The translations under genes and the position numbers were made by a program. DNA of 64,000 nucleotides from Candidatus Saccharimonadota bacterium (lineage in GTDB: Bacteria; Patescibacteriota; Saccharimonadia; Saccharimonadales; SZUA-47), in contig CP065013.1 in assembly GCA_016700315.1 (NCBI GenBank), positions 705,449 to 769,448 of the forward strand, written 5' to 3'. Shown here piece after piece: positions 1 through 64,000 of this stretch. Every line of letters starts with the position of its first letter. Position 1 is the first letter of the stretch. Under the pieces are notes generated by a model. The model was not told the DNA's origin, searched no databases, and saw nothing but the letters and a program-made list of their open reading frames with translations.

Positions 1-378
1 ACTGAAGAGCGACTGCGCTTTGACTTCAGTCATCCAGAAAAAGTTACACCGGAGCAAATCGCCAAAGTAGAAGAAATCGTAAATCGTGAGATCGCCAAAG
101 ACCTTAAAGTGTCTTGGGCAGAATATCCGACAGAAGAGGCCACTGGCTCTCTTGGCGCACTTGGTCAGTTTGGCGATCGCTACGGCGCAACCGTCAAAGT
201 CTACACCATGAAAGATGCCAAATCGGACCCAACCGAGCGACCTTTCTCTTTTGAAATTTGCGGAGGTCCACATGTTGACCACACCCTGCAATTATTTGAA
301 GACAATAAAAAATTCAAAATCCTCAAAGAAGAGGCTTCATCAGCTGGAGTTCGCAGAATCAAGGCCGTACTAGTATGA
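1..378 (+). CDS. alaS: alanine--tRNA ligase, C-terminal part (gene begins upstream of window)
   Basis: Frame 1 is open from base 1 to the TGA at 376-378. The translation TEERLRFDFSHPEKVT...SFEICGGPHV...AGVRRIKAV fits the AlaRS editing/C-terminal region (C-x-G-x-H metal motif). Confidence 0.85.
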   Translation, partial: TEERLRFDFSHPEKVTPEQIAKVEEIVNREIAKDLKVSWAEYPTEEATGSLGALGQFGDRYGATVKVYTMKDAKSDPTERPFSFEICGGPHVDHTLQLFEDNKKFKILKEEASSAGVRRIKAVLV

Positions 379-575
379 GCAGGGAGTGCCCAGTAGTTGG
401 CCCAAACGTATACGAAACGCAAGCAGTTGCTAAAGTTATCTCAAAATTTGTTGGCAAGGCTTGGATTGTTGGTGCGCCTACTCACGTTTTAGAGGATGTC
501 GCCCTAGAAGTATTTGAAGGCGACTTAGACGCTGCTTACCAAGAACGACAGGCCAGGTATATTGCGGCCCCCTAA
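375..575 (+). CDS. hypothetical small protein (66 aa)
   Basis: The ORF start overlaps the alaS stop (ATGA). No recognisable motif, so it may be spurious. Confidence 0.25.
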   Translation: MSRECPVVGPNVYETQAVAKVISKFVGKAWIVGAPTHVLEDVALEVFEGDLDAAYQERQARYIAAP

Positions 576-614
576 GTAAGGCTGCTTAACCTGTTCGAAA
601 AGCGATTTTCGTGC

Positions 615-620
615 TAAAAT
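615..620 (+). promoter_or_regulatory. -10-like hexamer TAAAAT, 7 nt upstream of the ftsA ATG (leaderless-type arrangement)
   Basis: TAAAAT at 615-620, ATG at 628, no Shine-Dalgarno sequence between them. A CGAAAA-GCGA-TTTTCG hairpin precedes it. Confidence 0.4.
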
Positions 621-627
621 AACGCAT

Positions 628-1941
628 ATGCTTTCTAAACTAAAAGGGGCTGCCAAATCGGCTGCCGCCAAAGCAAAAACCCTAAAACAACCGGCTATCC
701 ACTCTAGTGACAGGCATATTTTGGCGCTGGATATTGGCACAGAAAACGTCAAGGCGATTATTGGTAGAGTTTATGGCGAAGGTCAAATTGAGATAGTAGG
801 AGTCGGCCGGGCTCACCAGAACCTAACAGACATGGCTGCTGGAGCAATTGCAGACATTGCTGCAGTTACTGCCAATTGCGACAAAGCCCTCAGTGATGCA
901 GAAGCACAAGCGGGTTTGACAGCTGACAGTGTGGTCATAGGAATCGCTGGAGAGCTGGTTAAAGGTACAACCAACAGTGTAAAGATTAGTCGCAAAGATC
1001 CGCAAAAACCGCTAGATGTTGATGAGGTTGAGAAGATCATTTCGCTTGTACAAGACCGGGCCGAGACGGCTGCTAAAAAGCAGCTCAGCATCGAGCTTGG
1101 CGGAAAAAACGTCGAAGTACGTTTAGTGAACAGTGCTTTAGTCCGTATTACTATAGACGGCTATCCGATCACTAACCCCGTAGGTTTTCAGGGCCGGGAA
1201 GTCGAAGTACAGCTCTACACAGCTTTCGCGCCGATGATTCATATAGGTGCTCTGGAAAGGGTAGCAAGTGAATTAGATCTAAGTCTCATGGCGGTTGCGG
1301 CCGAGCCATTTGCTGTTGCGAGAGCAGTGGTTGGTGATGATCCAAACGCCAGTACAAATGCTATTCTGATGGATGTCGGCGGCGGCACTACAGATATTGC
1401 AGTTGTGCAAGAGGGCGGGGTTCAGGGTACAAAAATGTTTGGTATTGGTGGCCGAGCTTTTACCAAATCGATTGAACGTGACAGTGGCGTTACGTTTTTG
1501 CAGGCAGAAGCACTAAAAGTAGGTCTTAGTGAAGGCAGAGTGCCTGCTGCTAAACTAGCGAGTGTCGAAAAGCCGCTGAAGAAAACTTTAGAAGTATGGC
1601 GTAGCGGCGTTGAGTTAGCGCTTGACGAGTTCACAAACGTAGACCAGATGCCGTCACGGGTTCTGCTCTGCGGTGGAGGTTCGTCGCTGAGCATGCTGGT
1701 CAATGAGCTAAAAAACAGCGCGTGGTACAGAGATCTGCCTTTTGCACGTCAGCCCCAAGTTGATCTGATAATGCCAGAGGAAATCGATGGTTTTCGCGAT
1801 GTTTCAAACAACCTAACTGACCATACATTTATTACAGCTATGGGGCTACTTAGAGTGGCTGTTGATACAATGGAACAGACAGGTGCTTCTCCGGCTGTGC
1901 AAACAATAAAAGACAAGTTTAATCGCTTATTGAAAGTATAA
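628..1941 (+). CDS. ftsA: cell division protein FtsA-like actin-fold ATPase
   Basis: 437 aa. ILALDIGTENVKAIIG (phosphate 1) and LMDVGGGTTDIAVV (phosphate 2) motifs of the actin/Hsp70 fold, with FtsA/PilM-like overall layout. Confidence 0.85.
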   Translation: MLSKLKGAAKSAAAKAKTLKQPAIHSSDRHILALDIGTENVKAIIGRVYGEGQIEIVGVGRAHQNLTDMAAGAIADIAAVTANCDKALSDAEAQAGLTADSVVIGIAGELVKGTTNSVKISRKDPQKPLDVDEVEKIISLVQDRAETAAKKQLSIELGGKNVEVRLVNSALVRITIDGYPITNPVGFQGREVEVQLYTAFAPMIHIGALERVASELDLSLMAVAAEPFAVARAVVGDDPNASTNAILMDVGGGTTDIAVVQEGGVQGTKMFGIGGRAFTKSIERDSGVTFLQAEALKVGLSEGRVPAAKLASVEKPLKKTLEVWRSGVELALDEFTNVDQMPSRVLLCGGGSSLSMLVNELKNSAWYRDLPFARQPQVDLIMPEEIDGFRDVSNNLTDHTFITAMGLLRVAVDTMEQTGASPAVQTIKDKFNRLLKV

Positions 1942-1948
1942 TAATCAT

Positions 1949-3574
1949 ATGCAACCGAAAAAAGATACAATTTATCTCGAAGCCGAGGACGAAATAACAA
2001 CCGTTATCGACAAGCTTCAGTCGGCTAAAAGCAATGTTGTGGCTCTGGTTTTACCAAAACAGGCTAGCGTTTTTCAGAGTGTGGTGAACATGAAACTTTT
2101 GATGAAGGCGGCGAAGAGGTCCAAGAAACAGCCAGTCCTGGTCACCTCCAATCAGTCGATTATCAAGTTAGCTGGCTTAAGCGGAGTTCCCATAGCAAAG
2201 TCGCTATCATCAAAGCCGGAGGTTCCGTCAAGCGACCAGCTAGACGGCGAGAGCGAAACGCCGGCTAAAATAGTTGAAGAGGCAGTTGTGGCCGATGCGG
2301 CCGGAAATGCAGCTGTCGCTGAAGTGGTCGCCGAACCCGACACGATTGAGCTCGACAACACCTCGCCTAAAGGGTTACCAATAACTGATAAAAAAATCGG
2401 CAAAAAAGTTATTAAAATCCCCGATTTCTCCTCATTCAGAACTAAAGTAGTTTTGTTTTGTATGCTGTTAGTACTAGCTATCGTTGGTTCAGTTTTTGCC
2501 TTTGTGATCTTGCCCAAAGCGACAATCATCGTAAAAACCGACACAAAATCTGTTTCAGCTGATTTGCAAATCTTAGCCAGCACTGCAGCGACAGAAATGG
2601 ACCAAGCGAACAGCGTAGTGCCGGCAGAGTTAGCCGAGTCTGCAAAATCAGATAGTGAGGTTGCACCAGCAACTGGCACAAAAAACATTGGCGAAAAAGC
2701 CAGCGGCACCATGACGATTGTTAATTGCAACAAAGACGATGAATCAATCACAGCCCCAGCCGGAACCGTTTTTAGCGCTGGTGGCTTTAACTTTGTTACC
2801 ACTGCCCCAGTTACTGTTGCTGCCAGCAACTTCACTGGTGGTGGGCTATGTAAACGCGACAAATCGGCTAGCGTGGAAGTTGCAGCCAGTGAGCCTGGCG
2901 ATAACTATAACTTAACCGCGAGATCATATTCTACGACCAACAGTGATCTTTCGGGTAGTGGATCAGCCATGACAGGTGGAACGAATAATGTAGTAAAAGT
3001 AGTCACCGCCGCTGATATATCATCCGCCAAAGATCGACTAGTTGGCAGGTCAAAAAGTGCTGCACTAGATGAGATAAATTCTAAGCTAATCAGTTCGAAC
3101 AAAAAGCCTTTGGAGCAAACTCTTGAAGAAGGAGAGCCGAAAGTTGAGGCTAGTGTTGCAGCCGATTCCCAGGCTGAAAGCGTTAAAGTTACGGTGACCA
3201 CGGTTTATAAGATGCTCGGTGTTAAACAAGAGGATCTAAAAGCACTACTTGAAATGTCTATCAAGAAGGCTGCTGGCGAAAATCAGCAAAATATTCAAGA
3301 TGATGGTCTGTCAGCTGCAAATTACTTATTAATAGAGAAAAAATCAGTTACCGAACAAAAAATTTCACTAAAAACAATTGCGACGGTAGGGCCGAAAGTC
3401 GACGAAGTAGAAATTGCAAAACTGTCTGCCGGCAAAAAACGTGGCGATATCGAGCAGCTTTTAAGAGCCAAGGAAGGTATTCGTGATGTGACGGTTGAAT
3501 ACAGCCCTTTCTGGGTTCTAACAACTCCAAAAAGCGCCTCAAAAATAAAAGTTGTGCTGGAGCAGACGCGCTAG
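1949..3574 (+). CDS. large single-pass membrane protein, unknown function
   Basis: 541-aa ORF. One hydrophobic segment (VVLFCMLLVLAIVGSVFAFVIL) follows an acidic/Ala-rich linker. TATAAT at 1937-1942 lies 6 nt before the ATG. Confidence 0.7.
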   Translation: MQPKKDTIYLEAEDEITTVIDKLQSAKSNVVALVLPKQASVFQSVVNMKLLMKAAKRSKKQPVLVTSNQSIIKLAGLSGVPIAKSLSSKPEVPSSDQLDGESETPAKIVEEAVVADAAGNAAVAEVVAEPDTIELDNTSPKGLPITDKKIGKKVIKIPDFSSFRTKVVLFCMLLVLAIVGSVFAFVILPKATIIVKTDTKSVSADLQILASTAATEMDQANSVVPAELAESAKSDSEVAPATGTKNIGEKASGTMTIVNCNKDDESITAPAGTVFSAGGFNFVTTAPVTVAASNFTGGGLCKRDKSASVEVAASEPGDNYNLTARSYSTTNSDLSGSGSAMTGGTNNVVKVVTAADISSAKDRLVGRSKSAALDEINSKLISSNKKPLEQTLEEGEPKVEASVAADSQAESVKVTVTTVYKMLGVKQEDLKALLEMSIKKAAGENQQNIQDDGLSAANYLLIEKKSVTEQKISLKTIATVGPKVDEVEIAKLSAGKKRGDIEQLLRAKEGIRDVTVEYSPFWVLTTPKSASKIKVVLEQTR

Positions 3575-3577
3575 TTT

Positions 3578-3973
3578 ATGGATATTTTGGCGCTAGATTT
3601 TGGTAGCAAAAAAATTGGTCGAGCTAGGGCAAATTCTGTGGTGCGCATTCCAGAGCCTCTACCTATTTTTCAGAATCTCAATAATCAAAATCTGGACAAA
3701 TTGTACGAGGAAATAATTGTGCAAAAACCTGCAAAGGTGTTAGTGGGGTTGCCTAGAAGCCTCGCTGGCCAAGAGACGGAGCAGTCAAAAATCATAAGGC
3801 AATTTACCAAACAACTAGCCGCCAAAATTCAGTGCCCAGTTGAGTTGGTTGACGAAACCTTGAGCACCCAGTCGGCCGCTAAGTGGAGCGTAAGGTATCC
3901 TGGTTCAGATGAAGATAGTCTGGCTGCTTGTGTTATTCTAGAACGTTATTTTGAGGAAGGCTCCGTAACCTAA
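3578..3973 (+). CDS. ruvX: YqgF/RuvX-type putative pre-16S rRNA nuclease / Holliday junction resolvase-like protein
   Basis: 131 aa. ILALDFGSKKIG...VLVGLPRSLAG..TEQS...F...L pattern typical of the YqgF family. Confidence 0.85.
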   Translation: MDILALDFGSKKIGRARANSVVRIPEPLPIFQNLNNQNLDKLYEEIIVQKPAKVLVGLPRSLAGQETEQSKIIRQFTKQLAAKIQCPVELVDETLSTQSAAKWSVRYPGSDEDSLAACVILERYFEEGSVT

Positions 3974-5016
3974 TGCATAGCATTATGACGAATAATCGCC
4001 GTCAACTTCTGCCTAGATTAATCGCTGGCATTCTCATACTAGTATTTTTATTACTTGGTTATATTGGCTTCACATATTATGGCAATTTAAGGCCGGTAAG
4101 CATGTCCGAAAAAGTTGTCATAGTAGAAATAGCACCTGGCTCCGATAATTCTAGCATCGCTGAAAAATTGCACTCTAACGGCTTGATAAGGGACAGCCGC
4201 GCCTTCTTATGGTACCTTAAACTTCATAAGGATACCCAGCCCAAAGCCGGGAGTTATAAGCTTAGCCCGAGCATGAGCGTCGAAGACATAGTAAAGTATC
4301 TTAACGAAGGTAAGGTTGCGACCGATCTATTCACTATTTTCCCTGCTCAGCGCATCGATCAGATCAAGGCTGCATTTATCGATGCTGGCTACCCTTCTGA
4401 TCAAGTAGCCGCCGCTCTAGACCCTAAGCTTTATGCTAGCCATCCAGTCTTTACTGGTATCCCACTGCCATCAAATCTTGAGGGCTTCTTGTATCCCGAG
4501 AGCTTCTTTAGGTCGTCAGATGTTACGCCGCAAACCATCGTCAAACAATCGTTAGATGAAATGGCTAAAGCCCTAACACCAGAAATTCGTTCTGGGATCA
4601 ATGCTCAAGGTATCACCATTTATCAAGGAATAATACTGGCTTCAATTATTCAGCAAGAGGTAAGCAACCCCGAGGACGAGGCCCAAGTTGCACAGGTATT
4701 CTATTTGAGGTTAAAAAAAGGCATGCCGCTTGGCAGCGACCCAACGGCTTTTTATGAATCCCGAGCGGCTGGACAGCCCGATTCCGTCTTCGCTAGCTCG
4801 CCATATAATACTAGGATTAATGCCGGGCTCCCGCCTACGCCAATTGGCAATGTCAATCTGGCCGCGCTAAAAGCCGTGGCGTACCCTGCACAAGGAGATT
4901 TTCTCTATTTTGTAGCCGACGATAACGGTGCCGACAAGGGCAAAACGTTTTTCTCTCGTACTTTAGCTGAACACGAAGCGTTGACACAGGAGCACTGCGT
5001 TATCCTCTGTAATTGA
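3973..5016 (+). CDS. mltG: endolytic murein transglycosylase MltG (YceG family)
   Basis: 347 aa. N-terminal TM segment, then YceG-like blocks (LEGFLYPESF, ASIIQQEV, SPYNTRINAGLPPTPIGN, LYFVADDNG...FSRTLAEH). Confidence 0.85.
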   Translation: MHSIMTNNRRQLLPRLIAGILILVFLLLGYIGFTYYGNLRPVSMSEKVVIVEIAPGSDNSSIAEKLHSNGLIRDSRAFLWYLKLHKDTQPKAGSYKLSPSMSVEDIVKYLNEGKVATDLFTIFPAQRIDQIKAAFIDAGYPSDQVAAALDPKLYASHPVFTGIPLPSNLEGFLYPESFFRSSDVTPQTIVKQSLDEMAKALTPEIRSGINAQGITIYQGIILASIIQQEVSNPEDEAQVAQVFYLRLKKGMPLGSDPTAFYESRAAGQPDSVFASSPYNTRINAGLPPTPIGNVNLAALKAVAYPAQGDFLYFVADDNGADKGKTFFSRTLAEHEALTQEHCVILCN

Positions 5017-5050
5017 TGAGATAATATAGCTTTTGGTTGGCATCGTTTGC

Positions 5051-5080
5051 TTGACATGCGCGCGTTATAACTGTTACTAT
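5051..5080 (+). promoter_or_regulatory. sigma70-like promoter (TTGACA-18-TACTAT)
   Basis: TTGACA at 5051-5056 and TACTAT at 5075-5080, in the intergenic region upstream of the LysM/CHAP gene. Confidence 0.5.
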
Positions 5081-5086
5081 ATCTGT

Positions 5087-5239
5087 TACAACGATCTAGT
5101 GTTTACGATACTCAAAAAGAAGCGTAAACGGGGGACACTAGTGTTCCTTCTAGATTCGTTTGTGTTAAGAGAGATAAGCTAAATAAGATAATCAAGTGGT
5201 CGAAAACTTGAAAAAATAATAAGTAACAACTCTTAACGC
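5087..5239 (+). promoter_or_regulatory. long structured 5' leader candidate of the LysM/CHAP hydrolase gene
   Basis: About 150 nt lie between the predicted promoter and the ORF. Nested inverted repeats: CTAGTG-TTTACG ... CGTAAA-CGGGGGA-CACTAG, plus an alternative ATCTAG/CTAGAT pairing. Confidence 0.35.
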
Positions 5240-6388
5240 TTGCACCGCCTGTGTTTGTTTCTGGTGCTAGGAGTAATTATCCGTAATCCAATTACCAAGC
5301 AAATTAAGCGCAAGCTAAAGTTTACTGGTTTTAAATCGAATCGTCAGAAAAAGCGTTTCATACGTTTTTCTATAGTCACTGGAAATATCGGCCTACTACT
5401 ATTAGTGGCTTTCTTTGTGTTTGGTGGCAGCAATGCCGACACCCCTCTAGCTACTCAGGCGTCTGTAAAAGCTACAGATATAGATGTTACTAACCCGTTA
5501 GATCAGCTTTCCAGTGCAGATATTGCTGTTCATGCTGCCCAAATGGTTCAGTTAGAAGAAACTAGGGCAGTAGTTAATAACGCCGATAGCGTTAATGCGC
5601 AGCTAGCAATCGTGCCTACTGATAGTCAGGTTGTAGCAAAGCCTCAGATTGTTAGTACTGGTTTGAAATCTAAAAAAGACATAAAGACCTATACTACAAT
5701 AGCTGGCGACAGTGTTACTGCGTTGGCTCAGAAGTATGGCGTTACTAGTGATAGCATCAAATGGTCAAACGATCTAAGTGCTGACTCGATTCCTGCGGGC
5801 CGAACTTTGCGCATTCCACCGGTCAACGGGATTGTTTATCAGGTTAAACCAAATGATACTCCAGATACCCTAGCTTCGAAGTTCAAGGCCTCAAAAGATC
5901 AAATTGTAGCTTTCAATGACGCTGAAATAACTGGTCTAGTAAGAGATGAATTCATCGTTATTCCCGATGGAACAGTCACGGTAGTGCAAGTTCGCGCTAC
6001 TCCTTCGTATAATCGCAGTAATGGTTTTGCGTTTGGTGGTAGTTCGCCTATCTGGGGCGGTGCAAACGGCTATGATTACGGTTATTGTACTTGGTATGCG
6101 GCTTCTAAGCGTGCAGCAATTGGCAGACCCGTACCTAGCAATCTTGGCAATGCCAGCACGTGGTTATCGCTAGCGCGAGCGGCTGGGTTAGCTACCGGTT
6201 CAACACCACAGGCAGGAGCGGTAATATGGACTCCACCACGCGATTATTATGGGCACGTTGGTTTTGTGGATAGTGTTGATCCTGATGGTACAACTCACGT
6301 TTCAGAGATGAACGTTGCAGGGTGGAATAGGGTTTCTACGAAAACTCTGACTGCCGCTCAAGCTGCCAACTACGGCTATATCTATTAG
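5240..6388 (+). CDS. secreted/anchored peptidoglycan hydrolase with LysM repeats and a C-terminal CHAP domain
   Basis: 382-aa ORF with an uncertain non-ATG start. TM segment, two LysM-like repeats (YTTIAGDSVTALAQKYGV..., YQVKPNDTPDTLASKF...) and a CHAP signature (GYCTWYAA...GHVGFV...SEMN). Confidence 0.8.
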   Translation: MHRLCLFLVLGVIIRNPITKQIKRKLKFTGFKSNRQKKRFIRFSIVTGNIGLLLLVAFFVFGGSNADTPLATQASVKATDIDVTNPLDQLSSADIAVHAAQMVQLEETRAVVNNADSVNAQLAIVPTDSQVVAKPQIVSTGLKSKKDIKTYTTIAGDSVTALAQKYGVTSDSIKWSNDLSADSIPAGRTLRIPPVNGIVYQVKPNDTPDTLASKFKASKDQIVAFNDAEITGLVRDEFIVIPDGTVTVVQVRATPSYNRSNGFAFGGSSPIWGGANGYDYGYCTWYAASKRAAIGRPVPSNLGNASTWLSLARAAGLATGSTPQAGAVIWTPPRDYYGHVGFVDSVDPDGTTHVSEMNVAGWNRVSTKTLTAAQAANYGYIY

Positions 6389-6741
6389 GAGGGTCTTACC
6401 CTCCAAGCTCGCTAGAAGTAAATTCTAGCTTCGCTTTCCACCCGCCTAAAGCTCGCCATCGGCTCGTGCGTTACTTAGCTCGCGTTTCGTCCCAGACTGC
6501 ACTATTCCAAATAGTTTTACGGAGTTTTGTTACTGCCTAAAGCTCGCCTTTGGCTCGTGCCGCTACTTCATGAATCGGCTTCGCTTCGCTCGCTTGAATC
6601 ACAAAGAAGGGTCTTACCCTCCGCCTTGTTCGAAACAAGTTCGAACTTCGGCTCCTCCCGCCTAAAGCTCGCCTTCGGCTCGTGCGTTACTTAGCTCGCG
6701 TTTCGTCCCAGAATGCACTATTCCAAATACTTTTACAGAGG
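6389..6741. repeat. intergenic direct repeats, two ~130-bp units plus a partial third
   Basis: GGGTCTTACCCTCC hairpins at 6391 and 6609. The core 6441-6524 matches 6657-6740 with 4 mismatches in 84 by eye. A partial copy (CCTAAAGCTCGCCTTTGGCTCGTGC) lies at 6536-6560. Confidence 0.8.
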
Positions 6742-6939
6742 CTACGTACCTTGTCGTCAATCGTTAATATTTAATCTCCTGAAGCCTATATAGGACTGGG
6801 TTGGGTCGGGGCGGACATATCCTACACGAACTACTAAATCATCTGTTGGAACACTCGGATGATGCCAAAAGTATGCTTGATGATCTAAGAAGCGCATGTA
6901 ACGCAAAAAGCAAGGCTATTCAGCCTAAAATTCTGAGCA

Positions 6940-7602
6940 TTAAGCTCTAGGTGCTGGGTCGGCTATAGTTGGTATGCTTATTACATTATTCTCTGCAAAC
7001 TGTTCAGCAGTTACTAAACCCGTTTCAACACCTAAGAAATTAAGCCCCGCTCCTAATGCTGCCTTCATATCATGGAGCTCATCTCCGATATAGTAGACTT
7101 CTTCTGGTCGAACATCTTGAGCCTCTAACCAAGTAAGTGCAGGTTCAAAAACTCTTGGGTCTGGTTTATGGAAAGGGGTATCGTCAGCAGTCTGCGTGTA
7201 ATCCAACACTTCTTGTGGTATTTCATGCGTTGTTAAATCGTGCTCAAAACTAAAGCGACTTGTGGCGGTAATGATTCCAACTAGCTTACCAGCAGCCTTT
7301 AGATGCCTGAGTGTAGGAATAGATGCAACGAATAATTCTTTAGGAAAATCCTCATGACATGCCGTATTGTTCGCCATAGCTTGCTCTACGTCATCAGTTC
7401 CATACAATAAACAAACTAATTCACGTAGTGGCTTACCCCAATGAAGCTTAATCTCATCGTCAGTCAGCTCTTTGCCGTAGTGCTTTCTGGCAACATGTTT
7501 ATGCTGTGCCCATTTTGTTCCAATAGTCCCGACAAGTGTGTCGTCATGGTCAAAAAGAACTGCTTTGATGTTTTCGCCTATATGCTCACTCATAAGGAGC
7601 AT
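6940..7602 (-). CDS. HAD-superfamily hydrolase (subfamily IA-like phosphatase)
   Basis: 220 aa. DxDxT motif (VLFDHDDTLV), a T/S motif (IITATS), K...GDxxxD (YYIGDELHDMKAA). Confidence 0.8.
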   Translation of the reverse strand: MLLMSEHIGENIKAVLFDHDDTLVGTIGTKWAQHKHVARKHYGKELTDDEIKLHWGKPLRELVCLLYGTDDVEQAMANNTACHEDFPKELFVASIPTLRHLKAAGKLVGIITATSRFSFEHDLTTHEIPQEVLDYTQTADDTPFHKPDPRVFEPALTWLEAQDVRPEEVYYIGDELHDMKAALGAGLNFLGVETGLVTAEQFAENNVISIPTIADPAPRA

Positions 7603-7741
7603 TATCCTTTATTAGAGGTCAACTCACAAGCAATAGCGAATTGAGTATTTCCAGGTCGCGCAATCAACAATTAATGACTAGAGTATTATCGGATGTTTGC
7701 TTTATTATGGCACTCAGCCTAGGGTCGTTTGAAGAAGCTGA

Positions 7742-7773
7742 GCTTTCTACTTTCTACTTACTACTTTATACTG
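7742..7773 (+). promoter_or_regulatory. tandem heptamer array (AGCTTTC TACTTTC TACTTAC TACTTTA TACT) ending in a TATACT -10, 7 nt from the obg ATG
   Basis: Read directly. A near-identical module lies at 26768-26799. Confidence 0.45.
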
Positions 7774-7780
7774 TTAATTA

Positions 7781-9061
7781 ATGGCATTTGTGGATATAGC
7801 AAAGGTTTTGGTGAGCGCTGGCAGTGGCGGCAATGGGCTGGTTAGTTTTAGACGTGAGAAGTTTGTAGCTCGTGGTGGCCCAGATGGAGGCGACGGCGGC
7901 GATGGCGGTGACATAGTTTGTATGGCGAGCAACAGCGAAGACACTCTAGCAAAGTTTCGCTACCAGAAAGAATTAAAAGCCGAAGACGGCAAACCGGGCG
8001 AGCCAAATAAGCGGCATGGACGCTCGGCTCATGACCTGATAGTACGTGTGCCCGTCGGCACAACGGTTGTCGATGAAGGCGGCCGTATTTTGGCTGATCT
8101 TACTTATGCGGGCCAGATGGAAGTTATTGCTGCTGGTGGAAAAGGCGGCTACGGCAATGCGCATTTTAAGAGCAGTGTCCGACAAGCGCCAAAAGTCGCA
8201 GAAAAAGGCGAACCGGGCGAGACTTTTGCAGCTGTATTTGAGATAAAAATGATTGCAGATGTAGGCCTTGTGGGGCTACCAAATGCCGGCAAGTCTACGC
8301 TTCTTGCCAAGAACTCAAACGCCAATCCAGAAGTAGCTAATTATGCTTTTACCACACTGACACCGAACTTAGGTGTGATTGATTTGGGTCATGACACCTC
8401 TTTTCTGATGGCTGACATTCCGGGTTTGATCGAAGGAGCAAGTAGCGGGAAGGGCTTGGGAGACGAATTTTTGCGTCACGTCGAGCGTACGAAAGTTCTG
8501 CTTCATCTTATCGATTGCTGGAGCGATGATGTCGTGGCCGACTACAAAACTATCGACAAAGAACTAAAAGATTATAGCCAAGATCTTGCCAAAAAACCTC
8601 GTTTGATTGTGCTAACAAAGATCGACGGGCTCGACGACGATATTGTCGAGGATCAGATTGCAAAACTGACAGAAGTTTTGCCCAAGAAAGCCGCGGTTTA
8701 TGCAATCTCATCTCACGACGGCAACGGGATCAAAAAACTGTTTGGCGAGGCGATGAAAATTGTCGAAAAGTCTCGAAGAGCCGAGCAAAAAGCGCAAGAC
8801 GAAAAAGAAGCTGCTATCCCAGTTATCACCGCCGGCGAAGACCGTCGGCCTTGGACTGTCGAGCAAACAGAAAAAGGTTACCTAATTAGTAGTGATAAGT
8901 TTAGTCGTTTTGCGAGGCGAACCGACTTCGATAACGAAGACGGCGTTTATAGACTGCGCGATATCCTTAGGCGTAATGGTGTGCTGAAAGAGCTTGAGAA
9001 GCAGGGCATTGAACCGGGTGACAAGATCATTATCGGAACTAGCGGTGAAATAACATACTAG
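7781..9061 (+). CDS. obg: GTPase Obg/CgtA
   Basis: 426 aa. Obg fold N-terminus (FVD...GGNGLVSFRREKF...GGPDGGDGGDGG), G1 GLPNAGKST, G3 DIPGLIEGA, G4 TKID, plus a C-terminal TGS-like extension. Confidence 0.95.
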   Translation: MAFVDIAKVLVSAGSGGNGLVSFRREKFVARGGPDGGDGGDGGDIVCMASNSEDTLAKFRYQKELKAEDGKPGEPNKRHGRSAHDLIVRVPVGTTVVDEGGRILADLTYAGQMEVIAAGGKGGYGNAHFKSSVRQAPKVAEKGEPGETFAAVFEIKMIADVGLVGLPNAGKSTLLAKNSNANPEVANYAFTTLTPNLGVIDLGHDTSFLMADIPGLIEGASSGKGLGDEFLRHVERTKVLLHLIDCWSDDVVADYKTIDKELKDYSQDLAKKPRLIVLTKIDGLDDDIVEDQIAKLTEVLPKKAAVYAISSHDGNGIKKLFGEAMKIVEKSRRAEQKAQDEKEAAIPVITAGEDRRPWTVEQTEKGYLISSDKFSRFARRTDFDNEDGVYRLRDILRRNGVLKELEKQGIEPGDKIIIGTSGEITY

Positions 9062-9063
9062 AT

Positions 9064-10488
9064 ATGAGAAATGAGCTTTACTTTTACGATCTAGAAACCA
9101 GCTCCGGTAGAGCTAGTGACGGTCGGATTATGCAGTTTGCTGGACAGCGTACTACCTTAGAGCTTGAGCCGATAGGCGAGCCTGATAACATCTTGGTCAA
9201 GCTAGCTTCAGATGCTTTGCCCGACCCTTTTGCCATATTAGTTCACGGTATAACGCCGCAACGCGCCAATGCTGAAGGAATCAGCGAGGCTGAGTTGGTT
9301 GGTTATTTCAACAAAGAAATCGCTAAGCCCGGAACAATATTCGTTGGCTATAACAGCGTGCGCTTCGATGATGAATTTATGAGGCGATTGTTCTATAGGT
9401 GCCTGCGCGACCCATATGAGTGGCAGTGGAAGGACAGACGAAGCCGCTGGGATTTACTAGATCCGATCAGGATGATGCGCGCACTTCGGCCGGAGGGGCT
9501 AGAGTGGCCATTCGCTTCCGATGGTAAACCGACGGTTTCGCTGACTTCGATGACGGCAGTCAATAATATTGAGCACTCAAATGCTCATGACGCACTTGCT
9601 GATATTCAAGCTTTGATTGAGGTGGCTCGTAAGTTTAGGAATGCTCAACCCAAACTATTTGAATATCTGCTACAAATGCGCGATAAGAAAAAAGTAGCAG
9701 CTTTGGTCTCTGCCAACCAGCCTTTTGTGTATACCAGCGGTAAGTATGCCTCGGAATTTAATAAAACAACCGTTGCTGTGAAGCTGCTGGAACACTACAG
9801 TCGAGATGGCGTTGTTGTGGTTTATGATTTGAGATTTGATCCTACCGGGCTGTCAAAGTTGTCGGCACTTGAGATTGCGCAAAAGTGGCGCAGCCGCGAC
9901 CCTGAAGACCGATTGCCGCTTAAAACCTTGCAGTTCAACCGCTGTCCGGCAGTGGCTCCGATAAGCGTTCTGGACGAATCTTGCAAAGCCAGATTGGCGA
10001 TTGATATGTCGTTAGTAAGTCTCAACCAGCAGAAACTAAAGGATCTTGGCCAAGAATTTATCGACAAAATTTCTGAAGCTGTCAGGCTGCTGGACAAAGA
10101 GCAGTCCGAGCTTTTTGCGAGTAGTCCGGACGTCGACGACTCGATCTATGATGGGTTTTGGAGCGACCAGCAGAAACGTCAGCTCAACCAATTGCTCTCA
10201 ACCGACATAAAAAACCTAATCTCCCAAGCCGAGAGTTTTGGCGATCCGAAGATTAACGAGCTGGCCTTTCGTTACGTAGCTAGAAACTTTCCAAAAATGC
10301 TGACTGATCTGCAAGCAGAATCATGGGAGAAAAAACGCTCAGACTTGCTAATGGCGGGTGCCGAAAAATCTAGATTAGCAAAATTTGGTTTGAAACTAGC
10401 CGAGGCACTCAAGCAGGCAAATACCGAAAACCAGAAGTACTTACTTGGCGAACTTCAGCTGTATGCCGAATCGATCTTGCCTTATTAA
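9064..10488 (+). CDS. sbcB: exodeoxyribonuclease I
   Basis: 474 aa. DEDDh exonuclease motifs (FYDLETS, GYNSVRFDDEF, HDALADI) with the ExoI-type C-terminal domain. Confidence 0.85.
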   Translation: MRNELYFYDLETSSGRASDGRIMQFAGQRTTLELEPIGEPDNILVKLASDALPDPFAILVHGITPQRANAEGISEAELVGYFNKEIAKPGTIFVGYNSVRFDDEFMRRLFYRCLRDPYEWQWKDRRSRWDLLDPIRMMRALRPEGLEWPFASDGKPTVSLTSMTAVNNIEHSNAHDALADIQALIEVARKFRNAQPKLFEYLLQMRDKKKVAALVSANQPFVYTSGKYASEFNKTTVAVKLLEHYSRDGVVVVYDLRFDPTGLSKLSALEIAQKWRSRDPEDRLPLKTLQFNRCPAVAPISVLDESCKARLAIDMSLVSLNQQKLKDLGQEFIDKISEAVRLLDKEQSELFASSPDVDDSIYDGFWSDQQKRQLNQLLSTDIKNLISQAESFGDPKINELAFRYVARNFPKMLTDLQAESWEKKRSDLLMAGAEKSRLAKFGLKLAEALKQANTENQKYLLGELQLYAESILPY

Positions 10489-10497
10489 TTTGGGGAA

Positions 10498-10683
10498 CTA
10501 GGCTTTGTAAAGATCTGTTTTTTGTTGACCAAGCTTTTTAAATTCTTGGTACTCTGGCAGTAATCGATAGTGCACGTAAGATTCAATTATTGTCAAAACC
10601 AAAACCAATAGTATTAATACTTGCCAGAACTCAATCTGGATAGAAGTGCCGGGGATAATACCTAGAACCAAAAATTTTAGCAT
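10498..10683 (-). CDS. small hydrophobic protein (61 aa)
   Basis: The ORF has two hydrophobic stretches. No homology is recognisable. Confidence 0.4.
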   Translation of the reverse strand: MLKFLVLGIIPGTSIQIEFWQVLILLVLVLTIIESYVHYRLLPEYQEFKKLGQQKTDLYKA

Positions 10684-10804
10684 CTCTCTTTATTCCTCTT
10701 TTTGGTTTTAAGTGCAGGCTGTTTTGACTGCAAAAAAACCAACTTTTATGAAATGCATTGTATCACAAACTAGCATAAAAAGCAATAGGCTTTTAGAGAA
10801 AGCT

Positions 10805-11236
10805 TTAGCGTTTAGGTTTACGAGTTACGAAATTAGTAAATTTTTCTAGGCGTTTTCGGTTGAGTAGCAGCAAACTAATGCAGAAAAAAACGACCATAAA
10901 CCCAATGGTGTCTAGCCAAAGCTTAGTGGTTTTGTATTTTACTAGTGTTGCGCCAGCGAGTAAAAAGAGACCCAGTAGATCATATAAAAGATAGCGACGT
11001 TTGTTATCTGGGAAAACAATATCATAAAGACGTGTGCCGTTAGTCTTGATATTGTGCAACATCCGCTCGGCCCATTCATGATTAGTCGCAAGTAGCCCTA
11101 GGCCAGCTAGAAGCACGGGGATACCGCCTGGTCCAGGCAGCCAGCCTACCAGGCCGGAAGCTAGGATAAGCCCAAAGCCAGCAATATCTACCAAAACTCT
11201 CTTCCAGAACGGCCGCTCTTGCTTTAGTTTTGTCAT
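10805..11236 (-). CDS. membrane protein with PGPGW-type motif
   Basis: 143 aa. WLPGPGGIPVLLAGLGLLA...EWA resembles the PGPGW transmembrane family. Four hydrophobic segments. Confidence 0.6.
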   Translation of the reverse strand: MTKLKQERPFWKRVLVDIAGFGLILASGLVGWLPGPGGIPVLLAGLGLLATNHEWAERMLHNIKTNGTRLYDIVFPDNKRRYLLYDLLGLFLLAGATLVKYKTTKLWLDTIGFMVVFFCISLLLLNRKRLEKFTNFVTRKPKR

Positions 11237-11328
11237 ACAAACAGTATAGCGTAGTAAATTTGTAAAATTTTATTGAAAACCAGGCTTACGAGGAGTATCC
11301 TAGCCTTAGATAAAGGGAGAAATAAAAA

Positions 11329-12228
11329 ATGGGAAAAAACCGAAGGTGGACCGCTGCACGTAGTAATTTGCCCGCTAATATAAGAGATAACAGAAATACT
11401 GTTGTCCGTGGTGAGGTTTTGCCGCATCGTGATTTCTTTATTCCTGCTTTTTTTGTAAGACGGCACCTACACCCCGATGAGGCAGCAAAAGATTTCCATA
11501 CTGCGTTAACTGCTTATTGCAAAAAAAGACCGTATGAACCTTATGAATTATCTAAAATGGGTATAACTATCCTGGGTATGCGGGCGCTGCAAGATGCTTT
11601 CAGAGTCGCAGATGTTGCCCCAGAACCCAAAGAAATGCTAAATTTGGCAAAAAATGTAAGAGAACATGTTGCTGAAGTCGTAAAGTCCAAACCACATTTA
11701 TTGACTGTTGCAATGGGGAATATTGCAGTTTTCGGTAATAATAATGTATTATCAGCTACGCTACAAGGTTGGAAAGGTTTTGGTAAGCACTATGCACCAA
11801 AGAACGATGACGGTTCGCTAGCAGATAAGCCCCAAATCGTTAGAGAAATAAACGCTACAGTAGCTGAAGTTGTTCAATTTGTTTCTGGCGGTCCCAATAG
11901 TAAAGGGGACTACACAGAAGTAGATATGTCTGTAATCGTAAAACAAACACCTCACTTTTCATTTGCAAAAAAAGTTAAGGGTAAAGGTGTAACAAATGAT
12001 GAAAGAGCTACGATTGCGGGTGAAGTAGAAGAATTCATGCCGCCTGAACTAAGATTTTTTGATCCTGTAGTGCATCTCGCATTAGAACGACAAACCAGAG
12101 GTGGGTACACAAACAATATGAGTGTAGCCGATATAACTAATGCCGGTTTGTATGTGCGTCGTCCGAAATTTGATAGTTTTGTGGGTGGACAAGAATTGCG
12201 GGCAAGCCTTACAAGACGCGCCGCATGA
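11329..12228 (+). CDS. hypothetical protein (299 aa)
   Basis: Long ORF with an AGGGAG Shine-Dalgarno sequence 8 nt upstream of the ATG. No domain recognised. Confidence 0.6.
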   Translation: MGKNRRWTAARSNLPANIRDNRNTVVRGEVLPHRDFFIPAFFVRRHLHPDEAAKDFHTALTAYCKKRPYEPYELSKMGITILGMRALQDAFRVADVAPEPKEMLNLAKNVREHVAEVVKSKPHLLTVAMGNIAVFGNNNVLSATLQGWKGFGKHYAPKNDDGSLADKPQIVREINATVAEVVQFVSGGPNSKGDYTEVDMSVIVKQTPHFSFAKKVKGKGVTNDERATIAGEVEEFMPPELRFFDPVVHLALERQTRGGYTNNMSVADITNAGLYVRRPKFDSFVGGQELRASLTRRAA

Positions 12229-12238
12229 TGATGTCGCT

Positions 12239-12268
12239 TTGACCGGATAAGCTGTTCGAGGGTATAAT
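12239..12268 (+). promoter_or_regulatory. promoter TTGACC-18-TATAAT, with the -10 8 nt from the uvrA ATG
   Basis: TTGACC at 12239-12244, TATAAT at 12263-12268, ATG at 12277. Confidence 0.5.
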
Positions 12269-12276
12269 TAACTGAT

Positions 12277-15087
12277 ATGTCTGAGGTGATTTCGGTTCAG
12301 GGTGCTCGTGAGCATAACCTGAAAAATATTAGCGTTACACTGCCGCGCGAGAAGCTGGTTGTGATTACTGGCTTGTCGGGCTCCGGCAAGTCTTCTTTGG
12401 CATTTGATACGATTTATGCCGAAGGGCAGAGGCGATATGTCGAAAGCCTTAGTGCCTACGCAAGGCAGTTTTTAGGCCTCATGGAAAAACCAGATGTAGA
12501 CCAGATAGATGGTTTAAGTCCGGCAATTAGTATTGACCAGAAATCGACCAGCCGTAATCCACGCTCAACCGTCGCAACCGTTACCGAAATTTATGACTAT
12601 TTGCGTCTGTTGTATGCCCGAATTGGTATCGCTCACGGCCCGGATGGCAAGCCGATCAAGCAGATGACAGTCGAGGAAATAAGTGATGGAGTACGCAATT
12701 TGCCAGAAGGCCACCGCTTGATGGTGCTAGCCCCTGTAGTAGTTGATAAAAAAGGTGAGCATGCCCACATTCCAGAGCTTTACACTCGCCAAGGCTACGC
12801 TCGGGCCCGAATCGACGGCGTAATTTATGCTCTAGATGAGTTTCCTGAATTAGATAAAAAGTACAAACACTCAATCGAAATAGTAGTTGATCGTGTCGTT
12901 AATGATGATGATTCGGCTAGTCGAATTTTCCAAAGTGTTGAGGCGGCACTGCAACTTGCAGAGGGACAACTGACCATCATCGATGCTGATGACGCAGACA
13001 AAATTCATCATTTTTCTCAGCGTTACTACAACGAGGATTACCCGGATTTTGTGGCGCCAATCATGGAGCCGAGGACGTTCAGCTTTAATAGCCCGCATGG
13101 CGCATGCCCTACATGCACAGGTCTTGGCAATCGGCTAGAGATTGACACCGAGCTAGTCATTCCAAATGGTAATCTGACAATTTTAGAAGGCGCCATCAGG
13201 CCCTATAACCGCATGGCGCCAGATGCCTGGAACGTCAAAAAAATGCAAGCCGTAGCTGATCGCTATAAGTTTGATCTGTCGACACCGACTGGGCAAATGC
13301 GAGCCGGTGACCTACAAAAAATACTTTATGGCACTGGTGACGAGACATTTCGGGTTAGCTTAAGCTACGGCCGCTTTTTTAATACGACATACGAAGGCGT
13401 CATTCCAAACTTAGAGCGACGCCACAAAGAAACAGACAGTGACTTTATGCGCCGAGAAATTGAGAGATTCATGGTTGAAAAACCTTGTTTTGCTTGCGGC
13501 GGCAAAAGATTAAAACCAGAGGTTTTGGCGGTGACGGTTGCCGATCGATCGATCATGGACATCTGTGGTTTAGCGGTTGACCAAGCTGTTGAGTTCTTTG
13601 ACGGCCTAAAACTGAGCGAAAAAGACACCAAAATCGTCGCCCAAGTTCTGAAAGAGATCAAGGCAAGACTAGGCTTTTTGAATGAAGTCGGGCTAAATTA
13701 CCTAACTTTAGCGCGTGGAGCTAACTCTTTAAGTGGCGGCGAAGCTCAGCGTATAAGGCTTGCCACGCAGATTGGTAGTGGCTTACAGGGGGTGTTGTAC
13801 GTTCTAGACGAACCTTCGATTGGGCTTCATCAGCGCGACAACGAGAAACTTATCAACACCTTAAAGCGACTGCGCGATATCGGTAACTCTGTCATAGTTG
13901 TGGAGCACGATGAGGATACCATCCGAACGGCGGATTATCTGCTAGACATCGGGCCGGGAGCTGGCGTTCACGGTGGGCAAGTAATCGCAGAAGGCACACC
14001 GTCTCAGGTCGAGAAAGTTCCCGCCAGCATAACCGGTAAATATCTTCGAGGCGAACTAAAAGTTGAGGTGCCTAAATCGCGCCGAAAGTGCAACGGCAAA
14101 AGTCTTGAGATCAAAAATGCCCGTGAGCATAATCTCAAAAATCTTGATGTCAAGATTCCTCTCGGCAAACTGGTCGTAGTCAGCGGTGTTTCTGGTTCGG
14201 GTAAGAGTACGTTGATTAACGATATCTTGGCAAAAGAACTCCATGCTCGCCTGCATAATGCCCATGAGCCTGCGGGCCGCCATGACGATGTCTTGGGTTC
14301 TGAAAACCTCGACAAAGTGATTATTATTGACCAATCGCCGATTGGAAGGACGCCGCGTAGTAACCCTGCAACTTACGTCGGCTTATTTACGCCTATACGG
14401 GAGCTTTTTGCTAGTACGCCTGAGGCCAAGATCCGTGGCTACAAAGCCGGCCGCTTCAGCTTTAATGTTCGTGGCGGACGCTGCGAAACTTGCCAGGGAG
14501 ATGGCACGATCAAGATAGAAATGCATTTCTTGCCGGATGTCTATGTACCGTGTGAGACCTGCTCAGGCAAGCGCTACAATCGTGAGGCGCTCGAGATTCA
14601 CTACAAGGGTAAAACCATTAGTGACATTTTGGCGATGACGATTGAAGAAGGGGCTGAATTTTTCGCTAATATTCCTAGTATTGCCAACAAACTAGAGACA
14701 CTAGTCAAGGTTGGTCTGGGCTATATGACACTTGGTCAATCAGCCACGACATTATCTGGTGGCGAAGCTCAGCGTGTTAAGTTAGCGACTGAGCTGTCGC
14801 GGCGAGCGACTGGTCGAACCCTTTACATCTTAGACGAGCCAACAACCGGGTTGCACATGGACGATGTCAATCGCCTGCTACAAGTGCTTCACGCCTTGGT
14901 TGACACAGGCAACAGCATGATAATCATTGAGCATAACCTCGATGTGATAAAATCAGCCGATTGGCTTATCGATATGGGCCCTGAGGGTGGCGAGGGAGGC
15001 GGGCAGGTTGTCGCGGAAGGTACTCCCGAACAGGTCGCAGCTAATAAGGCATCATATACCGGGCATTTTCTTAAACACTCACTTTAA
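12277..15087 (+). CDS. uvrA: excinuclease ABC subunit A
   Basis: 936 aa. Two ABC ATPase modules (GLSGSGKSS / [17 protein letters not shown] twice) and zinc-finger Cys clusters. Confidence 0.97.
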
Positions 15088-15130
15088 CTTTTAGTCGAAA
15101 AGTATTACACTTATACTTGGAAGTCAAAAA

Positions 15131-16717
15131 ATGAAAATAAACATTATTAAAAGGGTGAAAAATTTATTCTTTGCTCTAGCTCTAATACTGCCAACTATTT
15201 TTGTAGTTGCCCCTGCCGGTGCAGTTGCTACACCGTTCATTACGACTTGGAAGACTGATAACGAAGGCGTGACTGCGCCCAATCAGATTGCTATTCCAGT
15301 TAATCCGGCTGAGAGCTACGATTACACCGTTAGCTGGGGTGACGGTAGCTCTGATTCAAATGTTAACGGGTCAATTGTGCATACTTATGCTTCGCCCGGC
15401 ACGTACACCGTAAAAATTAGTGGGCAATTCCCAAGGATTTATTTTGCTGATGGCGGCGATCGAGCGAAGATCTTGAGTGTTGTGCAGTGGGGTAGCATTG
15501 CCTGGTCATCTGGCGAAGCGGCATTCAAAGGAGCGACCAATCTGGTGATAAATGCTCGCGACGCTCCAGACCTAACTCGTGTCAAAAGTCTAACCTACAT
15601 GTTTCAAAATGCAAAATCTTTAACAGGTGGGGTTGAAAACTGGAATGTTGCCGGTGTGGAGGGCTTTGGTTATATGTTTGCAGGGGCGACTAATTTTAAC
15701 GCAAACATCAGTGGCTGGAATATGAGCAGTGCCGTTAATACGGAGTACATGTTTTCTCAGGCAGGTTCGTTCAACCAAAATATCAGCGGTTGGAACACTA
15801 GTCGACTGGGAAATGCTAAGGGAATGTTTTTTGGTGCCAGCTCGTTTAATCAATCCCTCAACAATTGGAACCTGAGTCGGGTTTTCAACGTTGAAGATAT
15901 GTTTCGTAATGCTGCCGCTTATGACCAATCAATATCGAAATGGAATATTGGCAATATAACCTACATCTCACGCTTACTTAATGGTTCCACGCTATCCACA
16001 AGCGCCTATGACCAAATGCTAGACACTTGGGCAACGAATCAAACAGCCAGCAATGTAGTATTCGATGCAGGTAGGAGTATGTATTGTACATCAGCCAGTG
16101 CTCGGGATCATTTGATAAACAAGCTAGGCTGGAAGATAACTGATGGTGGAGCAGACAACGTTTTCTGTGGCGGTGTCGATGTTAGCTTTGTTAGTCTACC
16201 AGCACTGAAAGAAAACCAAGCAGCTGGGTCGTTGGTAGGAAAACTCTCAGTGAATTCTAGTCTCGGTAGTAATTTCGATATATCAATCTGCCCAAACAAC
16301 CCTTCCGATAGCAGATTCTTCGAGTTAAATAATTCTAATCTCTACACTAAGCGGAGCTTTGATTATGAAACTCCGCTAGATGAGAACAAGGACAACTATT
16401 ACGAAGTGTGTATAAAGATAACCAGCGCAAGTACCGGAGCTTCCATACAAAAGTATGTCTTAGTTGGTGTTGGTGATACGGCGGATACTGATCAGCAGGC
16501 AGGCGGGGTGGGCAGTGGTAATGGCGGTACGGGGCAAGTACTTGGAACGTCAACAGCAGAAGCGTCTACCAAGCCTTCGGCCAGCAATTCCACGGGTAAG
16601 GTGCTTGGTGCTACCGGAGTGGCTGTGGGATTAGCCGGAATCTACTATGGACTGAGCTTGACCAGTTTTGGCCTTGTCCTGAAGCGCCGCCCTCGACGCC
16701 ATAAAAGGTACGAGTAA
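15131..16717 (+). CDS. surface protein: BspA-type (DUF285-like) repeats plus a cadherin-like domain and a C-terminal LGATG sorting signal
   Basis: 528 aa. Signal peptide, W..GDGS...H.Y...G.Y.V.I.G head, repeated F.GA..FN..IS.WN units, cadherin-like block (ENQAAGSLVGKL...FDYE). C-terminus is LGATG (16604-16618) followed by a hydrophobic stretch and an RRPRRHKR tail. Confidence 0.8.
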   Translation: MKINIIKRVKNLFFALALILPTIFVVAPAGAVATPFITTWKTDNEGVTAPNQIAIPVNPAESYDYTVSWGDGSSDSNVNGSIVHTYASPGTYTVKISGQFPRIYFADGGDRAKILSVVQWGSIAWSSGEAAFKGATNLVINARDAPDLTRVKSLTYMFQNAKSLTGGVENWNVAGVEGFGYMFAGATNFNANISGWNMSSAVNTEYMFSQAGSFNQNISGWNTSRLGNAKGMFFGASSFNQSLNNWNLSRVFNVEDMFRNAAAYDQSISKWNIGNITYISRLLNGSTLSTSAYDQMLDTWATNQTASNVVFDAGRSMYCTSASARDHLINKLGWKITDGGADNVFCGGVDVSFVSLPALKENQAAGSLVGKLSVNSSLGSNFDISICPNNPSDSRFFELNNSNLYTKRSFDYETPLDENKDNYYEVCIKITSASTGASIQKYVLVGVGDTADTDQQAGGVGSGNGGTGQVLGTSTAEASTKPSASNSTGKVLGATGVAVGLAGIYYGLSLTSFGLVLKRRPRRHKRYE

Positions 16718-16916
16718 TTATCAACTCGGTTAAGTCGAAAGCTGTTTAAAACGTTAGCATTTTTGAAAATTTTGTGCTACAATCTTTTTAGTGTGATAAA
16801 AATCACAAACTAAAATTTAAAAGGAAAAAGAAAAGTATCTCTTATGCACAAGCAGCGTTACGTACTTTCGGTGTTCACCTACGACACGATCAACAGCTAA
16901 ACAAAAAACAAATCGC

Positions 16917-17930
16917 ATGAAAAATCATGCCCGAGCTCTACGGAGCAATTATCAAACCTTTACAAGGCGCAGCCATCGCCTCAATCCACAGTTGCGCAGG
17001 ACTTTGTTTGGCCGAAAATTAAGTGAGCTAAAAAGCGAAGAAAACGCCAAACTTTCATCAGATTACGAACAAGACATTGATCGTTTCATAGATCTAGTTT
17101 CAGAGCTTGCCCCGAAAACTATCAATATTACCAAAAACGTCGCACCCCGTAGATCACTTTTTAAGCGTACGATAGCTAGCCCTTATCATCACAAAAATCG
17201 TGAAATTCGTTACCAACCAAAAACGGTGGATCAAAAAGCTGAATCTCTGATAAAGCGCCGCAAGAGTAGCCAAAGAAAACTGAATTATAGACATACGCGC
17301 TTAAAATTGTCAGCAGCCTTCGCAGTTCTTCTGATTGTTGCTACGTCTGGTTACTTCTTTAACGCCAAACATTCAAACCGCTCACTACTTAGTCGTCTGT
17401 ATCCTACTCTATCTAGTGTGAATGGTCCCCCAATCGACATATCAGCTACACCGGCAGTATTGGGTGCAAACATCGAGCCAAAGAATCCTGACAGGGTTCC
17501 TTCAACACTTAACATACCTGCACTAGGCATGTCGGCTGCTATCGAACCAGTAGGAGCGCATGAAAACGGCACGGTCGGTCAGACTCAAGATCGGCGCAAA
17601 GTAGGTTGGTATATGGGAAGCGCGCCAACTAATGCTAATTCGACTGTTCTACTGGTCGGGTATCGTTTTGGTGACACACCCATTTTCTCGAAAATTGATC
17701 AGCTCAAGACAGGCGATGTGATCGAGGTACGAAATCACGGTGGAGATAGTAAGTGGTACAAAATACAGACGATTGACTTCTACGCCGCAAAAGACTCGCC
17801 ACTTTACCGACTAGTCACAGAGAACCAAGGCGAGAGCCTGGTAATTGCCTCAAATAATGGTGTTTGGGACGATTATAAAAATCAGTTTAGTGAAAGGATT
17901 ATTATCGTTTCTAAACCCGTAGACAATTAG
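16917..17930 (+). CDS. sortase-fold (class E/F-like) membrane protein with non-canonical active-site residues
   Basis: 337 aa. Basic N-terminal region, one TM segment, then LNIPALGMSAAIEPVG...VGWY...VLLVGYRF...GDVIEV...WYKI...LVIASNNG...ERIIIV. This aligns with sortase blocks, but with Tyr249 for the His and Ser312 for the Cys. Arg327 is retained. Confidence 0.7.
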   Translation: MKNHARALRSNYQTFTRRSHRLNPQLRRTLFGRKLSELKSEENAKLSSDYEQDIDRFIDLVSELAPKTINITKNVAPRRSLFKRTIASPYHHKNREIRYQPKTVDQKAESLIKRRKSSQRKLNYRHTRLKLSAAFAVLLIVATSGYFFNAKHSNRSLLSRLYPTLSSVNGPPIDISATPAVLGANIEPKNPDRVPSTLNIPALGMSAAIEPVGAHENGTVGQTQDRRKVGWYMGSAPTNANSTVLLVGYRFGDTPIFSKIDQLKTGDVIEVRNHGGDSKWYKIQTIDFYAAKDSPLYRLVTENQGESLVIASNNGVWDDYKNQFSERIIIVSKPVDN

Positions 17931-18562
17931 CGCCTAAAAATTTGCTTAATTCTAGCAAAGAGTCTGTCTCTGGTTTCGGGGTCGCCCAAGATATGGGTAA
18001 TTGTTGGCAAAAAAGTGACTAAAGTGGCAATCCCAACCACTGGGAGTAGGTATTTGTCGATATCAGGAATCAACCCGCCTATGAAATAGCCCAAAAGCGT
18101 GACGCTAATACTCCATATTACTGCTCCTGCAACGTTATATATCATAAAACGTTTTGGATCCATCTTGGCGGCCCCAGCGACTATCGGCGCAAAGGTGCGC
18201 ACAATCGGAATAAATCTCGCCAGTGTCACGGTTTTACCACCATGACTTTCATAAAACTTCTCAGCTCTTTCTAAGTATTCTTGCCTAAAGATTATGCCAT
18301 CTTTCTTGCGAAATATTCTGTGGCCTGTTCGTCGGCCAATATGATAACCAAGATTATCGCCTGCGATTGCTGCAACTATCACAATGCCTATAACACCAAC
18401 CAGCGGTAATTTCCCTTGAGCAGCGAAGAAGCCAGCGCTCAAAAGCAGCGTGTCGCCCGGCAAAAAAAAGCCGATAAGCAGCCCGCTTTCGGCGAATACA
18501 ATCAGGCCTATCAGCAGCAGGCCGCCACTCTGAATTAAGTGCTCAGGGTTTAAAAAACTCAT
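17927..18562 (-). CDS. DedA family membrane protein
   Basis: 211 aa. FAESGLLIGFFLPGDTLLLSAG... and ...RFIPIVRTFAPIVAG blocks typical of DedA/SNARE-associated proteins. Confidence 0.85.
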   Translation of the reverse strand: MSFLNPEHLIQSGGLLLIGLIVFAESGLLIGFFLPGDTLLLSAGFFAAQGKLPLVGVIGIVIVAAIAGDNLGYHIGRRTGHRIFRKKDGIIFRQEYLERAEKFYESHGGKTVTLARFIPIVRTFAPIVAGAAKMDPKRFMIYNVAGAVIWSISVTLLGYFIGGLIPDIDKYLLPVVGIATLVTFLPTITHILGDPETRDRLFARIKQIFRR

Positions 18563-18634
18563 TTACACTCAGTATACTATCCCGACAATGACTTAGCCTA
18601 TGGTTCTTTTTTTCAAGAATAAAAATTATTGGTT

Positions 18635-18662
18635 TTGCGAGCGGCACTCAATCTGTTATAAT
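18635..18662 (+). promoter_or_regulatory. promoter TTGCGA-16-TATAAT upstream of rplY
   Basis: TTGCGA at 18635-18640, TATAAT at 18657-18662. An AAGAGGA Shine-Dalgarno sequence precedes the ATG at 18696. Confidence 0.5.
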
Positions 18663-18695
18663 ACTGTTTAACGAAAGAGGAATTAACTAACAATT

Positions 18696-19373
18696 ATGGA
18701 TAAAATTTCATTACAGGCAGAATCACGAACGGTTTTAGGCAAAAAAGTCAAAGTTATGCGTCGAGAAGGCCGAGTGCCGGCTGTTATTCATGAACGCGGC
18801 AAAGACTCAATTCATATTTCAGCTCTTGCGGCTGACCTGACCAAGGTATGGCGAGAAGCCGGCAAAAACCATATCGTTGATTTGCTAGTTGATGGCAAAA
18901 GCAAGGCAGTGATGTTCAAGGACGTTAGTCGTGACCCAGCGCGCGGTACAATCAACCATGCTGCTCTCTATGCTATCAAGCAAAACGAAGCCGTTACGAC
19001 CGAAGTGCCAGTGAAAATTGTTGGCGAAATACCAGCCGAAAAAGCTAGTTGGTATGTATCTCGCCAACTAGATACTGTTGAAATTAAGGCTCTACCTGCA
19101 GACTTGCCAGAAGTGCTAGAAGTCGATGGATCGACTTTGATAAATGTTGGAGATCTTTTGAAGGTTTCGGACATAAAGCTGTCGGCCAATGTAGAAATCT
19201 TGACCGATACTGGTCGGGTTATAGCGGTAGTTGAAGACCCAGCCGTCAAAGCTGCCCAAGCTGAAGCAGAAGCAGCTGCCAACGCCGAAGCAAGTGCGAC
19301 TGAAGTACCTTCGGACAATGGTGGAATTGAAGCGACTGAAGCGCCAGCAGACAACGATAAAAAACCAGAATAG
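18696..19373 (+). CDS. rplY: 50S ribosomal protein L25 / general stress protein Ctc form
   Basis: 225 aa. N-terminal L25 fold pattern (R...GK...R.R..G.VPAV.Y) with an acidic Ala-rich C-terminal tail. Confidence 0.9.
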   Translation: MDKISLQAESRTVLGKKVKVMRREGRVPAVIHERGKDSIHISALAADLTKVWREAGKNHIVDLLVDGKSKAVMFKDVSRDPARGTINHAALYAIKQNEAVTTEVPVKIVGEIPAEKASWYVSRQLDTVEIKALPADLPEVLEVDGSTLINVGDLLKVSDIKLSANVEILTDTGRVIAVVEDPAVKAAQAEAEAAANAEASATEVPSDNGGIEATEAPADNDKKPE

Positions 19374-19422
19374 TGTATTTGCTCTATTTTGAAGTTAGAC
19401 AGATTTGTTCGCTAAGTCGAAG

Positions 19423-19459
19423 AAAAATAGAGCCCATTTTACTCCGGGGCTCTATTTTT
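19423..19459. terminator. bidirectional intrinsic terminator between convergent rplY and the ABC exporter gene
   Basis: AAAAATAGAGCCC - loop - GGGCTCTATTTTT, an A-tract/T-tract flanked stem. Confidence 0.6.
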
Positions 19460-19471
19460 ATCTTAGCAAGC

Positions 19472-21262
19472 CTATTCCTGTATGAAGCCGCCAGACTGGT
19501 GTGACCATAGTCGAGCGTAAAGGCCGTTCTTTTTCTTTTTGAGGGTTTCGTGATTACCTTCTTCTACGATCTTGCCGTCTTCGAGGACTACGATTCTGTC
19601 TAAACTAGCGATAGTGCTTAAACGATGAGCAATGACAATCGCGGTTTTGCCTATCAGTAGATCTTTGAGGGCTGCTTGAATCAGCGCTTCGCTTTCGCTG
19701 TCTAGAGCGCTGGTTGCTTCGTCTAGAATTACTATCGGTGCGTCTTTTAGCATAGCTCTAGCTATAGCAATTCGTTGTTTCTGGCCGCCAGAAAGCTTGA
19801 CACCACGCTCGCCGACAAGTGTATCGTAACCATCCGATAGTTTTTCGATAAACTCATGCGCATTGGCCTTTTTTGCGGCCGCAATCACAGCTTGCTGGTC
19901 AATTTTGCTTTGTCCGTAAGCGATGTTTTCGGTGATTGTACGATGAAAAAGCAAAGGTTCTTGGGGGACATATGTGATCGATTTTCTTAGATCTGCTTGT
20001 GTCATTTTGGTTGTCGAAAAGCCGTCAATCAGAATCTCGCCCTGATTAATATCCATATAACGCAAAAGTAGTTTAGTGATACTTGTTTTTCCACCTCCCG
20101 ATGGGCCGACTAGACCGATTTTTTCGCCCGACTTTATACTTAGGTTAAAGTCCTTGAACAGATAATCGTCTAAACTGCTACCTGGATACCTAAAGCCGAC
20201 TTTGCGCAGTTCTACTTTGCCGCTAGTTGCCCGAAAGGCTGATGCATGATCCGAGTCAGAAATTTCAGGCTCAACTTGCATAATCTCTGCCATGTCATGC
20301 GAGTCGCCAAATACCCTGGTAAACTGTCTAAAAGTGTTATTGAGATCCCAGAGACGGCGCATAATACCCATAATATAGCTCGAAACCAGGTATACCAGGC
20401 CAATTTCGATCTTACCTCTAGCAGCCAAGGCTAGGGATGCAATAATAGCAATGATGTTGATACTGCGCTGCAGTGATCCACTGACAAGTTCCTGACGCAT
20501 AGCGATCTTCATGGTTTCCATCGATCTACTAAATACTTCGTCTGCGCGCTGCTGCATTCTGGCAACCTCGAAGTCCTCGCCGCTGAATGCCTTTACAGCC
20601 TGGATATTGGTGATGGCATCAGCAATCTGGCCAGTGCGCTTGGTGTCGGCAGAAGCCCAGCGTTTGTTGAATGGTAGCTGCCGACGGCGGTATGTCCAAA
20701 TTACCGGCACATAAATGAAGATCAGTACCCAGAGGGCGATGATTATTACCTGTGATTTGGGCGCAATAATCACGGAGGTTGCGGTAAGTGCCACGATTAG
20801 TTTGAATACGTTCCAGGTTAACGGGTCGGTTAGCCTTTCAAAACTACCGACGAACTTGTTGGTTTGACTAACTAGTGATCCCGCAAAACGGTCGGAAAAA
20901 AAGCGGTAGCTCATTGTCTGCAAGTGTTTAAAAACACTCATATTGAGGTCGCGCATTATCGATTCTTGGGTACGCCAAAAAGTTGGAACTATCACACGGT
21001 TCCACATTAGGTGCCCAAAAACATCTAGTGCAGCTACAGCCAAAAAGATTTTAGCCAAGTAACTGTTGGTTAAGCTATTGCCTTGGCCTAAGGCAATTTG
21101 GTTAAGTAGGCCACTGATGATTAACGGTTGGATGAAATCCTCGGCTACTTGCGCGGCTACCATACTCGGATAAATGATCCACATCTGGCGTTTGTATTTT
21201 CGGGCATGCTGCCAGTAGATAGCAAGAGTTTGCTTGGCAGTTGAGTCGGTACGTTTTTTCAT
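19472..21262 (-). CDS. ABC exporter, fused permease/ATPase (MsbA/multidrug type)
   Basis: 596 aa. Six-TM N-terminal domain, Walker A GPSGGGKTS, signature LSGGQKQR, Walker B ILDEATSALD. Confidence 0.9.
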   Translation of the reverse strand: MKKRTDSTAKQTLAIYWQHARKYKRQMWIIYPSMVAAQVAEDFIQPLIISGLLNQIALGQGNSLTNSYLAKIFLAVAALDVFGHLMWNRVIVPTFWRTQESIMRDLNMSVFKHLQTMSYRFFSDRFAGSLVSQTNKFVGSFERLTDPLTWNVFKLIVALTATSVIIAPKSQVIIIALWVLIFIYVPVIWTYRRRQLPFNKRWASADTKRTGQIADAITNIQAVKAFSGEDFEVARMQQRADEVFSRSMETMKIAMRQELVSGSLQRSINIIAIIASLALAARGKIEIGLVYLVSSYIMGIMRRLWDLNNTFRQFTRVFGDSHDMAEIMQVEPEISDSDHASAFRATSGKVELRKVGFRYPGSSLDDYLFKDFNLSIKSGEKIGLVGPSGGGKTSITKLLLRYMDINQGEILIDGFSTTKMTQADLRKSITYVPQEPLLFHRTITENIAYGQSKIDQQAVIAAAKKANAHEFIEKLSDGYDTLVGERGVKLSGGQKQRIAIARAMLKDAPIVILDEATSALDSESEALIQAALKDLLIGKTAIVIAHRLSTIASLDRIVVLEDGKIVEEGNHETLKKKKNGLYARLWSHQSGGFIQE

Positions 21263-21448
21263 AGCAAGCTCCTCCTAATAGGCCTGCTTAATTATTAATA
21301 TGTTAGATAGTTTTTGTTTTTTTGCTTATCATTACTTGCCTCGATAAGCTAAGTTTTTGGCCGCCTCATTATTTTGTAAATATGTCTACAATTTTACATC
21401 TATAAAATTGCGATGTCAAGACTTTTTAAGAGGTGTATAATACTAAGG

Positions 21449-22306
21449 ATGAATACTAAAGAGCAAAAGATTATTCTCTATTATAAATTCACTCCCGTTA
21501 AAGACCCAGAGATGACAATGCGCTGGCAGCGGGAGCTGTGTCTACGGTTGGGGCTTAAAGGTAGAATTTTGATAAGTCCTCATGGTATCAACGGTACGTT
21601 AGGTGGCGAAGTTGAAAGTCTTAAGTCATACAAAAAAGCCATGAACGAATCAGTTATTTTCCGGGGTATTACTTACAAATGGAGCCAGGGCGGACTGGAA
21701 GATTTTCCAAAGCTGAAGGTCAAAGTAAAACCTGAAATTGTGGCATTTGATGCCGCCGACGAGATAGTGGTGAGCGAAAATGGTATCGAAAACGGCGGTA
21801 AACACCTCAAGCCAGCCCAAGTTCACAAGCTGATAGAGGAAAGAGGCGACGACGTCATATTTTATGATGGACGCAACAAATACGAAGCTCAGATTGGTCG
21901 CTTCAAAAACACTATTGTGCCCGACACCGTCACAAGCCGAGACTTCAAAAATGACCTCGAAAATGGAGAAATAGCCAATTACAAAAATAAGCCGATAGTT
22001 ACTTATTGTACGGGCGGAATCCGCTGCGAAATCTTGAGTGCTATGATGAAGAATCGCGGCTTTAAAGAGGTCTATCAGATCGATGGCGGCATAGTGAAGT
22101 ACGGCGAAAAGTTTGGCGACGATGGTCTATGGGAAGGCAAACTTTTTGTTTTTGACGACCGTATGAAAATGGGTTTTAGCCCAAAGGCCAAAGACATAGC
22201 TAGTTGCGAAACGTGTGGTGCCAAGACCAGTAATCAGGTTAACTCTACCAATATCCGCCGCAAACTACATGTAATTTGTGAAGATTGCACAAGTAAAGTC
22301 GCTTAA
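21449..22306 (+). CDS. trhO: rhodanese-domain protein of the TrhO/YceA (UPF0176) family
   Basis: I prefer the ATG at 21449, because TATAAT at 21436-21441 lies inside the longer ORF call. ILYYKF...ISPHGINGTLGG N-domain, rhodanese Cys loop YCTGGIRCE, C-terminal Cys cluster. Confidence 0.8.
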   Translation: MNTKEQKIILYYKFTPVKDPEMTMRWQRELCLRLGLKGRILISPHGINGTLGGEVESLKSYKKAMNESVIFRGITYKWSQGGLEDFPKLKVKVKPEIVAFDAADEIVVSENGIENGGKHLKPAQVHKLIEERGDDVIFYDGRNKYEAQIGRFKNTIVPDTVTSRDFKNDLENGEIANYKNKPIVTYCTGGIRCEILSAMMKNRGFKEVYQIDGGIVKYGEKFGDDGLWEGKLFVFDDRMKMGFSPKAKDIASCETCGAKTSNQVNSTNIRRKLHVICEDCTSKVA

Positions 22307-22405
22307 TAACTATCAGGCCGTCAAATTATTGCTGATTAGTTAATATAGTTATAGAATACCAATAATTGGCTAAAACAAACTCAACTCAGCCATTAAGGAG
22401 TAAAA

Positions 22406-22844
22406 ATGGGGATGATAAATTCACTAAGTAGCAAAAAGTTTTCTGTAGGCGCGGCTGCTACTTTAGGTCTTGGCTTGTGGGGGGGGTAGTGCTTATGAAA
22501 GGGGTGGCGAGTATCTGGAGCGTGTGCCAGTAGTTATGGTGGCGGATGCTCATGACATAGTCGTTATTAATCTAGGCAGAGCAATAGTTGGTCTCGGCAA
22601 ATTTGTAGATAGCGCACTTACTGGCAATGGCAATGATGAAGACACTAAAAAAGCTGTTGGCCATAAGCCTTCCAACGGTAAGGATAGCGGATTACAGACA
22701 CCAGAAATTGGCGAAAACTGGATTAATTTTTTGCAAACTGATTTCGGTATGTCGCGAAGTAAAGCCCTAAAATGCTACAGGGCAAATAAATTGGCGAGTA
22801 AGGTGCTCGTTTTTGGTGAGCAGTACGATAATCCATGCAATTGA
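22406..22844 (+). pseudogene. small secreted/membrane protein gene split by a G8 tract (frameshifted or phase-variable)
   Basis: An AAGGAG Shine-Dalgarno sequence and the ATG at 22406 encode MGMINSLSSKKFSVGAAATLGLGLWGG, stopping at 22487. The 124-aa ORF continues in the +1 frame from the same G run. Loss of one G would fuse the two. Confidence 0.5.
22479..22486 (+). repeat. homopolymeric G8 tract
   Basis: Read directly: tgtGGGGGGGGtag. Confidence 0.95.
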
Positions 22845-22871
22845 AAACTAAATAAACTATATAATATTGTC

Positions 22872-24491
22872 ATGCCAAGCCATGCGCTATTAGAAAAGTT
22901 CAAAACGTTACCCGCTAGCAGCGGAGTATACTTCCATAAGTCGGCAAGTGGAGAAGTTATATATGTCGGCAAAGCGGCGGTGCTTAAAAATAGAGTCAGA
23001 CAGTACTTCCAAAATTCCAGAAACCGTGATCCGAAAACCGAAGCACTAGTCTTGGAGATTACTGATACAGACTGGATTGAGACGCAGAGCGAGATCGATG
23101 CACTCTTTTTAGAAGCAGAGATGATTAGGCGCTATATGCCGCGCTACAACATATTACTGCGCGATGATAAATCTCTTAGCTACGTTAGAATCGATCATAA
23201 ATCAGAAGTGCCTACTGTTGCGTTCACTAGGCGTCCATTAGACGACGGTGCAGAGTATATCGGTCCGTTTGTGAACGGTTGGGCGGTACGAAGGGCACTT
23301 AAATATCTGCGGAGGGTATTTCCCTATTTCGGCAAACAGTCATCAGTAAACAGTTATCAACTAAAAAGTAAATTGCCCGAGCAGATCGGCCTAGAACCAA
23401 AAGTGAGTAGCCCCGAAGAGATTAAACAGTACAAAGCTAATCTCAAAATGCTTGCAAAGTATATGCGAGGAGAAAAGGTTGACCTAACTAAGCAGCTTGA
23501 GCGGGAAATGAAGCTTGCAGCCCGCGAACAACGTTTTGAGGAAGCTGCGTATTATCGAAACCGTTTGAGTGCTATGAAAGGCTTAGGCAAACAAATTATT
23601 TTTTCTGATCGAGAGTTTCTGGATTTATCAAAAGACGAAGGCCTCAATGGGCTGGCTAGTTTGCTCGGTTTACAGAAGCCACCACGTCGAATCGAGGGTT
23701 TTGATATTTCTCATATGAGCGGCACAGACACTGTCGCGAGTATGGTCGTGTTTGAGCAGGGCATTCCAAATAAGGCGGCTTACAGAAAATTCAAAATGAG
23801 ACTGCCGGGAAACGACGATTTTGCTCACATGCGCGAAGTTATAACTAGAAGACTTAGCGAAAAACATGTCAAAGATTGGGGCTTGCCGAACCTATTGCTG
23901 ATTGATGGTGGTAAGGGGCAATTGGCCGCCGCCCTAGAGGCTCGCGAAACATTAATAAATAATACCATAACACATCTTAAAGTTAATCCATCAACCCAAA
24001 ATAACAGAGACAAAACTACTTTCCAAGGACTATCCTTGGAGTTTAGTCAAGTGCCGATGATTGGGCTTGCTAAGAAAGAAGAAGAGATTGTCATAAAGAA
24101 ACAAGATGAAAGATTAGGGATTGACGAAGAACAGCTGATATTAAAGGCAAGGGCTATGCGAGCTCTGGTTCGGGAAACAGAAGATTTTATTATGATTGGT
24201 CTACCCCATGAATCGCATATCGTTAAGCTCTTGCAGCGGATCCGCGATGAAAGTCATCGTTTTGCCGTTTCATATCATTCAACACTCAAGCGCTCGCGGC
24301 AGACCAGAAGCTGGCTAGAGGAAGTGCCAGGCATTGGCCCGACCCTAAAGAAAAAGCTTATCAAAGAATTTGGATCGGCAAGAGGAGTGGAACAGGCTCG
24401 AGATTTTGAGCTAGACAAAATCTTAGGTGAAAAACGTGCCTCGATACTAAAACAATATATGCGAGCAAACCGAAAGCTTGACAGTAAATGA
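22872..24491 (+). CDS. uvrC: excinuclease ABC subunit C
   Basis: 539 aa. GIY-YIG N-terminus (GVYFHK...GEVIYVGKA...L..R), UvrB-interacting region, Endo V-like domain (IEGFDISH) and C-terminal HhH. TATAAT at 22860-22865 lies 6 nt before the ATG. Confidence 0.93.
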   Translation: MPSHALLEKFKTLPASSGVYFHKSASGEVIYVGKAAVLKNRVRQYFQNSRNRDPKTEALVLEITDTDWIETQSEIDALFLEAEMIRRYMPRYNILLRDDKSLSYVRIDHKSEVPTVAFTRRPLDDGAEYIGPFVNGWAVRRALKYLRRVFPYFGKQSSVNSYQLKSKLPEQIGLEPKVSSPEEIKQYKANLKMLAKYMRGEKVDLTKQLEREMKLAAREQRFEEAAYYRNRLSAMKGLGKQIIFSDREFLDLSKDEGLNGLASLLGLQKPPRRIEGFDISHMSGTDTVASMVVFEQGIPNKAAYRKFKMRLPGNDDFAHMREVITRRLSEKHVKDWGLPNLLLIDGGKGQLAAALEARETLINNTITHLKVNPSTQNNRDKTTFQGLSLEFSQVPMIGLAKKEEEIVIKKQDERLGIDEEQLILKARAMRALVRETEDFIMIGLPHESHIVKLLQRIRDESHRFAVSYHSTLKRSRQTRSWLEEVPGIGPTLKKKLIKEFGSARGVEQARDFELDKILGEKRASILKQYMRANRKLDSK

Positions 24492-24690
24492 AAACTAAAT
24501 ATAATTAATACAAACTATGATCAACTTAACGTATAGACAAATATCTCGCAAAAATGCTCCGTATTACGATACGGTAGATCGCTATTAATGCCTCGTTGCT
24601 AATAAAAATCAAAGTATTTTTTTATATCTGATCTTTGATCTGGCACTTATTAAGATTTAATAACTAATCTTAAATCGAGGTGTATATACT

Positions 24691-25503
24691 ATGAAAAGTA
24701 TTGAAACTATTGGTATTGCTGGCTTTGGTCCTATGGGTCAACTAATGAAGCAGCACATGTTACCAAATGCAAAAATATTAATATCTGACCCCGGACTACC
24801 AAAAAGCAAGGATAATGTATTGGCGATAAACCTTAGTGCCTGTGATGCAGTGCTACTAACAGTTCCTGCACAAAATTTACAAGGTGTACTAAAAGATGTA
24901 ATCGTTCCTCCTAAAGTAAAAAGTTCGTGGGACGAGATCGACCCGTCAATTAAAGCGGGCTGGGTTGACCCTTTAATTATCGATGCCTGTTCTGTAAAAA
25001 TGTTCCCAGAGAAGGTTGTGGAAACGATAGATCCTGACTTTCCGCAACTCTTGCATTGTCACCCACTGTTTGGGCCACAAAGTACTAAGGATGGATTAGA
25101 GGGTAAAACAGTAATTGTTACCAAGAAACAAGGTGAGAAAGCTGAAGCAATTCTCGATTTCTGGCAAAACGAAAGAGGCCTAGACATAGTCGAAATGACT
25201 GCTGAAGAACATGACCGTGAGATGGCAAAAATTCAAGCTGTAACGTTTGTTTTGGGCAGATTGGCGAATCAGGCTGGCTTAGGGCAGCTTAAAGATTCAG
25301 CTCTCGCAACATTTTCGAGCTCTATCGCAGGAGAGCTAGCTTTACTTGATGCCGCTCACAGTGAGGCTTTACTAGAAACCATAGTAGCTTTTAATCCCTT
25401 TGTGAAAACAGAAATCTTGAAACTTGAACAATCTTTATGGCAACTAGAGTCATTATGTATGAAAGGGGGCATGGCACTAGCGGGTGTGGGCTTGCTATTA
25501 TAA
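24691..25503 (+). CDS. prephenate/arogenate dehydrogenase-family protein
   Basis: 270 aa. Rossmann GIAGFGPMG, DACSVK and HPLFGPQS blocks typical of the TyrA family. Confidence 0.65.
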   Translation: MKSIETIGIAGFGPMGQLMKQHMLPNAKILISDPGLPKSKDNVLAINLSACDAVLLTVPAQNLQGVLKDVIVPPKVKSSWDEIDPSIKAGWVDPLIIDACSVKMFPEKVVETIDPDFPQLLHCHPLFGPQSTKDGLEGKTVIVTKKQGEKAEAILDFWQNERGLDIVEMTAEEHDREMAKIQAVTFVLGRLANQAGLGQLKDSALATFSSSIAGELALLDAAHSEALLETIVAFNPFVKTEILKLEQSLWQLESLCMKGGMALAGVGLLL

Positions 25504-25508
25504 ACTAG

Positions 25509-26696
25509 ATGAAATTTAGTGCGAAGTTTTTTGTCGCAAACCGGCAGCGCCTATGTAAGGTGCTACCCGGTTCTGCGATAGTTGTAGCGGCCAACGGGCA
25601 GTTGCAGCGTTCGGCAGATACACCATTTGTTTTTCGGCAAGATAGCAACTTCTGGTATTTAACAGGGATTACTGAGCCAGATCTGATCTTGTACATAGAT
25701 CAAGACGCTGAAGAATATATTGTACTACCTGATCGAGACGATCACAGAAACCTTTGGGACGGCGAAGTAAACACTCGAAGTTACGAAGAAGTTAGCGGCA
25801 TCAAGAACTACATTTCGAGCAAACAGTTTAGCGAAAAATTAGAACAATTAAAACTCGCTAAGATAAAGGTTGCTAGACCTAGTCCGCCAGATCCTTACTT
25901 AAGTACCTACGGGATGTTTACTAACCCGGCCCGCGCCATTTTAGAAAAACGCTTAATAAAAGCAGGCGTCAAAAGAGTTGATTGCCGCATGGACTTAGCC
26001 CGGCTACGCTCAGTTAAGCAAAAAATAGAATTAGAGGCCATTCAGCAAGCTATAGACATAACGATCGAAAGCCTAAAATCTTTAAAGAAAAAATTGTCAT
26101 CACAAAAATCAGAGCTGGAGCTCAGCAACTACTTGTTGGCAGAGTTCTTGAAACGTGGAGCAAATGGAGTTGCTTTCGAATCGGTCATAGCGAGCGCCAA
26201 AAATGCGGCGACTATCCATCATCGTGCTTCTGACCAATCGGTAAAAAATGACAATCTTCTGCTATTGGATGTCGGTGCAGAGTTCTCGAATTACGCGGCC
26301 GACATTTCGCGGACTTGGGTGATTGGTGAGGTGTCTGCCAAGCAAGTCAAGTGTGTAGCGGCCGTAAAAGAAGTGCAGGATTTTGCTTTTAGTCTATTAA
26401 GACCGGGGATGTATCTCAGAGATTACGCTAGTCAAGTTAGAAAGTTTGCGGCTGATTGTTACAAGCAAAACCGGCTAATTGAGCATAAACAACAGATTGA
26501 CGAAGTATTGCCGCACGCCATAAGTCATTTTCTAGGGTTAGATGTGCACGATGCAGGTGATTACGAACGTCCTCTGGAGGAAAATATGGTTTTGACGATA
26601 GAGCCAGGAATTTACTTGCCTGCCGAAAGGATCGGCGTAAGAATCGAAGACGACGTGCTGATTACGAAGACTGGTGCCAGGTGGCTTAGCAAATGA
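25509..26696 (+). CDS. Xaa-Pro aminopeptidase (M24B)
   Basis: 395 aa. N-terminal creatinase-like domain (FRQDSNFWYLTG) and pita-bread metal ligands (DVGAEF..YAADISRT, HFLGLDVHD, TIEPG, RIEDDV). Confidence 0.85.
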   Translation: MKFSAKFFVANRQRLCKVLPGSAIVVAANGQLQRSADTPFVFRQDSNFWYLTGITEPDLILYIDQDAEEYIVLPDRDDHRNLWDGEVNTRSYEEVSGIKNYISSKQFSEKLEQLKLAKIKVARPSPPDPYLSTYGMFTNPARAILEKRLIKAGVKRVDCRMDLARLRSVKQKIELEAIQQAIDITIESLKSLKKKLSSQKSELELSNYLLAEFLKRGANGVAFESVIASAKNAATIHHRASDQSVKNDNLLLLDVGAEFSNYAADISRTWVIGEVSAKQVKCVAAVKEVQDFAFSLLRPGMYLRDYASQVRKFAADCYKQNRLIEHKQQIDEVLPHAISHFLGLDVHDAGDYERPLEENMVLTIEPGIYLPAERIGVRIEDDVLITKTGARWLSK

Positions 26697-26767
26697 AGGG
26701 TTAAATGTTTATAGTTTATGGTCGCTAGTAAGGTAACTTCTAATGCTCAATACATAAGTAGCTTTAG

Positions 26768-26799
26768 TACTTTCTACTTTCCACTTTCTACTTTATACT
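26768..26799 (+). promoter_or_regulatory. tandem heptamer array (TACTTTC TACTTTC CACTTTC TACTTTA TACT) ending in a TATACT -10, 8 nt from the ATG
   Basis: Read directly. Paralogous to 7742-7773. Confidence 0.45.
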
Positions 26800-26807
26800 A
26801 ATAGTTA

Positions 26808-27179
26808 ATGAACAGGTTTGGTAAATTTGCTTTGCGCTGGTTGGTTTGCAGTCTGGGTTTGTGGATTGCGGCTAATCTGTTGGGCGGTGACCGGATTAAC
26901 TATCAGGACAGCTTTCGGGTGATGATGACTGCTGGGCTAGTTTTGGCCCTGATAAATACCTTTATCAAGCCTCTGATTGTTTTTTTGAGTCTGCCGGCAG
27001 TTCTCCTTACTCTGGGTATTTTTATGGTTGTGATAAACGGCCTCACAGTGATGTTGGCTGCTCATTTTTACTCAAGGCTAGAAGTTGCTGATTTTGTTAG
27101 TGCAATGCTGGCTGGAGTTGTAATAGGATTAGTAAACTTTTTTGTAACCGGGTTAATTGAGGAGGAAAAATATGAGTAA
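26808..27179 (+). CDS. small 4-TM membrane protein (DUF360 / holin family IV-like)
   Basis: 123 aa. Pattern ...NTFIKPLIVFLSLP...LTLGIF..VING... typical of the YvlD/DUF360 family. Confidence 0.65.
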   Translation: MNRFGKFALRWLVCSLGLWIAANLLGGDRINYQDSFRVMMTAGLVLALINTFIKPLIVFLSLPAVLLTLGIFMVVINGLTVMLAAHFYSRLEVADFVSAMLAGVVIGLVNFFVTGLIEEEKYE

Positions 27180-27387
27180 ATGGTTTGTAATTAGTGTTGT
27201 ATCAGGGCTTTTGATGATTGTCTTAATTTTGCTACAAACAAGAGGCGCCAGTCTGGGCGCTGGACTTGGCGGCGGCGGCGAAGTCAACACCGTTAGGCGC
27301 GGTTCCGAGGCATCAATCTTCAAGTTAACGATAATCCTTGCAGTTATTTTTGTGTTTTGCATCTTAGCAGGAATTGTTACTTCCTAA
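27172..27387 (+). CDS. secG: preprotein translocase subunit SecG
   Basis: I prefer the ATG at 27172 with a GGAGGA Shine-Dalgarno sequence. 71 aa, two TM segments flanking a Gly-rich loop (LLQTRGASLGAGLGGGG). Confidence 0.75.
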   Translation: MSKWFVISVVSGLLMIVLILLQTRGASLGAGLGGGGEVNTVRRGSEASIFKLTIILAVIFVFCILAGIVTS

Positions 27388-27420
27388 GATTAGTCTGGGT
27401 GGGATCTATTATAACGATTT

Positions 27421-29211
27421 ATGACAAACGACTTTGAGCAAGAAACCAGAAAGCGGCTGAGGCGTAAGTTCAGGCTGAAACGTAAACAGTTAAATCGGGT
27501 TGGTCAAGATGCAGGTGCTGGTGTTGATAAGTATGTTTTTGACAAAATCCAAAAAGTCGCTAGCGTAAAGCGCTTTCTCATTAGCTGGCTAGGTCTTTTG
27601 ACCGTCTTGGTTGTCGGCGTAATTTATCAAACAAGTGGCCTAGGACGCTATTACCTACGACAGGGACCAATAGAAGGCGGAACCTATCGCGAGGGCATAG
27701 TAGGAACATTTACAAACGGCAATCCTATCTTTGCGACTGGCACAGTCGACAGCGCTGTAAGTGGTTTAATTTTCAACGGACTACTGACCTATGATTCTTC
27801 CAACAATCTGGTTCCATCCTTGGCACAAGAATGGTCCGTCGACTCTAGTGGAAAAGTCTATACAGTTAAGTTGCGTGACGATGTCAGATGGCATGACGGC
27901 GCAAGTTTTAGTTCCGATGATGTAGTTTACACTTTTCAAACAATCCAAAACCCCGATACTCGTTCGCCTTTACAGCGCAGCTGGCAAGATGTAAAAATTA
28001 GCGCACCCGATAGGTTAACTGTGGAATTTAGTCTTAGCTCTTCACTCGCAGGCTTCGAATATTCATTGACCACGGCAATAGTACCAAAGCACATTCTGTG
28101 GGGGGTGAAGCCTGAGCAGCTAAGGAGCGATGTTTTCAATACGGCACGTTTGGTTGGGACGGGTCCGTTCAAACTTCAGTCGGTAGAGGTTTCGGGTGCA
28201 ACGCCAGAAGATCGCCAAGAAGTGATCAGTATGGACCGTAACGACGAATATTTTAGAGGTAAACCCGGCATAGAACGTTTTGTTGTATTGTCGTTTAGGG
28301 ACTCGGCAGAGTTGACTAAGGCTTTCAAGCAAAAAAGTATAAATGCCGCCGTCGGTATGAGTGAGACTGATGTCGAGGGTGAAGAGAATGTATCAATCTA
28401 TAATATTCCTTTAACCAGTGCGGTGATGACTTTTTTGAATAATTCTTCGCCGATACTTAGCGACGCCAAGGTGCGTCGTGCTCTTAATCAAGCCACCGAC
28501 AAAGATGCGATTTTAAAGGCGATTGGTTACCCTCTAATCAAGGTAGATCAACCGTTTCTGAAAGGCCAACTAGGCTATTCGTCAGAATATGCACAGGCTG
28601 TCTATGACAAAAATGGCGCCGAAAAGCTACTTGACGAGGCTGGCTGGCTAAAAACAGCCTCGGGTATCAGGGAGAAAGACGGCAAAAGTTTGTCCTTACG
28701 CTTATTCTCACAAAGTTTGACCGAATACGCAGTTGTCACCCAAGCCCTGCAAAAGCAGTGGTACGACGTCGGAGTTGCCTTAGATGTTATTTTGCAGCCG
28801 GAACAAGAGCTACAGAGCGGAGCAATCGCACGGCACGATTACGATGTGTTGGTGTATGGAATTACGATAGGCTCGGATTCAGACATTTTTCCGTACTGGC
28901 ACAGTAGTCAGGCCGATCCGCGGTCACAAACACGACTCAATCTCTCGGAATTTAAAAACTCCATAGCTGATAAAGCTCTTGAAGCCGGGCGGACTAGAAT
29001 TGACCCAGCTATTAGAGCGATAAAGTACAAGCCTTTTTCAGAAGCCTGGAACGAGCAAGTCCCGGCAATCGGGCTCTACCAACCACGTTTTTATTACGTT
29101 GTTCATGGTGGTTTAAGTGGTTTTGACCCCAAGCGGATAAACGCTGCGGCCGATCGCTTCCGCAATGTGCGCCTTTGGCGCATCCGTACCGGCCAAAGTG
29201 AGCTAGATTAA
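27421..29211 (+). CDS. ABC transporter substrate-binding protein, family 5 (oligopeptide/dipeptide/nickel type)
   Basis: 596 aa. N-terminal anchor, then family-5 SBP blocks (LLTYD..NNLVPSLA..W..S.DGK.YT..LR..V.WHDG..F...DV..T). Confidence 0.85.
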   Translation: MTNDFEQETRKRLRRKFRLKRKQLNRVGQDAGAGVDKYVFDKIQKVASVKRFLISWLGLLTVLVVGVIYQTSGLGRYYLRQGPIEGGTYREGIVGTFTNGNPIFATGTVDSAVSGLIFNGLLTYDSSNNLVPSLAQEWSVDSSGKVYTVKLRDDVRWHDGASFSSDDVVYTFQTIQNPDTRSPLQRSWQDVKISAPDRLTVEFSLSSSLAGFEYSLTTAIVPKHILWGVKPEQLRSDVFNTARLVGTGPFKLQSVEVSGATPEDRQEVISMDRNDEYFRGKPGIERFVVLSFRDSAELTKAFKQKSINAAVGMSETDVEGEENVSIYNIPLTSAVMTFLNNSSPILSDAKVRRALNQATDKDAILKAIGYPLIKVDQPFLKGQLGYSSEYAQAVYDKNGAEKLLDEAGWLKTASGIREKDGKSLSLRLFSQSLTEYAVVTQALQKQWYDVGVALDVILQPEQELQSGAIARHDYDVLVYGITIGSDSDIFPYWHSSQADPRSQTRLNLSEFKNSIADKALEAGRTRIDPAIRAIKYKPFSEAWNEQVPAIGLYQPRFYYVVHGGLSGFDPKRINAAADRFRNVRLWRIRTGQSELD

Positions 29212-29226
29212 TTTAGACTCAATAAG

Positions 29227-29628
29227 TTGGAGTGGTGGTACTCCTGCTGGCGGAGGTAGACAAAGCGTAGTTTCAGGTGAGAAGCGCCAGGGGCGCTTCG
29301 GAAACCCGCAGTCCAGATTGGCGACTTGTTGACAGTCTGACGAGGGCGGGTCGGGACTCGGCTGAATCCGCCATTAGGCGGATCACCGAGATCGTGACCT
29401 AGTGGGGGCAACCCTGTGGAGGTGAGCCGTGCCAGTGGCACGGCGCAAGGCCGGAAACTGATTTACTGCTTGCAGTAAGTAAGTTGAGGCGGGTGAAAAA
29501 GCTCAATGAACTTTTGCAAGGAAATCTTCTCTTGAAAACTTGTTTTCATAGACGAAGTTTCGGGGCCGCTGTAAGTGGCCGCCGAAAAGGTGGCCAAGTC
29601 CTGACTTGAACCTTATAATATCTAATAT
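29227..29628 (+). ncRNA. candidate structured RNA / decayed tRNA-Leu paralog immediately upstream of tRNA-Leu(CAG)
   Basis: Three collinear blocks are identical to the downstream tRNA (29230-29238, 29255-29262 plus 29268-29278, and 29399-29422). There are at least six perfect 6-8 bp hairpins (for example 29281-29299, 29426-29444, 29577-29595). The only ORF call is a minus-strand one. Confidence 0.4.
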
Positions 29629-29714
29629 GCGCGAGTGGTGGAACGGTAGACACGCTAGTTTCAGGTACTAGTGGGGGCAACCCTGTGGAGGTTCAAGTCC
29701 TCTCTCGCGCACCA
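29629..29714 (+). tRNA. tRNA-Leu (anticodon CAG), CCA encoded
   Basis: Manual cloverleaf: acceptor GCGCGAG/CTCGCGC, anticodon arm CTAGT-TTCAGGT-ACTAG, long variable arm, T arm GGAGG-TTCAAGT-CCTCT, 3' ACCA. Confidence 0.93.
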
Positions 29715-29731
29715 TTTAAACGGAGAAGGTA

Positions 29732-30469
29732 ATGATTTTACAAGGTAAAACGGTTTTGATTACTGGTGCAACAAGTGGGATGGGTAAGGCAATAGCCTTG
29801 GCTATGGCAAATGAAGGCGCAAACGTAGTTATCAACTACACGTCCAATGATACTGCTGCCGAAAAGCTCTCTATTAGCTTAAAGACTAAGTCTAACTGCT
29901 TAACCGTAAAAGCAGACATTTCTAGTGGGAGCGAAGTAACAAAAATGTTTGAAAAAATAAAAAAAGAATTTGGCAAAATCGACATACTTATAAATAACGC
30001 TGGTATTTTTGATTCTCAAGATGGCCCGTTTAATCTAGAAGCTTTTAGGAATACCTTTGAGACGAACTTTTTTGCACAGATTGATGTTACCAGAAAAGCC
30101 AAGGAGATGATGGAGAGTGGGAAGATCATTTTTATCTCTTCAATTCATGCTAAATTGGGCAACGGTAGACCGAGCGCAATTGCCTATTCTGCTTCAAAAG
30201 CGGCGACTGAATCTTACATGAAAAACTTGGCAAAAGAACTTGCTCCTACAATCTTAGTAAACGCGGTAGCTCCTGGCAGAACCCTAACACCAATGTGGGG
30301 CAAACTGTCAGATGCTGAAAAAAATAGTTTAGCGGAAGGTCACCTTACCAAAAAATGGATTACACCTGAGCAAATAGCCGACGCAGTAGTCTTCTTAGCA
30401 AAAAATGACGCAGTCTGCGGTGAAGTGCTTGTTGTGGACGGTGGTATGAGTTTAAAAACTTTAGGTTAA
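29732..30469 (+). CDS. short-chain dehydrogenase/reductase (FabG-like)
   Basis: 245 aa. TGATSGMGKA cofactor motif, NNAG, catalytic S...YSASK. Confidence 0.9.
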   Translation: MILQGKTVLITGATSGMGKAIALAMANEGANVVINYTSNDTAAEKLSISLKTKSNCLTVKADISSGSEVTKMFEKIKKEFGKIDILINNAGIFDSQDGPFNLEAFRNTFETNFFAQIDVTRKAKEMMESGKIIFISSIHAKLGNGRPSAIAYSASKAATESYMKNLAKELAPTILVNAVAPGRTLTPMWGKLSDAEKNSLAEGHLTKKWITPEQIADAVVFLAKNDAVCGEVLVVDGGMSLKTLG

Positions 30470-30601
30470 AGCCATTCTTCAAGATAACTACATATGCTAT
30501 TATAATCATAAGTATGATAGAGATAAGTTTAGTCTGTGCTTCACATTTTGGTAGAGTCAGTTTTACTGCTGCGAAGCAGGCGGTACAATCCGGAGTTACA
30601 G

Positions 30602-32239
30602 GTGAATAAGGTAGCACATTATCTGCAAGAACACGTAGTCGGTGAAGTCTACGCTTCGCACGATGTGCGCGAGCACTTTTCAACCGACGCCAGTATCTTT
30701 AAGCAAGCTCCTGCGATTGTCGTTTATCCTCGCAGTGAAAATGATGTTCGCAAGGCCGTGCGTTTTAGTTGGCAGCTGGCTGAGCGCGGGCGTGTAATAC
30801 CAATCACGGCACGAGGTTCGGGTACTGACTTGACTGGAGCGGCCATAGGTAGCGGAATTATGTTAGTTTTTCCGGCTCACATGCACAAAATTTTGGAGCT
30901 AGATCCCAAAAACGGACTGGTAGCAGTCCAACCGGGCGCTAATTTCGGAAAGCTTCAACAAACACTCTTTACGCATGGTCGTTTTCTGCCGTCTTTTCCA
31001 GCAAGTGGCGAGTACTCCACAATCGGAGGAGCAGTAGCAAATAATGCTTCTGGGTCTAAGAGTTATAAATACAGCGACACGCTCGAATATGTTCGGGGTC
31101 TAAGGGTTGTGCTGGCTAACGGTGAACTGATTGAGACAGGTAAGCTCAATAAGCGAGAGCTCAAAGCCAAGCTAGGTTTATCTGGAATGGAAGGCGAAAT
31201 ATATCGTCAGCTTGACAGCTTACTTGAAGAATACAAAGAGACGATCAAGAACTATTCTCCGCAAGCCAAAACTAATATTGGGTATAACGTATCGGCTGTA
31301 CGTAGCAAGGACGGAAGCTTTAATCTTACGCCGCTATTGGTTGGTAGTCAGGGGTCGCTTGGAGTTATTACGGAAGTTGTACTAGATACGGAGACACATA
31401 ATCCCGAGACATCTTTGGTCATGGCTGGTTTTGATAGTATCGAAGCTTGTTTGCAGGCGATCGATGAAATCAAAAAGATGAAATTTGGCCCAAGTGAGTT
31501 AGACTTTGTTGATCGTAATCTGCTAGAGTTCGCACTAGCTACAAACCCACATGTCTTGAAAGGTTATTTCAATGAGGCGATGCCAGATATACTATTGTTT
31601 GCCGAATTTGATGACGAGAGCATTCGCCTGCAGCGTAAAGTTGTGAAGAAGTTCAATAAAATCGTCGAAAAGTACGGCCAGATTGTGCTTGAAAGCAAAC
31701 AAGAAGAGTATATCGACAGGGTCAGAGCTGTGCGTGATACCGCAGCCGGACTGTTGTCACACAGCGAGAGCTCTTACCGCGCCGTGCCTGTTATAGACGA
31801 TGCGGCTGTACCTCCAGAAAAGCTTGGTGCGCTAATTGGCGAAATAAGAGCACTCATGCAGCGCTATAATCAGAAACAATACGGTATTTGGGGCCATGCC
31901 GGCAGTTCTATTGTCCATGCCGCTCCGTTTTTGGATCTATCTCTAGTTGGCGACCGTCAAAAAGTCTTCAAAATGCTCAAAGAATACTACGAGATAGTCA
32001 TGAAACTTGGTGGGTCACTGAGTGGTGAGCATGGTGACGGGCGTTTACGAGGGCATCTGCTACCAATGCAGCTGGACTCCTCCATGATCGAACTCTGTAC
32101 AAAAGTGAAGAAAATTTTTGACCCGCATGGTATTTTTAATCCTGGTGTAAAATTCGATGCCACAGAAGAACAGTCCAAAGCTTGGATGCGGAACGAATAT
32201 TCAATTCGCAAATTCGCCGACCACATGCCCAGGAGCTAA
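30602..32239 (+). CDS. FAD-linked oxidase (GlcD / D-lactate dehydrogenase family)
   Basis: FAD-binding PCMH-type domain (PRSENDV...ITARGSGTDLTGAA) and a C-terminal FAD-oxidase domain (GSLSGEHGDGRLR). The start is uncertain: GTG at 30602 is preferred over the ORF-track start at 30536. Confidence 0.85.
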   Translation: MNKVAHYLQEHVVGEVYASHDVREHFSTDASIFKQAPAIVVYPRSENDVRKAVRFSWQLAERGRVIPITARGSGTDLTGAAIGSGIMLVFPAHMHKILELDPKNGLVAVQPGANFGKLQQTLFTHGRFLPSFPASGEYSTIGGAVANNASGSKSYKYSDTLEYVRGLRVVLANGELIETGKLNKRELKAKLGLSGMEGEIYRQLDSLLEEYKETIKNYSPQAKTNIGYNVSAVRSKDGSFNLTPLLVGSQGSLGVITEVVLDTETHNPETSLVMAGFDSIEACLQAIDEIKKMKFGPSELDFVDRNLLEFALATNPHVLKGYFNEAMPDILLFAEFDDESIRLQRKVVKKFNKIVEKYGQIVLESKQEEYIDRVRAVRDTAAGLLSHSESSYRAVPVIDDAAVPPEKLGALIGEIRALMQRYNQKQYGIWGHAGSSIVHAAPFLDLSLVGDRQKVFKMLKEYYEIVMKLGGSLSGEHGDGRLRGHLLPMQLDSSMIELCTKVKKIFDPHGIFNPGVKFDATEEQSKAWMRNEYSIRKFADHMPRS

Positions 32240-32369
32240 GCTCTAGACCTCTGACCGTAGTCCTTAGGCCCTAGTATGCTGTTAGTTAATTAGTATTTTT
32301 TGTAGCTAGACAATAAACATTTTAGACACCACAAGCAGCGTGCTATGGTCTAAGGGCTAAAGACTAGTG

Positions 32370-33134
32370 TTACTTAAGTCCGTCTTTGGACATGAACTTT
32401 TTCATAGCATCCACGGTGTCCATAAATTGGGCAGGGAAGATGATTGTGCTGTTTTTTTCGACTGCTATCTCACTCATAACCTGTAGGTTTCTGAGCTGGA
32501 GTGCGATTGGGTGGGCCGCAATGATATCGGCAGCTTCCCCAAGTTTGGCGGCAGACTGGGCTTCACCCTCGGCGGCAATAATTTTGGCTCGTTTCTCACG
32601 CTCGGCTTCGGCTTGCTTGGCCATAGCGCGCTGCATAGTTTCGGGAAGGCGTATGTCTTTTAACTCAACTGTACTGACATATATACCCCACTTCTCGGTA
32701 GCGGTGTCGAGAATCGCTTTGATCTTTTCGTTGATAGTAGAAGTTTCACTGAGCACTTGGTCGAGAGCACACTGGCCGATAACATTTCGAACAGTAGTTT
32801 GGGCAATTTGGTAGGTCGCAGATACAACGTTACTAATTTCGACGAGCGACTTGGTGGCATCTACAACCTGGTAATATGCAACCGCTGCTACGTCGATGCT
32901 GACGTTGTCCTTCGTAATAATCTGCTGACTATCTACAGGTAAAGTAATGATACGCATGTCGACCTTTTTCATCTGGTCGATAAAAGGGATGATAACCCTG
33001 AGCCCCGCCTCTTTTGGGGTGGGCTGTACCCGTCCCAGGCGAAAAACCACACCTCTTTCAAACTGGTTGACTAGCCTAAGCCCCATAAGCACCGCGATAA
33101 CAAATAGCGCTATCAGAAACCACACAAAACCCAT
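32370..33134 (-). CDS. SPFH/band 7 (stomatin-like) membrane protein
   Basis: 254 aa. N-terminal TM segment, then the SPFH core (...TKDNV.I.VDAV.YYQV.D...) and an Ala/Glu-rich coiled coil ([17 protein letters not shown]). Confidence 0.9.
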
Positions 33135-33182
33135 AACCCCTCCTTATTCATACTGATATTGTAACCCTATTCTGGCCTACCA

Positions 33183-33563
33183 TCAATGAAACCGCAGATA
33201 CGTGTTGTAATTTTGCGTAAGTCTATAAGAGAGCCAAACATCTTTCGGTAATACGAAAGCACCTAATAAATGTGCCAAATCTACTTCAGCTCTAGCGCCA
33301 CGACTTTCGGTCCAACCATCAAGCACGGCAATTCCTTGAGCGCCTAAAACCCCTGGAAAGTCGGCGCGCATATAGTCAGCCCAACCCCAATCCTGCTCTC
33401 CTTTTACTTCGTGTGGGCTAAAAACTTTATAGCCAGCACCTCTGAGTTGTGTAGCACCTGCCTCGAAAGCACTAAAATTATGCTTCGGGTATCCTGTCAT
33501 TGGTCCTGATAGATACAAATTTTCCACCTCATTAACGTTTTTTGGAATAATAATACGCTCCAT
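33183..33563 (-). CDS. DUF4406 / nucleoside 2-deoxyribosyltransferase-like protein
   Basis: 126 aa. LYLSGPMTGYPKHNFSAFEAGATQLRGAGYKVFSPHE...LDGWTESRGARAE pattern. This family is common in phage and mobile contexts. Confidence 0.65.
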   Translation of the reverse strand: MERIIIPKNVNEVENLYLSGPMTGYPKHNFSAFEAGATQLRGAGYKVFSPHEVKGEQDWGWADYMRADFPGVLGAQGIAVLDGWTESRGARAEVDLAHLLGAFVLPKDVWLSYRLTQNYNTYLRFH

Positions 33564-33722
33564 GGTTTCCCTTTCTACACTTTATATACACAAATAATAT
33601 AGCATCAATATCTTTGAGAGAAATAATAATCAATCTTTTGGATGTCTATTGTATGGATGTTTTAGGCAAAGACGGCTATGTTTTTTCAAGGCCAGTGCTA
33701 CAAAATATCAAAACGCCCAAAA

Positions 33723-33839
33723 GTCCCCAAACAATTCCAATTGTTTGGGGTAGCTGAGGAACAAGACAAGACCCCGTCTATTTATTTGCCACTTGCTAGC
33801 ATAAAAATAGACGGGGTTGAACTTAGTTCGGACGTGGTG
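33723..33839 (+). repeat. 117-bp repeat, copy X (two hairpins)
   Basis: CCCCAAACAAT-TCCA-ATTGTTTGGGG and ACCCCGTCTATTT...AAATAGACGGGGT. About 92% identical (9 mismatches by eye) to 37078-37194, in the same orientation. Confidence 0.85.
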
Positions 33840-34019
33840 CACCTGAAGACAGATGTCTTGAACCTTTTGACAATATAAGTGATTGGCTACTGAGTAGTCC
33901 AGATATAGACTGGAATTTACAGCTCAGGAATGCTTCTCTATCACGGTTCGTGCCACAGTATCAGCTCTGATATTAGTGTGTTATTACTCTCGCTAGAAGT
34001 CGTTTGAACCTTAGCAATA

Positions 34020-34739
34020 CTAGGGTTGCTCAACAGTAACTGGTATCCACTGTGCCATGCCAGCTTCAAGAACGTATTCTTCGCCCAGACTACGGGTAGC
34101 AAGTGAACGATGCCTACCATTCTGGATTGACCAATCTCCTGCTATCTCCAAATGGTCAGGAGCCCTATGACCAGAGTCAATTCCAAGCCCTGCGAACTCT
34201 GCATGATAGGCAACTGGATCAGCCATTATTCTTGCAACACCGTGTATCCACTCGCTGATATGCTTTCCGCCAGTGCGTGATTGTACATTAGCCCAATCCG
34301 TATGACTGTATCGAGCAACTCCCGCAAGGTCGGCTCTGCCTTCAACAGCATAGTCGAATGCAGTAGGGTTACCATGCCTTTGTTGTTCGGTAATAAGCTC
34401 TTTAATTCGAGATTTGAAGAAGCCGACTTCTGGGACTTCAATTCTTGGCTTAGGATGTTGTGTCCTATCTGTAAGACCAGCTTTCATATCCTCAAGTTGG
34501 GTGAACGAATCAGGGCTTTCAGGGTCTAAACCAAGCTGCTGCATAAGCTTTTGCAGGTGACCACGCCTTACAGCTTTAATTGTGAAGTCGGCATTTGCAC
34601 TAGCCTCAACTAGCCAAGACATTATTTCTTGTATCTTTACATAGACGCCAAGAAATTCAAGTAGTCCGTCTACTTCAGGGTCACGTCTTATTTCAGCAGC
34701 GTAATTGCCACCACCACTAAATCCTTCGGGGCTTCCCAT
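34020..34739 (-). CDS. hypothetical protein with a ParB/sulfiredoxin-like C-terminal motif
   Basis: 239 aa. DWSIQNGRHRSLATRSLG resembles the (D/N)G.HR..A core of ParB-like nuclease domains. The rest is unassigned. Confidence 0.5.
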   Translation of the reverse strand: MGSPEGFSGGGNYAAEIRRDPEVDGLLEFLGVYVKIQEIMSWLVEASANADFTIKAVRRGHLQKLMQQLGLDPESPDSFTQLEDMKAGLTDRTQHPKPRIEVPEVGFFKSRIKELITEQQRHGNPTAFDYAVEGRADLAGVARYSHTDWANVQSRTGGKHISEWIHGVARIMADPVAYHAEFAGLGIDSGHRAPDHLEIAGDWSIQNGRHRSLATRSLGEEYVLEAGMAQWIPVTVEQP

Positions 34740-34786
34740 ATGGCACTATTCTATCATATAATTGCTAATAATGCAATAGCTTTGTT

Positions 34787-34814
34787 GTGTCGCACAATAA
34801 GTATTGTGCGACAC
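34787..34814. repeat. perfect 12-bp-arm palindrome GTGTCGCACAAT-AAGT-ATTGTGCGACAC
   Basis: Read directly. It lies 15 bp outside the left IS30 terminal repeat. Confidence 0.9.
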
Positions 34815-34828
34815 GCTCCAGGCTCGTT

Positions 34829-35837
34829 TGAAGTAGGACACTAAACCTAACGAAGGTTTGGTGTCAGTGAAGAGATCAAAAGATAATGATCAGATGGGAA
34901 AGCACTATGATCATTTAAGCTATGAAGATCGAGTCAAGATTGAACATTGGCACAAAAGCGGAAAGAGTATCCGGTTCATAGCACGTGAGCTGGGGCGAAG
35001 CCCCAATACCATCAGCTATGAACTAAATAACCTTCGGGTGTCTGGTGAATACGTTGCCAAGAAAGCTAAGGTGAAAGCATACCAAAAACGTAGGCTGGCT
35101 CGAACTTGGAGTAACAAAGTTGCCAGAGACAAAGACCTGCGAACCTATGTTGACGATAAACTGGATCTCGGCTGGTCACCCAAAGTCATAGCCGGTCGCA
35201 CTCAAGCCGATCTCAACATTGCTGTGTCGAAGGATGCGGTCTACCGCTATGTACGTCTGTACGCCCTTCACCACAAGCTGCACTTCAAAGGTAAGCCAAA
35301 GAGACGGAAGACAATGTATCGTCGCTCACTGATTGGTGACCGGAAATGGATCGAAGAACGTATCCTACGTGATGAGATCGGTCACTACGAGCTCGACTTC
35401 ATTGTCAGCAGGCACAGTAGAGCTGTGTTGTTGGTTGCTGTAGATACGCTGAGCAAAAAGACACTCATCGAGCTTCTACCCAACAGAACGAAGAAAGAGG
35501 TGTCAAAGGCTCTGAGAGTGATGTTTGACGGTTGCACCGTTAAAACCATCCTGACCGACAATGACATTGCTTTCAAGCAGTGGCAGGAGTTTGAGAGACT
35601 ATTGCATGCCCCAATCTACTTCTGTCACCCATACCACTCGTGGGAGAAAGGTCTAGTTGAGAACGCCAACAAGTGGATACGGCACTTCATACCGAAGAAA
35701 ACAGACCTACAATTCGTTACTAAAGAAAAAATACACGAGTGCCTCGTGTATTTAAATGATCGTCCAAGAGAAGTGCTTCAGTTCAGAACTGCCAATGAAG
35801 TATACTGGGAGAAATTAACTTGAAGTGTCCTACTTCA
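34829..35837 (+). mobile_element. IS30-family insertion sequence (about 1.0 kb)
   Basis: 14-bp terminal inverted repeats TGAAGTAGGACACT (34829-34842) and AGTGTCCTACTTCA (35824-35837) enclose a single IS30-type transposase ORF. Confidence 0.8.
34858..35823 (+). CDS. IS30 family transposase
   Basis: 321 aa. N-terminal HTH (LSYEDRVKIEHWHKSGKSIRFIARELGRSPNTISYEL) and a DDE core (...DFIVS..., LTDNDIAF, HSWEKGLVENANKWIR). The start codon is uncertain. Confidence 0.9.
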   Translation: MVSVKRSKDNDQMGKHYDHLSYEDRVKIEHWHKSGKSIRFIARELGRSPNTISYELNNLRVSGEYVAKKAKVKAYQKRRLARTWSNKVARDKDLRTYVDDKLDLGWSPKVIAGRTQADLNIAVSKDAVYRYVRLYALHHKLHFKGKPKRRKTMYRRSLIGDRKWIEERILRDEIGHYELDFIVSRHSRAVLLVAVDTLSKKTLIELLPNRTKKEVSKALRVMFDGCTVKTILTDNDIAFKQWQEFERLLHAPIYFCHPYHSWEKGLVENANKWIRHFIPKKTDLQFVTKEKIHECLVYLNDRPREVLQFRTANEVYWEKLT

Positions 35838-35918
35838 GTGCCGACTGTACGAGAGAATTCTTAAACAACCAAAATAATAAAATTGTAATATTTCAATAAT
35901 AAGTGTATAGTAATATTA

Positions 35919-37076
35919 ATGAGCAATCGTTCTATTATTCCTCGCAATTTTGATCGTGTTGGAGAGGCTACATACGAGATGTCACTTATAGAAGGTAAGG
36001 GCATTTCATCGGATGTGTCGTTAAGAGTTTTCTTTGATCCTGATGGTTTATTAGGCAATACTATCTTGCAATTTGATGTTAGCCCAGTAGTAGACGATAG
36101 GCGAAAAGAGATAATCGCCAGTTATGGATTAGATCAACAACGCATACCTTGGTTTGACGGTCTTACCTGGGGGGTAATTCGTTACAATTTGCTTAATTCA
36201 ATGCTTGTGGTGCCCTTGGAACCAGGAGCACCAAGTGCTTCAAGCCCTGACCCCCATACGCGTATTGCAGAACATCTGGGTATTCGTTCAGAACGCGGGA
36301 TTGATGGAGATGGAAAAGATTTTCTTGACGTACGCTGCACCCTCGGCGCAAAAGCGCTAAGTGAGCTATATGACAGAGTGCGCGGCCTGGGGGATTCTGT
36401 GAAATTTACCGATTACCACAGCAATACTAACCCAGGAAACAATATGAGTTACGAGGGCGAGCAGCTGATCGAAGGGCTAAAAGACGGAACAGTTTTAGTT
36501 GCGCCAGTACCAGAAGAAGGCGTAAACGTTACAAACATTGCATGGTCAGCTATACACGACAACATACTACACTTATATGGCAATATACTACTGAGGACGC
36601 CGGCGTTCAATGAGCTTGTTCGAACTTTTGGTCCACGAAAAGATGTCAGCTATATTGACTCGGAACTGGCGTATGTTGCTGGAACGATAACAGAGCTAAT
36701 AGACTACGGATGGTACGAGCCTATCCGGCCAGGTGAAAACTATGTGCCGTACACTAAATTACACGAGCTCCTCATACCGTTTATTGATGACTCAAATCCA
36801 ATGGTTGCCAGGCTAATAAATGAGGCTCGTCTATTAAGAAAGATAAAAGATAGAACACAAGAGCCCACTGATGCGGAGTGGGATGAATACGTGCAACTTG
36901 TCCTAAGCCCTGACAGCGTTCTAGAGCAACTCGACGATGCGGCAAACTCAATTCCAAGACGCTTTGTTTCTGTAACCGGTAAAGAACTAAGAAAAGAGAG
37001 ATTAGATATGCTCTCTGTCATTTCTGCTCTTGGAGCTACCGCGGGTAATAATAGATATCGGGGCGGATTGAATTAG
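35919..37076 (+). CDS. hypothetical protein (385 aa)
   Basis: Long ORF. TATAGT at 35906-35911 lies 7 nt before the ATG. No domain recognised. Confidence 0.65.
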   Translation: MSNRSIIPRNFDRVGEATYEMSLIEGKGISSDVSLRVFFDPDGLLGNTILQFDVSPVVDDRRKEIIASYGLDQQRIPWFDGLTWGVIRYNLLNSMLVVPLEPGAPSASSPDPHTRIAEHLGIRSERGIDGDGKDFLDVRCTLGAKALSELYDRVRGLGDSVKFTDYHSNTNPGNNMSYEGEQLIEGLKDGTVLVAPVPEEGVNVTNIAWSAIHDNILHLYGNILLRTPAFNELVRTFGPRKDVSYIDSELAYVAGTITELIDYGWYEPIRPGENYVPYTKLHELLIPFIDDSNPMVARLINEARLLRKIKDRTQEPTDAEWDEYVQLVLSPDSVLEQLDDAANSIPRRFVSVTGKELRKERLDMLSVISALGATAGNNRYRGGLN

Positions 37077-37077
37077 G

Positions 37078-37194
37078 GTCCCCAAACAATTCCCATTGTT
37101 TGGGGTAGCTGAGGAACAAGACAAGACCCCGTTTATTTATATGCCACTTGCTAGCATAAAAATACACGAGGCTGGTCTTATTTCGGACGTGGTG
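37078..37194 (+). repeat. 117-bp repeat, copy Y
   Basis: It starts 2 nt after the stop of the 385-aa gene. The first hairpin is intact and the second is degraded relative to copy X. Confidence 0.85.
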
Positions 37195-37197
37195 GAT

Positions 37198-37368
37198 TTT
37201 TACAACTCCGCTAGAACCTATTTTGAGGAAAAATGCTGAAAAGTACGGCCCCGCCGCCTAGCACAGCAGAGCTGTGCTGCGCCCCGCCCAGAAAGCCCTT
37301 TGCATATTTTTTGAATTTCCCCCGCAGAGATTTTTTAGAAAAGGAAAAGGGTGTTTCTGGTTGGGTCG
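37198..37368. repeat. 171-bp inverted repeat, left arm
   Basis: Exact reverse complement of 38742-38912 by manual comparison. The two ORF-track peptides spanning the arms share an identical 51-aa C-terminal stretch (TQPETPFSFSKK...FPQNRF). Confidence 0.9.
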
Positions 37369-37471
37369 CGTTTCGGCATAGGCCGAAACAGACGGCGTGT
37401 CTGGGGCGGCACTGCCGCCCTCGTGTCGCTTGCGACACGCAAACAGGGGAAAATCTGTTAAAATTAAAAGT

Positions 37472-38095
37472 ATGAGCAAAGATAAATTTGATTTTAGTGA
37501 GGAGTTTCGCACTTCAAGAGTGCAAACAATAGCCAGAGGTGAATTATTTTGGACTGAAGTAGATATCTTAGACCTAAGCGATACTCAGACGGCTAATGTT
37601 CTAAAAGCTACTCTGGAGAATTACGGCATAAAAACCAACTACTTTCCTGCGGCACTTGCCGAACATCTTAAGAAAGTTCTGGGGGGCAGCGATTATGCTA
37701 AAGCTCCGTACCTTATTATTGCCGCGCACGGTGCCGAACAAGAAGGCTCGCTACATATGGACACTTTGGCTGATGAACTTGCAGCTACACAGGACTTTCA
37801 CGGCCAAATGACACCAGAAGACCTTTCAAAATTTGTAGATGTAAAAGATAAGGTCGTGATAAATGTTGCGTGTGTTGGCGGCGAAAAAGAATTAGCGAAA
37901 GTATTTATAGAAAAAGGTGGCGCAAAAGCCTATATTGCCGAGACATCTTCACCCTTTCATTATGTAAGTTCATTATTCCCGACATTGCTTTTCTATTTTC
38001 TGACTAACTACACAAACTTAAGTTTGGCAGAGGCTTTTGAACGCGCAAAGGCCGCCGATGCCGAAGAATTTAAAAGCTGGAAGCTCTTTGAGTAG
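37472..38095 (+). CDS. small CHAT/caspase-fold-like protein (putative Cys-His peptidase)
   Basis: I prefer the ATG at 37472, with an extended -10 TGtTAAAAT at 37456-37464 lying 7 nt upstream. 207 aa with LIIAAHG (His86) ... VINVACVGG (Cys134) ... KGGAKAYIAE ... LSLAEAFERAK, the order seen in CHAT/clan CD domains. This is motif-level inference only. Confidence 0.55.
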   Translation: MSKDKFDFSEEFRTSRVQTIARGELFWTEVDILDLSDTQTANVLKATLENYGIKTNYFPAALAEHLKKVLGGSDYAKAPYLIIAAHGAEQEGSLHMDTLADELAATQDFHGQMTPEDLSKFVDVKDKVVINVACVGGEKELAKVFIEKGGAKAYIAETSSPFHYVSSLFPTLLFYFLTNYTNLSLAEAFERAKAADAEEFKSWKLFE

Positions 38096-38142
38096 TGCTA
38101 TGGGGTTGGGTGGCAAAGTAATGACAGTGGAAATATAAACTT

Positions 38143-38712
38143 ATGAGCCTGAAGATCCTAATCATTGAGGGCATAGCAACTAGTGGTAAATCAACCATGA
38201 TTGAGTTGTTGCAGAAAAAGTTAAGCGACAAAAAGATTAAGGTATATGGTGAACCAGATACACATATACCTATAATGGAACAGCCAGCAGAGTTGCATCT
38301 GGATTTTTTCAAATCACTGCTTGATACCTCGTTAAATACCGAAGCTGATTACATAATCTTTGACCGACTTTATCTGACCCAAGCGTTTAGAGCAAAAGCT
38401 GACATTTCAAAGTATGAAGATATAGAAAATGTGCTACTACAACATCAAACACTTACTGTATTTTTGAAAGTGGACGAAAAGACTACCGCGAAAAGAGTGC
38501 AAACTGCCGCTGAACACCGCGAACAATCGTGGGTCGAGTACATAAAAACAAAAGGCAAAACCATTGAGGAGATAGCGCGGTATTATGTTGACCAACAGCG
38601 TAGCCAAATTGAACTACTCGCCACATCAAAAGTTAATAATAGAGTTTTTGATACCACCGAACACGAATACGATAAGATTGCTGACGAAATCCTGTCTATC
38701 TTTAAACTTTAA
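38143..38712 (+). CDS. P-loop kinase, thymidylate/deoxynucleotide kinase-like
   Basis: 189 aa. ILIIEGIATSGKST Walker A, ...VYGEPDT..., YIIFDRLYLTQAF (DR strand), lid-like basic segment. Confidence 0.6.
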   Translation: MSLKILIIEGIATSGKSTMIELLQKKLSDKKIKVYGEPDTHIPIMEQPAELHLDFFKSLLDTSLNTEADYIIFDRLYLTQAFRAKADISKYEDIENVLLQHQTLTVFLKVDEKTTAKRVQTAAEHREQSWVEYIKTKGKTIEEIARYYVDQQRSQIELLATSKVNNRVFDTTEHEYDKIADEILSIFKL

Positions 38713-38741
38713 GGATTGCCGCACCTGCGCTTTAACGCAGA

Positions 38742-38912
38742 CGACCCAACCAGAAACACCCTTTTCCTTTTCTAAAAAATCTCTGCGGGGGAAATTCAAA
38801 AAATATGCAAAGGGCTTTCTGGGCGGGGCGCAGCACAGCTCTGCTGTGCTAGGCGGCGGGGCCGTACTTTTCAGCATTTTTCCTCAAAATAGGTTCTAGC
38901 GGAGTTGTAAAA
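38742..38912. repeat. 171-bp inverted repeat, right arm
   Basis: Reverse complement of 37198-37368. Confidence 0.9.
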
Positions 38913-39038
38913 CTTCACCAAAAATGGACTAAAGTCAGAATTGTCGCCCGAAAGAACGGCTTTTTCTTTGGTTTTTGCTGCGCAAAACCAAAGAAAAAAC
39001 GGCGCAGCGCGCCGCTAATTCCAATTTTTGTCCATTTC

Positions 39039-39125
39039 TGGTGCGCGAGAGAGGACTTGAACCTCCAAGCTTTTTAAGGCACAGCCACCTCAAGGCTGCG
39101 TGTTTGCCAGTTTCACCACTCGCGC
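39039..39125 (-). tRNA. tRNA-Leu (anticodon GAG), CCA encoded
   Basis: The reverse complement reads GCGCGAGTGGTGAAACTGGCAAACACGCAGCCTTGAGGTGGCTGTGCCTTAAAAAGCTTGGAGGTTCAAGTCCTCTCTCGCGCACCA. Anticodon loop TTGAGGT, long variable arm. Confidence 0.9.
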
Positions 39126-39812
39126 GTTTGCACGATTTATTCTATCATTTTTATCTCTTGCTATGAAGCTAAGTAGTTTGTCTTTTTTTCTCCTTAGAGA
39201 AAATTTTTCTGAACAGGCCGTGCTATACATAGCATTACTAATCTTTTCTGAGTCTAGCTTGGCATAAGCGAGCGTATACGCTCTGTTGGATTTTTTTATA
39301 GACCCTTGAGTAGTACCACATAAGATTTTATTTTGTTTCTGAAGCCATTTAATATAATCGAGACTGGCAGAAGTGAAACCAGTGTAGTACATATAACTAG
39401 ACCGCCATCGCTTATCCGTGTATGCATAAGTAGTGCCGTCACCATCGAAATACCCTCTTAAAAAGTCGCCCCAGTACTCGTTTGGCAGTTTTACTTGTTT
39501 GATTGTCTTGCTCTTTCTTGGAGTAATCCCATGAGTATTAAAAAAGTCGTACAATGATACATCGCTAAATTGCCAGCAAAAGGCAAGGTTTCCTAGCTCT
39601 CCCTTTTTGATTTGGACCTTCTTACCTATCCCGCCTAGCGCCTCCTGGCAATATTCAATTATCTCATAGTCTTTTGAGGTTATATTAAGGTGGCGGCCGT
39701 TGCTAATAAGACAACCGTCAGAAGCGAATAGCCCCGCAATGTATGCTAACTCCTGTGTCCATAAGTAACTTTTTGTTTTCTTGTATCTTCTCATGGTATA
39801 AGTATATACCAA
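39090..39812 (-). CDS. LAGLIDADG homing endonuclease (double-motif, free-standing)
   Basis: 240 aa. Motif 1 YIAGLFASDGCL, motif 2 FLRGYFDGDGTT. The last 36 nt including the stop lie inside the 5' half of tRNA-Leu(GAG) on the same strand. Confidence 0.85.
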   Translation of the reverse strand: MVYTYTMRRYKKTKSYLWTQELAYIAGLFASDGCLISNGRHLNITSKDYEIIEYCQEALGGIGKKVQIKKGELGNLAFCWQFSDVSLYDFFNTHGITPRKSKTIKQVKLPNEYWGDFLRGYFDGDGTTYAYTDKRWRSSYMYYTGFTSASLDYIKWLQKQNKILCGTTQGSIKKSNRAYTLAYAKLDSEKISNAMYSTACSEKFSLRRKKDKLLSFIARDKNDRINRANARVVKLANTQP

Positions 39813-39851
39813 TTTGTTTTTTAAGAGTTGCTTGTGTACAATACTTTCAAA

Positions 39852-39928
39852 GGGCGCTTAGCTCAGTTGGCTAGAGCACCTCGTTTACACCGAGGGGGTC
39901 GCGGGTTCAAGTCCCTCAGCGCCCACCA
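39852..39928 (+). tRNA. tRNA-Val (anticodon TAC), CCA encoded
   Basis: GGGCGCT acceptor, D arm GCTC-AGTTGGCTA-GAGC, anticodon arm CCTCG-TTTACAC-CGAGG, T loop TTCAAGT. There is one C-U mismatch in the T stem. Confidence 0.88.
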
Positions 39929-39942
39929 AGTAGTCATTTTCC

Positions 39943-39970
39943 GAACCCCGGCCTGCAAAGGCCGGGGTTC
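39943..39970 (+). terminator. strong GC hairpin after tRNA-Val (GAACCCCGGCC-TGCAAA-GGCCGGGGTTC)
   Basis: 11-bp perfect stem with only a weak T tract after it. It marks the start of the GC-rich block. Confidence 0.5.
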
Positions 39971-40141
39971 GTCGTTCAACGCTTCCGACCGCTATCGCCA
40001 GCATCGTCACCAGATCGGTGAGCATACCCTTTTCCGGGCGCCGCCGAGGCACCGCGTGTGATAGGGTACCCGAAACGCAAGAACCCCGGCAGCTTGCGCA
40101 TCCTACCCCGGAGTCAAGTGCTGGTGCTGGGTGTCGCCAAG

Positions 40142-40474
40142 CTAGGCAGCGTCCGTTGCTAGCCCGTCATCGCGAATACTTTGACGGAATATCCCATCCC
40201 GTTGCCGCTCCAGCAGATTGACAGCCTCAATCTGTGTCGGTTCTAACGTACCCTCCAGCGCCGCCTGGATAAATGCCACGTCAGTCTCATAAGCCGGTCC
40301 ATATGCCCCGGCTAAGGCTGCCAACGCCACTTGCTCCGAGATGTTCGGCGCGCCCCGCCACGCATCGCATGGGATTATTGCACCAACATCGCCGTTGGAT
40401 GCAGACAGTATGTCGTCATACTCTGCCTCCAGAGCGGAGTAGAATTTTGGACTTCTGGTCATTTCTAAGGCCAT
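40142..40474 (-). CDS. hypothetical protein in the GC-rich block (110 aa), possibly a gene remnant
   Basis: Most plausible of several overlapping ORFs in a GC-rich segment. No Shine-Dalgarno sequence and no recognised domain. Confidence 0.3.
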   Translation of the reverse strand: MALEMTRSPKFYSALEAEYDDILSASNGDVGAIIPCDAWRGAPNISEQVALAALAGAYGPAYETDVAFIQAALEGTLEPTQIEAVNLLERQRDGIFRQSIRDDGLATDAA

Positions 40475-40634
40475 CTGTCTGGTCTTACTTGGTAACGCGA
40501 ACGGTCCCGCCAGACCCTTTCGGTAGACATTATACCACGTCCCGTGCGAAATTTGTGGTGGCCTAAATGCTACATAATTTCCATCATGTTAAGTAAGATG
40601 CTACAATATAATCACTAAACCTAAGGGGGTAAAA

Positions 40635-41207
40635 ATGCCAATTATTTGGATTGTTGTAGGTGCGGTAGCGCTAGTCGTGCTAGCTGTTATCGGTATGTAC
40701 AACGGACTAGTCAAAGCAAAAGTAAGGGTCGATGAGGCCTGGAGCGATATTACGGTTCAGTTGAAGCGCCGTGCCGACCTGATCCCGAATCTTGTAGAGA
40801 CTGTAAAAGCGTACGCCAAGCATGAAAAAGGCGTTTTCGAAGAAGTCACAGCCGCTAGATCGGCTATGATGAGTGCCGGCACTCCTGCCGAAGCTGCAAA
40901 AGCTGAAAACATGATGGCTGGTGCGCTAAAAAGCTTGTTTGCGGTAGCAGAAGCTTACCCTGATCTCAAGGCTAATCAGAACTTCCAGCAGCTACAGATG
41001 GAGCTGGTAGATACTGAAGACAAGATTCAGGCTAGCCGACGCTTCTACAATGGTGCAGCTCGTGATCTCAACATCAAAATCCGTACTTTTCCAACTATTA
41101 TTTTTGCTCGCATGCTTGGATTTACTGAGCGACAATTTTTCGAGCTTGACGAAGCCGAAAACGCCAGTGTTCAAGAGCCTGTAAAAGTAGATTTTGATAC
41201 AAAGTAA
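40635..41207 (+). CDS. lemA: LemA family protein
   Basis: 190 aa. N-terminal TM segment, YN.L........V.EAWS.I.VQLKRR.DLIPNLV..VK.YA.HE pattern. Confidence 0.9.
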   Translation: MPIIWIVVGAVALVVLAVIGMYNGLVKAKVRVDEAWSDITVQLKRRADLIPNLVETVKAYAKHEKGVFEEVTAARSAMMSAGTPAEAAKAENMMAGALKSLFAVAEAYPDLKANQNFQQLQMELVDTEDKIQASRRFYNGAARDLNIKIRTFPTIIFARMLGFTERQFFELDEAENASVQEPVKVDFDTK

Positions 41208-41274
41208 TCTGCCGCATAAAACAGCAAGCCTCCGAACCCAAACGAAGGCAAACAAAAACGTTTAGATAACTAAA

Positions 41275-42150
41275 ATGTATAGTCAAATACAAGCCAACAA
41301 AACCAAATCAGCCCTCATTTTGATGGGCTTTTTTGGCTTTGTGGCGCTACTTTCCTACCTGTTTTCAATTTGGTATCGTAATCCCAGCATAATGATTTAC
41401 GCACTACTCGGCTCGCTAGTTTATGCGCTAATAAGCTACTACAGCTCGTCAAAAATGGCTCTAGCTCTCAACGGTGCACGCGAGATTACCCGCCGCGATA
41501 ATCCGCAGCTATGGAACGTGGTTGAAAATATTTCGATGACTGACGGGCTACCAATGCCGCGCGTTTATATAATTGATGACCCGGGCTTAAACGCTTTTGC
41601 GACAGGCCGAAACCCCGAGAACGCTTCTGTGGCGATTACCAGCGGCTTGCTAGAAACATTGACCAAGGCTGAGCTTCAGGGTGTTATGGCGCATGAGCTT
41701 GGTCATGTAAAAAACTATGATATTCGAGTCAGTATGGTAGCTTTTGCACTAGCAAGTGTCATTAGTCTGTTGTGCGATTTTTTCCTGAGAATTAGCTGGT
41801 TTGGTGGCGGGGACGACGATAATAACAACACTCAGCTGCAAATTTTTGGCATCGTGGCTGCAGTTATCGCTCCATTTGTGGCTATGATGATCCAGATGGC
41901 GCTCTCTCGTAGACGTGAATACCTAGCAGATGCAACTGGCGCAGCCACAACCCGCTACCCTGAAGGACTTATAGGTGCTCTTGAGAAAATTCAGGCTTAC
42001 GGCTCGCAAACCCAGCGACAGAATTCCTCGACGGCGCATTTGTTTTTTGCAAACCCATTGAAGGGTAACTTCTTTGGAACGCTTTTTAGTACCCACCCGC
42101 CAATTGAAGATCGCATTGCTCGACTAAAGGAAATGGGCAGGAGCTTGTGA
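41275..42150 (+). CDS. htpX: M48 family zinc metalloprotease HtpX
   Basis: 291 aa. TM segments, HELGHVKN zinc motif, downstream E...EYLAD and a THPP..DRI C-terminus. Adjacent to lemA, as commonly seen. Confidence 0.9.
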   Translation: MYSQIQANKTKSALILMGFFGFVALLSYLFSIWYRNPSIMIYALLGSLVYALISYYSSSKMALALNGAREITRRDNPQLWNVVENISMTDGLPMPRVYIIDDPGLNAFATGRNPENASVAITSGLLETLTKAELQGVMAHELGHVKNYDIRVSMVAFALASVISLLCDFFLRISWFGGGDDDNNNTQLQIFGIVAAVIAPFVAMMIQMALSRRREYLADATGAATTRYPEGLIGALEKIQAYGSQTQRQNSSTAHLFFANPLKGNFFGTLFSTHPPIEDRIARLKEMGRSL

Positions 42151-42153
42151 TAA

Positions 42154-45155
<3,002 letters not shown>

Positions 45156-45208
45156 TATGGTCTCTATGGTTGCCGGGCCGAGGTCTTATAAGTTCTAAGA
45201 GTAGAATT

Positions 45209-45400
45209 TTATCTAAAGTAGACCAAACGCAGTTGCAGCAGAAGCAAGTTGGTGAAATCGTACTGTTGGGTCACCATCACGTGTTGGTTGGATGCCATGT
45301 GGCCAGCATGTAGTTGTTCGATGTCGAACTGTTGTGGATCAATGGCTAAATCAGCGTAAATACTTGCTCCATTAAGCAAAGTTTGGCTCGGTGCTTTCAT
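45209..45400 (-). CDS. small hypothetical protein (63 aa), last gene of the NAD salvage operon
   Basis: Its ATG overlaps the Nudix stop codon (TAATG), which suggests translational coupling. No motif recognised. Confidence 0.4.
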   Translation of the reverse strand: MKAPSQTLLNGASIYADLAIDPQQFDIEQLHAGHMASNQHVMVTQQYDFTNLLLLQLRLVYFR

Positions 45401-46062
45401 TATTCCGCACTTACCGCTACATCAATTATTGGCAAGTGTGGTTCAAACATATTTTTTGGCAATTGCTTCACGTTGAACCAGGCGGCCGCAAGGGCATCAT
45501 CTTTGCCTTCGACGAAGACGCTAGTACCTAAAAGCCATCTTACGGCCGTAGTCTCTGTCCAAGAATGAGCCGTAGACCTGTGATCGCCAAGTATGCCCTT
45601 AAATATGATTTTTGCCTCATCAATGTCTAGCGATATCGTTGTTTCTTCTTTAGCTTCGCGAGCAGCGGCAACTGCAACCGTCTCGTTTGGGTTCATAAAT
45701 CCACCAGGGAAAGCCCACTTGTGATTATCGCTTCGTAAAACTAAAAGAATTTTAGTTTTATTTTCGGCTAATACAACTGGGTCGACGGTGTAGTTTGGCC
45801 CCCATTCCCAAAAGAAACCTTTATTAGCCAAGACGCCATGCTTTAGTTTTTCGGCTAAATTTGGGTGTAAAGGGCGACCTAGCGAATCAATTTTTAAGCC
45901 TAAATCAGTGAAGCGCCTGACTTCTTCTGTGCACGGTAATGTGTTATTGGAGGCATCCCATGGCCCCTCTGGTATCGTTGGCAGACTTTCGTTACTAAAG
46001 TATCTGGTTTGCGGGTAGTCTATTAGCTGGGTGGGTTTGTTTAGCTCATAATTGTTATGCAT
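45400..46062 (-). CDS. Nudix hydrolase
   Basis: 220 aa. Nudix box GGFMNPNETVAVAAAREAKEETTI. Confidence 0.8.
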   Translation of the reverse strand: MHNNYELNKPTQLIDYPQTRYFSNESLPTIPEGPWDASNNTLPCTEEVRRFTDLGLKIDSLGRPLHPNLAEKLKHGVLANKGFFWEWGPNYTVDPVVLAENKTKILLVLRSDNHKWAFPGGFMNPNETVAVAAAREAKEETTISLDIDEAKIIFKGILGDHRSTAHSWTETTAVRWLLGTSVFVEGKDDALAAAWFNVKQLPKNMFEPHLPIIDVAVSAE

Positions 46063-47050
46063 AAAGTTTTATCCTCTTTCTCGGCAATGCATCAATCGCT
46101 TTGATGGCTTGCTGTAATCTCTTTTTGTGACTGCCAGTTACTATAATATAAGGTGTTTTTAGATCAGACAAAGCACTTACAAATGCTTGGTGCATCCAGT
46201 GACGGATGTGCTCACCGTCACGGAACCCATCTTGCACAAATGGTATTTCATCGCCGGTCAAAATGTATAGATCTGCCGGTGCTGTTTTAGCTATTCTATC
46301 TACTTCGGCTGTTGATTCCCCCATATAACGCGTCTGCCATATTTTTGTTGCGAAAGCGTTCGTGTCGCAAATAAGCTTACCGTTGCAAAGACCGGCTAAA
46401 TCGTCCTCGTACTGTTGCTGAAGTCTGGCAATATTTGCAAAGTCTTCATCTTGCCAATCATGCTTGGCGCTTGCCAGTGACATGGTATAGTACCGACCTA
46501 GTTCAACAGTCCATGGACTGGAGTAGTGTTTAGCTAAGCCCTCGGCCAAGGTTGTCGTACCGGTTGATTCGGCGCCAAGCACAACTATGCGCCGACAGAA
46601 AGCCTGTCTTATCCTGGGCAACATAAAGCCCCAGTTTGTAGCCACATCATCTCTGACTTTGGTAGCCGAGATCGGAATCTTGGTGCGGCCAAAATCAACC
46701 ATTCGATGTTTGCAGCCCATTTCTTGCGCCCAGGTTATGCCGTAATTTTCGCTTGTGTAGCAAACGTCAGGTCTGAAGCCTAGAAACTTAATAGTGTGCT
46801 CCGACCAATGAGGTGAATCATCTAGCTCGGGTGGTAGCTCGGGTATCGGTTTTACTATTGCCTTTGGATGAGCTAGTCTTAGCCAATTAGCCCGTATCTC
46901 AGCTGGGATGGTATAGTTTGGATTGTCACAGGGCAGAACATAAACTTCATCACACTCTTCTAGTGCAGTGTTAATTAGGTGGTGGTGACCTTTGTGTGGT
47001 GGGTGGAATTTTCCAACTATTACCGCTCGGCGTGGTTTATTGCTTTTCAT
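46055..47050 (-). CDS. nadR: bifunctional NMN adenylyltransferase / ribosylnicotinamide kinase (NadR-type, no HTH domain)
   Basis: 331 aa. GKFHPPHKGHHHL nucleotidyltransferase motif, then a P-loop GAESTGTTTL kinase domain. Confidence 0.85.
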   Translation of the reverse strand: MKSNKPRRAVIVGKFHPPHKGHHHLINTALEECDEVYVLPCDNPNYTIPAEIRANWLRLAHPKAIVKPIPELPPELDDSPHWSEHTIKFLGFRPDVCYTSENYGITWAQEMGCKHRMVDFGRTKIPISATKVRDDVATNWGFMLPRIRQAFCRRIVVLGAESTGTTTLAEGLAKHYSSPWTVELGRYYTMSLASAKHDWQDEDFANIARLQQQYEDDLAGLCNGKLICDTNAFATKIWQTRYMGESTAEVDRIAKTAPADLYILTGDEIPFVQDGFRDGEHIRHWMHQAFVSALSDLKTPYIIVTGSHKKRLQQAIKAIDALPRKRIKLYA

Positions 47051-47696
47051 AGGTCTTCCTCCAAGTGATGTAGCCCTTGATAGCCAGAAATAAGAAGATC
47101 AGATAGAGCAGGGCGACGAAGGGCACGCCTTTTTTGGCGTAAAGGCCTACGCCAATTACATCTACGACTATCCAAATAGGCCAGTTTTCTAGTCTTTTAA
47201 TAATTAGTAGATATTGAGCGATAAAACTAAGTACCGTAGTAAAGACGTCTAGTAGCACAAAGCTGGCGGGTTCTGGAAAAAGACTCGGCAGCCAGATGTG
47301 TATGTTGCTCATTGCCCAGGCGTAAACGATGGTGCCGAGTATGGCTGTGATTATCCAGGCTTGGTTTTCATGATCAGTGTTTTTGGTAACAATAATATTT
47401 TGATCATCTTCTGCCTTGGTCTTGCGTTTAGCCCAGACGTACCAGCCCCAGAAGCCAGTGATTAGATAGTAGACCTGTTCTGACAAGTCAGCGTATAGGT
47501 GAAGCTGGTAAAACAATGTGCCAAACAACAAAACCCCGATAATACCAATCGGCCAGTTTAGTATGTGTTTTTTAGCAACCAACCAGACACAGGCTAGGTT
47601 TGCTAATGTGCCAAAGAATTCTATGTAACTCATTTGGTAGCCAAGGATGGTAAAGAATGTCGTATTTACGTTAAGTAGGTTTAGCAAGTTACTCAT
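47037..47696 (-). CDS. pnuC: nicotinamide riboside transporter PnuC
   Basis: 219 aa. 7-TM protein with PnuC-type W-rich motifs (NWPIGIIG, GFWGWYVW, NWPIWIVVD). Confidence 0.85.
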   Translation of the reverse strand: MSNLLNLLNVNTTFFTILGYQMSYIEFFGTLANLACVWLVAKKHILNWPIGIIGVLLFGTLFYQLHLYADLSEQVYYLITGFWGWYVWAKRKTKAEDDQNIIVTKNTDHENQAWIITAILGTIVYAWAMSNIHIWLPSLFPEPASFVLLDVFTTVLSFIAQYLLIIKRLENWPIWIVVDVIGVGLYAKKGVPFVALLYLIFLFLAIKGYITWRKTYEKQ

Positions 47697-47706
47697 AATA
47701 TTCCTC

Positions 47707-48987
47707 CTAGAGCGTTATTAGTTGCTTGTTGTTTTCTAGGGCGCTTTCGACTAATTTTCGTGCTACTGCCTGAGCATATTGTTTGACTTTATACTCTGGC
47801 CCTGTGTGCTTGGTTGGGCTGTCGCTCAGTTTTACTGTCGGCGTGCCGTTAACGGCCGTAGCTTTCATAACAATATTGTTGGGTTTTAGGCCAAGGTCAT
47901 TGGTTAGGCTGGTGCCCCAACCGAATAGGAGCTTTATTCGACCGTTAAACTTGTCGGCCAGTCGAACGATTTGGTCAATATCTAAACCGTCACTAAATAC
48001 TAGGGTTTTAGTCGCGGGATCAATATTATTTGATTCGTAAAAGTCGATGACTTTATTAGCAAATTCGATTGGATCACCAGAATCGTGCCTTAAGCCTTTC
48101 CAGGCTTTGGCCTGCTCACTAGAGAAATTGGCCAAAAAGAAATCGCTGCCAAAAGTATCGGATAACGCAATACTCAAATCGGGGCCATAAAGTTCCTGCC
48201 AATCTTCTAGCATTTCCTTGTGGCCTTCTAGCGGGTTACGACCAGTTTGGTCGGCTAATCCGGCGTAGACCATTGGTAGCTCATGCGCAAATGTGCCGAC
48301 TGCCGGAAGACCATATTTGTGAGCAAAGTAGACATTGGATGTTCCAATAATATTTTGCGGACACTCATTAACTAAACGCTCAATAACATGTTGATGCCAG
48401 CGGAAAGAAAAGCGTCGCCTGGTGCCGAAATCTATAATTTTTATGTCGGGGCGAGACTTTAGGGTCTCGATTTTTTTGTCTAGTCTTTTGTCGCCTTCTT
48501 CGTACAGTTCGGTTACATCCAGGCCTTCGCTGCGTACTTTATTGTTAAAATAAATCTCATTTTCTTCAGCCATAACAACTGTTTCCCAAAAACTTACTAG
48601 GGGCATATCACCAGTTGGCTGGGCGGTTATTTCGCCCGATGAATCGTAGTCGACTTTAATTTCTGGTAGTTTGCTTACTGCCAGGTAGCCCAAGAAGTCT
48701 TTACTAAAAAGCGGTTGTCCATCGCTTCTTTTGATACCCGAGATTGACTCAATGTCTTTTTCGGTCCAGCCAGATCTAAGGCTATCAAGTCTTTGCTGTA
48801 ATTCCTGGGCACTTACATACACTGATAGCGGCTGGTCGTGGTTCCTGTTGATTAGCGAGAATGTTACCTGCGCATCTGGGTGTTTCTCGAAAGCTAGCTG
48901 GCTCATGGTTGGCTTGTAAAAGTCTAGGTCGGCGGTCAATCTATTTTGTCCGATTTCTGGACCAATCATAATTTCTGAGGTCGTCAT
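47707..48987 (-). CDS. pncB: nicotinate phosphoribosyltransferase
   Basis: 426 aa. DFYKPTMSQ N-terminus, DFGTRRRFS, GTFAHE and SDGLD blocks of the PncB family. Confidence 0.8.
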   Translation of the reverse strand: MTTSEIMIGPEIGQNRLTADLDFYKPTMSQLAFEKHPDAQVTFSLINRNHDQPLSVYVSAQELQQRLDSLRSGWTEKDIESISGIKRSDGQPLFSKDFLGYLAVSKLPEIKVDYDSSGEITAQPTGDMPLVSFWETVVMAEENEIYFNNKVRSEGLDVTELYEEGDKRLDKKIETLKSRPDIKIIDFGTRRRFSFRWHQHVIERLVNECPQNIIGTSNVYFAHKYGLPAVGTFAHELPMVYAGLADQTGRNPLEGHKEMLEDWQELYGPDLSIALSDTFGSDFFLANFSSEQAKAWKGLRHDSGDPIEFANKVIDFYESNNIDPATKTLVFSDGLDIDQIVRLADKFNGRIKLLFGWGTSLTNDLGLKPNNIVMKATAVNGTPTVKLSDSPTKHTGPEYKVKQYAQAVARKLVESALENNKQLITL

Positions 48988-49676
48988 TGTGGGCCGCCTA
49001 ACTCTACTATTAATTCGTTAGTATTCATTAGTCTTACCCCAGCGGCGCGTAGATCTACTAAAGCCTGTTCGCCAGTTTCTTGAGCGACTGGTTTAGTGGC
49101 ATCTGTCACGACAACTACATCGATAGCGGACTTTCGCTTAAAATCTATCGCGGTGGCTTTTACGCAGTAATCAAGCGCCAAGCCACCTAAGACAAGGGTT
49201 TTTACATTGTTTTTATTTAAAAATTGGGGTAGTGTTTCTTTCTTTTGGCTAGATAACTCACCCATGCCTAAGTAATATTCGTTGATTCGAAAAGCATTGA
49301 AGCCACTATAGCTAGTGTCGTCTTTGCCATCATGTAGAATTTCTTGTCCTTTTTTGAACTTATGTGTCATTTCGGGTAGTTTTATGTCTTGGTGCAATTT
49401 TGCTCCATCTGTATGGGCTACACAGTGGGTAGGCCAAGTCGTCATGTAATTTGGGTTTTCATTAAAATGGGCAGTTTCTTTAGGGTGCCAATCTTGTGTA
49501 GTGAACACTAAATCAAAAGAACCACTAAGCAACAATTTATTAAGCGGGGCTATAATTTTTTCGCCGTCGGGGACTGTCAGCTCACCAAAGCCTTGTTGTC
49601 CTAGGCGTTCACCCTCGCCAGCTGGCATAAACCCGCGCTGAGCATCAATTATCCCAAGCGCTATATCTTTATTCAT
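48984..49676 (-). CDS. pncA: nicotinamidase (isochorismatase fold)
   Basis: 230 aa. IIDAQRGF, ...QDWHP..., and the catalytic Cys context GLALDYCV. Confidence 0.85.
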   Translation of the reverse strand: MNKDIALGIIDAQRGFMPAGEGERLGQQGFGELTVPDGEKIIAPLNKLLLSGSFDLVFTTQDWHPKETAHFNENPNYMTTWPTHCVAHTDGAKLHQDIKLPEMTHKFKKGQEILHDGKDDTSYSGFNAFRINEYYLGMGELSSQKKETLPQFLNKNNVKTLVLGGLALDYCVKATAIDFKRKSAIDVVVVTDATKPVAQETGEQALVDLRAAGVRLMNTNELIVELGGPQ

Positions 49677-49694
49677 AACCTACCTCCTTTATAG

Positions 49695-49715
49695 TTAGTG
49701 TGTACTTGACACTTA
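49695..49715. promoter_or_regulatory. candidate NrtR operator 1 (TTAGTGT-GTACTTG-ACACTTA), overlapping the -35 TTGACA of the rightward promoter
   Basis: 21-bp imperfect palindrome. TTGACA at 49706-49711 with TATATA at 49729-49734 (17-nt spacer). Confidence 0.6.
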
Positions 49716-49740
49716 CTGACATTAGGAGTATATATAATAG

Positions 49741-49761
49741 TTAGTGTATTGTCAACACTAT
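49741..49761. promoter_or_regulatory. candidate NrtR operator 2 (TTAGTGT-ATTGTCA-ACACTAT), overlapping the -35 of the leftward pncA promoter
   Basis: The reverse strand reads TTGACA-17-TATACT, directed at pncA. Confidence 0.6.
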
Positions 49762-49793
49762 TTCACAAAACTAAGTTAGAAAGAGTTAAAAGA

Positions 49794-50666
49794 ATGAAGA
49801 ATATATTTATTCCGTCTACGGTCGAAGAATATAGAGCCGACATAATTGAAAGAACTTTACTTGATAAAACAATTGCTGAAAATGATTTTTACAAAAACTT
49901 GGCAGGCTGGGTAATCGATCGAAAGACGCCAATATTATACGAGCAAGAATATGATGATGAGTATGCTAATTTTAGTATTAATTTTAATTGGCTACTTTTA
50001 CGAGATTATTCAAAAACAAAGCTAGGACCACCAGACACAATCGCTAGTTTATACGCGGTTCATGAATTTACTCATATGACCCATCGTCTGCCTACTAGCT
50101 TAAGTAATATAAGTGCTCAAGAATATGCTGAAGATTTCACAAAAAGTGAATATAGAGCAAGCAATGAAAGTGAAATATTAGTTCATTATCGGATACCGGG
50201 CATACGTGAGTTTTGCTTTGGTGGTATGAAAATAGCATACGATATGTTGAAGGAACACGGTATTAATGTAACAGATTCATATAGCTTGTCATTATTGAGG
50301 CCCTTACTAATAGAAACTAGTCTGCTAGACGAATACTTTAGCAAAAATCAAGATGATGCAACGATACTATCACGCCTAAAACAGTACGGTGGCAATCGAA
50401 GTTGGGCAATAGCCCGCTTTAACCGAATCAGAAGTCTTTTTGATGCAACCAACTTAGCCCAGTCGATTGGTTTAGCAGACGGAGAATACGAGGCTACTAT
50501 AGCAGCCTATGAACCACATATAGATCAAGAAGAATACGAAGAAAATATCATTAGAAATGTAAAATTTGGCTATTTAATGTGCGGCCTAGCTGAACCTGAG
50601 TTCTATTCCTTTGGTGATGCTTTAGCCGCCGCTAAAGAACTGGAGGGACATCATGCAAGAGTTTGA
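49794..50666 (+). CDS. hypothetical protein with an HExxH motif
   Basis: ATG at 49794 is preferred. 290 aa. AVHEFTHMTH (HEFTH at 50061-50075) is the only recognisable motif. Confidence 0.65.
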   Translation: MKNIFIPSTVEEYRADIIERTLLDKTIAENDFYKNLAGWVIDRKTPILYEQEYDDEYANFSINFNWLLLRDYSKTKLGPPDTIASLYAVHEFTHMTHRLPTSLSNISAQEYAEDFTKSEYRASNESEILVHYRIPGIREFCFGGMKIAYDMLKEHGINVTDSYSLSLLRPLLIETSLLDEYFSKNQDDATILSRLKQYGGNRSWAIARFNRIRSLFDATNLAQSIGLADGEYEATIAAYEPHIDQEEYEENIIRNVKFGYLMCGLAEPEFYSFGDALAAAKELEGHHARV

Positions 50667-51669
50667 AGTCAACCCAGAGCATATAATGAAGGATGTATAT
50701 AGTTATCCATTTCCAGAAGTTAGAGATTTGCTAAGAGAACAACAGTTTGATCCAGATCTAACTATTAATACTATAACTAGACCTGAAGCGCAGATCATGC
50801 TGAGTGGCTATAACTTTGATCCGCCCCTAGATCTGCCTGTCACTAATTCTGGTAGTATCGACCTTGATGAACTGCATCTTGCAGCTATCGAGAGAATAAG
50901 ACTGGTCCAGGAAAGATTTTTACCGGGCCTCAGCGGTTTTAGTGAGGCTTATCCGATGCATGGATCTAGCCAAGCTATGTTTAATCTGATGGCCGAGTGG
51001 TCGGCTAAAGGCAAGATGGAGTCCCTTGCTGTTATAGATGGTGAGTATGACGGCTACGCGGCCTATGCAAAATCATTGAATATTAAGGTGGAGTGTTTTG
51101 CTGAGCTAGCCGATGCTAGTGTTGAGCCAGGTCGAGTTTGGTTCGTTTCGAACCCAAACGCTAGGGCAGGTAACTGGATAGATTCAGACGCTTGGCAGCA
51201 ATTTGTAGAAGCCGGCCATAATATAGTGCTCGATGCGGCATACGTTGGCTTGACGTCTGATCAGCGACAACTTGATGTCAGCTCGCCAAATATCATGGCA
51301 GTCTTAACCTCGCCGTCGAAAATTTTCGGAGTTTTTCGTTACCGTAATACCGGCGTTACGTACGTGCGCGAGCCGGTCGAGTGTATGTACGGGAGCAAGT
51401 GGTTTAAGGATATACCGGCCCTGTTTGCAACGCTTAGTCTTTATGAAAATTTTGGCGACGGACAGCTGGCTGAAAAATATTGTAGTACGCAAGAACTTAT
51501 TTGTAGTAAACTTGCTCAAAAGGTTGGTTCTTTAGTGATGCCGAGCGACGTACTACTATTGGCCAACAGTCCGGGCCCTGTTCACGCAGACTACGAACAC
51601 TACCGGCGTGCTGGAGCTTATAGGTTTGGTTTAACTAAGTTATTCGAAGATTTGGAAAAAGAGATTTAA
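50653..51669 (+). CDS. PLP-dependent fold-type I (class I/II aminotransferase-like) protein
   Basis: 338 aa with a GGAGGG Shine-Dalgarno sequence. FVSNPNARAGN (cf. NPNNPTG), LDAAYVG (cf. DEAY), SPSKIFGVFRYRNTG with Lys223 (cf. SxSK...G.R.G). Confidence 0.6.
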   Translation: MQEFEVNPEHIMKDVYSYPFPEVRDLLREQQFDPDLTINTITRPEAQIMLSGYNFDPPLDLPVTNSGSIDLDELHLAAIERIRLVQERFLPGLSGFSEAYPMHGSSQAMFNLMAEWSAKGKMESLAVIDGEYDGYAAYAKSLNIKVECFAELADASVEPGRVWFVSNPNARAGNWIDSDAWQQFVEAGHNIVLDAAYVGLTSDQRQLDVSSPNIMAVLTSPSKIFGVFRYRNTGVTYVREPVECMYGSKWFKDIPALFATLSLYENFGDGQLAEKYCSTQELICSKLAQKVGSLVMPSDVLLLANSPGPVHADYEHYRRAGAYRFGLTKLFEDLEKEI

Positions 51670-52667
51670 TGACCGCCAAAAATTATAGACAAACAGCTGA
51701 GCAATTGTTGCCTGCGATCGCATATGGCGATTCTGCCGGATTGCCATTAGAGTCTTTAACTAGGTATGACATAGCTTCAAAGTATGGGCTTGTGGATAAA
51801 TTAATTGATATCCCTTCTTCACATTTAGGTTATGGCTATGCTGAAGCCGGTTCTTGGAGTGATGATACGCAGCTCAGTTGCGCCATGATCAGATCAATCT
51901 TGGATTCAAATGGTTTTGATATTGATGATATGGCCTTAAAACACGTTGATGCATTAAATAGCACTCCTTTGGTGTCTCGCCCGAATAAAATGCCTGTTTA
52001 TCGTGGTTGGGGCGGCTCAACGATTGAAAGCGTAAAGCGTCTAGCTAATGGCTGCTCACCATTATTGTCTGGCAGCACTGAGGGAGTTGGTAACGGTGTG
52101 CTGATGAAATTAGCGCCGTTGGCACTCTGGCAGCAGGCGGCGGGTATAAGCAGTGATTTAGCGGAGAAACAGGCCGTGTTGTTAACGAACATGACCCACA
52201 ATAACGAGCTATCTAGACAAGTCACGCTGACTCATCTTGAAGTTCAGAAGACGCTTACCGATGCTCCAGAGCTGATGGCAAAGGCTGGTATCATTGCTTT
52301 AGATTTTGTAAAAAACAAAGGTTTTAAACCCGAGCTACAAAACGCACTTTCTTATTTTATTCAAAAGATCGTATCCATAGAAGATGTACTTAGCTATACA
52401 GACGGGAAAGGGTTTTATGCACCTCAAACACTAGCGATGGCATATGGGGTTCTTGCAACTCGGCCGGAAACTTTCAATGACGCTATTTTTGCGGCCGTAA
52501 ATATGGGAGGCGATACTGATAGTATTGCTTCTATTGTTGCTGCATGTTGGACCTTAGCTTGGGGTAGTGCAGAGTTGCCTCACGATGCCAACAAAATAGC
52601 AGATATAGATAAACTTAATGATTTATCGATAAAGTTCGGAGGCTTTATTAGTAAAGTGGCCGAGTAA
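51669..52667 (+). CDS. ADP-ribosylglycohydrolase family protein
   Basis: 332 aa. YGDSAGLPLE, WSDDTQLS and GGDTDSIASIVAA blocks of the ARH/DraG family. Its start overlaps the upstream stop (TAATGA). Confidence 0.85.
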   Translation: MTAKNYRQTAEQLLPAIAYGDSAGLPLESLTRYDIASKYGLVDKLIDIPSSHLGYGYAEAGSWSDDTQLSCAMIRSILDSNGFDIDDMALKHVDALNSTPLVSRPNKMPVYRGWGGSTIESVKRLANGCSPLLSGSTEGVGNGVLMKLAPLALWQQAAGISSDLAEKQAVLLTNMTHNNELSRQVTLTHLEVQKTLTDAPELMAKAGIIALDFVKNKGFKPELQNALSYFIQKIVSIEDVLSYTDGKGFYAPQTLAMAYGVLATRPETFNDAIFAAVNMGGDTDSIASIVAACWTLAWGSAELPHDANKIADIDKLNDLSIKFGGFISKVAE

Positions 52668-52712
52668 GCTGAAGCTAGCTGGAAAATTTAAGTAAAAAGA
52701 TAGTTTTGATAG

Positions 52713-53390
52713 CTAATCGAAGCTTCTGGATAGTGTATCGAGTGATTTGCTATTGAACTCAAACAGGCGTGCCGGGCGGTGGGCGCCACTTTTACTTATT
52801 TCATTGGTTTCCTTGATTAGATTTAGGCTTAAAAACTTTTTGCGAAAATTACGCTTATCTAGTTCTCTGCCAAATACTGCTTCGTAAGACTTTTGCAGTT
52901 CAGTCAGTGTGAATTTTGGCTGTAATAGCCCATATACGGCATTAGTGTAAGTTAGCTTGGCTGCCAACCTTTCACGAGCGTAGGCAATAATTTTTTGGTG
53001 GTCGTATGCCAGTGGCGGTAATTCATCGACAGCAAAAAATGACGTTTCTTCGCTGCCTCCAGAGTGTGCGATATTCGTTCCGCAGCCCATATAGGTAACT
53101 GATACGGCGTGGCCGCGGGGGTCACGGGCGACGGTATCAAAAGTATAGAGCTGTTCGATGTATCTTAGGTTTTTTAAGACATCTGTTCCGGCTTTGCGGT
53201 TGACTATATTTCTCAAGGCTTCTTTAGTTGTTTCGCCTGCTGGATTATATCCTCCGGGCAAGGCCCAGCTACCCTTAAAGGGGGCGTTGCTTCTTTTTAT
53301 CAACATTACCTCAAGCTTGTGATTAGTTAGTTGGAATATCACAGCATCGACTGTAAGAGTTGGTGGTATGTATGTATTAGCGTAGTGCAT
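52713..53390 (-). CDS. nrtR: Nudix-related transcriptional regulator NrtR
   Basis: 225 aa. N-terminal Nudix-like domain with a degenerate Nudix box (WALPGGYNPAGETTKEALRNIVNRKAG) and a C-terminal winged-helix region (...FTLTELQKSYEAVFGRELDKRNFRKK). Confidence 0.8.
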   Translation of the reverse strand: MHYANTYIPPTLTVDAVIFQLTNHKLEVMLIKRSNAPFKGSWALPGGYNPAGETTKEALRNIVNRKAGTDVLKNLRYIEQLYTFDTVARDPRGHAVSVTYMGCGTNIAHSGGSEETSFFAVDELPPLAYDHQKIIAYARERLAAKLTYTNAVYGLLQPKFTLTELQKSYEAVFGRELDKRNFRKKFLSLNLIKETNEISKSGAHRPARLFEFNSKSLDTLSRSFD

Positions 53391-53409
53391 ACACTTAGCT
53401 TACATCACT

Positions 53410-54240
53410 TTAGCGTGCAATCAATAAATCAGTGTAGGCCCGAGGCAAGCTTCTCTTGTGTTCGGTCTTCAAAAAATGTTGTTCTATCCTAGAAGCAACA
53501 GAAGTGCTAACCTTTTTACCTTCTAGGTAGTCATCTAACTGATCATATGTTAAGCCCAGTTCATCCTCGTCTGCCTGAGCTGGTTTATTATCCAAAAGAT
53601 CTGCCGTTGGCCGTTTGCTAACAAAAATCTTGGGGGCACCAAGCTCTTGCAATAATTGGCGGCCTTGACGTTTATTAAGACCAGATAGTGGTAACACATC
53701 AGCTCCGCCGTCACCAAACTTAGTAAAGAAGCCAACTGCCGCTTCGGCAGCATGGTCCGTGCCAATCACTAATAAACCATACTGACCAGCTATGGCGTAC
53801 TGGGCTATCATGCGCATTCTAGCCTTGACATTACCTTTATGATAATCGGGCAGCTCCAAATTTTCACTGCTTGCAAAAGTTTTTGCTAATGCATCTGTTG
53901 CGCTTCTGATATCGAAATCGTGCGGCGTAATCTCAGAATCTATGACCTTACAGGCTAATTCGGCATCATATCTGTCGGTCTGAGTTCCGTACGGCAATAA
54001 AACGGGGTGAAAAGTTACATTTTTACCAGTACGTTCGTGTAAATTCATGACAGCTCGTTGCGCTAACATACCCGCCAGTAGCGAGTCTTGCCCGCCAGAT
54101 ATGCCTAAAACGTAACCATTCATTCCAGACTTATCAAGGTACTGTTCTAAAAATAAAGTCCTGTCTGCAATTTCTTCAACAGGGTCTATCTCTGGCTTTA
54201 CGCCAAGCTCATTAATTATTTTATGCTGTAAAGTTTCCAT
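53410..54240 (-). CDS. nadE: ammonia-dependent NAD+ synthetase
   Basis: 276 aa. PP-loop GISGGQDSLL and the NadE C-terminal blocks. Confidence 0.93.
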   Translation of the reverse strand: METLQHKIINELGVKPEIDPVEEIADRTLFLEQYLDKSGMNGYVLGISGGQDSLLAGMLAQRAVMNLHERTGKNVTFHPVLLPYGTQTDRYDAELACKVIDSEITPHDFDIRSATDALAKTFASSENLELPDYHKGNVKARMRMIAQYAIAGQYGLLVIGTDHAAEAAVGFFTKFGDGGADVLPLSGLNKRQGRQLLQELGAPKIFVSKRPTADLLDNKPAQADEDELGLTYDQLDDYLEGKKVSTSVASRIEQHFLKTEHKRSLPRAYTDLLIAR

Positions 54241-54301
54241 ATTTTAGCTCCTCCTGTTTAAAAATAAATGCTCCTAACAGGGAGTGTACTCTCAAAATTA
54301 A

Positions 54302-54322
54302 ATAGTGTCAATAGCACACTAA
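54302..54322. promoter_or_regulatory. candidate NrtR operator 3 (reverse strand TTAGTGT-GCTATTG-ACACTAT), overlapping the -35 of the nadE promoter
   Basis: The reverse strand has TTGACA-17-TACACT directed at nadE, and the palindrome includes the TTGACA. Confidence 0.6.
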
Positions 54323-54381
54323 CATTTATAATTGTTTGACACTTTGCTTATGCTTATGGCAAAATACCTTTTAGGAGTCGG

Positions 54382-54483
54382 ATGTCAAATGGCTCGAGTA
54401 AACAAAAATTATTAAAAACAAAAAACCCGAGCCGGGTGGGCACACCCGACTACTCAATTAAAAAAGATTCACCAAAAAAGTGA
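54382..54483 (+). CDS. candidate small basic protein (33 aa), not in the ORF track
   Basis: AGGAG Shine-Dalgarno sequence 5 nt upstream of the ATG. Translation MSNGSSKQKLLKTKNPSRVGTPDYSIKKDSPKK. The stop TGA is embedded in the terminator stem, and TTGACA lies at 54336-54341. Confidence 0.4.
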   Translation: MSNGSSKQKLLKTKNPSRVGTPDYSIKKDSPKK

Positions 54484-54492
54484 ATCTTTTTT
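54466..54492. terminator. intrinsic terminator (GATTCAC-CAAAAAA-GTGAATC followed by T6), A-tract on the other side
   Basis: Read directly. Confidence 0.6.
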
Positions 54493-54538
54493 AATAAGTG
54501 CACATCTGTTAAAATAGGCTAAGTATCTGGGGCATTGG

Positions 54539-54615
54539 CGCAGTTGGCTAGCGCGCTTCCATGGCATGGAAGAGGTCAAGGGTTCGAATCCCTTATGCTC
54601 CACCAAGTCGGAACA
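54539..54615 (+). tRNA. tRNA-Ala (anticodon GGC), CCA encoded
   Basis: Acceptor GGGGCAT/ATGCTCC with the G3:U70 Ala identity pair, anticodon arm CTTCC-ATGGCAT-GGAAG, T arm AAGGG-TTCGAAT-CCCTT. Confidence 0.92.
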
Positions 54616-54628
54616 TTAAGGAATTTTT

Positions 54629-54814
54629 ATGAATACTCCAGAGTGTATCAAAGAAATAACAGAACAAGCACTTAGACGGCAAGTAATAAAAGAAGCAGTA
54701 AATGGCGCTATTGCTGAGACTCCACGTACTTTATCTGGTGGTGTAAATAGATCAAAATTTATGGGAGCCCAGGTAAGCAGGTATATCAGTTTTGATAGAG
54801 TAACACCGGTTTAA
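54629..54814 (+). CDS. small hypothetical protein (61 aa)
   Basis: ORF with a weak AAGGA Shine-Dalgarno sequence. No motif recognised. Confidence 0.35.
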   Translation: MNTPECIKEITEQALRRQVIKEAVNGAIAETPRTLSGGVNRSKFMGAQVSRYISFDRVTPV

Positions 54815-54872
54815 AGTCGAAACTTGATAACGTGTTTATTATGTTTAGCAAAACGTCTGTTACAATAACATT

Positions 54873-55784
54873 ATGATTAAAATGTCGAAAAAGAGGGTGG
54901 CAAGTTTATTAATTGTAACTGGGCTAGTTTTAGGTATCGTTAGCGCATCTTTGTGGTATACAAGACTGTATTGGACTAAAGAACGTCGCTTCTGGGCGGC
55001 CATCGAGAATGGCTTGCGTACATCTAGCGTGGTCAAGGAAGTAGTTACAGATAACCCAAATGGAGAGAGTAAGATAAATACTCGACTTACTTTCACGCCG
55101 CTTGCTTACACTGAAACTAAGACAGAAACTCACCAACGAATCGACACACAGACCAGCTCTGATGTGGTTACCCGTACGCTTACGACCCCTAAGGATGCCT
55201 ACGTCCGCTACGATTCGATTAGAAGTAATGAGAAAAAACCGGATGGTAGCAGTTTCGATTTCAGCCCAATAAATGGTGTTTGGGCTAAGCGTGATAGCTC
55301 GGATTATTCAGAGAACGACCTCAAAGATAGGCTGTCAGGTGCATATATTCAGACGATCCCATTCGCAAACCTTGACGAAGCAACCGCCCAAGAAATGGTG
55401 GGTAAACTAAGAGCAACTGGTGCTTACGAGGTAGATTATCAATCTGCCGCCGAAGACCATCAGAATAATCTAACTGTCTACAACGCGACTCTGAATGCCC
55501 GTGCATACGTTAGCGTGTTACAAGAAATTTACCAAAAAATCGGCTTTGGTGAGTCGTCCAATCTAGATCCGACTCAATATGACGGTAGCAGCAGTCTCAA
55601 AATACAGATTGCAATTGACGGGGCCAACATTGTGCGCAAAGTCGCCTATCCTCAATCAGGTAATAACGGGCCGTCATTTGAGTCCTACCGCGATTATGGA
55701 GCGCAAGTAGTTGTTAATCCCGCGACGAAATCAGCCATCAACTTTAGCGAGCTGCAGAATAGACTGACTAAGCTTCAAAAATAA
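54873..55784 (+). CDS. N-terminally anchored extracytoplasmic protein, unknown function
   Basis: 303 aa with one N-terminal TM segment (VASLLIVTGLVLGIVSASLW). Confidence 0.6.
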   Translation: MIKMSKKRVASLLIVTGLVLGIVSASLWYTRLYWTKERRFWAAIENGLRTSSVVKEVVTDNPNGESKINTRLTFTPLAYTETKTETHQRIDTQTSSDVVTRTLTTPKDAYVRYDSIRSNEKKPDGSSFDFSPINGVWAKRDSSDYSENDLKDRLSGAYIQTIPFANLDEATAQEMVGKLRATGAYEVDYQSAAEDHQNNLTVYNATLNARAYVSVLQEIYQKIGFGESSNLDPTQYDGSSSLKIQIAIDGANIVRKVAYPQSGNNGPSFESYRDYGAQVVVNPATKSAINFSELQNRLTKLQK

Positions 55785-55845
55785 ATCCTCTTTCGCTTAC
55801 TTTAATGTTAAGCTAAGATTAAGTTAGATATATAAGGGAGGTGTT

Positions 55846-57201
55846 ATGGACGAAAATAAACCTAACGAGCAGCCACTGCAAACTACGTCAGCGGAGGCGA
55901 CAAGCCCTCCGGTGGTTCCCAAAAAACCAAAGTCTAAAAAATTCTTGATCGGTGGTCTTGTGGCCGTTCTGCTTTTAGGCGGAGGTGCGTTTGCTTATCA
56001 GTCGGTAGTTCTGAATAGCCCTGAAAACATCTGGAAAACCTCAATGCAAAACACTGCTAAAGGCCTGAAGGCATTTAATGCTGTCGATAAGCTTGCTAGT
56101 GGTGGGGCAAATTTCAAGGGTTCATTCAATCTCGATAAACCAACTGGAGCTAGCGCATCTTTTGAAGGAAAAACCAAGGATCTTAATTCTTCTGTTTCTG
56201 GGAGTGTTAGTGCTGTAGGCTCTAAGGTAGATTTTAACCTCAACACAATCAAGGCCGAAGGCTCTGAATACCCAGACGTTTATTTTAAAGTAAAGGGCTT
56301 GGCCTCTGTGCCGCAGGTAGCGCAAATTGGCCCAGGATTATTGACTCAAGTAGAGGACAAGTGGTTTTTTGCTGACCACACACTGCTGGCTCAGGGCGCT
56401 CAACAAGCCCTACAGGCTACTGACGTTCCAAAGGCAGCAAATGTCACAATGAACGAACAGGACATCAAGAATATCCGTGAAAAGTTCGCTGATGTTATGG
56501 CGCAGTATGTTTTCACTACTGATGAAGCTAAATCAATTGTCAAGCGTACCGGAGAGCCAGTTAGTGAAGACTTCGAGGGTCGAGCAAGCGTCAAGTATGT
56601 CGTAGAGCCACAGAAAGAAAACATGAAAGCATTTCTTACCGCCATGAAGCAGGCAGTCAAAGACACAAAGCTAAAGGATTTGATTGAAGCAAATGGTTCT
56701 ACGGTTGATGATTCCTTGAAGCTTGACGATATTTTTAAGACTATAGAAAGCATGAAGCCTGAGGAATATCGTGCCGAAGTTTGGGCGGATAAGTCACTCA
56801 AGTATGTCCGTAATATTCGCTTCACTGATGACAATAACGACAGTGATGGTAAGGGAGTGATCAATATCGGGTTAAATTATACCGGGGGCGATGATTTTCC
56901 ATTCTATCTCAAGGCAGATGGTACAGACAGCGACAACACACAGATTAAGTTTAGTTTGAGTGACACAATCAACCGCGCAAGCGGTAAAATGACGGTTGCG
57001 TTTGACGCAGACATGGGAGGGGCTAGCGGGGTTAAAGCTAATATGAAGCTAGAGACAGAACCAAGTAAAGACGACGTTAAACCAGAAAAACCAAGTGGAG
57101 CTCGAAATATTATGGAGCTTTTCAGCCAGTTTACTGGCGGATCTAGTAGTTCATTGACCCAGCAAGAACAATCACTCCTAGATGACTTTCAGTCAAATTG
57201 A
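55846..57201 (+). CDS. N-terminally anchored extracytoplasmic protein, unknown function
   Basis: 451 aa with a GGGAGG Shine-Dalgarno sequence and a TM segment (FLIGGLVAVLLLGGGAFAY). Confidence 0.65.
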   Translation: MDENKPNEQPLQTTSAEATSPPVVPKKPKSKKFLIGGLVAVLLLGGGAFAYQSVVLNSPENIWKTSMQNTAKGLKAFNAVDKLASGGANFKGSFNLDKPTGASASFEGKTKDLNSSVSGSVSAVGSKVDFNLNTIKAEGSEYPDVYFKVKGLASVPQVAQIGPGLLTQVEDKWFFADHTLLAQGAQQALQATDVPKAANVTMNEQDIKNIREKFADVMAQYVFTTDEAKSIVKRTGEPVSEDFEGRASVKYVVEPQKENMKAFLTAMKQAVKDTKLKDLIEANGSTVDDSLKLDDIFKTIESMKPEEYRAEVWADKSLKYVRNIRFTDDNNDSDGKGVINIGLNYTGGDDFPFYLKADGTDSDNTQIKFSLSDTINRASGKMTVAFDADMGGASGVKANMKLETEPSKDDVKPEKPSGARNIMELFSQFTGGSSSSLTQQEQSLLDDFQSN

Positions 57202-57213
57202 ACAAGGTAGCTG

Positions 57214-58410
57214 ATGCGAAGAGTAATTGCCAAAATTCTCCAACTTCAAACTGAGAGATTATTGGAAAAGTGGAAGCCTTTGGTGATCGTGGTTACTGGT
57301 AGCGTCGGCAAGACCTCTACCACTCAGGCTATCGCCACAATGCTGGCTGCCACTAAGCGGGTAAGAGCTACACGACACAACTACAACACCGATGTTGGAG
57401 TGCCTTGTTCGGTCTTTGGTCATGACTTGCCCGAAACGTTGCTCAACCCCTTCGCATGGATCAGAATTGTAATAAAAAACGAACTAACCCTCAGCAGAAA
57501 TCCTGAGTTCGATACGCTTGTACTTGAGCTAGGTACCGATAAACCTGGCGAGATTGCTGACTTCGCCTATCTAAAGCCTCATATCGCGGTTGTGACGGCG
57601 ATTGCGCCAGAGCACATGGAGTTTTTTGGAACGATTGAATCTGTTGCAGAAGAGGAGCTTGCTGTTTTCGATTTTGCTGAAAGCGTGGCCTGCAATGAGC
57701 ACCTAGTGCCAGATAAGTATCTAGGCATCAAAGACGTCAATTGGTATTCAGTGCAGATTTTAGATAAATATAAAACCAAGCCAAAAGTGCTAGGCGAGCA
57801 GGGAAGGCAAACTGCAGCAGCGGCCGTCTGGGTAGCGGAAAAAGTGGGCATTGGTAAGGTTGCTACTGAGGCGGGACTAGCCAAACTTGCTCCACAAGCT
57901 GGGAGAATGCAACTTCTGAGGGGTGTTTGTGATGGCATCTTGGTAGACGATACTTACAATGCTAGTCCAGAAGCTTATATTGCTGCGTTAGACTTTTTGT
58001 ACCAGCAGAAAAACTGTGTAAGGCTACTTCTACTCGGTAACATGAACGAGCTGGGGGCTAGCTCCGCAGACGAGCACACTAGAATCGGTATGTACTGTGA
58101 TCCCAAGAAGCTGCAAGTAGTTGTAACTCTTGGCCCTGACGCCAATAAATTTGCGGCAGTAGCGGCCGAGAAGCGTGGCTGTAAAGTCGTTCGTACCCAA
58201 ACGCCGAGCCAAGCCGCCGACGTGCTCAGAACTGAGCTAAAGCGGGCCAAAGGCAAAAAAGTAGTATTACTCAAAGGCTCGCAAAACGGTGTTTTTGCCG
58301 AAGAGGCTGTAAAACAACTGCTGCAAAACAAAGAAGACGCCAGCAGACTAGTAAGGCAAAGCCCGGCTTGGCTAAAGAAAAAGGCTAAAACACTACGTTT
58401 GGTGGGTTAA
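57214..58410 (+). CDS. murF: Mur ligase family protein, MurF-like (UDP-MurNAc-peptide--D-Ala-D-Ala ligase)
   Basis: 398 aa. VTGSVGKTST P-loop, DDTYNASPEA, LGNMNELG. Adjacent to ddl. Shorter than typical MurF proteins. Confidence 0.75.
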   Translation: MRRVIAKILQLQTERLLEKWKPLVIVVTGSVGKTSTTQAIATMLAATKRVRATRHNYNTDVGVPCSVFGHDLPETLLNPFAWIRIVIKNELTLSRNPEFDTLVLELGTDKPGEIADFAYLKPHIAVVTAIAPEHMEFFGTIESVAEEELAVFDFAESVACNEHLVPDKYLGIKDVNWYSVQILDKYKTKPKVLGEQGRQTAAAAVWVAEKVGIGKVATEAGLAKLAPQAGRMQLLRGVCDGILVDDTYNASPEAYIAALDFLYQQKNCVRLLLLGNMNELGASSADEHTRIGMYCDPKKLQVVVTLGPDANKFAAVAAEKRGCKVVRTQTPSQAADVLRTELKRAKGKKVVLLKGSQNGVFAEEAVKQLLQNKEDASRLVRQSPAWLKKKAKTLRLVG

Positions 58411-58413
58411 AAT

Positions 58414-59325
58414 ATGATTATGAAGCTTTTAGTATTGCACGGCGGCGACTCGCCCGAAAAAGACATCTCTGAGCTGTCTGCTGAAAATATCTGCAATGCG
58501 GCTGCCGAAGCGGGCTACGAAGTTTCTAAGTATAATCCGGTAAATGGTGACGAAGGGCTTGCGAGTGCCGTTCGTGCCGCCGATCTAGTAATAATTGCTA
58601 TGCATGGTGTAGGCGCTGAGGACGGCGTAATTCAAGGAAAGCTCGAAGCTCTTAATGCCAAATTTCTAGGCTCGGATAGCGCTGTTTCAGCTTTAACCTT
58701 CGATAAAGTCAAAACTCACGAGCTGCTCGAGAGTCACGGTATTACGATGCCCAAATATTGCGTAGTTTCCGCCAGTAACTTTGATGACTGTGAGCTGACG
58801 AGGTCAAAATTTGTTATGAAACCAATCAATAACGGCTCAAGTCTAGACACAGTAGTAGTACGGCAAGAGCGAGATAAGGAAAAGCTTGAACAGTGCCGTA
58901 AGCTATTAACAAAATACAAAACCATGTTAGTAGAGCAGCTGATAGTCGGTTCTGAAGTAAGTGTGCCTGTTTTAGGAAAAAAGGTACTGCCGTCTATTCT
59001 TGCCATCCCGCCAGAAGGAAGTGAATTTGACTATGAGAACAAGTATAACGGACTGAGCCAAGAGATAGTACCAATTCCTGATTCGATGCTGTCTATTGAT
59101 AAACAGCGAGAGTTGGAAGAGCTAGCGCTGAGGGTTCATCATCTTACGGGTTGTAAACACCTATCTCGAACAGACATCATGCTAGATAAGGATTTAAAGC
59201 CATTTGTGTTAGAAATCAACACTCTTCCAGGTATGACTAAAGAAAGTTTTTATCCCAAATCAGCTCGAGCTGTCGGTTTTAGTATGCCGCAGCTTGTTCA
59301 CGAATTTGTAAGACTGGTTGAGTAA
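58414..59325 (+). CDS. ddl: D-alanine--D-alanine ligase
   Basis: 303 aa. ATP-grasp blocks (HG..GEDG..QG.LE, KP...GSS, E.N..PG.T..S) in Ddl order. Confidence 0.9.
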   Translation: MIMKLLVLHGGDSPEKDISELSAENICNAAAEAGYEVSKYNPVNGDEGLASAVRAADLVIIAMHGVGAEDGVIQGKLEALNAKFLGSDSAVSALTFDKVKTHELLESHGITMPKYCVVSASNFDDCELTRSKFVMKPINNGSSLDTVVVRQERDKEKLEQCRKLLTKYKTMLVEQLIVGSEVSVPVLGKKVLPSILAIPPEGSEFDYENKYNGLSQEIVPIPDSMLSIDKQRELEELALRVHHLTGCKHLSRTDIMLDKDLKPFVLEINTLPGMTKESFYPKSARAVGFSMPQLVHEFVRLVE

Positions 59326-59330
59326 GAATA

Positions 59331-60254
59331 ATGGCTATGATGTATAAAAAAGTTTGGTTTGGGAAAGAGCTGGTTGAGGCGGATAGCGCCAGCCTTAGCA
59401 TTGCTAGCTCCGCAGTCCTGTATGGTTTGAGTGTCTACACAGTATTTCCAGTATGCATCGGTGAAAAAGGCGAAAAGTTTGCTTTTAGGCTCGATGAGCA
59501 TTTTAAGAGGCTCAAAAACTCAGCGCGGATTATCGGGATTGATGGCTTTGAAGAAAAATGGACTTACCCGAAGTTCGAAGCTGCTTGCCGCAAACTGATT
59601 GATGCAAATTCGGTAGACAAAGACGTTTTTGTGCGGGCGACAATTCACGTTTCAAGTGAGATTGCTGGTACACGCTCGCGCGGGCTAGAAACAGTACTTA
59701 GTATTTTTGTTTACGACGCTAACCCCATCTTGCCACAAGACGGCGCCAGACTAAAAACAAGCGTTTGGCGGCGGATTCCAGACTTCGCGATTCCGTCTCG
59801 AGCTAAGGTTAACGGCGCTTATGTCAACTCTGTGCTGGCCAAGCAGGACGCCCTAGATAGCGGCTACGATGACTGCATTTTTCTAGACAGCCACGGGCAC
59901 GTTTGTGAGCTTTCGGCAGCAAACATTTTTTTGATCCGGCACGAAGAGCTGATTACACCCGATACAACTAGCGACTTGCTTGAGGGGATTAATCGAAAGT
60001 CAATTATCCAGATTGCACGCGAAGAATTTGGTATTAAGGTGAGGGAGCGGCAAGTAGACTTAACCGAGCTCTACGTGGCCGACGAGGTTTTTGCGACTGG
60101 CACAAGCGCTTTGATTGCCCCGATTACAGAGATAGATGGTCGCAAAGTTGGGCATGGTAAGTTGGGTGATATTGCGTTAAAGATTCAGAAACTTCACTCC
60201 GATATCCTGCATGGCCGCTCAGCCAAGCACCGCAACTGGCTAACTAAATTATAG
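59331..60254 (+). CDS. class IV aminotransferase (branched-chain / D-amino-acid aminotransferase family)
   Basis: 307 aa. Fold-type IV blocks (LYGLSVYT, RAKVNGAYVNSVLA, E.SAANIF, TP......LEGI.R). D-amino-acid specificity is not determinable from the sequence. Confidence 0.8.
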   Translation: MAMMYKKVWFGKELVEADSASLSIASSAVLYGLSVYTVFPVCIGEKGEKFAFRLDEHFKRLKNSARIIGIDGFEEKWTYPKFEAACRKLIDANSVDKDVFVRATIHVSSEIAGTRSRGLETVLSIFVYDANPILPQDGARLKTSVWRRIPDFAIPSRAKVNGAYVNSVLAKQDALDSGYDDCIFLDSHGHVCELSAANIFLIRHEELITPDTTSDLLEGINRKSIIQIAREEFGIKVRERQVDLTELYVADEVFATGTSALIAPITEIDGRKVGHGKLGDIALKIQKLHSDILHGRSAKHRNWLTKL

Positions 60255-60294
60255 CGCTTGTGCATATAAATATGTTCAGCGGTATTATTGATTC

Positions 60295-61080
60295 ATGAGA
60301 CCCAAAATTCCACTTCCAGAGCTACCTATTTTTGCATATTTAGAGGTTTTGGGTAAGCCGAAATTACCAATTACGCTTAACAAAGATAATATCGGAAATA
60401 GCAAGCTGTTAGTAGGCGGCGGTGAGCTATTGTTGGGCGGCATAACCTGTGAAATGGTTGCACTTGCAACGCTCGCCAGTCCTGACGAGTATGTCTCAGA
60501 TCAAAAGCTTAAAGATTATGGGGTTAGGGCAACTGGCTTAGTGCCGGGTGCCGTGAGCCAGCTAAATGCTTTTACGGGAAAACTTGGGCTGGGGAATCCT
60601 TGGGTATGTCAAGCAGAACGTACCAGTAGAAGGTCTGGTAATAAGTATGGGGCGATATTTAAAAGCATTGTCGAGGTAGCACCTAGCGAAAAGTCAACTG
60701 AAGCTATACTAAGCCCTGCAGAAGCCGACGCCAAGCACTGGATAGATAGGCTTGAAGATACTAGACCGATTCTAGTATCGAACCTAGGACTTCGTAACTG
60801 GTCATATGTTCAGGTACTGCTTCTTAGAGATTTAATCGACAGCGCTGAGTTGGGACTAAATCTTGCAGAAACGCTCGAGACCTACAAATCTAAATTCGCC
60901 CAAATGAACGACTATGATTTCGATAATCTTGCCCAAGAGTTTCTAAGCGTTGTAAAGAAAATTAATGGTAAGAAACACTTAGCACGCGCCGAAGTAAAGA
61001 TGACTGGTAATACTGCAAGTAAAGATCCAACTCAAGTCCGTTTTCATTGGGTGAGCACTCGTAAACGATTAGGTGCTTAA
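60295..61080 (+). CDS. hypothetical protein (261 aa)
   Basis: ORF only. Confidence 0.55.
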   Translation: MRPKIPLPELPIFAYLEVLGKPKLPITLNKDNIGNSKLLVGGGELLLGGITCEMVALATLASPDEYVSDQKLKDYGVRATGLVPGAVSQLNAFTGKLGLGNPWVCQAERTSRRSGNKYGAIFKSIVEVAPSEKSTEAILSPAEADAKHWIDRLEDTRPILVSNLGLRNWSYVQVLLLRDLIDSAELGLNLAETLETYKSKFAQMNDYDFDNLAQEFLSVVKKINGKKHLARAEVKMTGNTASKDPTQVRFHWVSTRKRLGA

Positions 61081-61312
61081 GCACCGACGGGTAACAATTC
61101 GATAAAAGTACTCGGTACTCTAGGCTATATCAGAAATAAGATCAACTGAAAATAATTATGATTTTTACTAAAACCGTCTTAGTCTGAGCTCAATATTTAC
61201 TATGTCGTGGCCCTAAGGTATCGAGCTACGGTAGTTGTTGGAGAAAACACATCAATAATTAAAGACGCTTATGGTTGAGTGTAGGTGTTTTTTTGGATAC
61301 TATCTTTAAAGT

Positions 61313-62827
61313 ATGAGGGGCATAGACTTTAAAGATGGGTTATATAAAACCCCAAAGATTGGACCAGCAAAGAGGTTTGACGATTATCCGCAGTCCTCGA
61401 TAGAAGTCCTAGATGGCAGGATGTACCTCAATAGTGTTTTGTATGATGAACGGATTGACTTAGAAAACGGTTTTGGGGACAAGCGGGCAGGCAGTTTTGT
61501 AACAGCGTTGGTTGATCACCAGTTTCATTTAATAGACATAAGGCAACTCTCGATGCCGGAAAAATTTGAGACGCGTGATGGCGCTGGCAGCATGGACAGA
61601 CTTACGACGCTACTGGAAAGCGCAGTAATGGCCGCTAAGCTTGGCGCAACTTTTGAGCAGATTGTACAGGTTATGCTAAGTGATCTAAACGTAACAATTG
61701 ATTCGCATAGGCTTGGTGATCAACTGGTTGGGGATTACGACAAGCAGTCGGCTCGGGATGATAAGCTATGGGACTATATTCGCCGTAGCGGGCTATATGA
61801 AGATCTAAAACACAATGAGCTCATGGAAGAAGATGGTCGACTGGCAGGCTCGCCCTTAACTCTTGAGTTGTTAGCTAATCCTAATAACCCAAGGAGGCAC
61901 GACATTATAGAGTGCCCAAGACCAGATGGGAACGCCGATCGTACACCGTTTACATTAATTGAAGGACTTTATTTGGTAGATCATAAGCTTGTACGTGACG
62001 CCGCTGATTCGTTGGTCAGAGTCGAGGTTAATGGGAAAAACGGAGTTGAAGAGCGAATGGCTTTTAATGATGTAGATGCCGCGAGACTACTTTACCAACT
62101 GTCGGTTAGGCATTTAGCGGAACATTGGGGCGACGCCGCACATCACATTGTGGAAGAGCTTTTATCCTGGTCTGATAAATATAGATTCCTAGAGCCAACA
62201 GGCTTATACCGCGACTTCCAAACCAATCTTCCTACCGATCACCTTCATAACTCACAGTCTGAATGGTATGGCCTCGCTGACCGAGATTCTTTTGTGTTGA
62301 ATATTCAAAATGTAGCTGCCAACTTGGCTACGGAAATAAAACAAGCAATGCAGCCGGTGCAGAATGATGATGAGGTGTACGGCGGACCCGTCAAAATCCA
62401 AGGTGTATCGATTGAAAAAAGCGTAAACAGGCCAAAGCCGACAGTTAATGCCAGCCTAGAATCAAAGTATGATAAAACGGGTGAGCTCTGGGTAGGGTTG
62501 CCTTCGCATAAGTATCGGGCACCGATCGACTCTTTGGTGACTACGAAATCTGGCTTACAAAGAGTTAGCGAAATCGATACTAATCTAAGTAAATTTGCTG
62601 AAGATAGATTGAAGTGGCTTGGGCCATACCTCGCCAGAATAATTCTGCCGGCCTCGATTATCAAGGAACTAGAATATGGCTGTAACCTAGTACGAAGTGG
62701 TTGGGAGGCCGTTAGAGCCCAAAAGTCCGAAGCCCATCCTCTTAGGCGGGAAGCTATGGAGACTTGGCAGCTGAGTCAGCAAATCAAACAAGCGAGTACC
62801 TTGACTAAGCAACTGGCTCGATCTTGA
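61313..62827 (+). CDS. hypothetical protein (504 aa)
   Basis: ORF only. Confidence 0.6.
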   Translation: MRGIDFKDGLYKTPKIGPAKRFDDYPQSSIEVLDGRMYLNSVLYDERIDLENGFGDKRAGSFVTALVDHQFHLIDIRQLSMPEKFETRDGAGSMDRLTTLLESAVMAAKLGATFEQIVQVMLSDLNVTIDSHRLGDQLVGDYDKQSARDDKLWDYIRRSGLYEDLKHNELMEEDGRLAGSPLTLELLANPNNPRRHDIIECPRPDGNADRTPFTLIEGLYLVDHKLVRDAADSLVRVEVNGKNGVEERMAFNDVDAARLLYQLSVRHLAEHWGDAAHHIVEELLSWSDKYRFLEPTGLYRDFQTNLPTDHLHNSQSEWYGLADRDSFVLNIQNVAANLATEIKQAMQPVQNDDEVYGGPVKIQGVSIEKSVNRPKPTVNASLESKYDKTGELWVGLPSHKYRAPIDSLVTTKSGLQRVSEIDTNLSKFAEDRLKWLGPYLARIILPASIIKELEYGCNLVRSGWEAVRAQKSEAHPLRREAMETWQLSQQIKQASTLTKQLARS

Positions 62828-62888
62828 TTTTGCCAATGGATATCCTGGTTTAATTCAGACAGGTAACAGATATGGTAAAATAACTCTT

Positions 62889-64000
62889 ATGAAGAGGTAT
62901 GATCCGAAAAGCATCGAGCCTAAATGGCAGGCGCGCTGGGCAGAAGACAAAGTCTATGAAGCAGTAGATGGCGCCCAAAAGCCTAAGATTTATGCTACAC
63001 CTATGCTGCCATACCCAAGTGGCTCGGCCATGCACACCGGGCATGTTCGTAACTATGCTATAGCTGACGTTGTCGCTCGTTTTTATCGCCAAAAGGGCTA
63101 CAATACTCTTCATACTATGGCTTGGGACGCCTTCGGTTTGCCGGCCGAAAACTATGCAATCAAGACCGGTACGCCACCGGCTGTATCGACAGCTCAAAAC
63201 ACTGTTTATTTCAAAAAACAGCTTCAGGCGCTAGCTATGAGCTACGACTGGAGCCGTGAGTTTACGACGAGTGACCCAAGTTATTACAAATGGACTCAGT
63301 GGGTTTTTGGGCTGATGTACAGTCGGGGCCTAGCCTATAAGGCTGAGAAAGCTCAATGGTGGTGCGAAAAATGTAACACCGTGTTAGCCGATGAGCAAGT
63401 CGATGCTAGCGGTAAATGTTGGCGCCATGACAGTCCTGAGGACGACAAAGTTACCAAAAGGGACGTAAGCCAGTGGTTTTTGAAGATCACTGAGTATGCT
63501 GATCAAATCTTGGATGCGACGGATGATCTGGACTGGCCAGATAAAATCAAAGCGATGCAGAAGAACTGGATCGGCCGCTCGCGTGGAGCGCTCATAAAAT
63601 TCGCACTCCAGAACGAGGAACGAGGAACGAGGAACGAGGCTAAATTCCTTGAAGTGTTTACGACACGCGCTGATACCATTTTTAGTGGAGCGTTTATAGT
63701 ACTAGCTCCTGAACATAAGCTCGTAGCACAGTTAACTACCGACGAACACAAGGCCGAAATTGAAGACTACATAAAAACTGCGTCCAAAAAATCCGAGCTT
63801 GAAAGACAAGAAAATAAGGGAAAAACAGGTGTGTTCACCGGTTCGTATGCAATAAACCCAGCAAATGATAAGAAAATTCCTATCTGGATTGGTGATTTTG
63901 TACTGGCCAGTTATGGTACGGGCGCAGTATTTGGCGATATTCATGACGAGCGCGATTTTGAATTTTTGAAAAAATACGACATCCCGGCAGAAGTTACTGT
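62889..64000 (+). CDS. leuS: leucine--tRNA ligase, N-terminal part (continues beyond window)
   Basis: The frame is open from the ATG at 62889 to the window end. MKRYDPKSIEPKWQARW..., class I HTGH (HIGH-type) motif in PYPSGSAMHTGHVRNY, FTTRADTIF...VLAPEH. Confidence 0.93.
   Translation, partial: MKRYDPKSIEPKWQARWAEDKVYEAVDGAQKPKIYATPMLPYPSGSAMHTGHVRNYAIADVVARFYRQKGYNTLHTMAWDAFGLPAENYAIKTGTPPAVSTAQNTVYFKKQLQALAMSYDWSREFTTSDPSYYKWTQWVFGLMYSRGLAYKAEKAQWWCEKCNTVLADEQVDASGKCWRHDSPEDDKVTKRDVSQWFLKITEYADQILDATDDLDWPDKIKAMQKNWIGRSRGALIKFALQNEERGTRNEAKFLEVFTTRADTIFSGAFIVLAPEHKLVAQLTTDEHKAEIEDYIKTASKKSELERQENKGKTGVFTGSYAINPANDKKIPIWIGDFVLASYGTGAVFGDIHDERDFEFLKKYDIPAEVT
63611..63638 (+). repeat. heptanucleotide tandem repeat (GAACGAG x4) inside leuS
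   Basis: Read directly. It encodes ...QNEERGTRNEAK... in a variable insertion region. Confidence 0.9.

Follow-up and report, generated by a model that had tools for sequence, protein, structure and literature searches.

A G8 run that splits a small gene upstream of uvrC in a Saccharimonadales genome is G7, with the gene intact, in 33 related contigs

In the 64-kb stretch of DNA analysed here (the window), a run of eight G residues (G8; positions 22479–22486, plus strand) stands immediately before a stop codon and divides one small gene between two reading frames. A split of this type may represent a switch operated by changes in tract length, a one-off frameshift that has disabled the gene, or an error in the consensus sequence, and the question raised by this locus is which of these applies.

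The 5′ part of the gene (22406–22489, plus strand) lies 5 nt downstream of a Shine–Dalgarno sequence, AAGGAG (22395–22400, plus strand), and consists of 27 codons (MGMINSLSSKKFSVGAAATLGLGLWGG) from the ATG at 22406 to a premature TAG at 22487–22489. It runs from an n-region with KK through a Gly/Ala-rich hydrophobic segment (FSVGAAATLGLGLW) to GG, and the G tract occupies codons 25–27 of the gene. The Shine–Dalgarno sequence, the 27-codon frame, its stop and the G run had been reported in an earlier note, and each was found again on direct reading. The same is true of the 124-aa ORF at 22470–22844, which is in the +1 frame relative to the ATG and continues the gene through the G run. In this frame, the 3′ part of the gene (22488–22844, plus strand) corresponds to S28–N145 of the intact protein and ends with TGA at 22842–22844. 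No separate ribosome-binding site precedes it, and its product is identical to residues 28–145 of a database protein, P0002. When other tract lengths were substituted in silico, G7 gave one continuous protein of 145 aa and G10 one of 146 aa (the earlier note had expected about 146 aa), and G6, G8, G9 and G11 put the gene out of frame and truncated its product. In these in silico frames, a change in tract length toggles the full-length product on or off, as phase variation requires.

The ATG at 22406 is supported as the start because the N-terminal sequence MG(M/V/R/K)(I/L) is conserved in four of the five lineages of the protein family described below, the exception being the protein of locus L046, which begins with MSRI. 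A lipobox-like VLAC in the +1 frame was set aside as a coincidence, as a stop codon precedes it and there is no signal peptide. Scans for promoters and terminators around the small gene returned matches at chance level only.

As a bare sequence feature, the G8 run is within chance expectation. No other run of G or C in the window exceeds 6, and at least one G8 was present in 29 of 100 dinucleotide-preserving shuffles of the window, in which 2.3 G7 matches per shuffle are expected by chance. The run is meaningful because comparison with other assemblies shows that a real gene is interrupted.

Loci for this comparison were fetched via exact-protein look-ups, and the 37 loci recovered represent 33 distinct contigs, each from a different run or sample, which are 94.9–99.95 % identical to the window. 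Scanning two further contig collections, which do not hold this species, for the locus irrespective of tract length gave no match. All 33 contigs have G7, in the codons TGG GGG GGT, and the Trp-Gly-Gly encoded by them forms the end of the hydrophobic segment. The tract was the only gap in all of the blastn comparisons except those with L102 (14 gap openings), L106 (2) and L117 (3). Over 1,963 bp, contig L008 differs from the window by the one G alone, and the change is therefore very recent. L102 (JGI 3300045333) is from a more divergent strain (94.9 % identity) and has G7 and an intact 145-aa gene. The order of genes common to the related loci is an ABC transporter (minus strand), UPF0176/rhodanese, the small gene, uvrC and a prephenate-dehydrogenase-like gene. 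Two of these served as syntenic anchors, namely the upstream neighbour encoding a UPF0176/rhodanese-family protein (21413–22306, plus strand; Pfam UPF0176_N, Rhodanese and Rhodanese_C), which was found in all of the related loci, and the downstream neighbour encoding UvrC (22872–24491, plus strand; Pfam UvrC RNase H domain, UVR and GIY-YIG).

Protein records agree with the contigs. When the G7 product was searched against 5.8 billion proteins, one cluster was matched (145 aa, 99 % identity, full length), and the exact G7 product, P0002, is recorded in JGI, ENA and Logan data. In-frame products, of 145 or 143 aa, come from at least 67 contigs among the members listed, and G8-type products from two records. 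Exact look-ups among 15 billion proteins found no product of G4, G6, G9 or G10, and no G8-type truncation on any other allele background; among the products searched, G8 is confined to the window's own allele. As the 33 other assemblies have G7 and an intact gene, the eighth G is a one-off slip, whether in the DNA or in its sequencing; it does not demonstrate an on/off switch.

Nine DNA alleles of the gene, taken with the frame fused, differ by 9 synonymous and 9 nonsynonymous polymorphisms. The resulting pN/pS of 0.29 therefore points to purifying selection on a single frame that runs through the tract. The small gene is real, and its normal state is G7, with a predicted product of 145 aa. 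The family to which it belongs comprises five clusters and is found only in Saccharimonadales. An exhaustive HMMER search of 1.84 billion cluster representatives recovered only two credible relatives, P0016 (153 aa, 36 % identity) and P0018 (147 aa, 31 %), and a profile search added only the proteins of loci L028 and L046, which had already been found upstream of uvrC. The P0016 gene is syntenic, lying directly 3′ of the rhodanese gene in locus L114. In the orthologues of L028, L046 and L114, runs of G or C are all shorter than 5.

These findings bear on whether the interrupted gene is read as a single protein after all, from a real G8 template, via +1 ribosomal frameshifting at GGG-TAG or via transcriptional slippage. 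The logic of the sequence permits this, as a slippery G run stands directly before the stop codon, a +1 shift would lead back to precisely the G7 protein, and re-pairing of a P-site Gly-tRNA on GGU would yield the same W-G-G-S junction. However, programmed sites are conserved, and here the G7 strains all use a single frame and the distant orthologues have no tract; neither the shift site nor the two-frame arrangement is conserved in the orthologues, which distinguishes this locus from prfB-type programmed +1 frameshifts. No stimulatory element with proper spacing is evident. Because the protein lies in a single frame in every other strain, recoding is disfavoured and we consider it highly improbable.

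UvrC was used as an anchor to examine the setting of the gene more widely, and 80 Saccharimonadales loci were fetched. Nearly all of the 80 UvrC matches have titles naming Saccharimonadales/Saccharibacteria or Patescibacteria, two being labelled as other bins. Among GTDB species representatives, the highest UvrC identity is about 61 %. In most of the 80 loci, a rhodanese-sized ORF (~280–300 aa) ends directly at uvrC, which makes the small gene an insertion into this slot that is restricted to its lineage. The rhodanese–uvrC junction is a variable slot in Saccharimonadales (L012–L091, at ~3000–4000 in each locus) that is empty in most species. In some it holds unrelated genes for 174–183-aa proteins, five of which are similar to one another (L013, L016, L018, L077 and L082); further junction genes of this size are found in L017, L071 and L072. 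In the species with P0016, the small gene is followed by a P63C-domain gene and an IS1595-type zinc-ribbon gene (L114, 3648–5050).

All members of the family share one layout, with basic residues and a hydrophobic segment at the N-terminus, a Gly-rich, poorly conserved linker and a C-terminal module. The window protein has KK at residues 10 and 11 and the hydrophobic segment followed by GGS-A, with its hydropathy peak at residues 12–24. The N-terminal hydrophobic segments of the homologues are stronger and stand at the same place, for example with VHG-AP in L046. Judged from these N-terminal features only, the 145-aa protein is probably exported via a signal or anchor segment. The earlier description of the product as a signal-peptide protein is hence plausible, and the N-termini of the homologues add support for a segment of the signal or anchor type. 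The linker of the 145-aa protein is Gly/Asn/Asp-rich and predicted to be disordered.

The C-terminal module, delimited by alignment, has ~45 residues within residues 92–145 (22680–22841, plus strand). In the family alignment, G102, W105, L109, G114, C123, L129, P143 and C144 are invariant. AlphaFold2 modelled the module alone with confidence (pLDDT 90.3, pTM 0.73), in the order beta-alpha-alpha-beta, whereas the full-length model was poor (pLDDT 45), making a fold search from it meaningless. The best full-domain Foldseek matches of the module, with TM-scores of 0.51–0.54, were LysM/CBM50-type chains, and no match had an E-value below 1. The homologue in L046 scored 17.6 bits (E = 0.0037) against Pfam LysM, for which the cut-off is 20.9, and the window protein, P0016, P0018 and the L028 protein had no match to this Pfam family. 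Comparison with an ad hoc LysM set using hhalign gave a probability of only 4 %, and a search of PDB sequences with the family profile found nothing. Resemblance to LysM/CBM50 (PF01476, which includes small secreted LysM effectors) thus lies in a ~45-residue module with a confidently predicted beta-alpha-alpha-beta order, in the pattern G[DE]xW..(F/I)L ... G ... L ... P, which is reminiscent of LysM, and in the position of the module after a flexible linker at the end of a small, probably exported protein. The differences are that the window protein has no Pfam match, that one homologue is below threshold, that the structural matches are not significant, and that C123 and C144 are invariant here, which is not a general feature of bacterial LysM. 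We therefore refer to the module as LysM-like in its predicted fold, with membership of the LysM family unproven.

Outside the window, G8 is known from two protein records. P0003 (124 aa, MACGGGSAYERGG...) comes from one Logan contig of 2,102 bp, and its N-terminus, MACGGGS, demands exactly G8. Logan contigs are built solely from k-mers seen at least twice per run, and this contig may not be independent of the window's genome. P0008 is QQS64664.1, a 106-aa call with a GTG start from a Candidatus Saccharibacteria bacterium MAG at NCBI. The truncation of this call implies G8 in the MAG, which is very probably the window's own genome. Look-ups with 285-aa and 297-aa rhodanese calls recovered no further G8, only contigs that have G7 or stop short of the tract.

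It may be that the organism has G7 and an intact gene, the eighth G being a base-calling or polishing error that splits the gene only in the record. We regard this as possible, and as the most serious competitor of a real mutation. The G7 of all 33 other contigs, including one otherwise identical to the window, is what such an error would leave. QQS64664.1 belongs to a single contig of 988,272 bp from an uncultured Saccharibacterium, as would be typical of Nanopore-based circular MAGs, and homopolymer indels persist in long-read MAGs of this kind: polishing still leaves R9.4.1 assemblies with indels that break up gene calls (PMC9262707), and a pipeline for activated-sludge MAGs included only one Illumina Racon round (PMC8012365). 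The window resembles these cases in that, in a probable long-read circular MAG, a difference of one base in the longest G run fragments a gene call. The position of G8 in the window's longest G run, where a consensus error would fall, also counts against a real allele.

The remainder of the window does not have the character of an error-prone consensus. The whole 64 kb was screened for other ORFs split at homopolymers and none was found, and its other coding sequence shows no errors of this type; two candidate frameshifts restorable at homopolymers, at 11324 and 51656, proved to be ordinary gene boundaries. Over 13.2 kb, the window differs from contig L118 by 15 SNPs, and the tract is the only indel. 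Over 20.4 kb shared with L117, a 53-kb short-read contig, the differences amount to 79 SNPs, the tract and two further indels of one base each, and 45 of 47 long homopolymers are of equal length in the two. The only other homopolymer that differs is intergenic (32296–32301), with T6 in the window and T5 in L117. The second indel is one base at 32371, within the minus-strand ORF at 32370–33134 and close to its 3′ end, and a SNP-rich patch (32296–32371) surrounds the end of this ORF. In addition, the Logan contig is a second record with exactly G8, and G8 would be an insertion where the more usual error is a deletion. R9 reads usually under-call long homopolymers and rarely over-call them, and an over-call is what an erroneous G8 would be.

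A second frameshift is on record for the small gene. A run of A6 within it (22647–22652, plus strand) is A7 in the metagenome contig L106 (JGI sample 3300045388, 1032–1038) and A6 in the window, L002, L008, L092 and L102. The A7 truncates the product to 84 aa (P0011). This site is ~60 bp from the end of the 1,094-bp contig, and an assembly error is possible. As an independent +1 homopolymer frameshift, it fits with occasional, tolerated loss of the gene.

We favour the extra G as real because the Logan contig also has G8, the window is otherwise clean and the gene is frameshifted again in L106. The reading we prefer, at roughly even odds (a probability of about 0.5), is that G8 arose by a single +1 slip at a hotspot and is a real, if local, null allele. 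Slipped-strand mispairing as the DNA replicated would be the likeliest source of the G added to the G7 run, and translation from the ATG at 22406 would then stop after 27 codons. As the remainder of the gene lacks a separate ribosome-binding site, the allele would be null, and would be carried by one local population or strain. Such a change would be a sporadic hotspot mutation that another slip could in principle revert, and not a switch in regular use. We infer both the presence of the extra G in the DNA, beyond the consensus, and the null phenotype. A null allele in the majority in one population has a low prior, given that none was seen in 33 assemblies elsewhere.

The earlier note had put forward a phase-variation switch beside a pseudogene and a sequencing error, and had suggested comparing tract length across related strains and looking for further G or C tracts. 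Its anatomy stands and the switch fails the suggested comparison, leaving a one-off frameshift allele and a consensus error. Under the switch, the tract would be a selected site of slipped-strand mispairing, ON at G7 or G10 and OFF at G8 or G9, that controls a surface or exported and perhaps peptidoglycan-binding protein of an epibiont, with the window caught in the OFF state. Genes of this class are expected to switch reversibly and often within a population, at roughly above 1e-5 per generation. A G run of at least 7 in the 5′ coding region reaches the cut-off used in screening for phase variation (poly-G/C ≥7; PhasomeIt, PMC6321876), and a tract of 7 bp can switch reversibly, as in glpK of Mycobacterium tuberculosis (PMC10334774). 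The protein is probably exported, and strains that have diverged by up to 5 % have kept G7. Of the glycine codons in the genome, GGG is the least used (12 %), so that codon usage does not favour the tract.

Tract length does not vary, however, with G7 in 33 of 33 related contigs and no product of another length (G4, G6, G9 or G10) among 15 billion proteins. For comparison, 92 % of core phase-variable groups in Campylobacter vary between members (PMC6321876). Orthologues in other species lack the tract, the 64 kb contains no second G or C run of at least 7, and a single G7 in 64 kb is no more than chance would give. The rate of +1 slippage in a 7G tract was only ~3e-8 per generation in a mycobacterial assay (PMC10334774), and a tract at the cut-off length may be an inefficient switch, the authors of PhasomeIt noting that such tracts may be too stable for effective switching (PMC6321876). 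Regular phase variation is thus not supported: there is a repeat and it affects the frame, but neither variability between strains, nor a tract in orthologues, nor further loci were found. We consider a selected switch unlikely. A more specific version, in which a small exported LysM-like protein that would contact the cell wall of the host bacterium is switched at low frequency and this population was caught OFF, is a shade less likely again.

The comparison with known poly-G/C phase-variable genes (Campylobacter, Neisseria, Helicobacter and Bordetella, and glpK) leads to the same view. The likenesses are a G run of 7–8 in the 5′ coding region of a gene for a probably exported protein, a product that ends after the signal segment upon a +1 slip and would be restored by a –1 slip, and slipped-strand mispairing, which is presumably common to both. 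The differences are the lack of length polymorphism in 33 assemblies, the absence of the tract from orthologues of other species, the absence of any sign of a multi-locus phasome in 64 kb, and a tract at the bottom of the mutable range. Whether it came about by strand slippage or by base-calling, G8 is an ordinary +1 event at a homopolymer. It resembles the OFF state of a poly-G phase-variable gene, and the locus does not qualify as one. A literature search found no paper linking Saccharibacteria with homopolymer phase variation. If the switch were true, it would, on that search, be the first repeat-mediated phase variation described in the Patescibacteria phylum, and the A6 to A7 frameshift in the other sample would mean recurrent selection to silence the gene. 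Real length heterogeneity in reads would suggest that on/off selection acts on a host-interaction protein of an uncultured epibiont, which would be of moderate interest for the biology of CPR bacteria and their hosts. A single homopolymer frameshift in a MAG is no basis for proposing phase variation without cross-sample or read-level evidence.

For annotation, we recommend that the 27-codon ORF and the 124- or 106-aa 'hypothetical protein' be treated as one frameshifted gene, the intact form of which encodes a 145-aa, probably exported protein. An uncharacterised, lineage-restricted protein that is predicted to be exported and to end in a LysM-like module is mildly interesting for epibiont biology.

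Two further features of the window were noted, with Pfam labels taken from a syntenic contig. At 15131–17930, a gene for a 528-aa DUF285 protein is followed directly by a sortase gene, and the two may be a surface protein and its sortase. At 26808–27400, a 123-aa ORF of the Phage_holin_4_2 family overlaps the start of a 71-aa SecG gene, an odd pairing for a reduced genome.

Follow-up and report, generated by a model that had tools for sequence, protein, structure and literature searches.

A probable decayed tRNA-Leu(CAG) copy split by two related structured inserts in a Saccharibacteria genome

What kind of element is the hairpin-dense and partly tRNA-like DNA that lies directly in front of an intact tRNA-Leu(CAG) gene in an uncultured member of the Saccharibacteria (TM7, CPR)? 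We analysed a stretch of 64,000 nucleotides around it (the window), in which the substrate-binding protein (SBP) had its best matches in Saccharibacteria MAGs and in which the flanking SBP and short-chain dehydrogenase (SDR) were identical to QQS64670.1 and QQS64671.1, respectively. On the plus strand, the genes are ordered as UvrC, aminopeptidase P, a holin-family protein, SecG, SBP_bac_5, the studied region, tRNA-Leu(CAG), SDR and FAD oxidase. The G+C content of the element was 56-59%, compared to 44.9% in the whole window, and the ORFs inside the region were all short and implausible. A first-pass annotation had read the region as a decayed tandem tRNA-Leu with structured insertions, as a new structured ncRNA or as a tRNA-mimicking leader. 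We suggest that it is probably a decayed resident tRNA-Leu(CAG) pseudogene at a recombination hot spot for tRNA-Leu, interrupted by a small structured insert of unclassified type that is present in two copies. The first of the three readings has thus fared best: its blocks are real, the site is ancestral, no cloverleaf is expected and the tRNA-like positions vary among strains. The region and its neighbors are as follows.

27421-29211, plus strand: SBP_bac_5 gene, immediately 5' of the studied region
29212-29628, plus strand: studied region, from SBP to tRNA
29591-29619, plus strand: promoter-like site TGGCCA-17-TATAAT, agreeing with 10 of 12 consensus positions (a consensus match only)
29629-29714, plus strand: functional tRNA-Leu(CAG), found by ARAGORN and by Rfam RF00005 (52.3 bits)

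The relationship to the adjacent tRNA is carried by five collinear exact blocks, 61 nt in total, within 29226-29613 of the window; the pseudo-tRNA copy begins 14 nt past the SBP stop codon. When exact matches of at least 8 nt were chained, the collinear chain covered 61 nt, or 36 nt without the 25-mer, while 1000 shuffled controls had a mean of 3.4 and a maximum of 27.

29226-29278, plus strand: 5' part of the tRNA-Leu(CAG) pseudogene (acceptor 5' strand, D arm, anticodon arm 5' strand and loop), from exact matches to the tRNA
29230-29238, plus strand: exact block 1, 9 nt
29239-29254, plus strand: extra segment of 16 nt at the D-loop position, from its sequence, the MFE hairpin and an alignment to relatives' tRNAs
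29255-29262, plus strand: exact block 2, 8 nt
29268-29278, plus strand: exact block 3, 11 nt
29399-29423, plus strand: exact block 4, 25 nt, equal to tRNA positions 40-64 (anticodon stem 3' strand, variable arm, T stem 5' strand and T54)
29595-29602, plus strand: exact block 5, CAAGTCCT, T loop and T stem
29603-29613, plus strand: inverted T-arm piece of 11 nt, GACTTGAACCT, the reverse complement of the tRNA T arm

The collinear blocks reported by the first-pass annotation were present where it had placed them, and its block of 24 nt was also present but is in fact 25 nt long (29399-29423), with the second copy of this direct repeat inside the live tRNA (29668-29692). Its statement that the copy has no T arm or 3' acceptor strand holds except for a T-loop fragment and a possible acceptor pairing of 6/7 between GTTGGAG (29226-32) and CTTGAAC (29605-11). 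The 8-mer CAAGTCCT alone is near chance (0.49 matches of at least 8 nt expected per shuffle), and for the 11-mer reverse-complement match GACTTGAACCT we estimate a chance probability of about 0.01; fused at 29595-29613, the two form a perfect palindrome, CAAGTC-CT-GACTTG. In the MFE fold, TACTCC of the 16-nt extra segment pairs back with GGAGTG (29229-34), and the 3' part of the segment, CTGGCGGA, is similar to the D arm TGGCGGAA of the tRNA-Leu(CAG) of two relatives (L091 and L042) to which it was aligned.

This copy did not behave as a tRNA in any of the searches. ARAGORN, run on the window, did not call it and found only 29629-29714, and relaxing the threshold to E <= 10 did not produce a match of RF00005 in 29212-29628. 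Once the inserts were taken out, the pairing read from the sequence was 6/7 in the acceptor, 2/3 in the D stem, 3/5 in the anticodon stem and 3/5 in the T stem, and A14 was missing. On this reading, the upstream copy would be unable to form a cloverleaf even without its insertions.

The blocks are interrupted by two large inserts, each starting with a module of 77 nt.

29276-29352, plus strand: module M1 with GGT lead-in, 77 nt
29279-29398, plus strand: insert I2, 120 nt, consisting of module M1 and the hairpin CTCGG..CCGAG; it replaces A39 in AGGT-A-CTAGT
29421-29497, plus strand: module M2 with GGT lead-in, 77 nt
29424-29594, plus strand: insert I3, 171 nt, consisting of module M2, an AT-rich middle and the terminal hairpin GGCCGCC-GAAAA-GGTGGCC; it replaces T55 in AGGT-T-CAAGT

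The tRNA contains a 10-nt motif, AGGT-N-CWAGT, twice, as AGGT-A-CTAGT at positions 35-44 and as AGGT-T-CAAGT at positions 61-70, and both inserts sit in it, with the middle base swapped for GAG...GTGRC. The ends of the inserts are GAGAAGCGCC...CGTGAC and GAGCCGTGCC...GGTGGC. Terminal inverted repeats and a target-site duplication were absent from both, and the sole partial direct repeat at the ends was GGTG/CGTG.

When a covariance model was built from I2 (29276-29402), its sole match was the start of I3 (29421-29542), with 31 bits and an approximate E of 3e-6. The two modules align almost without gaps, 41 of the 77 positions being identical (z = 5.8); none of 2000 dinucleotide shuffles reached this score, and without the common GGTGAG the alignment still had a z of 5.2. 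The 3' ends of the inserts, CCGAGATCGTGACCTAG and CCGAAAAGGTGGCCAAG, are alike at 12 of 17 positions (P about 0.007). Aligned over their whole lengths, I2 and I3 gave z of only 1.1-1.5, which is not significant, and their homology emerges only if the 77 nt at the 5' side and the 3' ends are each compared by themselves. Judged by these alignments, I2 and I3 are paralogous copies of one two-hairpin module, a point not made by the first-pass annotation. No third copy was detected by a covariance model of both modules (R2) in the 64-kb window with filters off, or in 772 kb of related loci; a module-consensus pattern gave five matches in IMG/VR, all by chance and with arms that do not pair.

All six hairpins listed by the first-pass annotation were found, including CTCGG..ATCCGCC-ATTA-GGCGGAT..CCGAG in I2 and GGCCGCC-GAAAA-GGTGGCC at the end of I3. 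The plus strand of the element folds at -172 kcal/mol (z = -4.8), and since the minus strand folds strongly too (z = -6.7), the folding energy alone does not pick a strand. M1 alone reaches -35.1 kcal/mol with z = -3.3. Folded alone, M1 and M2 adopt an identical shape in which MFE and centroid agree. It consists of a GGUGAG tail, a hairpin of 8 bp whose triloop is AGK, and an 11-bp stem that bears a CUUG cap and is enclosed by a short helix. At 6 of the 19 pairs, three per hairpin, both sides have changed between M1 and M2 while remaining paired. Paired cells made up 93.7% of the alignment, compared to 37-57% after the 3' partners were slid by 1-3 columns. One U.G pair is common to both modules, which favors the plus strand because it is a standard pair only there. 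That modules 47% diverged have kept both hairpins through six compensatory changes implies past selection on the module fold at some time or place, putatively as RNA or as single-stranded DNA. A model of pure junk would not explain these changes.

Is the region then a known RNA? Rfam 15 (4227 models), run over the whole window at the gathering threshold, returned only the real tRNA in this region, as did searches at E <= 10 on 29100-29760 and 29212-29628. No match to a group I/II intron, RNase P, tmRNA, T-box, ROOL, GOLLD, raiA, HEARO or OLE was found in the region; the Rfam scan suggested at the first pass was thus carried out and matched no known family. The element is like ROOL, GOLLD, raiA, HEARO and OLE in being about 400 nt long and structured, and like ROOL and GOLLD in lying beside a tRNA, but unlike them it has no Rfam match or homologs, is restricted to one species and does not conserve its structure across strains.

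Several smaller candidates were also considered and rejected. The sequence CUGACGAG as a hammerhead core is not followed by helix II or GAAA. For the apparent pairing of GCCGGAAACUG in I3 with the anticodon arm (10/11 pairs), the probability of a chance occurrence is about 0.15. We also rejected the hairpin at 29426-44 as a group II domain V, and TGGCAC at 29436-41 as a sigma-54 site, the latter because no -12 element follows.

The position of the copy can be understood from the relatives. In L091 (SBP 60% identical) and L042 (38%), SBP is followed after 50-100 nt by an intact tRNA-Leu(CAG) and FAD oxidase, and both the element and the SDR gene are absent at the syntenic site. The first-pass annotation had turned to relatives as a check on a conserved RNA, and the absence of the element from these two speaks against one. 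In about 35 Nanosynbacter-type loci, SBP is followed by tRNA-Leu(GAG) within roughly 40-60 nt. One further locus (L007, SBP 47%) has SBP, FAD oxidase, tRNA-Leu(GAG) and tRNA-Val, and in another (L087, SBP 78%) the tRNA-Leu(CAG) lies about 340 nt past SBP in inverted orientation and is cut off by the end of the contig. Three contigs (L088-L090, SBP 84%) all end 52 nt after SBP, and the motif at their ends is found in the window at 37079-37130. On the evidence of these gene orders, the adjacency of SBP and tRNA-Leu is ancient and the locus is prone to rearrangement. It follows from the order in the relatives that the pseudo-copy occupies the place of the resident tRNA.

The element itself was found only in contigs of one Saccharibacteria species and was present in all of its strains seen. 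Contig breaks recurred over 29494-29576. Searches of phages and plasmids (blastn, distant mode) and of 216 collected loci covering 1.6 Mb (blastn and nhmmer) gave nothing. Exact-pattern scans of IMG/VR for the tRNA block, the I3 hairpin and the I2 hairpin had 0 matches each, and a purine/pyrimidine-coded pattern of the I2 hairpin had 0 matches in metagenome contigs, a collection that evidently does not include this species. A metagenome scan anchored on the tRNA block recovered at least 120 ordinary tRNA-Leu genes, and its two double matches were normal Leu(CAG)-Leu(GAG)-Leu(CAG) arrays; such arrays in other bacteria are comparable tRNA tandems.

Is the element maintained within the species? 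We compared three sequences, those of the window, L218 (GCA_029781765.1) and L223, which diverge by 1-4%, and so few and close sequences make a weak test of constraint. L218 had four substitutions in the element relative to the window. L223 had 12 in the 334 comparable nt, the remainder falling in a scaffold gap; six of them were transitions within 18 nt (29256-29273), where GGTAGACAAAGCGTAGTTTCAGGT has become GATAGACAGGGCACAGTTCCAGGT. This patch destroys blocks 2 and 3 and changes the equivalents of G18 to A and of U33 to C, which indicates that the tRNA-like features are not under constraint. The 25-nt block (29399-29423) was identical in all strains seen, and the live tRNA showed one SNP in the D loop (29644 C/T). 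Five substitutions fell on the 58 hairpin pairs, of which one changed GC to GU, four broke a pair and none was compensatory. The divergence of L223 from the window was distributed as follows.

Element: all compared sites 3.6%; outside the mutated patch 1.6%
SBP: all sites 0.6%; third codon positions 1.6%
SDR: all sites 2.0%; third codon positions 2.8%
FAD oxidase: all sites 3.3%; third codon positions 8.8%

This pattern points weakly to neutral drift rather than to a maintained RNA. In the test for a conserved ncRNA, the sole covariation was that between the two internal paralogs M1 and M2. A new structured ncRNA class, as considered in the first-pass annotation, was therefore rejected: it has no Rfam match and no homolog in the collections searched, it is absent at the syntenic site of relatives, and there is no sign of constraint between strains, in which the substitutions mostly break pairs.

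A young, lineage-specific functional RNA is the best of the other explanations, although we consider it unlikely. It would either act in cis, as part of a 3'-UTR or leader, or be a small stable RNA, with a possible role in SBP mRNA stability, in insulation of the tRNA promoter or in binding a tRNA-Leu partner. The common fold of the two modules, kept through the six compensatory pairs and with a U.G pair that is standard only on the plus strand, would suit such an RNA, as would folds that beat shuffled sequences (z = -3.3 to -5.5), fixation of the element in all strains seen and its high G+C content in a 45% G+C genome. However, no homolog occurs in the collections searched or at the relatives' syntenic site, 4 of the 5 stem substitutions between strains break pairs, and the tRNA-like loops have been altered. 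Promoter or terminator matches bounding an RNA were not found either, and because most stems are perfect palindromes, origins at the DNA level fit them equally well.

The transcription signals of the locus also bear on this question. The promoter-like site TGGCCA-17-TATAAT ends 9 nt before the tRNA +1, and in relatives TATAAT precedes the tRNA-Leu(CAG) by 10-25 nt. The SDR gene starts 17 nt past the CCA end of the tRNA. In the element, no promoter or terminator match delimiting a separate RNA was found. The first-pass annotation held that the element is probably co-transcribed with the tRNA, which is doubtful because TGGCCA-17-TATAAT lies downstream of the element and before the tRNA; with the likely tRNA promoter in that position, the element is less likely to be a tRNA leader than to form the 3' tail of the SBP transcript. 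The proposal of a tRNA-mimicking leader loses its footing on the same ground, and also because G18 and U33 are not conserved.

In the sister strain L218, an island with a large serine recombinase is located directly after this tRNA-Leu(CAG), and the first 50 nt of the island are 79% identical to the sequence beside the tRNA-Leu(GAG) of the window. The tRNA-Leu(CAG) and tRNA-Leu(GAG) have an identical 29-nt 3' end. These observations support the view that the locus is a tRNA-Leu recombination hot spot. The region resembles tRNA pseudogenes and tandem remnants at such hot spots in that a partial dead copy adjoins a live gene, and it resembles tRNA-linked hot spots in general in that the locus has undergone rearrangement in relatives and is the target of an island in the sister strain. 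In contrast to usual tRNA remnants, the blocks here are 100% identical to the gene yet parted by large structured inserts, and in contrast to the 3' att remnants found downstream of tRNAs, the fragments are 5' and middle parts and lie upstream.

Could the region itself be the scar of a site-specific integration? The 25-bp repeat (29399-29423 and 29668-29692) would be the att core of an element that brought a replacement 5' part and promoter, perhaps together with SDR, and that was mostly deleted later, leaving hairpins as remnants of its arms. We regard this as improbable, slightly more so than a young functional RNA. The exact 25-bp direct repeat and the serine-recombinase island of L218 at the same tRNA, with its end resembling the sequence beside tRNA-Leu(GAG), are in agreement with such a scar; so is the SDR gene, which has a low G+C content (33-36%) and is absent from the SBP/tRNA locus of relatives, in whose genomes it occurs in unrelated contexts. 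The palindrome CAAGTC-CT-GACTTG has a layout that we take to resemble a serine-recombinase crossover site, and this may also speak for it. However, the usual effect of an integrative element is to replace a tRNA's 3' end, with 3' fragments left behind downstream, whereas 5' parts are found upstream here. The repeat covers tRNA positions 40-64 only and ends within the T arm, and there is no gene in the 244 bp that separate its two copies. The element was not similar to the ends of the L218 island, and I2, the paralogy of I2 and I3 and their placement in AGGT-N-CWAGT would all stay unexplained. We therefore rejected a classical att scar.

The perfect palindromes might instead be binding sites for proteins at the DNA level, for example operators upstream of a tRNA/SDR promoter, and not RNA structures. 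This is very unlikely. The module hairpins do share the core GYGCC-AGK-GGCRC, the last hairpin overlaps the -35 hexamer of the putative tRNA promoter, and the minus strand folds as well as the plus strand relative to shuffles. However, the arms outside the core covary, so a hairpin fits better than a sequence-specific operator; no regulator gene was found among the neighbors of the region, and the palindromes are absent in relatives with the same tRNA.

The weakest explanation is that the inserts are introns and the upstream copy is a multi-intron tRNA-Leu spliced to a working tRNA. The copy is interrupted in the D loop, next to the anticodon loop and in the T loop, and two of these interruptions are related in sequence, which recalls the multi-intron tRNAs with transposed introns of the archaeal Thermoproteales. 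Here, however, the genome is bacterial, the exons are non-functional and no bulge-helix-bulge motif was seen; on inspection of 29268-29285 and 29390-29405, a central helix of 4 bp between the first intron bases and the beginning of the 3' exon is not possible. Group I introns are frequent in tRNA genes of Patescibacteria and have been detected there with RF00028 at E < 1e-4 (PMC13011429), and the inserts are like them in the same phylum, in being structured and near the anticodon loop and in having a U before the insert; with one boundary choice, both follow U and end in G. Against this, RF00028 had no match at E <= 10 in 29100-29760 or 29212-29628, and the inserts are too short (118-171 nt) and wrongly placed, at 38/39 and 54/55 rather than between 33/34 and 36/37 of the anticodon loop; no pairing of the 5' exon with an internal guide and no GCCU-type guide in the first 30 nt of either insert could be read, the joined exons give no tRNA (no A14, and mispaired D, anticodon and T stems), and L223 mutates both U33 and G18, so that the intron explanation, for which we see hardly any chance, is close to refuted.

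We thus return to the decayed tRNA copy as the preferred reading. The tRNA-Leu(CAG) would have come to lie in tandem, the downstream copy remaining intact with its promoter-like site and the upstream, ancestral copy being dead. The latter was presumably split by the paralogous inserts of 120 and 171 nt, acquired the extra D-arm segment and decayed later. One insert may have been copied into the second motif by way of short flanking homology; alternatively, two members of a family of small insertion elements may have landed independently. Because the tRNA blocks are perfect yet the modules look old, an extra assumption is needed, either gene conversion or independent insertions. Most likely, short-patch gene conversion bounded by the inserts kept the blocks identical to the live gene; alternatively, two element-family members that had already diverged may have inserted into a recent tRNA duplicate. 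Gene conversion fits the patch that differs between the window and L223 poorly, because the bases between the blocks match neither the tRNA nor L223. At present, the element would be neither a tRNA nor a tRNA mimic or conserved ncRNA. Transcription probably reaches it only passively, from the SBP operon, of which it would form the 3' tail, and its GC-rich hairpins may at most stop or stabilize the SBP transcript ahead of the tRNA promoter.

The inserts have features of several known mobile sequences. They are like MITE-like repeats (Correia, ERIC, RUP, BOX and REP/BIME) in their size of 120-171 nt, their richness in hairpins, their intergenic position after a substrate-binding-protein gene and their occurrence as two related copies. 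Unlike these repeats, they are known here only as two adjacent copies, with no terminal inverted repeats, no transposase in view and no dispersed family found. IS200/IS605 elements, and the palindromic elements derived from them, insert 3' of a fixed tetranucleotide without duplication. Both inserts likewise lie just 3' of AGGT, have no clear target duplication and have hairpins near both ends, but IS608-type elements carry their hairpins farther from the ends than I2 and I3 do; the window ORFs checked included no TnpA or TnpB gene. The inserts could also belong to a class of small structured insertion elements of CPR bacteria that has yet to be described, whether made up of DNA elements or intron-like; its members would be 120-170 nt long, start with the 77-nt two-hairpin module and recognize AGGT-N-CWAGT in the anticodon and T arms of tRNA-Leu. 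Within this idea, which we hold to be speculative and of low probability, they would survive here only because they landed in a redundant tRNA copy.

The outcome of this study is mainly a clean-up, in that the hairpin-dense, tRNA-like stretch is best read as a species-specific pseudogene and not as a new ncRNA class or a tRNA-mimicking leader. Only the two inserts are unusual: they have diverged while preserving their structure, and both occupy the same 10-nt motif within a single tRNA gene. Should further copies exist in this genome or in close relatives, they would represent a new small element that targets a tRNA sequence in the reduced genomes of CPR bacteria, and would show how tandem tRNA copies absorb such insertions.

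Independent short-read assemblies of the window's species stop at recurring points, 29428/29429 and 29493/29494, within insert I3 (29424-29594, 171 nt), the hairpin-rich stretch inside the probable tRNA-Leu(CAG) pseudogene. Near the start of the insert, contigs end at 29428 (n = 2) and 29422 (n = 1), and the locus of another strain of the same species, L223, has a single-nucleotide polymorphism at 29429. Three further contigs end at 29493, and in the L223 scaffold a gap of 100 Ns (L223 1246-1345) spans window positions 29494-29576. The AT-rich middle of the insert may differ between strains.

The functional tRNA-Leu(CAG) follows the pseudogene; its D loop is polymorphic at 29644, with C in the window (GGAACGG) and T in L217, L218 and L223 of the same species (GGAATGG). 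The features downstream of it are as follows.

Features downstream of tRNA-Leu(CAG) in the window
29715-30469, SDR (short-chain dehydrogenase) gene region; start 17 nt after tRNA-Leu(CAG)
34858-35823, IS30-family transposase; HTH_38 and rve domains
37190-37370 and 38740-38910, inverted repeats of about 170 nt each, flanking a two-ORF cassette
37397-38095, cassette ORF 1; no Pfam match
38143-38712, cassette ORF 2; thymidylate-kinase-like
39039-39125, tRNA-Leu(GAG), on the - strand

Because the SDR gene starts only 17 nt from the tRNA, is preceded by a ribosome-binding site (GGAGAAGG) and has no promoter match between itself and tRNA-Leu(CAG), the two are probably co-transcribed. The gene has a GC content of 33-36% and was missing at this locus in all relatives checked; its closest homologs (67%) occur in unrelated contexts.

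The transposase lies 5 kb downstream of the tRNA-Leu(CAG) locus, within the block between the FAD oxidase gene and tRNA-Leu(GAG). A hairpin motif, CCCCAAACAATTCCNATTGTTTGGGG, recurs at 33725-33750 and 37080-37130 in the window and at 2094-2145 in L088, a locus of the relative with an 84%-identical SBP (substrate-binding protein). The copy at 37080 is followed by TAGCTGAGGAACAAGACAAGACC; this tail is also found after the SBP gene of that relative, where three independent contigs all stop at it. Another hairpin, AGCACAGC-NNN-GCTGTGCT, is present in both inverted repeats of the cassette (37397-38712), which adjoins tRNA-Leu(GAG).

Among the Nanosynbacter-type loci L008-L045 (~5858-6250), a gap of 320-400 nt between tRNA-Leu(GAG) and the tRNA-Ala(GGC)/tRNA-Val(CAC) pair is retained in two length classes, with neither annotation nor Rfam match. 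The relatives L007 and L091 have the second tRNA-Leu after the FAD oxidase gene, directly oriented.

In the window, tRNA-Leu(CAG) and tRNA-Leu(GAG) are oppositely oriented. Their last 29 nt, comprising the T arm and acceptor strand, are identical (29686-29714 and 39039-39067), and they also share 12 nt at the 5' end. In L218 (GCA_029781765.1), the place of the SDR gene directly 3' of the tRNA-Leu(CAG) CCA end is taken by a large serine recombinase gene (L218 3795-4791; Recombinase and Zn_ribbon_recom domains). Since the first ~50 nt of this island are 79% identical to window 38977-39028, beside tRNA-Leu(GAG), the sequences suggest an island using the 3' end common to both tRNA-Leu genes.

Follow-up and report, generated by a model that had tools for sequence, protein, structure and literature searches.

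A strain-specific locus in a Saccharibacteria genome: a probable pile-up of independent insertions at two tRNA-anchored hot spots

The analysed window is a 64-kb stretch of a Saccharibacteria (TM7) genome in which the interval between the SPFH and LemA genes holds strain-specific, accessory DNA (Table 1). The initial annotation had listed twelve features here, and all of them were found at or near the positions it gave, including the mobile signatures: an IS30, its terminal repeats, repeats X and Y, and a cassette enclosed by inverted repeats.

Table 1. Features of the locus, in positions of the 64-kb window
Feature	Position	Strand	Remarks
SPFH	32370-33134	-	
DUF4406 segment	33147-33722	-	indel, from alignment with close strains
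DUF4406 gene	33183-33563	-	Pfam E 1e-21; PHROG nucleoside 2-deoxyribosyltransferase E 3e-26
Repeat X	33723-33839	+	copy of sequence downstream of tRNA-Leu(gag); ends TGGTG (33835-33839)
Non-coding block, 176 nt	33835-34010	-	minus-strand 3' end ...GGTGCACCA, tRNA-3'-like
X-Y module	33840-37194		3.4 kb: 176-nt block, 239-aa gene, 385-aa gene, second 117-nt repeat copy
239-aa protein	34020-34739	-	Saccharibacteria-only family
Palindrome	34787-34814	.	28 nt (13 + 2 + 13), 15 nt from IS30 left end
IS30-family insertion sequence	34829-35837	+	exact 14-bp terminal inverted repeats, 1009 bp
IS30 transposase	34858-35823	+	NCBIfam IS30 181 bits, cut-off 80
385-aa near-orphan protein	35919-37076	+	9 representatives among 1.84 billion proteins
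Repeat Y	37078-37194	+	last 5 nt TGGTG (37190-37194), junction with cassette element
Cassette element	37195-39043		1849 bp: left arm, two cargo genes, right arm, A/A' palindrome
Left arm	37190-37368	+	179 nt; outer tip TGGTGGATTTTTACAAC... points outward
Cargo gene 1	37472-38095	+	207 aa, predicted caspase/CHAT-like fold
Cargo gene 2	38143-38712	+	189-aa P-loop dTMP-kinase-like protein
Right arm	38742-38920	-	outer tip ends CACCA (38916-38920)
Palindrome A/A'	38916-39043	.	60 + 8 + 60 nt, from right arm to tRNA-Leu
tRNA-Leu(gag)	39039-39125	-	3' terminal CACCA, common insertion point
LAGLIDADG endonuclease	39090-39794	-	free-standing, double-motif; Pfam E 4e-13
tRNA-Val(tac)	39852-39928	+	3' end is left edge of second hot spot
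GC-rich replacement block	39929-40598	-	670 bp, 56% GC, locally up to 62%, background 45%
110-aa ORF in GC-rich block	40142-40474	-	
LemA	40635-41207	+	

On the left, an indel of its own beside SPFH, the DUF4406 segment, replaces most of the 113-nt spacer that lies between SPFH and the repeat in other strains (113–114 nt in L105 and L110). Next come repeats X and Y (117 nt each, 92% identical), which look like the left and right att-like repeats bounding an X-Y module; where the island is absent, strains show one copy only, lying directly against tRNA-Leu. The 176-nt block is 94.5% identical in three further alleles (L110, L111, and L114), where the repeat and the block are followed by different genes, and 88.6% identical in another species (L012), where it adjoins tRNA-Val fragments; it gave no Rfam match, folding signal (z = +0.74), or covariation. 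In the family of the 239-aa protein, N-G-R-H-R at residues 207–211 is invariant; a ParB-like identity, suggested earlier from a motif, was tested and found no support. The palindrome described as perfect is present but near-perfect, because its 2-nt centre is not symmetric. The insertion sequence resembles the IS30 family in its HTH_38 and rve transposase, terminal inverted repeats, and length, but differs in having no recognisable 2–3-bp target duplication. It occupies the same place in two independent contigs (L092 and L093), and no second copy was seen within the window or in the compared loci. The 385-aa protein had no family match in domain, PADLOC, PHROG, and NCBIfam profile searches.

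The arms of the cassette element are 99% complementary to each other, with the two cargo genes between them. Independent contigs (L095–L099) confirm the interior-to-arm junctions; the outer junction of repeat Y with the left arm is spanned by the window assembly and by no independent contig. The start of cargo gene 1 is ATG 37472, replacing an earlier reading of GTG 37397. Its protein has no Pfam match, and His86 and Cys134 are invariant in the family alignment. Compared with the PDB by Foldseek, the AlphaFold2 model (pLDDT 80) matched DdvA (8rw5; E 2.7e-6, TM 0.54), and also caspases, separase, and gingipain, and the product is predicted to be caspase/CHAT-like. Cargo gene 2 matched Pfam Thymidylate_kin (E 3e-6), PHROG thymidylate kinase (E 1.7e-11), and, as a weak single-gene match, PADLOC VakA (E 1.2e-6). 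No recombinase was found in the 64-kb window, so mobility of this copy is something that we only infer.

Close strains carry an empty, ancestral order: SPFH, 113 nt, a single repeat copy, tRNA-Leu(gag), LAGLIDADG, tRNA-Val, 246 bp, and LemA. Three of them (L105, L106, and L107), with flanks 96.8–99.2% identical to the window, lack 33147–39038 except for the single repeat copy and also lack the GC-rich block; thus, these strains are without some 5.9 kb to the left of tRNA-Leu and without the 670-bp block, in line with the strain specificity proposed at the outset. A deviant composition was borne out as well: the tetranucleotide z is 6.1 for 33147–39038, beyond all 400 equal-length background samples, and 4.4 for the GC-rich block, while the GC content of the left part (43.9%) is unremarkable against the background. 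Between these stretches, tRNA-Leu, the LAGLIDADG gene, and tRNA-Val are present in every close strain (98.65% identity), and the trio recurs in a different species (L037), with a LAGLIDADG ortholog in the same position (58% aa identity). This gene is better read from the ATG at 39794, as 234 aa, with an overlap of 36 nt between its 3' end and tRNA-Leu(gag). The LAGLIDADG gene and both tRNAs, earlier counted as accessory, are lineage core, and this conserved core splits the locus into two independent hot spots, contrary to the proposal of one island bounded by SPFH and LemA. Nor is SPFH a stable anchor: in one species with 87% SPFH identity, the surroundings of the gene differ. Synteny of the whole block is not conserved; phylum-wide, only LemA-HtpX-p334 is kept.

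It is very improbable that the entire stretch was acquired horizontally as one island, be it a decayed prophage or a defence island. Mobile signatures do cluster here, PHROG profiles match the DUF4406 and thymidylate-kinase-like genes, VakA is matched weakly, and a sister cassette (L018) adjoins a putative OLD-type ATPase and a UvrD-like helicase (read by eye); however, the core is conserved, the parts vary independently across strains, and no strain shows a whole-block unit. Searches for structural or phage-specific genes (capsid, tail, terminase, and integrase) found none, PADLOC called no defence system, and the arm motif has no copy among 2.9 million viral contigs. What stands of the accessory-island interpretation is that the DNA is strain-specific and tRNA-anchored and carries mobile signatures; the single island is not borne out, and the prophage and defence readings found no support.

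In the right-hand hot spot, the tRNA-Val-to-LemA site has at least three alleles, among them the GC-rich block, 246 bp (L002 and L105), and 2.2 kb of different cargo (L104), all with identical boundaries (39928/39929 and 40598/40599). The block had no plasmid or phage match, and its 110-aa ORF adjoins LemA every time, in 35 sample blocks. All LemA-side contigs stop within tRNA-Val. At the other end, a JGI contig (L001) stops at window position 33136, and a repeat of the Y type adjoins SPFH in L108, L109, and L117, 100% identical over the covered 53–57 nt.

The junctions at tRNA-Leu(gag) are exact. The empty site reads CGGACG/TGGTG/CGCGAGAG; in the window, repeat X reads CGGACG/TGGTG/CACCTGAAG, repeat Y reads CGGACG/TGGTG/GATTTTTACAAC, and the tRNA junction reads CCATTTC/TGGTG/CGCGAGAG. 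For both the X-Y module and the cassette, the insertion point is precisely the final five bases of the tRNA, CACCA (TGGTG on the plus strand), with the cassette nearest the tRNA and the module farther out; that the tRNAs served as integration targets was correctly anticipated, the insertion points being tRNA 3' ends. Collectively, these results favor, with a probability of roughly 0.7, a variable locus in which at least five independent events have piled up at two hot spots anchored by tRNA genes, with a conserved core between them. Comparison with close strains shows the X-Y module and, directly beside the tRNA, the cassette element as inserts at the tRNA-Leu(gag) CACCA, IS30 having landed inside the module later. 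It also shows that the DUF4406 segment was acquired beside SPFH and that the stretch from tRNA-Val to the LemA promoter was exchanged for the GC-rich block.

A possible, though clearly less probable, alternative is that the locus is hypervariable mainly through allelic replacement, by homologous recombination between conserved flanks. One flank would comprise SPFH, the repeat, and tRNA-Leu, the other tRNA-Val with the LemA promoter, and the repeats would be incidental. Saccharibacteria are thought to be naturally competent, which would suit this mechanism, as do the identical boundaries of the right-hand alleles. Neither the X-Y module nor the GC-rich block has an integrase, and repeats X and Y, at 117 nt and 92% identity, are atypical of a fresh att duplication; since the module lacks a recombinase and its repeats are just 92% identical, it may indeed have come by homologous recombination rather than by site-specific integration. 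Against homologous recombination as the main process, both larger inserts at tRNA-Leu start at the identical 5-nt tRNA terminus, the cassette family has inserted at six different tRNA genes with tips fitted to each tRNA end, and in one strain a full copy, recombinase included, occupies tRNA-Leu(cag) and is accompanied by a duplication of the 5-nt core.

That copy (L104, a close strain) is a 4.1-kb insertion with the architecture of the window's cassette, in the order arm, TetR and ABC-2 genes, arm, A, 544-aa recombinase, and A'; TGGTG is duplicated at its ends, and the recombinase has the Resolvase, Recombinase, and Zn_ribbon domains of a large serine recombinase. At tRNA-Leu(cag) the window itself has the empty site, ...CGCGCACCA/TTTAAACGG. 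Homologous arms of about 180 nt enclose unrelated cargo in L018, in L104, and in several of 28 metagenome contigs with an arm, where inverted pairs surround 0.9–3.7 kb of unrelated genes; we found no published description of such a family. The cargo includes methyltransferase, HEPN, 2-hydroxyacid dehydrogenase, HAD, NUDIX, histidine phosphatase, AIRS, and RibD_C genes, and a zeta-like kinase with NT5C. Arm-bearing units adjoin tRNA-Leu (gag, tag, caa, cag, and taa), tRNA-Arg(tct), and tRNA-Pro, and the arm tip at tRNA-Arg is TACCA, not CACCA, matching the 3' end of that tRNA. The arms share several conserved motifs. When the window, L018, and L104 arms are aligned, one hairpin varies on both sides with complementarity kept; for 22 arms, RNAalifold predicted a different, long-range stem with compensatory changes.

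It is most improbable that the arms are two miniature inverted-repeat elements moved by a DDE transposase such as IS30, as a composite transposon. An intact IS30 does lie 1.35 kb away, the arms are repeated and non-coding, and a target-site duplication might be seen in the 5-nt TGGTG; however, the arm tips (TGGTGGATTTTTACA) bear no relation to the IS30 ends (TGAAGTAGGACACT), and the inserted unit has the arm tip at one end and the A' tip at the other, which do not form an inverted repeat. Wherever a contig shows both unit ends, the arms are an inverted pair beside a tRNA gene, no solo arms with 5-bp duplications at non-tRNA sites were seen among the loci, and the one recombinase found near the arms repeatedly is of the serine type.

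This large serine recombinase lies beside the arms in at least four loci, with identical position and orientation in L104, L118, L120, and L122. From its adjacency in 4–5 loci, we infer that it may be the mover of the arm-flanked elements. Recombinase-less forms (arm, short palindrome, and tRNA) are commoner than recombinase-bearing ones, so the recombinase could instead be a secondary insertion into the palindrome, not the element's engine. It is also conceivable, but unlikely, that the arm-flanked 1.4-kb segment works as a Gin/Cin-type switch for phase variation, inverted by the serine recombinase so as to change expression, with cargo diversity secondary. In the phage P1 C segment and Mu G segment, a recombinase gene lies just beyond long inverted repeats, and the layout here resembles theirs in its long inverted repeats, recombination sites at the outer tips, and adjacent serine recombinase, with arm, cargo, arm, and recombinase in fixed orientation among relatives. 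Read on the opposite strand, the internal arm/CACCA/A junction matches the predicted attP exactly. Partner arms are 94–99% identical in the window, L104, and L123, as frequent inversion or gene conversion would produce, but only 71–73% identical in the complete pairs L132 and L135. No contig carries the segment in the opposite orientation, but the short-read contigs all break at the arms. Cin and Gin are small invertases (about 190 aa, against 544 aa here) acting on alternative tail-fibre gene ends in phage, whereas the cargo here consists of whole unrelated enzymes and transporters, no promoter is evident outside the arms, and entire units are gained or lost between strains.

Insertion at tRNA ends, as favored above, has parallels as well. 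The arm-flanked elements resemble SCC elements (SCCmec and relatives, with the large serine recombinases CcrAB/CcrC), compared by architecture, in site-specific integration at the 3' extremity of a housekeeping gene, a short att core, variable cargo, tandem stacking at one site, and common recombinase-less "pseudo" elements. They differ in that SCC targets rlmH and these elements tRNA CCA ends, and in their inverted arms bracketing the cargo, the recombinase within a separate palindrome, and their Saccharibacteria hosts. Integron gene-cassette arrays likewise have interchangeable, promoter-poor cargo, structured palindromic conserved non-coding sites between units, and possible tandem arrays beside a recombinase, as in L131, where arm-bearing units in tandem adjoin one; here, however, there is no IntI tyrosine recombinase or attI, and inverted arms lie on both sides of the cargo. 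Tycheposons of Prochlorococcus are small cargo elements that build islands by repeated insertion at specific tRNA genes, leaving partial tRNA copies; most rely on tyrosine integrases and on att sites of about 40 nt within the tRNA, large serine recombinases serve a minority, and many have replication genes (bioRxiv 10.1101/2020.12.28.424599). The arm-flanked elements are alike in size, cargo, tRNA-anchored island building, and partial tRNA copies, and share the large serine recombinase with that minority, but match their target over 5 nt at the very tRNA end, showed no replication genes, and hold their cargo within long inverted arms.

The window's element would be a recombinase-less derivative within a family in whose full-length members the gene for a large serine recombinase lies between A and A'. 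With this enzyme, a circular form would integrate into tRNA genes at their CCA end, the element ends sharing with the target only the 5-nt core, which would be duplicated on insertion. The window's copy would no longer be self-mobile and could move only with a recombinase supplied in trans. The conserved, structured arms would delimit a cargo compartment, and cargo may be exchanged among elements via recombination at or between the arms.

The initial annotation described a single mosaic accessory island at 33183-40565, between the genes for an SPFH protein (100% identical to NCBI QQS64673.1) and LemA. The window belongs to a Saccharibacteria (TM7) genome. Same-species contigs from other samples were retrieved via exact-protein look-ups, and three of them (L105, L106, and L107) matched the window at 99.2% identity over 33146-22369 and at 96.8% over 45129-40599. 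Between these flanks, they carry SPFH, 113 nt, a single copy of the 117-nt repeat that the window holds twice (repeats X and Y, 92% identical), tRNA-Leu(gag), a LAGLIDADG gene, tRNA-Val, 246 bp, and LemA; 5.9 kb of the window and a GC-rich block are missing (flanks 97-99% identical). The region is thus accessory, present or absent between strains of one species, and its description as strain-specific held up. The features listed within it all exist, with small corrections; the palindrome called perfect consists of two 13-nt arms flanking an asymmetric 2-nt centre. Deviant composition was borne out in tetranucleotide usage, in which none of 400 equal-length background segments was as extreme as 33147-39038 (z = 6.1), and not in GC content, whose deviation from the 45% background is confined to the 670-bp GC-rich block (tetranucleotide z = 4.4). 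An assembly artefact was rejected, as independent Logan, ENA, and JGI contigs reproduce three parts of the locus: SPFH through the 5′ part of an IS30 element (32615-34930), the interior of an inverted-repeat cassette with its arm junctions, and the LemA-adjacent GC block.

The single-island reading proved only partly right, because the variation falls into two hot spots and several events around a conserved tRNA-Leu-LAGLIDADG-tRNA-Val core. The stretch from tRNA-Leu to tRNA-Val (39039-39928) is 98.65% identical in L105-L107, and L037, from another species, has the same gene order with a LAGLIDADG ortholog of 58% amino acid identity; this stretch is therefore core, not island. The LAGLIDADG protein has two motifs in a single chain (...YIAGLFASDGC... 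and ...LRGYFDGDGT...; Pfam LAGLIDADG_3, E 4e-13), and its gene is free-standing between two tRNA genes, i.e., neither intron nor intein. All close strains and L037 have this gene; it is missing only from L033, a more distant species in which an FAD-oxidase gene is followed by 730 bp holding both tRNAs and then by LemA; the two tRNAs of L033 are co-oriented. Phylum-wide, LemA-HtpX-p334 is conserved, and a tRNA cluster almost always precedes it, with very different insert sizes. Across 80 Saccharibacteria loci (L012-L091), this cluster is usually Cys and Leu(taa), sometimes Leu(gag) and Val(tac), and lies 55 nt to more than 4 kb from LemA, a variability that suggests an insertion hot spot shared across the phylum. 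Close LemA relatives all come from Saccharibacteria MAGs, the best GTDB species representative being only 77% identical, and the SPFH position is mobile, with entirely different neighbours in a species whose SPFH is 87% identical.

Features of the variable region, with the alleles found between tRNA-Val and LemA
Feature	Position in the window	Size	Content or remark
DUF4406 segment	33147-33722		Separate indel between SPFH and repeat X (alignment A2)
Repeat X	33723-33839	117 nt	Direct repeat
Non-coding block	33835-34010	176 nt	End reads GGTGCACCA
X-Y module	33840-37194		176-nt block, 239-aa gene, 385-aa gene, second repeat copy; IS30 inside
Repeat Y	37078-37194	117 nt	Direct repeat
Left cassette arm	37190-37368	179 nt	Inverted repeat
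First cassette gene	ATG at 37472	207 aa	P0171, NCBI locus tag IPO96_03840
Right cassette arm	38742-38920	179 nt	Inverted repeat
A/A′ palindrome	38916-39043		Between right arm and tRNA-Leu(gag)
LAGLIDADG gene	39090-39794	234 aa	Frame end overlaps tRNA-Leu(gag) by 36 nt (39090-39125), same strand
tRNA-Val to LemA, window allele		670 bp	GC-rich block with 110-aa ORF
tRNA-Val to LemA, L002 and L105 allele		246 bp	Conserved ~150-nt element ending in a tRNA-like 3′ end
tRNA-Val to LemA, L104 allele		2.2 kb	419-aa protein and HTH protein

Junctions at the first hot spot, the 3′ end of tRNA-Leu(gag), were read from alignment A2. The empty site is ...repeat...TTCGGACG-TGGTG-CGCGAGAG, in which TGGTG is the reverse complement of the CACCA end of the tRNA. 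The window reads CGGACG-TGGTG-CACCTGAAGAC past repeat X, where CACCTGAAGAC opens a conserved 176-nt block, CGGACG-TGGTG-GATTTTTACAAC past repeat Y, where GATTTTTACAAC is the left arm of the cassette, and CCATTTC-TGGTG-CGCGAGAG at the tRNA itself. One 5-nt point was thus used by two insertions: both larger inserts begin where tRNA-Leu(gag) ends, at TGGTG, as the proposal of tRNAs as integration targets had anticipated, and are bounded by the 117-nt X/Y pair and the 5-nt TGGTG. The tRNA island has no integrase of its own; the sole recombinase in 33147-40598 is the IS30 transposase (NCBIfam transpos_IS30, 180.7 bits with a cut-off of 80; Pfam HTH_38 and rve), for which an exact-sequence look-up returned no record. 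The IS30 element has exact 14-bp terminal inverted repeats, and its flanks (...CGTT and GTGC...) show no clear target duplication. In a third allele (L110, L111, and L114), which lacks DUF4406, the repeat and a 94.5% identical copy of the 176-nt block precede genes for a 191-aa protein and a peptidase S58. The 176-nt block is conserved at 88-94% in three gene contexts and two species and also adjoins duplicated tRNA-Val fragments in L012, from another species. A structured RNA was rejected for this block on present data (folding z = +0.74, without compensatory changes), and an Rfam scan of 32000-42000 (E ≤ 1) returned two tRNAs only, with the arms, the repeats, and the 176-nt block unmatched. 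In the reverse complement of L105, an inverted tRNA-Leu T-arm fragment (GGTTCAAGTCCTCC, A2 columns 128-145) lies ~60 nt left of the repeat, so that earlier events may have scarred even the "empty" site.

At the second hot spot, between tRNA-Val and LemA, three alleles share exact boundaries (39928/39929 and 40598/40599). The 110-aa ORF of the GC block lies next to LemA in 35 of 35 sample blocks; comparison of the block with plasmids (DNA) and of its ORF with phages (protein) gave no match. The ~150-nt element of the shortest allele occurs in L002 (60-250), L105, and L012 (3632-3763 and 3841-3998), directly after tRNA-Val or within duplicated tRNA-Val fragments, and takes the place of the GC-rich block. 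It contains GAAAACTTGTTTTC, its hairpin changes are apparently compensatory, and it is no known RNA, since Rfam searches of L012 and L002 gave tRNAs only.

The window also has a second strain-variable region at 45129-54348 (9.2 kb, tetranucleotide z = 7.5), which stops ~180 nt short of tRNA-Ala(ggc) at 54529. Gene calls on the identical contig L004 place there NUDIX, CTP_transf_like/AAA_28 (possibly NadR-like), NMN transporter, and NAPRTase genes; in 97% identical strains, the region is replaced by 1.27 kb with Ham1 and a 224-aa gene.

The insert beyond repeat Y is the cassette, in which 99% complementary arms enclose two genes and are followed by the A/A′ palindrome (60 + 8 + 60 nt) and then the tRNA. 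L104, from a strain of the window's own species, carries a 4.1-kb arm-flanked unit at the 3′ end of tRNA-Leu(cag), in the order TTTAAA-TGGTG-arm, TetR and ABC-2 genes, arm-CACCA-A, a gene for a 544-aa large serine recombinase (Resolvase, Recombinase, and Zn_ribbon domains), and A′-TGGTG-tRNA. The window has an empty site at the same tRNA end (29710-29714; ...CGCGCACCA-TTTAAACGG), which makes for a clean comparison with a duplicated 5-nt core. With the window and L105 at tRNA-Leu(gag), two filled/empty pairs therefore show precise insertion and a duplicated core. The L104 recombinase frame terminates inside the tRNA, and a partial recombinase match in L134 likewise enters tRNA-Arg. Read in reverse complement, the internal arm-CACCA-A junction is identical to the attP expected from excision, which is predicted to read TTCTGAACTCTT-TGGTG-GACTTTTACACGCAAGTCC. 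No serine recombinase was found between A and A′ of the window or elsewhere in its 64 kb, and its cassette was therefore read as a non-autonomous derivative. The gap that separates the left arm from the 207-aa start codon (37369-37471) contains three GC-rich hairpins; the first (GTTTCGGC...GCCGAAAC) is also found within the left arm of L104 and beside neither right arm, which gives the cassette polarity.

In L018, from another species, arms 90% identical over 114 nt surround a zeta/AAA_33-like kinase and an NT5C nucleotidase; beside this sister cassette (L018:134-2720) are 498-aa and 375-aa proteins that, by eye, we take to be an OLD-type ATPase and a UvrD-like helicase (Gabija-like). One metagenome scan for an arm motif with 22 specified bases yielded 28 stretches, in which inverted arm pairs enclose 0.9-3.7 kb of unrelated cargo, with tandem cassette arrays in L131 and L133; the viral_contigs collection had 0 matches to the motif. 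The tRNA genes directly next to arm-bearing units are those for tRNA-Leu (gag, tag, caa, cag, and taa), tRNA-Arg(tct), and tRNA-Pro, and the arm tip at tRNA-Arg is TACCA, not CACCA, in agreement with the end of that tRNA. A similar recombinase sits beside arms in L118, L120, and L122, in the same position and orientation as in L104. Upstream of LemA homologs, some arms are immediately adjacent. Features common to the arms are a hairpin-bearing tip resembling a tRNA 3′ end, GAACCTATTTTGAGG, three copies of a CCCCGCC box, and a long-range stem that shows compensatory changes; in a three-element alignment, one arm hairpin differs on both sides with complementarity kept. Identity between partner arms is 94-99% in three elements and 71-73% in two, and short-read contigs all break at the arms. 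Cargo exchange sites, inversion sites, and expression insulators are candidate roles for the arms; a promoter or terminator role is unsupported, since a scan of the island for both did no better than on shuffled sequence. Inverted arms around cargo would also fit a Gin/Cin-type invertible segment, but the window lacks a serine invertase of ~190 aa and the relatives carry the 544-aa large serine recombinase, which argues against this explanation.

The 207-aa cargo protein has only 14 relatives, all in Saccharibacteria and mostly on 1.1-1.4-kb contigs, as expected from assembly breaks at the arms. It has no Pfam match. In 13 sequences, His86 (AHG) and Cys134 (ACxGG) are invariant, and the best-covering Foldseek matches of its AlphaFold2 model (pLDDT 80) are DdvA (8rw5), caspases, separase, and gingipain (TM 0.46-0.54), flavodoxin-like folds scoring too, at lower TM. 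With moderate confidence, we therefore regard it as a caspase/CHAT-like (clan CD) protein with a predicted His...Cys dyad. The 189-aa cargo protein is a dTMP-kinase-like P-loop protein. In the X-Y module, the 385-aa protein is a near-orphan, and the 239-aa protein belongs to a Saccharibacteria-only family of 34 members with an invariant NGRHR motif and a confident, mostly helical model (pLDDT 85). The ParB-like motif once ascribed to the latter found no backing: a ParB/Srx-like nuclease was rejected after Pfam gave 0 matches at E = 1 over the 34 members and both the PDB profile search and the Foldseek search of the model came back empty. Searches of the 239-, 385-, 207-, and 110-aa proteins against PADLOC, PHROGs, and NCBIfam returned nothing. 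A defence role fared no better, with no complete PADLOC system and single weak matches to VakA (E 1e-6) and HEase (E 3e-7); a literature search on "VakA" returned no papers. The prophage reading was likewise unsupported. Taken together, the island as initially described is an ordinary tRNA-linked variable region.

For the inverted-arm cassettes, we tentatively propose an undescribed mobile cassette platform with tRNA-end docking, arm-based cargo shuffling, and a possible two-gene effector module in the window, a reading to which we give a probability of about 0.35. Elements with a large serine recombinase would dock on the CCA end of a tRNA by means of arm tips imitating the 3′ end of their target, and the structured ~180-nt arms would act as exchange sites, through which unrelated cargo could be shuffled between elements and species. 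In the window member, which has no recombinase, the minimal caspase/CHAT-like protein and the nucleotide kinase may form a two-gene effector module. Such a platform would be functionally analogous to integrons, with a different mechanism. The closest analogues, namely SCC elements, tycheposons, Gin/Cin invertible segments, and integron arrays, are each partly alike and partly unlike. The Saccharibacteria and Patescibacteria literature that could be searched, which is limited, held no specific description of such a family, a weak sign of novelty.

Genomes are tiny in Saccharibacteria and other ultra-small episymbiotic bacteria, with few recognised mobile elements, and we know of no well-described route by which they gain accessory genes. 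Beyond the initial annotation, the present analysis adds a base-pair reconstruction, in which strain differences are seen to arise through one insertion after another at the 3′ ends of tRNAs, and a recurrent family of cassettes that target tRNA ends and combine a large serine recombinase with conserved inverted arms and variable cargo. For those who mine serine recombinases as genome-engineering tools, the shortness of the core and the match of the arm tips to the tRNA would be of interest, and the arm-cassette family could be a main vehicle of gene flux in this group.

Follow-up and report, generated by a model that had tools for sequence, protein, structure and literature searches.

Described endonuclease genes in and beside RNA genes

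Homing endonucleases are usually explained by an insertion that destroys the enzyme's own target. The LAGLIDADG enzymes encoded in introns or insertions of archaeal and bacterial rRNA genes, such as I-Tsp061I and I-DmoI, share their fold, their size (about 200-235 aa) and their pair of catalytic Asp residues with the protein analyzed here, whose gene is found at a tRNA-Leu(GAG) gene in a 64,000-nt stretch of DNA from Candidatus Saccharimonadota bacterium, hereafter called the window. The enzymes of rRNA insertion sequences in CPR bacteria (Tsurumaki et al. 2024, PMC11270868) also come from the same host phylum. The CPR survey makes no mention of tRNA (PMC11270868). While the rRNA enzymes interrupt their rRNA target within introns or insertions, the family represented in the window is intron-less, and the tRNA gene at which it is located persists as an intact copy.

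Group I introns of bacterial tRNA-Leu(UAA), fMet, Ile and Arg genes share with this family a break point in the anticodon loop. They depend on a ribozyme and RNA splicing, whereas the window family has no ribozyme and its tRNA would be restored by duplicated DNA; the tRNA-Leu isoacceptor is also different (UAA for the intron, GAG here). Integrase islands located in tRNA genes follow the same logic, with a duplicated segment that keeps the tRNA and a partial direct repeat at the far end. However, these islands use tyrosine or serine recombinases and duplicate the tRNA 3' end, whereas the window family has no integrase and the 5' part of the tRNA would be duplicated.

Organellar endonuclease genes provide the nearest analogy, as they are flanked by partial and working copies of the host gene, with the ORF fused in frame to it. 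In Allomyces atp6, the C-terminal part is replaced by a partial duplicate associated with an endonuclease. The intron in atp6 of Ophiostoma minus carries a partial duplicate of the downstream exon (PMC7902536). In the same manner, the window ORF is flanked by a partial tRNA-Leu upstream (nt ~13-38) and a complete one downstream, and a similar arrangement is found at tRNA-Phe. The organellar cases involve mitochondrial protein-coding genes, whereas a bacterial tRNA gene is concerned here, with its 5' part and promoter apparently duplicated; unlike the organellar ORFs, that of the window starts and stops in anticodon-loop sequence.

The Seg and Mob enzymes of phage T4 are free-standing and home without an intron, and SegB is encoded within a tRNA gene cluster (PMC2988022, PMC13096335). 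The window family resembles them in having a putative promoter of its own, in its position between conserved genes and in its linkage to tRNA, and its flanks could act as homology arms. The T4 enzymes are of the GIY-YIG and HNH types, while those of the window family are LAGLIDADG proteins. In addition, the phage enzymes acquire immunity through target polymorphism, whereas none was found in the tRNA of the window family.

The window locus, its endonuclease and the family

The locus comprises the following features:

38998-39016, minus strand: terminator-like hairpin (8 bp, six of them G-C) with a T run after it, 3' of tRNA-Leu
39039-39125, minus strand: tRNA-Leu(GAG), intact, with an encoded CCA end (ARAGORN; Rfam, 50.8 bits)
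39090-39125, minus strand (same strand): overlap of ORF and tRNA-Leu(GAG), 36 nt, 11 codons (ARVVKLANTQP) and TGA
39139-39167, minus strand: tRNA-Leu(GAG) promoter within the ORF 3' end (TTCATA, 17 nt, TG-n-TAGAAT)
39090-39794, minus strand: LAGLIDADG endonuclease ORF, 234 aa plus stop from ATG
39429-39464, minus strand: LAGLIDADG motif 2, FLRGYFDGDGTT, with catalytic Asp119
39708-39743, minus strand: LAGLIDADG motif 1, YIAGLFASDGCL, with catalytic Asp26
39789-39815, minus strand: degenerate copy of tRNA-Leu(GAG) nt ~13-38 (alignment)
39852-39928, plus strand: tRNA-Val(TAC) (ARAGORN; Rfam, 63.8 bits)

A previous sequence-only reading of this DNA had identified a double-motif LAGLIDADG ORF between tRNA-Val and tRNA-Leu(GAG), on which the motifs, Pfam, ARAGORN and Rfam agree. 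The order of the elements is tRNA-Leu fragment (nt ~13-38), ORF, tRNA promoter and complete tRNA-Leu(GAG). In its longest listing, the ORF covers 39090-39812 (minus strand) and encodes 240 aa from a TTG; this in-frame TTG at 39812 falls within the upstream tRNA remnant. Translation probably begins at the ATG at 39794, the start used in public gene calls (P0001), for a protein of 234 aa. The same reading had placed the ORF tail inside the tRNA, and both the extent of the overlap and its strand were confirmed; the tail was said to comprise 12 codons and the stop, and the correct count is 11 plus the stop. The stop codon TGA (39092-39090) is U33-G34-A35 of the tRNA-Leu(GAG) anticodon loop; the start of the ORF also falls in anticodon-loop sequence, that of the upstream fragment, 700 nt away. 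tRNA-Val(TAC) is the divergent left neighbor and the usual left flank in Saccharibacteria, many of whose loci have it on the opposite strand just 5' of the ORF.

The protein matched the Pfam domain LAGLIDADG_3 (PF14528) with an E-value of 4e-13 (49.8 bits, for a cut-off of 22.5), and both LAGLIDADG motifs are present in one chain (residues 18-29 and 111-122). An AF2 model based on 89 homologues (pLDDT 94.5, pTM 0.90) displayed a pseudo-dimeric alpha-beta-beta-alpha-beta-beta-alpha fold, with helices and strands in the expected order. The tRNA-encoded tail (residues 224-234, pLDDT ~62) was predicted to be unstructured and was the sole poorly ordered part of the model. The top Foldseek matches were I-Tsp061I (E-value 4e-11), E-DreI (I-DmoI/I-CreI) and I-AniI, and intein endonuclease domains were among the best solved relatives; I-Tsp061I was also the best PDB match by sequence (E-value 5e-4). 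Asp26 and Asp119 are invariant in the 89 aligned proteins and are kept in 84/84 and 86/86 loci. No HTH domain is present in the endonuclease. From its sequence and modeled fold, the protein is a regular monomeric member of the double-motif LAGLIDADG family, with predicted cleavage activity. PADLOC and PHROGs gave generic endonuclease matches only and NCBIfam gave none, so that membership of a defense system or of a curated family was rejected. A phage origin was likewise discarded, as the viral relatives share at most 41% identity (mostly 25-33%) and 0/78 are located near a tRNA.

A search yielded 420 clusters of homologous proteins, and a scan of one genome per species revealed relatives encoded in 466 species genomes. 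The best 80 of these 466 belong almost all to Patescibacteria, mostly Saccharibacteria; the other hosts are Kaiser-, Nomura-, Davies-, Doudna-, Andersen-, Terry- and Sungiibacteria and Paceibacterota. Since these 80 loci were selected by similarity, they are biased toward intact copies. Going downstream on the ORF strand, the first feature encountered is tRNA-Leu(GAG) in 75 of these 80 loci, which supports the earlier suggestion that the gene is tied to the tRNA locus. The exceptions are two tRNA-Leu(CAG), three tRNA-Phe(GAA) (one degraded) and one contig end; L070 is masked by Ns. With 420 homologous clusters and the same linkage in 75/80 loci, the arrangement of ORF and tRNA is not due to chance. 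A search of the full-text literature, with most subscription journals outside its reach, returned no description of a tRNA-Leu(GAG)-linked LAGLIDADG family. This conserved tRNA-embedded architecture is apparently undescribed.

tRNA sequence at both ends of the ORF

At many loci, a copy of tRNA-Leu(GAG) nt ~13-38 is found directly 5' of the ORF start. Between the D-loop AATTGGTAGAC and the anticodon loop CTTGAGGT, both of which it includes, this copy contains the 3' strand of the D-stem and the 5' strand of the anticodon stem. In a Parcubacteria-type example, the fragment reads ATTGGTATACGCTTATACTTGAGGT directly before the ATG of the ORF. The Saccharibacteria copies, including that of the window, are more decayed than the Parcubacteria-type ones. 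In the window (39815-39789), AAATTGGTATATACTTATACC followed by ATGAGA aligns with AAACTGGCAAACACGCAGCC followed by TTGAGG of the real tRNA, and the start ATG of the ORF occupies the place of the anticodon-loop TTG. The D-loop octamer was detected in 51 of 84 upstream segments, compared with 1.9% of 11,016 background segments (p = 3e-65), and a composite motif joining D-loop and anticodon loop in 27/84 compared with 0.17% of the background (p = 2e-53). Neither motif was present upstream of 17 ORF-less tRNA-Leu(GAG) genes. The remnants are closer to each other than to the adjacent tRNA and travel with the ORF. A complete orphan 5' half (nt 1-38), as would be expected from a recent insertion, was seen in no locus.

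The presence of this fragment bears on two statements of the sequence-only reading, namely that neither an intron or intein nor exon halves surround the ORF. The former holds: over 38400-40400 there was no Intron_gpI match even at E<=10, the Rfam scan around the ORF detected no RNA family except tRNAs (E<=10), and no Intron_gpI reached the gathering threshold in the window or in 20 relatives. The latter does not, since degenerate tRNA-Leu nt ~13-38 lies directly upstream and contains the start codon. The ORF could be regarded as what is left of an intron, of group I or another type, in a tRNA-Leu gene whose exons are still spliced, and the upstream fragment does end at the anticodon loop, the site of bacterial tRNA group I introns (bioRxiv 10.1101/2020.01.27.920355). 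However, this fragment is degenerate and has no acceptor stem (nt 1-12), and the tRNA downstream is by itself complete. A ribozyme would not fit between the protein core and tRNA nt 1 either, as this interval is only 63 nt long and is coding throughout. Together with the lack of any intron match, these observations largely refute a degenerate intron, to which we give a very small chance.

The upstream fragment also includes a possible promoter. The sequence TGGTATACT, which conforms to TGnTAnnnT, precedes the ATG by 6-9 nt in 33 of 74 loci, and the window has a -10-like element (TATACT or TATATA) 6-8 nt before the ATG. The fragment thus probably holds the -10 promoter element of the ORF. A -10-like hexamer so close to the ATG, in the absence of a Shine-Dalgarno sequence, suggests a leaderless mRNA. 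The remnants may be kept solely as a promoter.

At the other end, the position of the ORF stop relative to tRNA nt 1 ranged from -38 to +42 nt in 78 loci. The ORF ended inside the tRNA in 34 of them, using either the U33-G34-A35 stop or earlier ones in the D-arm, and 2-38 nt upstream of the tRNA in the remaining 44. The overlap is therefore neither special to the window genome nor constant. The TGA at U33-G34-A35 serves as ORF stop in the window and in nine relatives, one of them at tRNA-Phe(GAA). Since the stop position varies among loci, the exact end point of the ORF is unlikely to be functional. In contrast, 44/78 loci had a conserved RK motif 60-67 nt from tRNA nt 1, and in 23 loci the distance was exactly 63 nt. 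This spacing is far steadier than the stop, indicating that the junction of ORF and tRNA is inherited as a block in which only the stop codon drifts.

In Saccharibacteria, an extended -10 (TGnTATAAT) is found inside the ORF, within the last ~25 nt before the tRNA. The promoter in the window is the only promoter-like match in 38900-40000, and its -10 hexamer ends 13 nt before tRNA nt 1. The same extended -10 promoter is present at the ORF-less locus L098, and we therefore assign it to the tRNA. With its own promoter in the ORF tail, the tRNA is independent of co-transcription with the ORF. The peptide tails of the family proteins are thus translated promoter and tRNA sequence. In the window, there is no terminator between the ORF and tRNA-Leu(GAG), and terminator-like hairpins are found after the tRNA; the one at 38998-39016 is the likely end of both the ORF-tRNA and the tRNA transcripts. 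In the absence of a terminator between them, ORF transcripts should include the tRNA. Co-transcription followed by an RNase P cut, as proposed from the sequence-only reading, is hence plausible.

An alternative account of the locus, in line with the sequence-only reading, would be a plain free-standing homing endonuclease gene in the spacer 5' of the tRNA promoter, with an accidental run-on into the tRNA for want of a stop codon and a remnant consisting of a D-loop-like extended -10, TGGTATACT. The position of this sequence before the ATG and its fit to TGnTAnnnT, as well as the variable stop, are consistent with such a gene. Moreover, the spacer of one ORF-less locus (L092) holds a different ORF, of 234 aa and with an N-terminal HTH domain, and no remnant. 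However, the Parcubacteria-type match runs through the anticodon stem and loop (...GGTAGACGCTATATACTTGAGGT, then ATG), far past a -10 box. TGGTATACT as a mere extended -10 was dropped for this reason. The ORF start also maps to the anticodon-loop TTGAGG, and the 63-nt in-frame spacing to the tRNA is conserved. Furthermore, two intact tRNA-Phe-linked members carry the D-loop 11-mer of tRNA-Phe, CTCAGTGGTAG, at the ORF start instead, and one of them ends its ORF at the U33-G34-A35 TGA of tRNA-Phe(GAA). Since these members carry a fragment of tRNA-Phe, the architecture was re-created at a second tRNA. We consider a free-standing gene in the spacer improbable.

With an exon-like half upstream, a gene lodged in a split and rebuilt tRNA gene is a better description than a free-standing gene in a spacer. 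Our main reading, to which we assign a probability of roughly 0.55, is that a tRNA gene would have been interrupted at its anticodon loop, with the endonuclease gene lodged in the break and a duplicated 5' half restoring the tRNA.

Proposed history, inheritance and persistence

According to this main reading, the endonuclease gene would have entered tRNA-Leu(GAG) at the 3' side of the anticodon loop, although the order of events may have been different. The essential tRNA would have survived through another copy of its promoter and 5' half lying 3' of the insert, which either was carried by the element or arose by tandem duplication and subsequent deletion. The orphan 5' fragment could then have been reused as the -10 element and start codon of the ORF (TTG to ATG), with a probably leaderless mRNA. 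The ORF would read across the tRNA promoter and the new 5' half to the first in-frame stop, here the UGA of U33-G34-A35. Occasional moves to other tRNA genes would have followed, with vertical inheritance now prevailing in most lineages. The enzyme most probably recognizes tRNA-type DNA at the anticodon loop (TTGAGG in Leu, CTGAAG in Phe). The architecture is also found at tRNA-Phe and tRNA-Leu(CAG), pointing to target switches.

RNase P cutting and trans-translation are established biology. Transcripts initiated at the ORF would continue into the tRNA, and in genomes like that of the window RNase P, cutting at tRNA nt 1, would separate the final 11 codons and the stop from the rest of the message. 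The resulting non-stop mRNA would hold enzyme levels low. Since the position of the stop varies among relatives, this consequence would be a side effect and not a designed control.

We further compared loci with and without the ORF. Metagenomic tRNA-Leu(GAG) loci were recovered with a 46-nt tRNA pattern (n = 22): 16 have no endonuclease ORF in the spacer (L092 among them), five carry the ORF and one has a footprint. In the latter (L093), the ORF was lost and its promoter-bearing last ~50 nt were retained. This footprint indicates that loss of the ORF happens and is constrained by the embedded promoter. Indeed, the last ~60 nt of the ORF hold the tRNA promoter, which constrains its deletion. 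The tRNA-Leu(GAG) genes of ORF-less loci (L091, L100, L109) are identical to those of ORF-bearing loci or differ by 1 nt over 87 nt, and an immunity polymorphism inside the tRNA was rejected on this basis. In addition, the rebuilt locus contains everything that a naive locus contains. With the tRNA regenerated and the ORF-less tRNAs near-identical, site disruption and tRNA polymorphism both fail to explain self-immunity.

The exact insertion point could not be derived from empty and filled sites, as the spacers are too diverged, and among the loci compared, no two close relatives differed in the presence of the ORF. A search through neighboring genes yielded no same-species ORF-less allele: contigs with the 189-aa neighbor end before the tRNA, while those with LemA or the 110-aa ORF end at tRNA-Val or, if longer, carry the endonuclease gene (L189, L208). 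In the species of the window, the ORF is present in every strain lineage seen. Within this species, its pS was 0.026, for 0.020-0.042 in its neighbors. Between loci, the mean protein identity was 51%, compared with 51.5% for the flanking genes (r = 0.42, 846 pairs), with one outlier pair, L058/L110 (protein 87%, flanks 62%). Neither between-species identity nor within-species pS showed any sign of recent transfer. A recent transfer within the species, suggested by raw identity (99.4% compared with 97.4%), fails on pS, the low flank identity being due mostly to ligA. Divergence that tracks the neighbors and an ORF present in all lineages fit a long vertical residence, and the protein looks vertically inherited.

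The protein is under strong purifying selection, with a dN/dS of 0.045-0.08 in three unsaturated pairs and an in-core stop in only 1 of 86 loci. These values, together with the invariant catalytic residues, speak against the "stranded" endonuclease of the sequence-only reading. The dN/dS values and the rarity of in-core stops also fit a domesticated enzyme: the gene, no longer selfish, would be a vertically inherited host gene that serves the cell at the tRNA-Leu(GAG) locus or close to it, and an insertion long ago would have left the remnant and the overlap as fossils. For example, such a protein could bind tRNA-type DNA, regulate the locus or cut incoming DNA with tRNA-like attachment sites. 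Near-identical ORF-less tRNAs, which show no distinct target, and vertical inheritance make domestication a serious rival to current homing; protein divergence equal to that of the neighbors, between and within species, and the presence of the ORF in all strain lineages seen are also in its favor.

Known domesticated LAGLIDADG proteins such as WhiA have lost their catalytic residues, and the WhiA type has an HTH domain at its C-terminus. In contrast, both catalytic Asp residues are invariant here, and the WhiA Pfam model (PF14527) remained below threshold (14.2 bits for 23.2). Domestication is also at odds with the patchy distribution, as an intact copy was present in 5/22 metagenomic loci with the same tRNA 5' half (L093 having a remnant only), and with the same architecture being re-created at tRNA-Phe and tRNA-Leu(CAG). 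Furthermore, the conservation seen in the top 80 loci was measured on a similarity-chosen set that favors intact copies. We regard a domesticated enzyme as rather unlikely, and we favor the mobile element lodged in a rebuilt tRNA gene because the active site is retained, the distribution is patchy and targets have been switched.

Tentatively, these loci could form a distinct class of tRNA-resident endonuclease elements, which would split the anticodon loop and supply a new promoter and 5' half. It is equally tentative that such elements would persist by means other than site-disruption homing, either through a recognition that discriminates rebuilt from naive loci or through an activity on tRNA-type DNA that benefits the host. 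If true, a distinct class would explain the housekeeping-like conservation across Patescibacteria. The family persists intact across a very large bacterial radiation although any target within the tRNA is restored. If the main reading is correct, introns and inteins would be joined by a third mode of residence for endonuclease genes in essential genes, with tRNA DNA reused as promoter, start codon and stop codon. The family would also provide a compact natural set of LAGLIDADG enzymes that probably read tRNA-gene sequences and could serve as engineering scaffolds, and would be a warning for annotation, as protein tails at such loci would be translated promoter and tRNA. Finally, the family offers a case for the long-standing question of how endonuclease genes persist after fixation.

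Surroundings of the tRNA pair

The sequences flanking the tRNA-Leu(GAG) and tRNA-Val(TAC) genes contain the following features (window positions):

38959-39000, perfect hairpin of 17 bp, A/T-rich, downstream of tRNA-Leu
39929-40598, GC-rich stretch adjoining the 3' end of tRNA-Val, GC 0.56-0.62 versus ~0.45 nearby
40142-40474, minus strand, sole ORF of the GC-rich stretch, 110 aa

The hairpin, which gave spurious matches to microRNA families on both strands, probably terminates transcription in both directions, from tRNA-Leu and from the convergent gene for a 189-aa kinase-like protein. Contigs that share 99-100% identity with the window also carry the GC-rich stretch, and an unrelated 246-nt stretch takes its place in the same-species strain L189 (97.4% identical). 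The two forms are also distinguished by 5-7 nucleotide differences within the 3' part of tRNA-Val (39902-39919). The GC-rich stretch has the appearance of a small island that integrated at the tRNA-Val 3' end. A Pfam search with its 110-aa ORF returned no match. When the window and L189 were compared further along, ligA (43155-45129) showed a synonymous divergence (pS) of 0.148 versus 0.02-0.04 for the three adjoining genes; this raised value points to a recombined segment.

tRNA-Leu genes and genome labels of related loci

In one related locus, L015 (positions 2960-3000 and 3658-3744), the endonuclease gene adjoins tRNA-Leu(CAG), but the decayed tRNA-Leu copy upstream of the gene reads ATGAG and is of the GAG type. 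A tRNA-Leu(GAG) gene without the ORF lies 1.9 kb away. This arrangement suggests that either the anticodon switched or the element moved from one Leu isoacceptor gene to another. In Parcubacteria-type loci (L039, L043, L052, L055, L057, L058, L071, L073 and L080), a conserved TTGACA was observed 7-8 nt before the start of tRNA-Leu (positions -13 to -8 before nt 1), which is too near the tRNA start for this motif to be suitable as a -35 box of the tRNA. The metagenome-assembled genomes from which loci L056 and L066 originate carry a Gammaproteobacteria label. Since L056 shares 80% identity with the Patescibacteria locus L048 over the ORF and tRNA, the label likely results from mis-binning.

Other contents of the spacer before tRNA-Leu(GAG)

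Locus L093 (~2490-2546) has lost the endonuclease ORF except for ~50 nt from its extreme 3' end, which still precede tRNA-Leu(GAG). This leftover, which encodes ...LKVQKMLAIVGKS and includes the tRNA promoter, is a deletion footprint. A different ORF, of 234 aa, occupies the spacer between tRNA-Val (minus strand) and tRNA-Leu(GAG) (plus strand) in the metagenome contig Ga0209541_10226277 (locus L092, 426-1130). Its product has an HTH_23 domain at the N-terminus, followed by a LAGLIDADG-like stretch, LYWAEGGK, and a tRNA remnant, sought upstream of the ORF, is absent there. The tRNA-Val/tRNA-Leu(GAG) spacer may be a hotspot at which inserts of several kinds settle.
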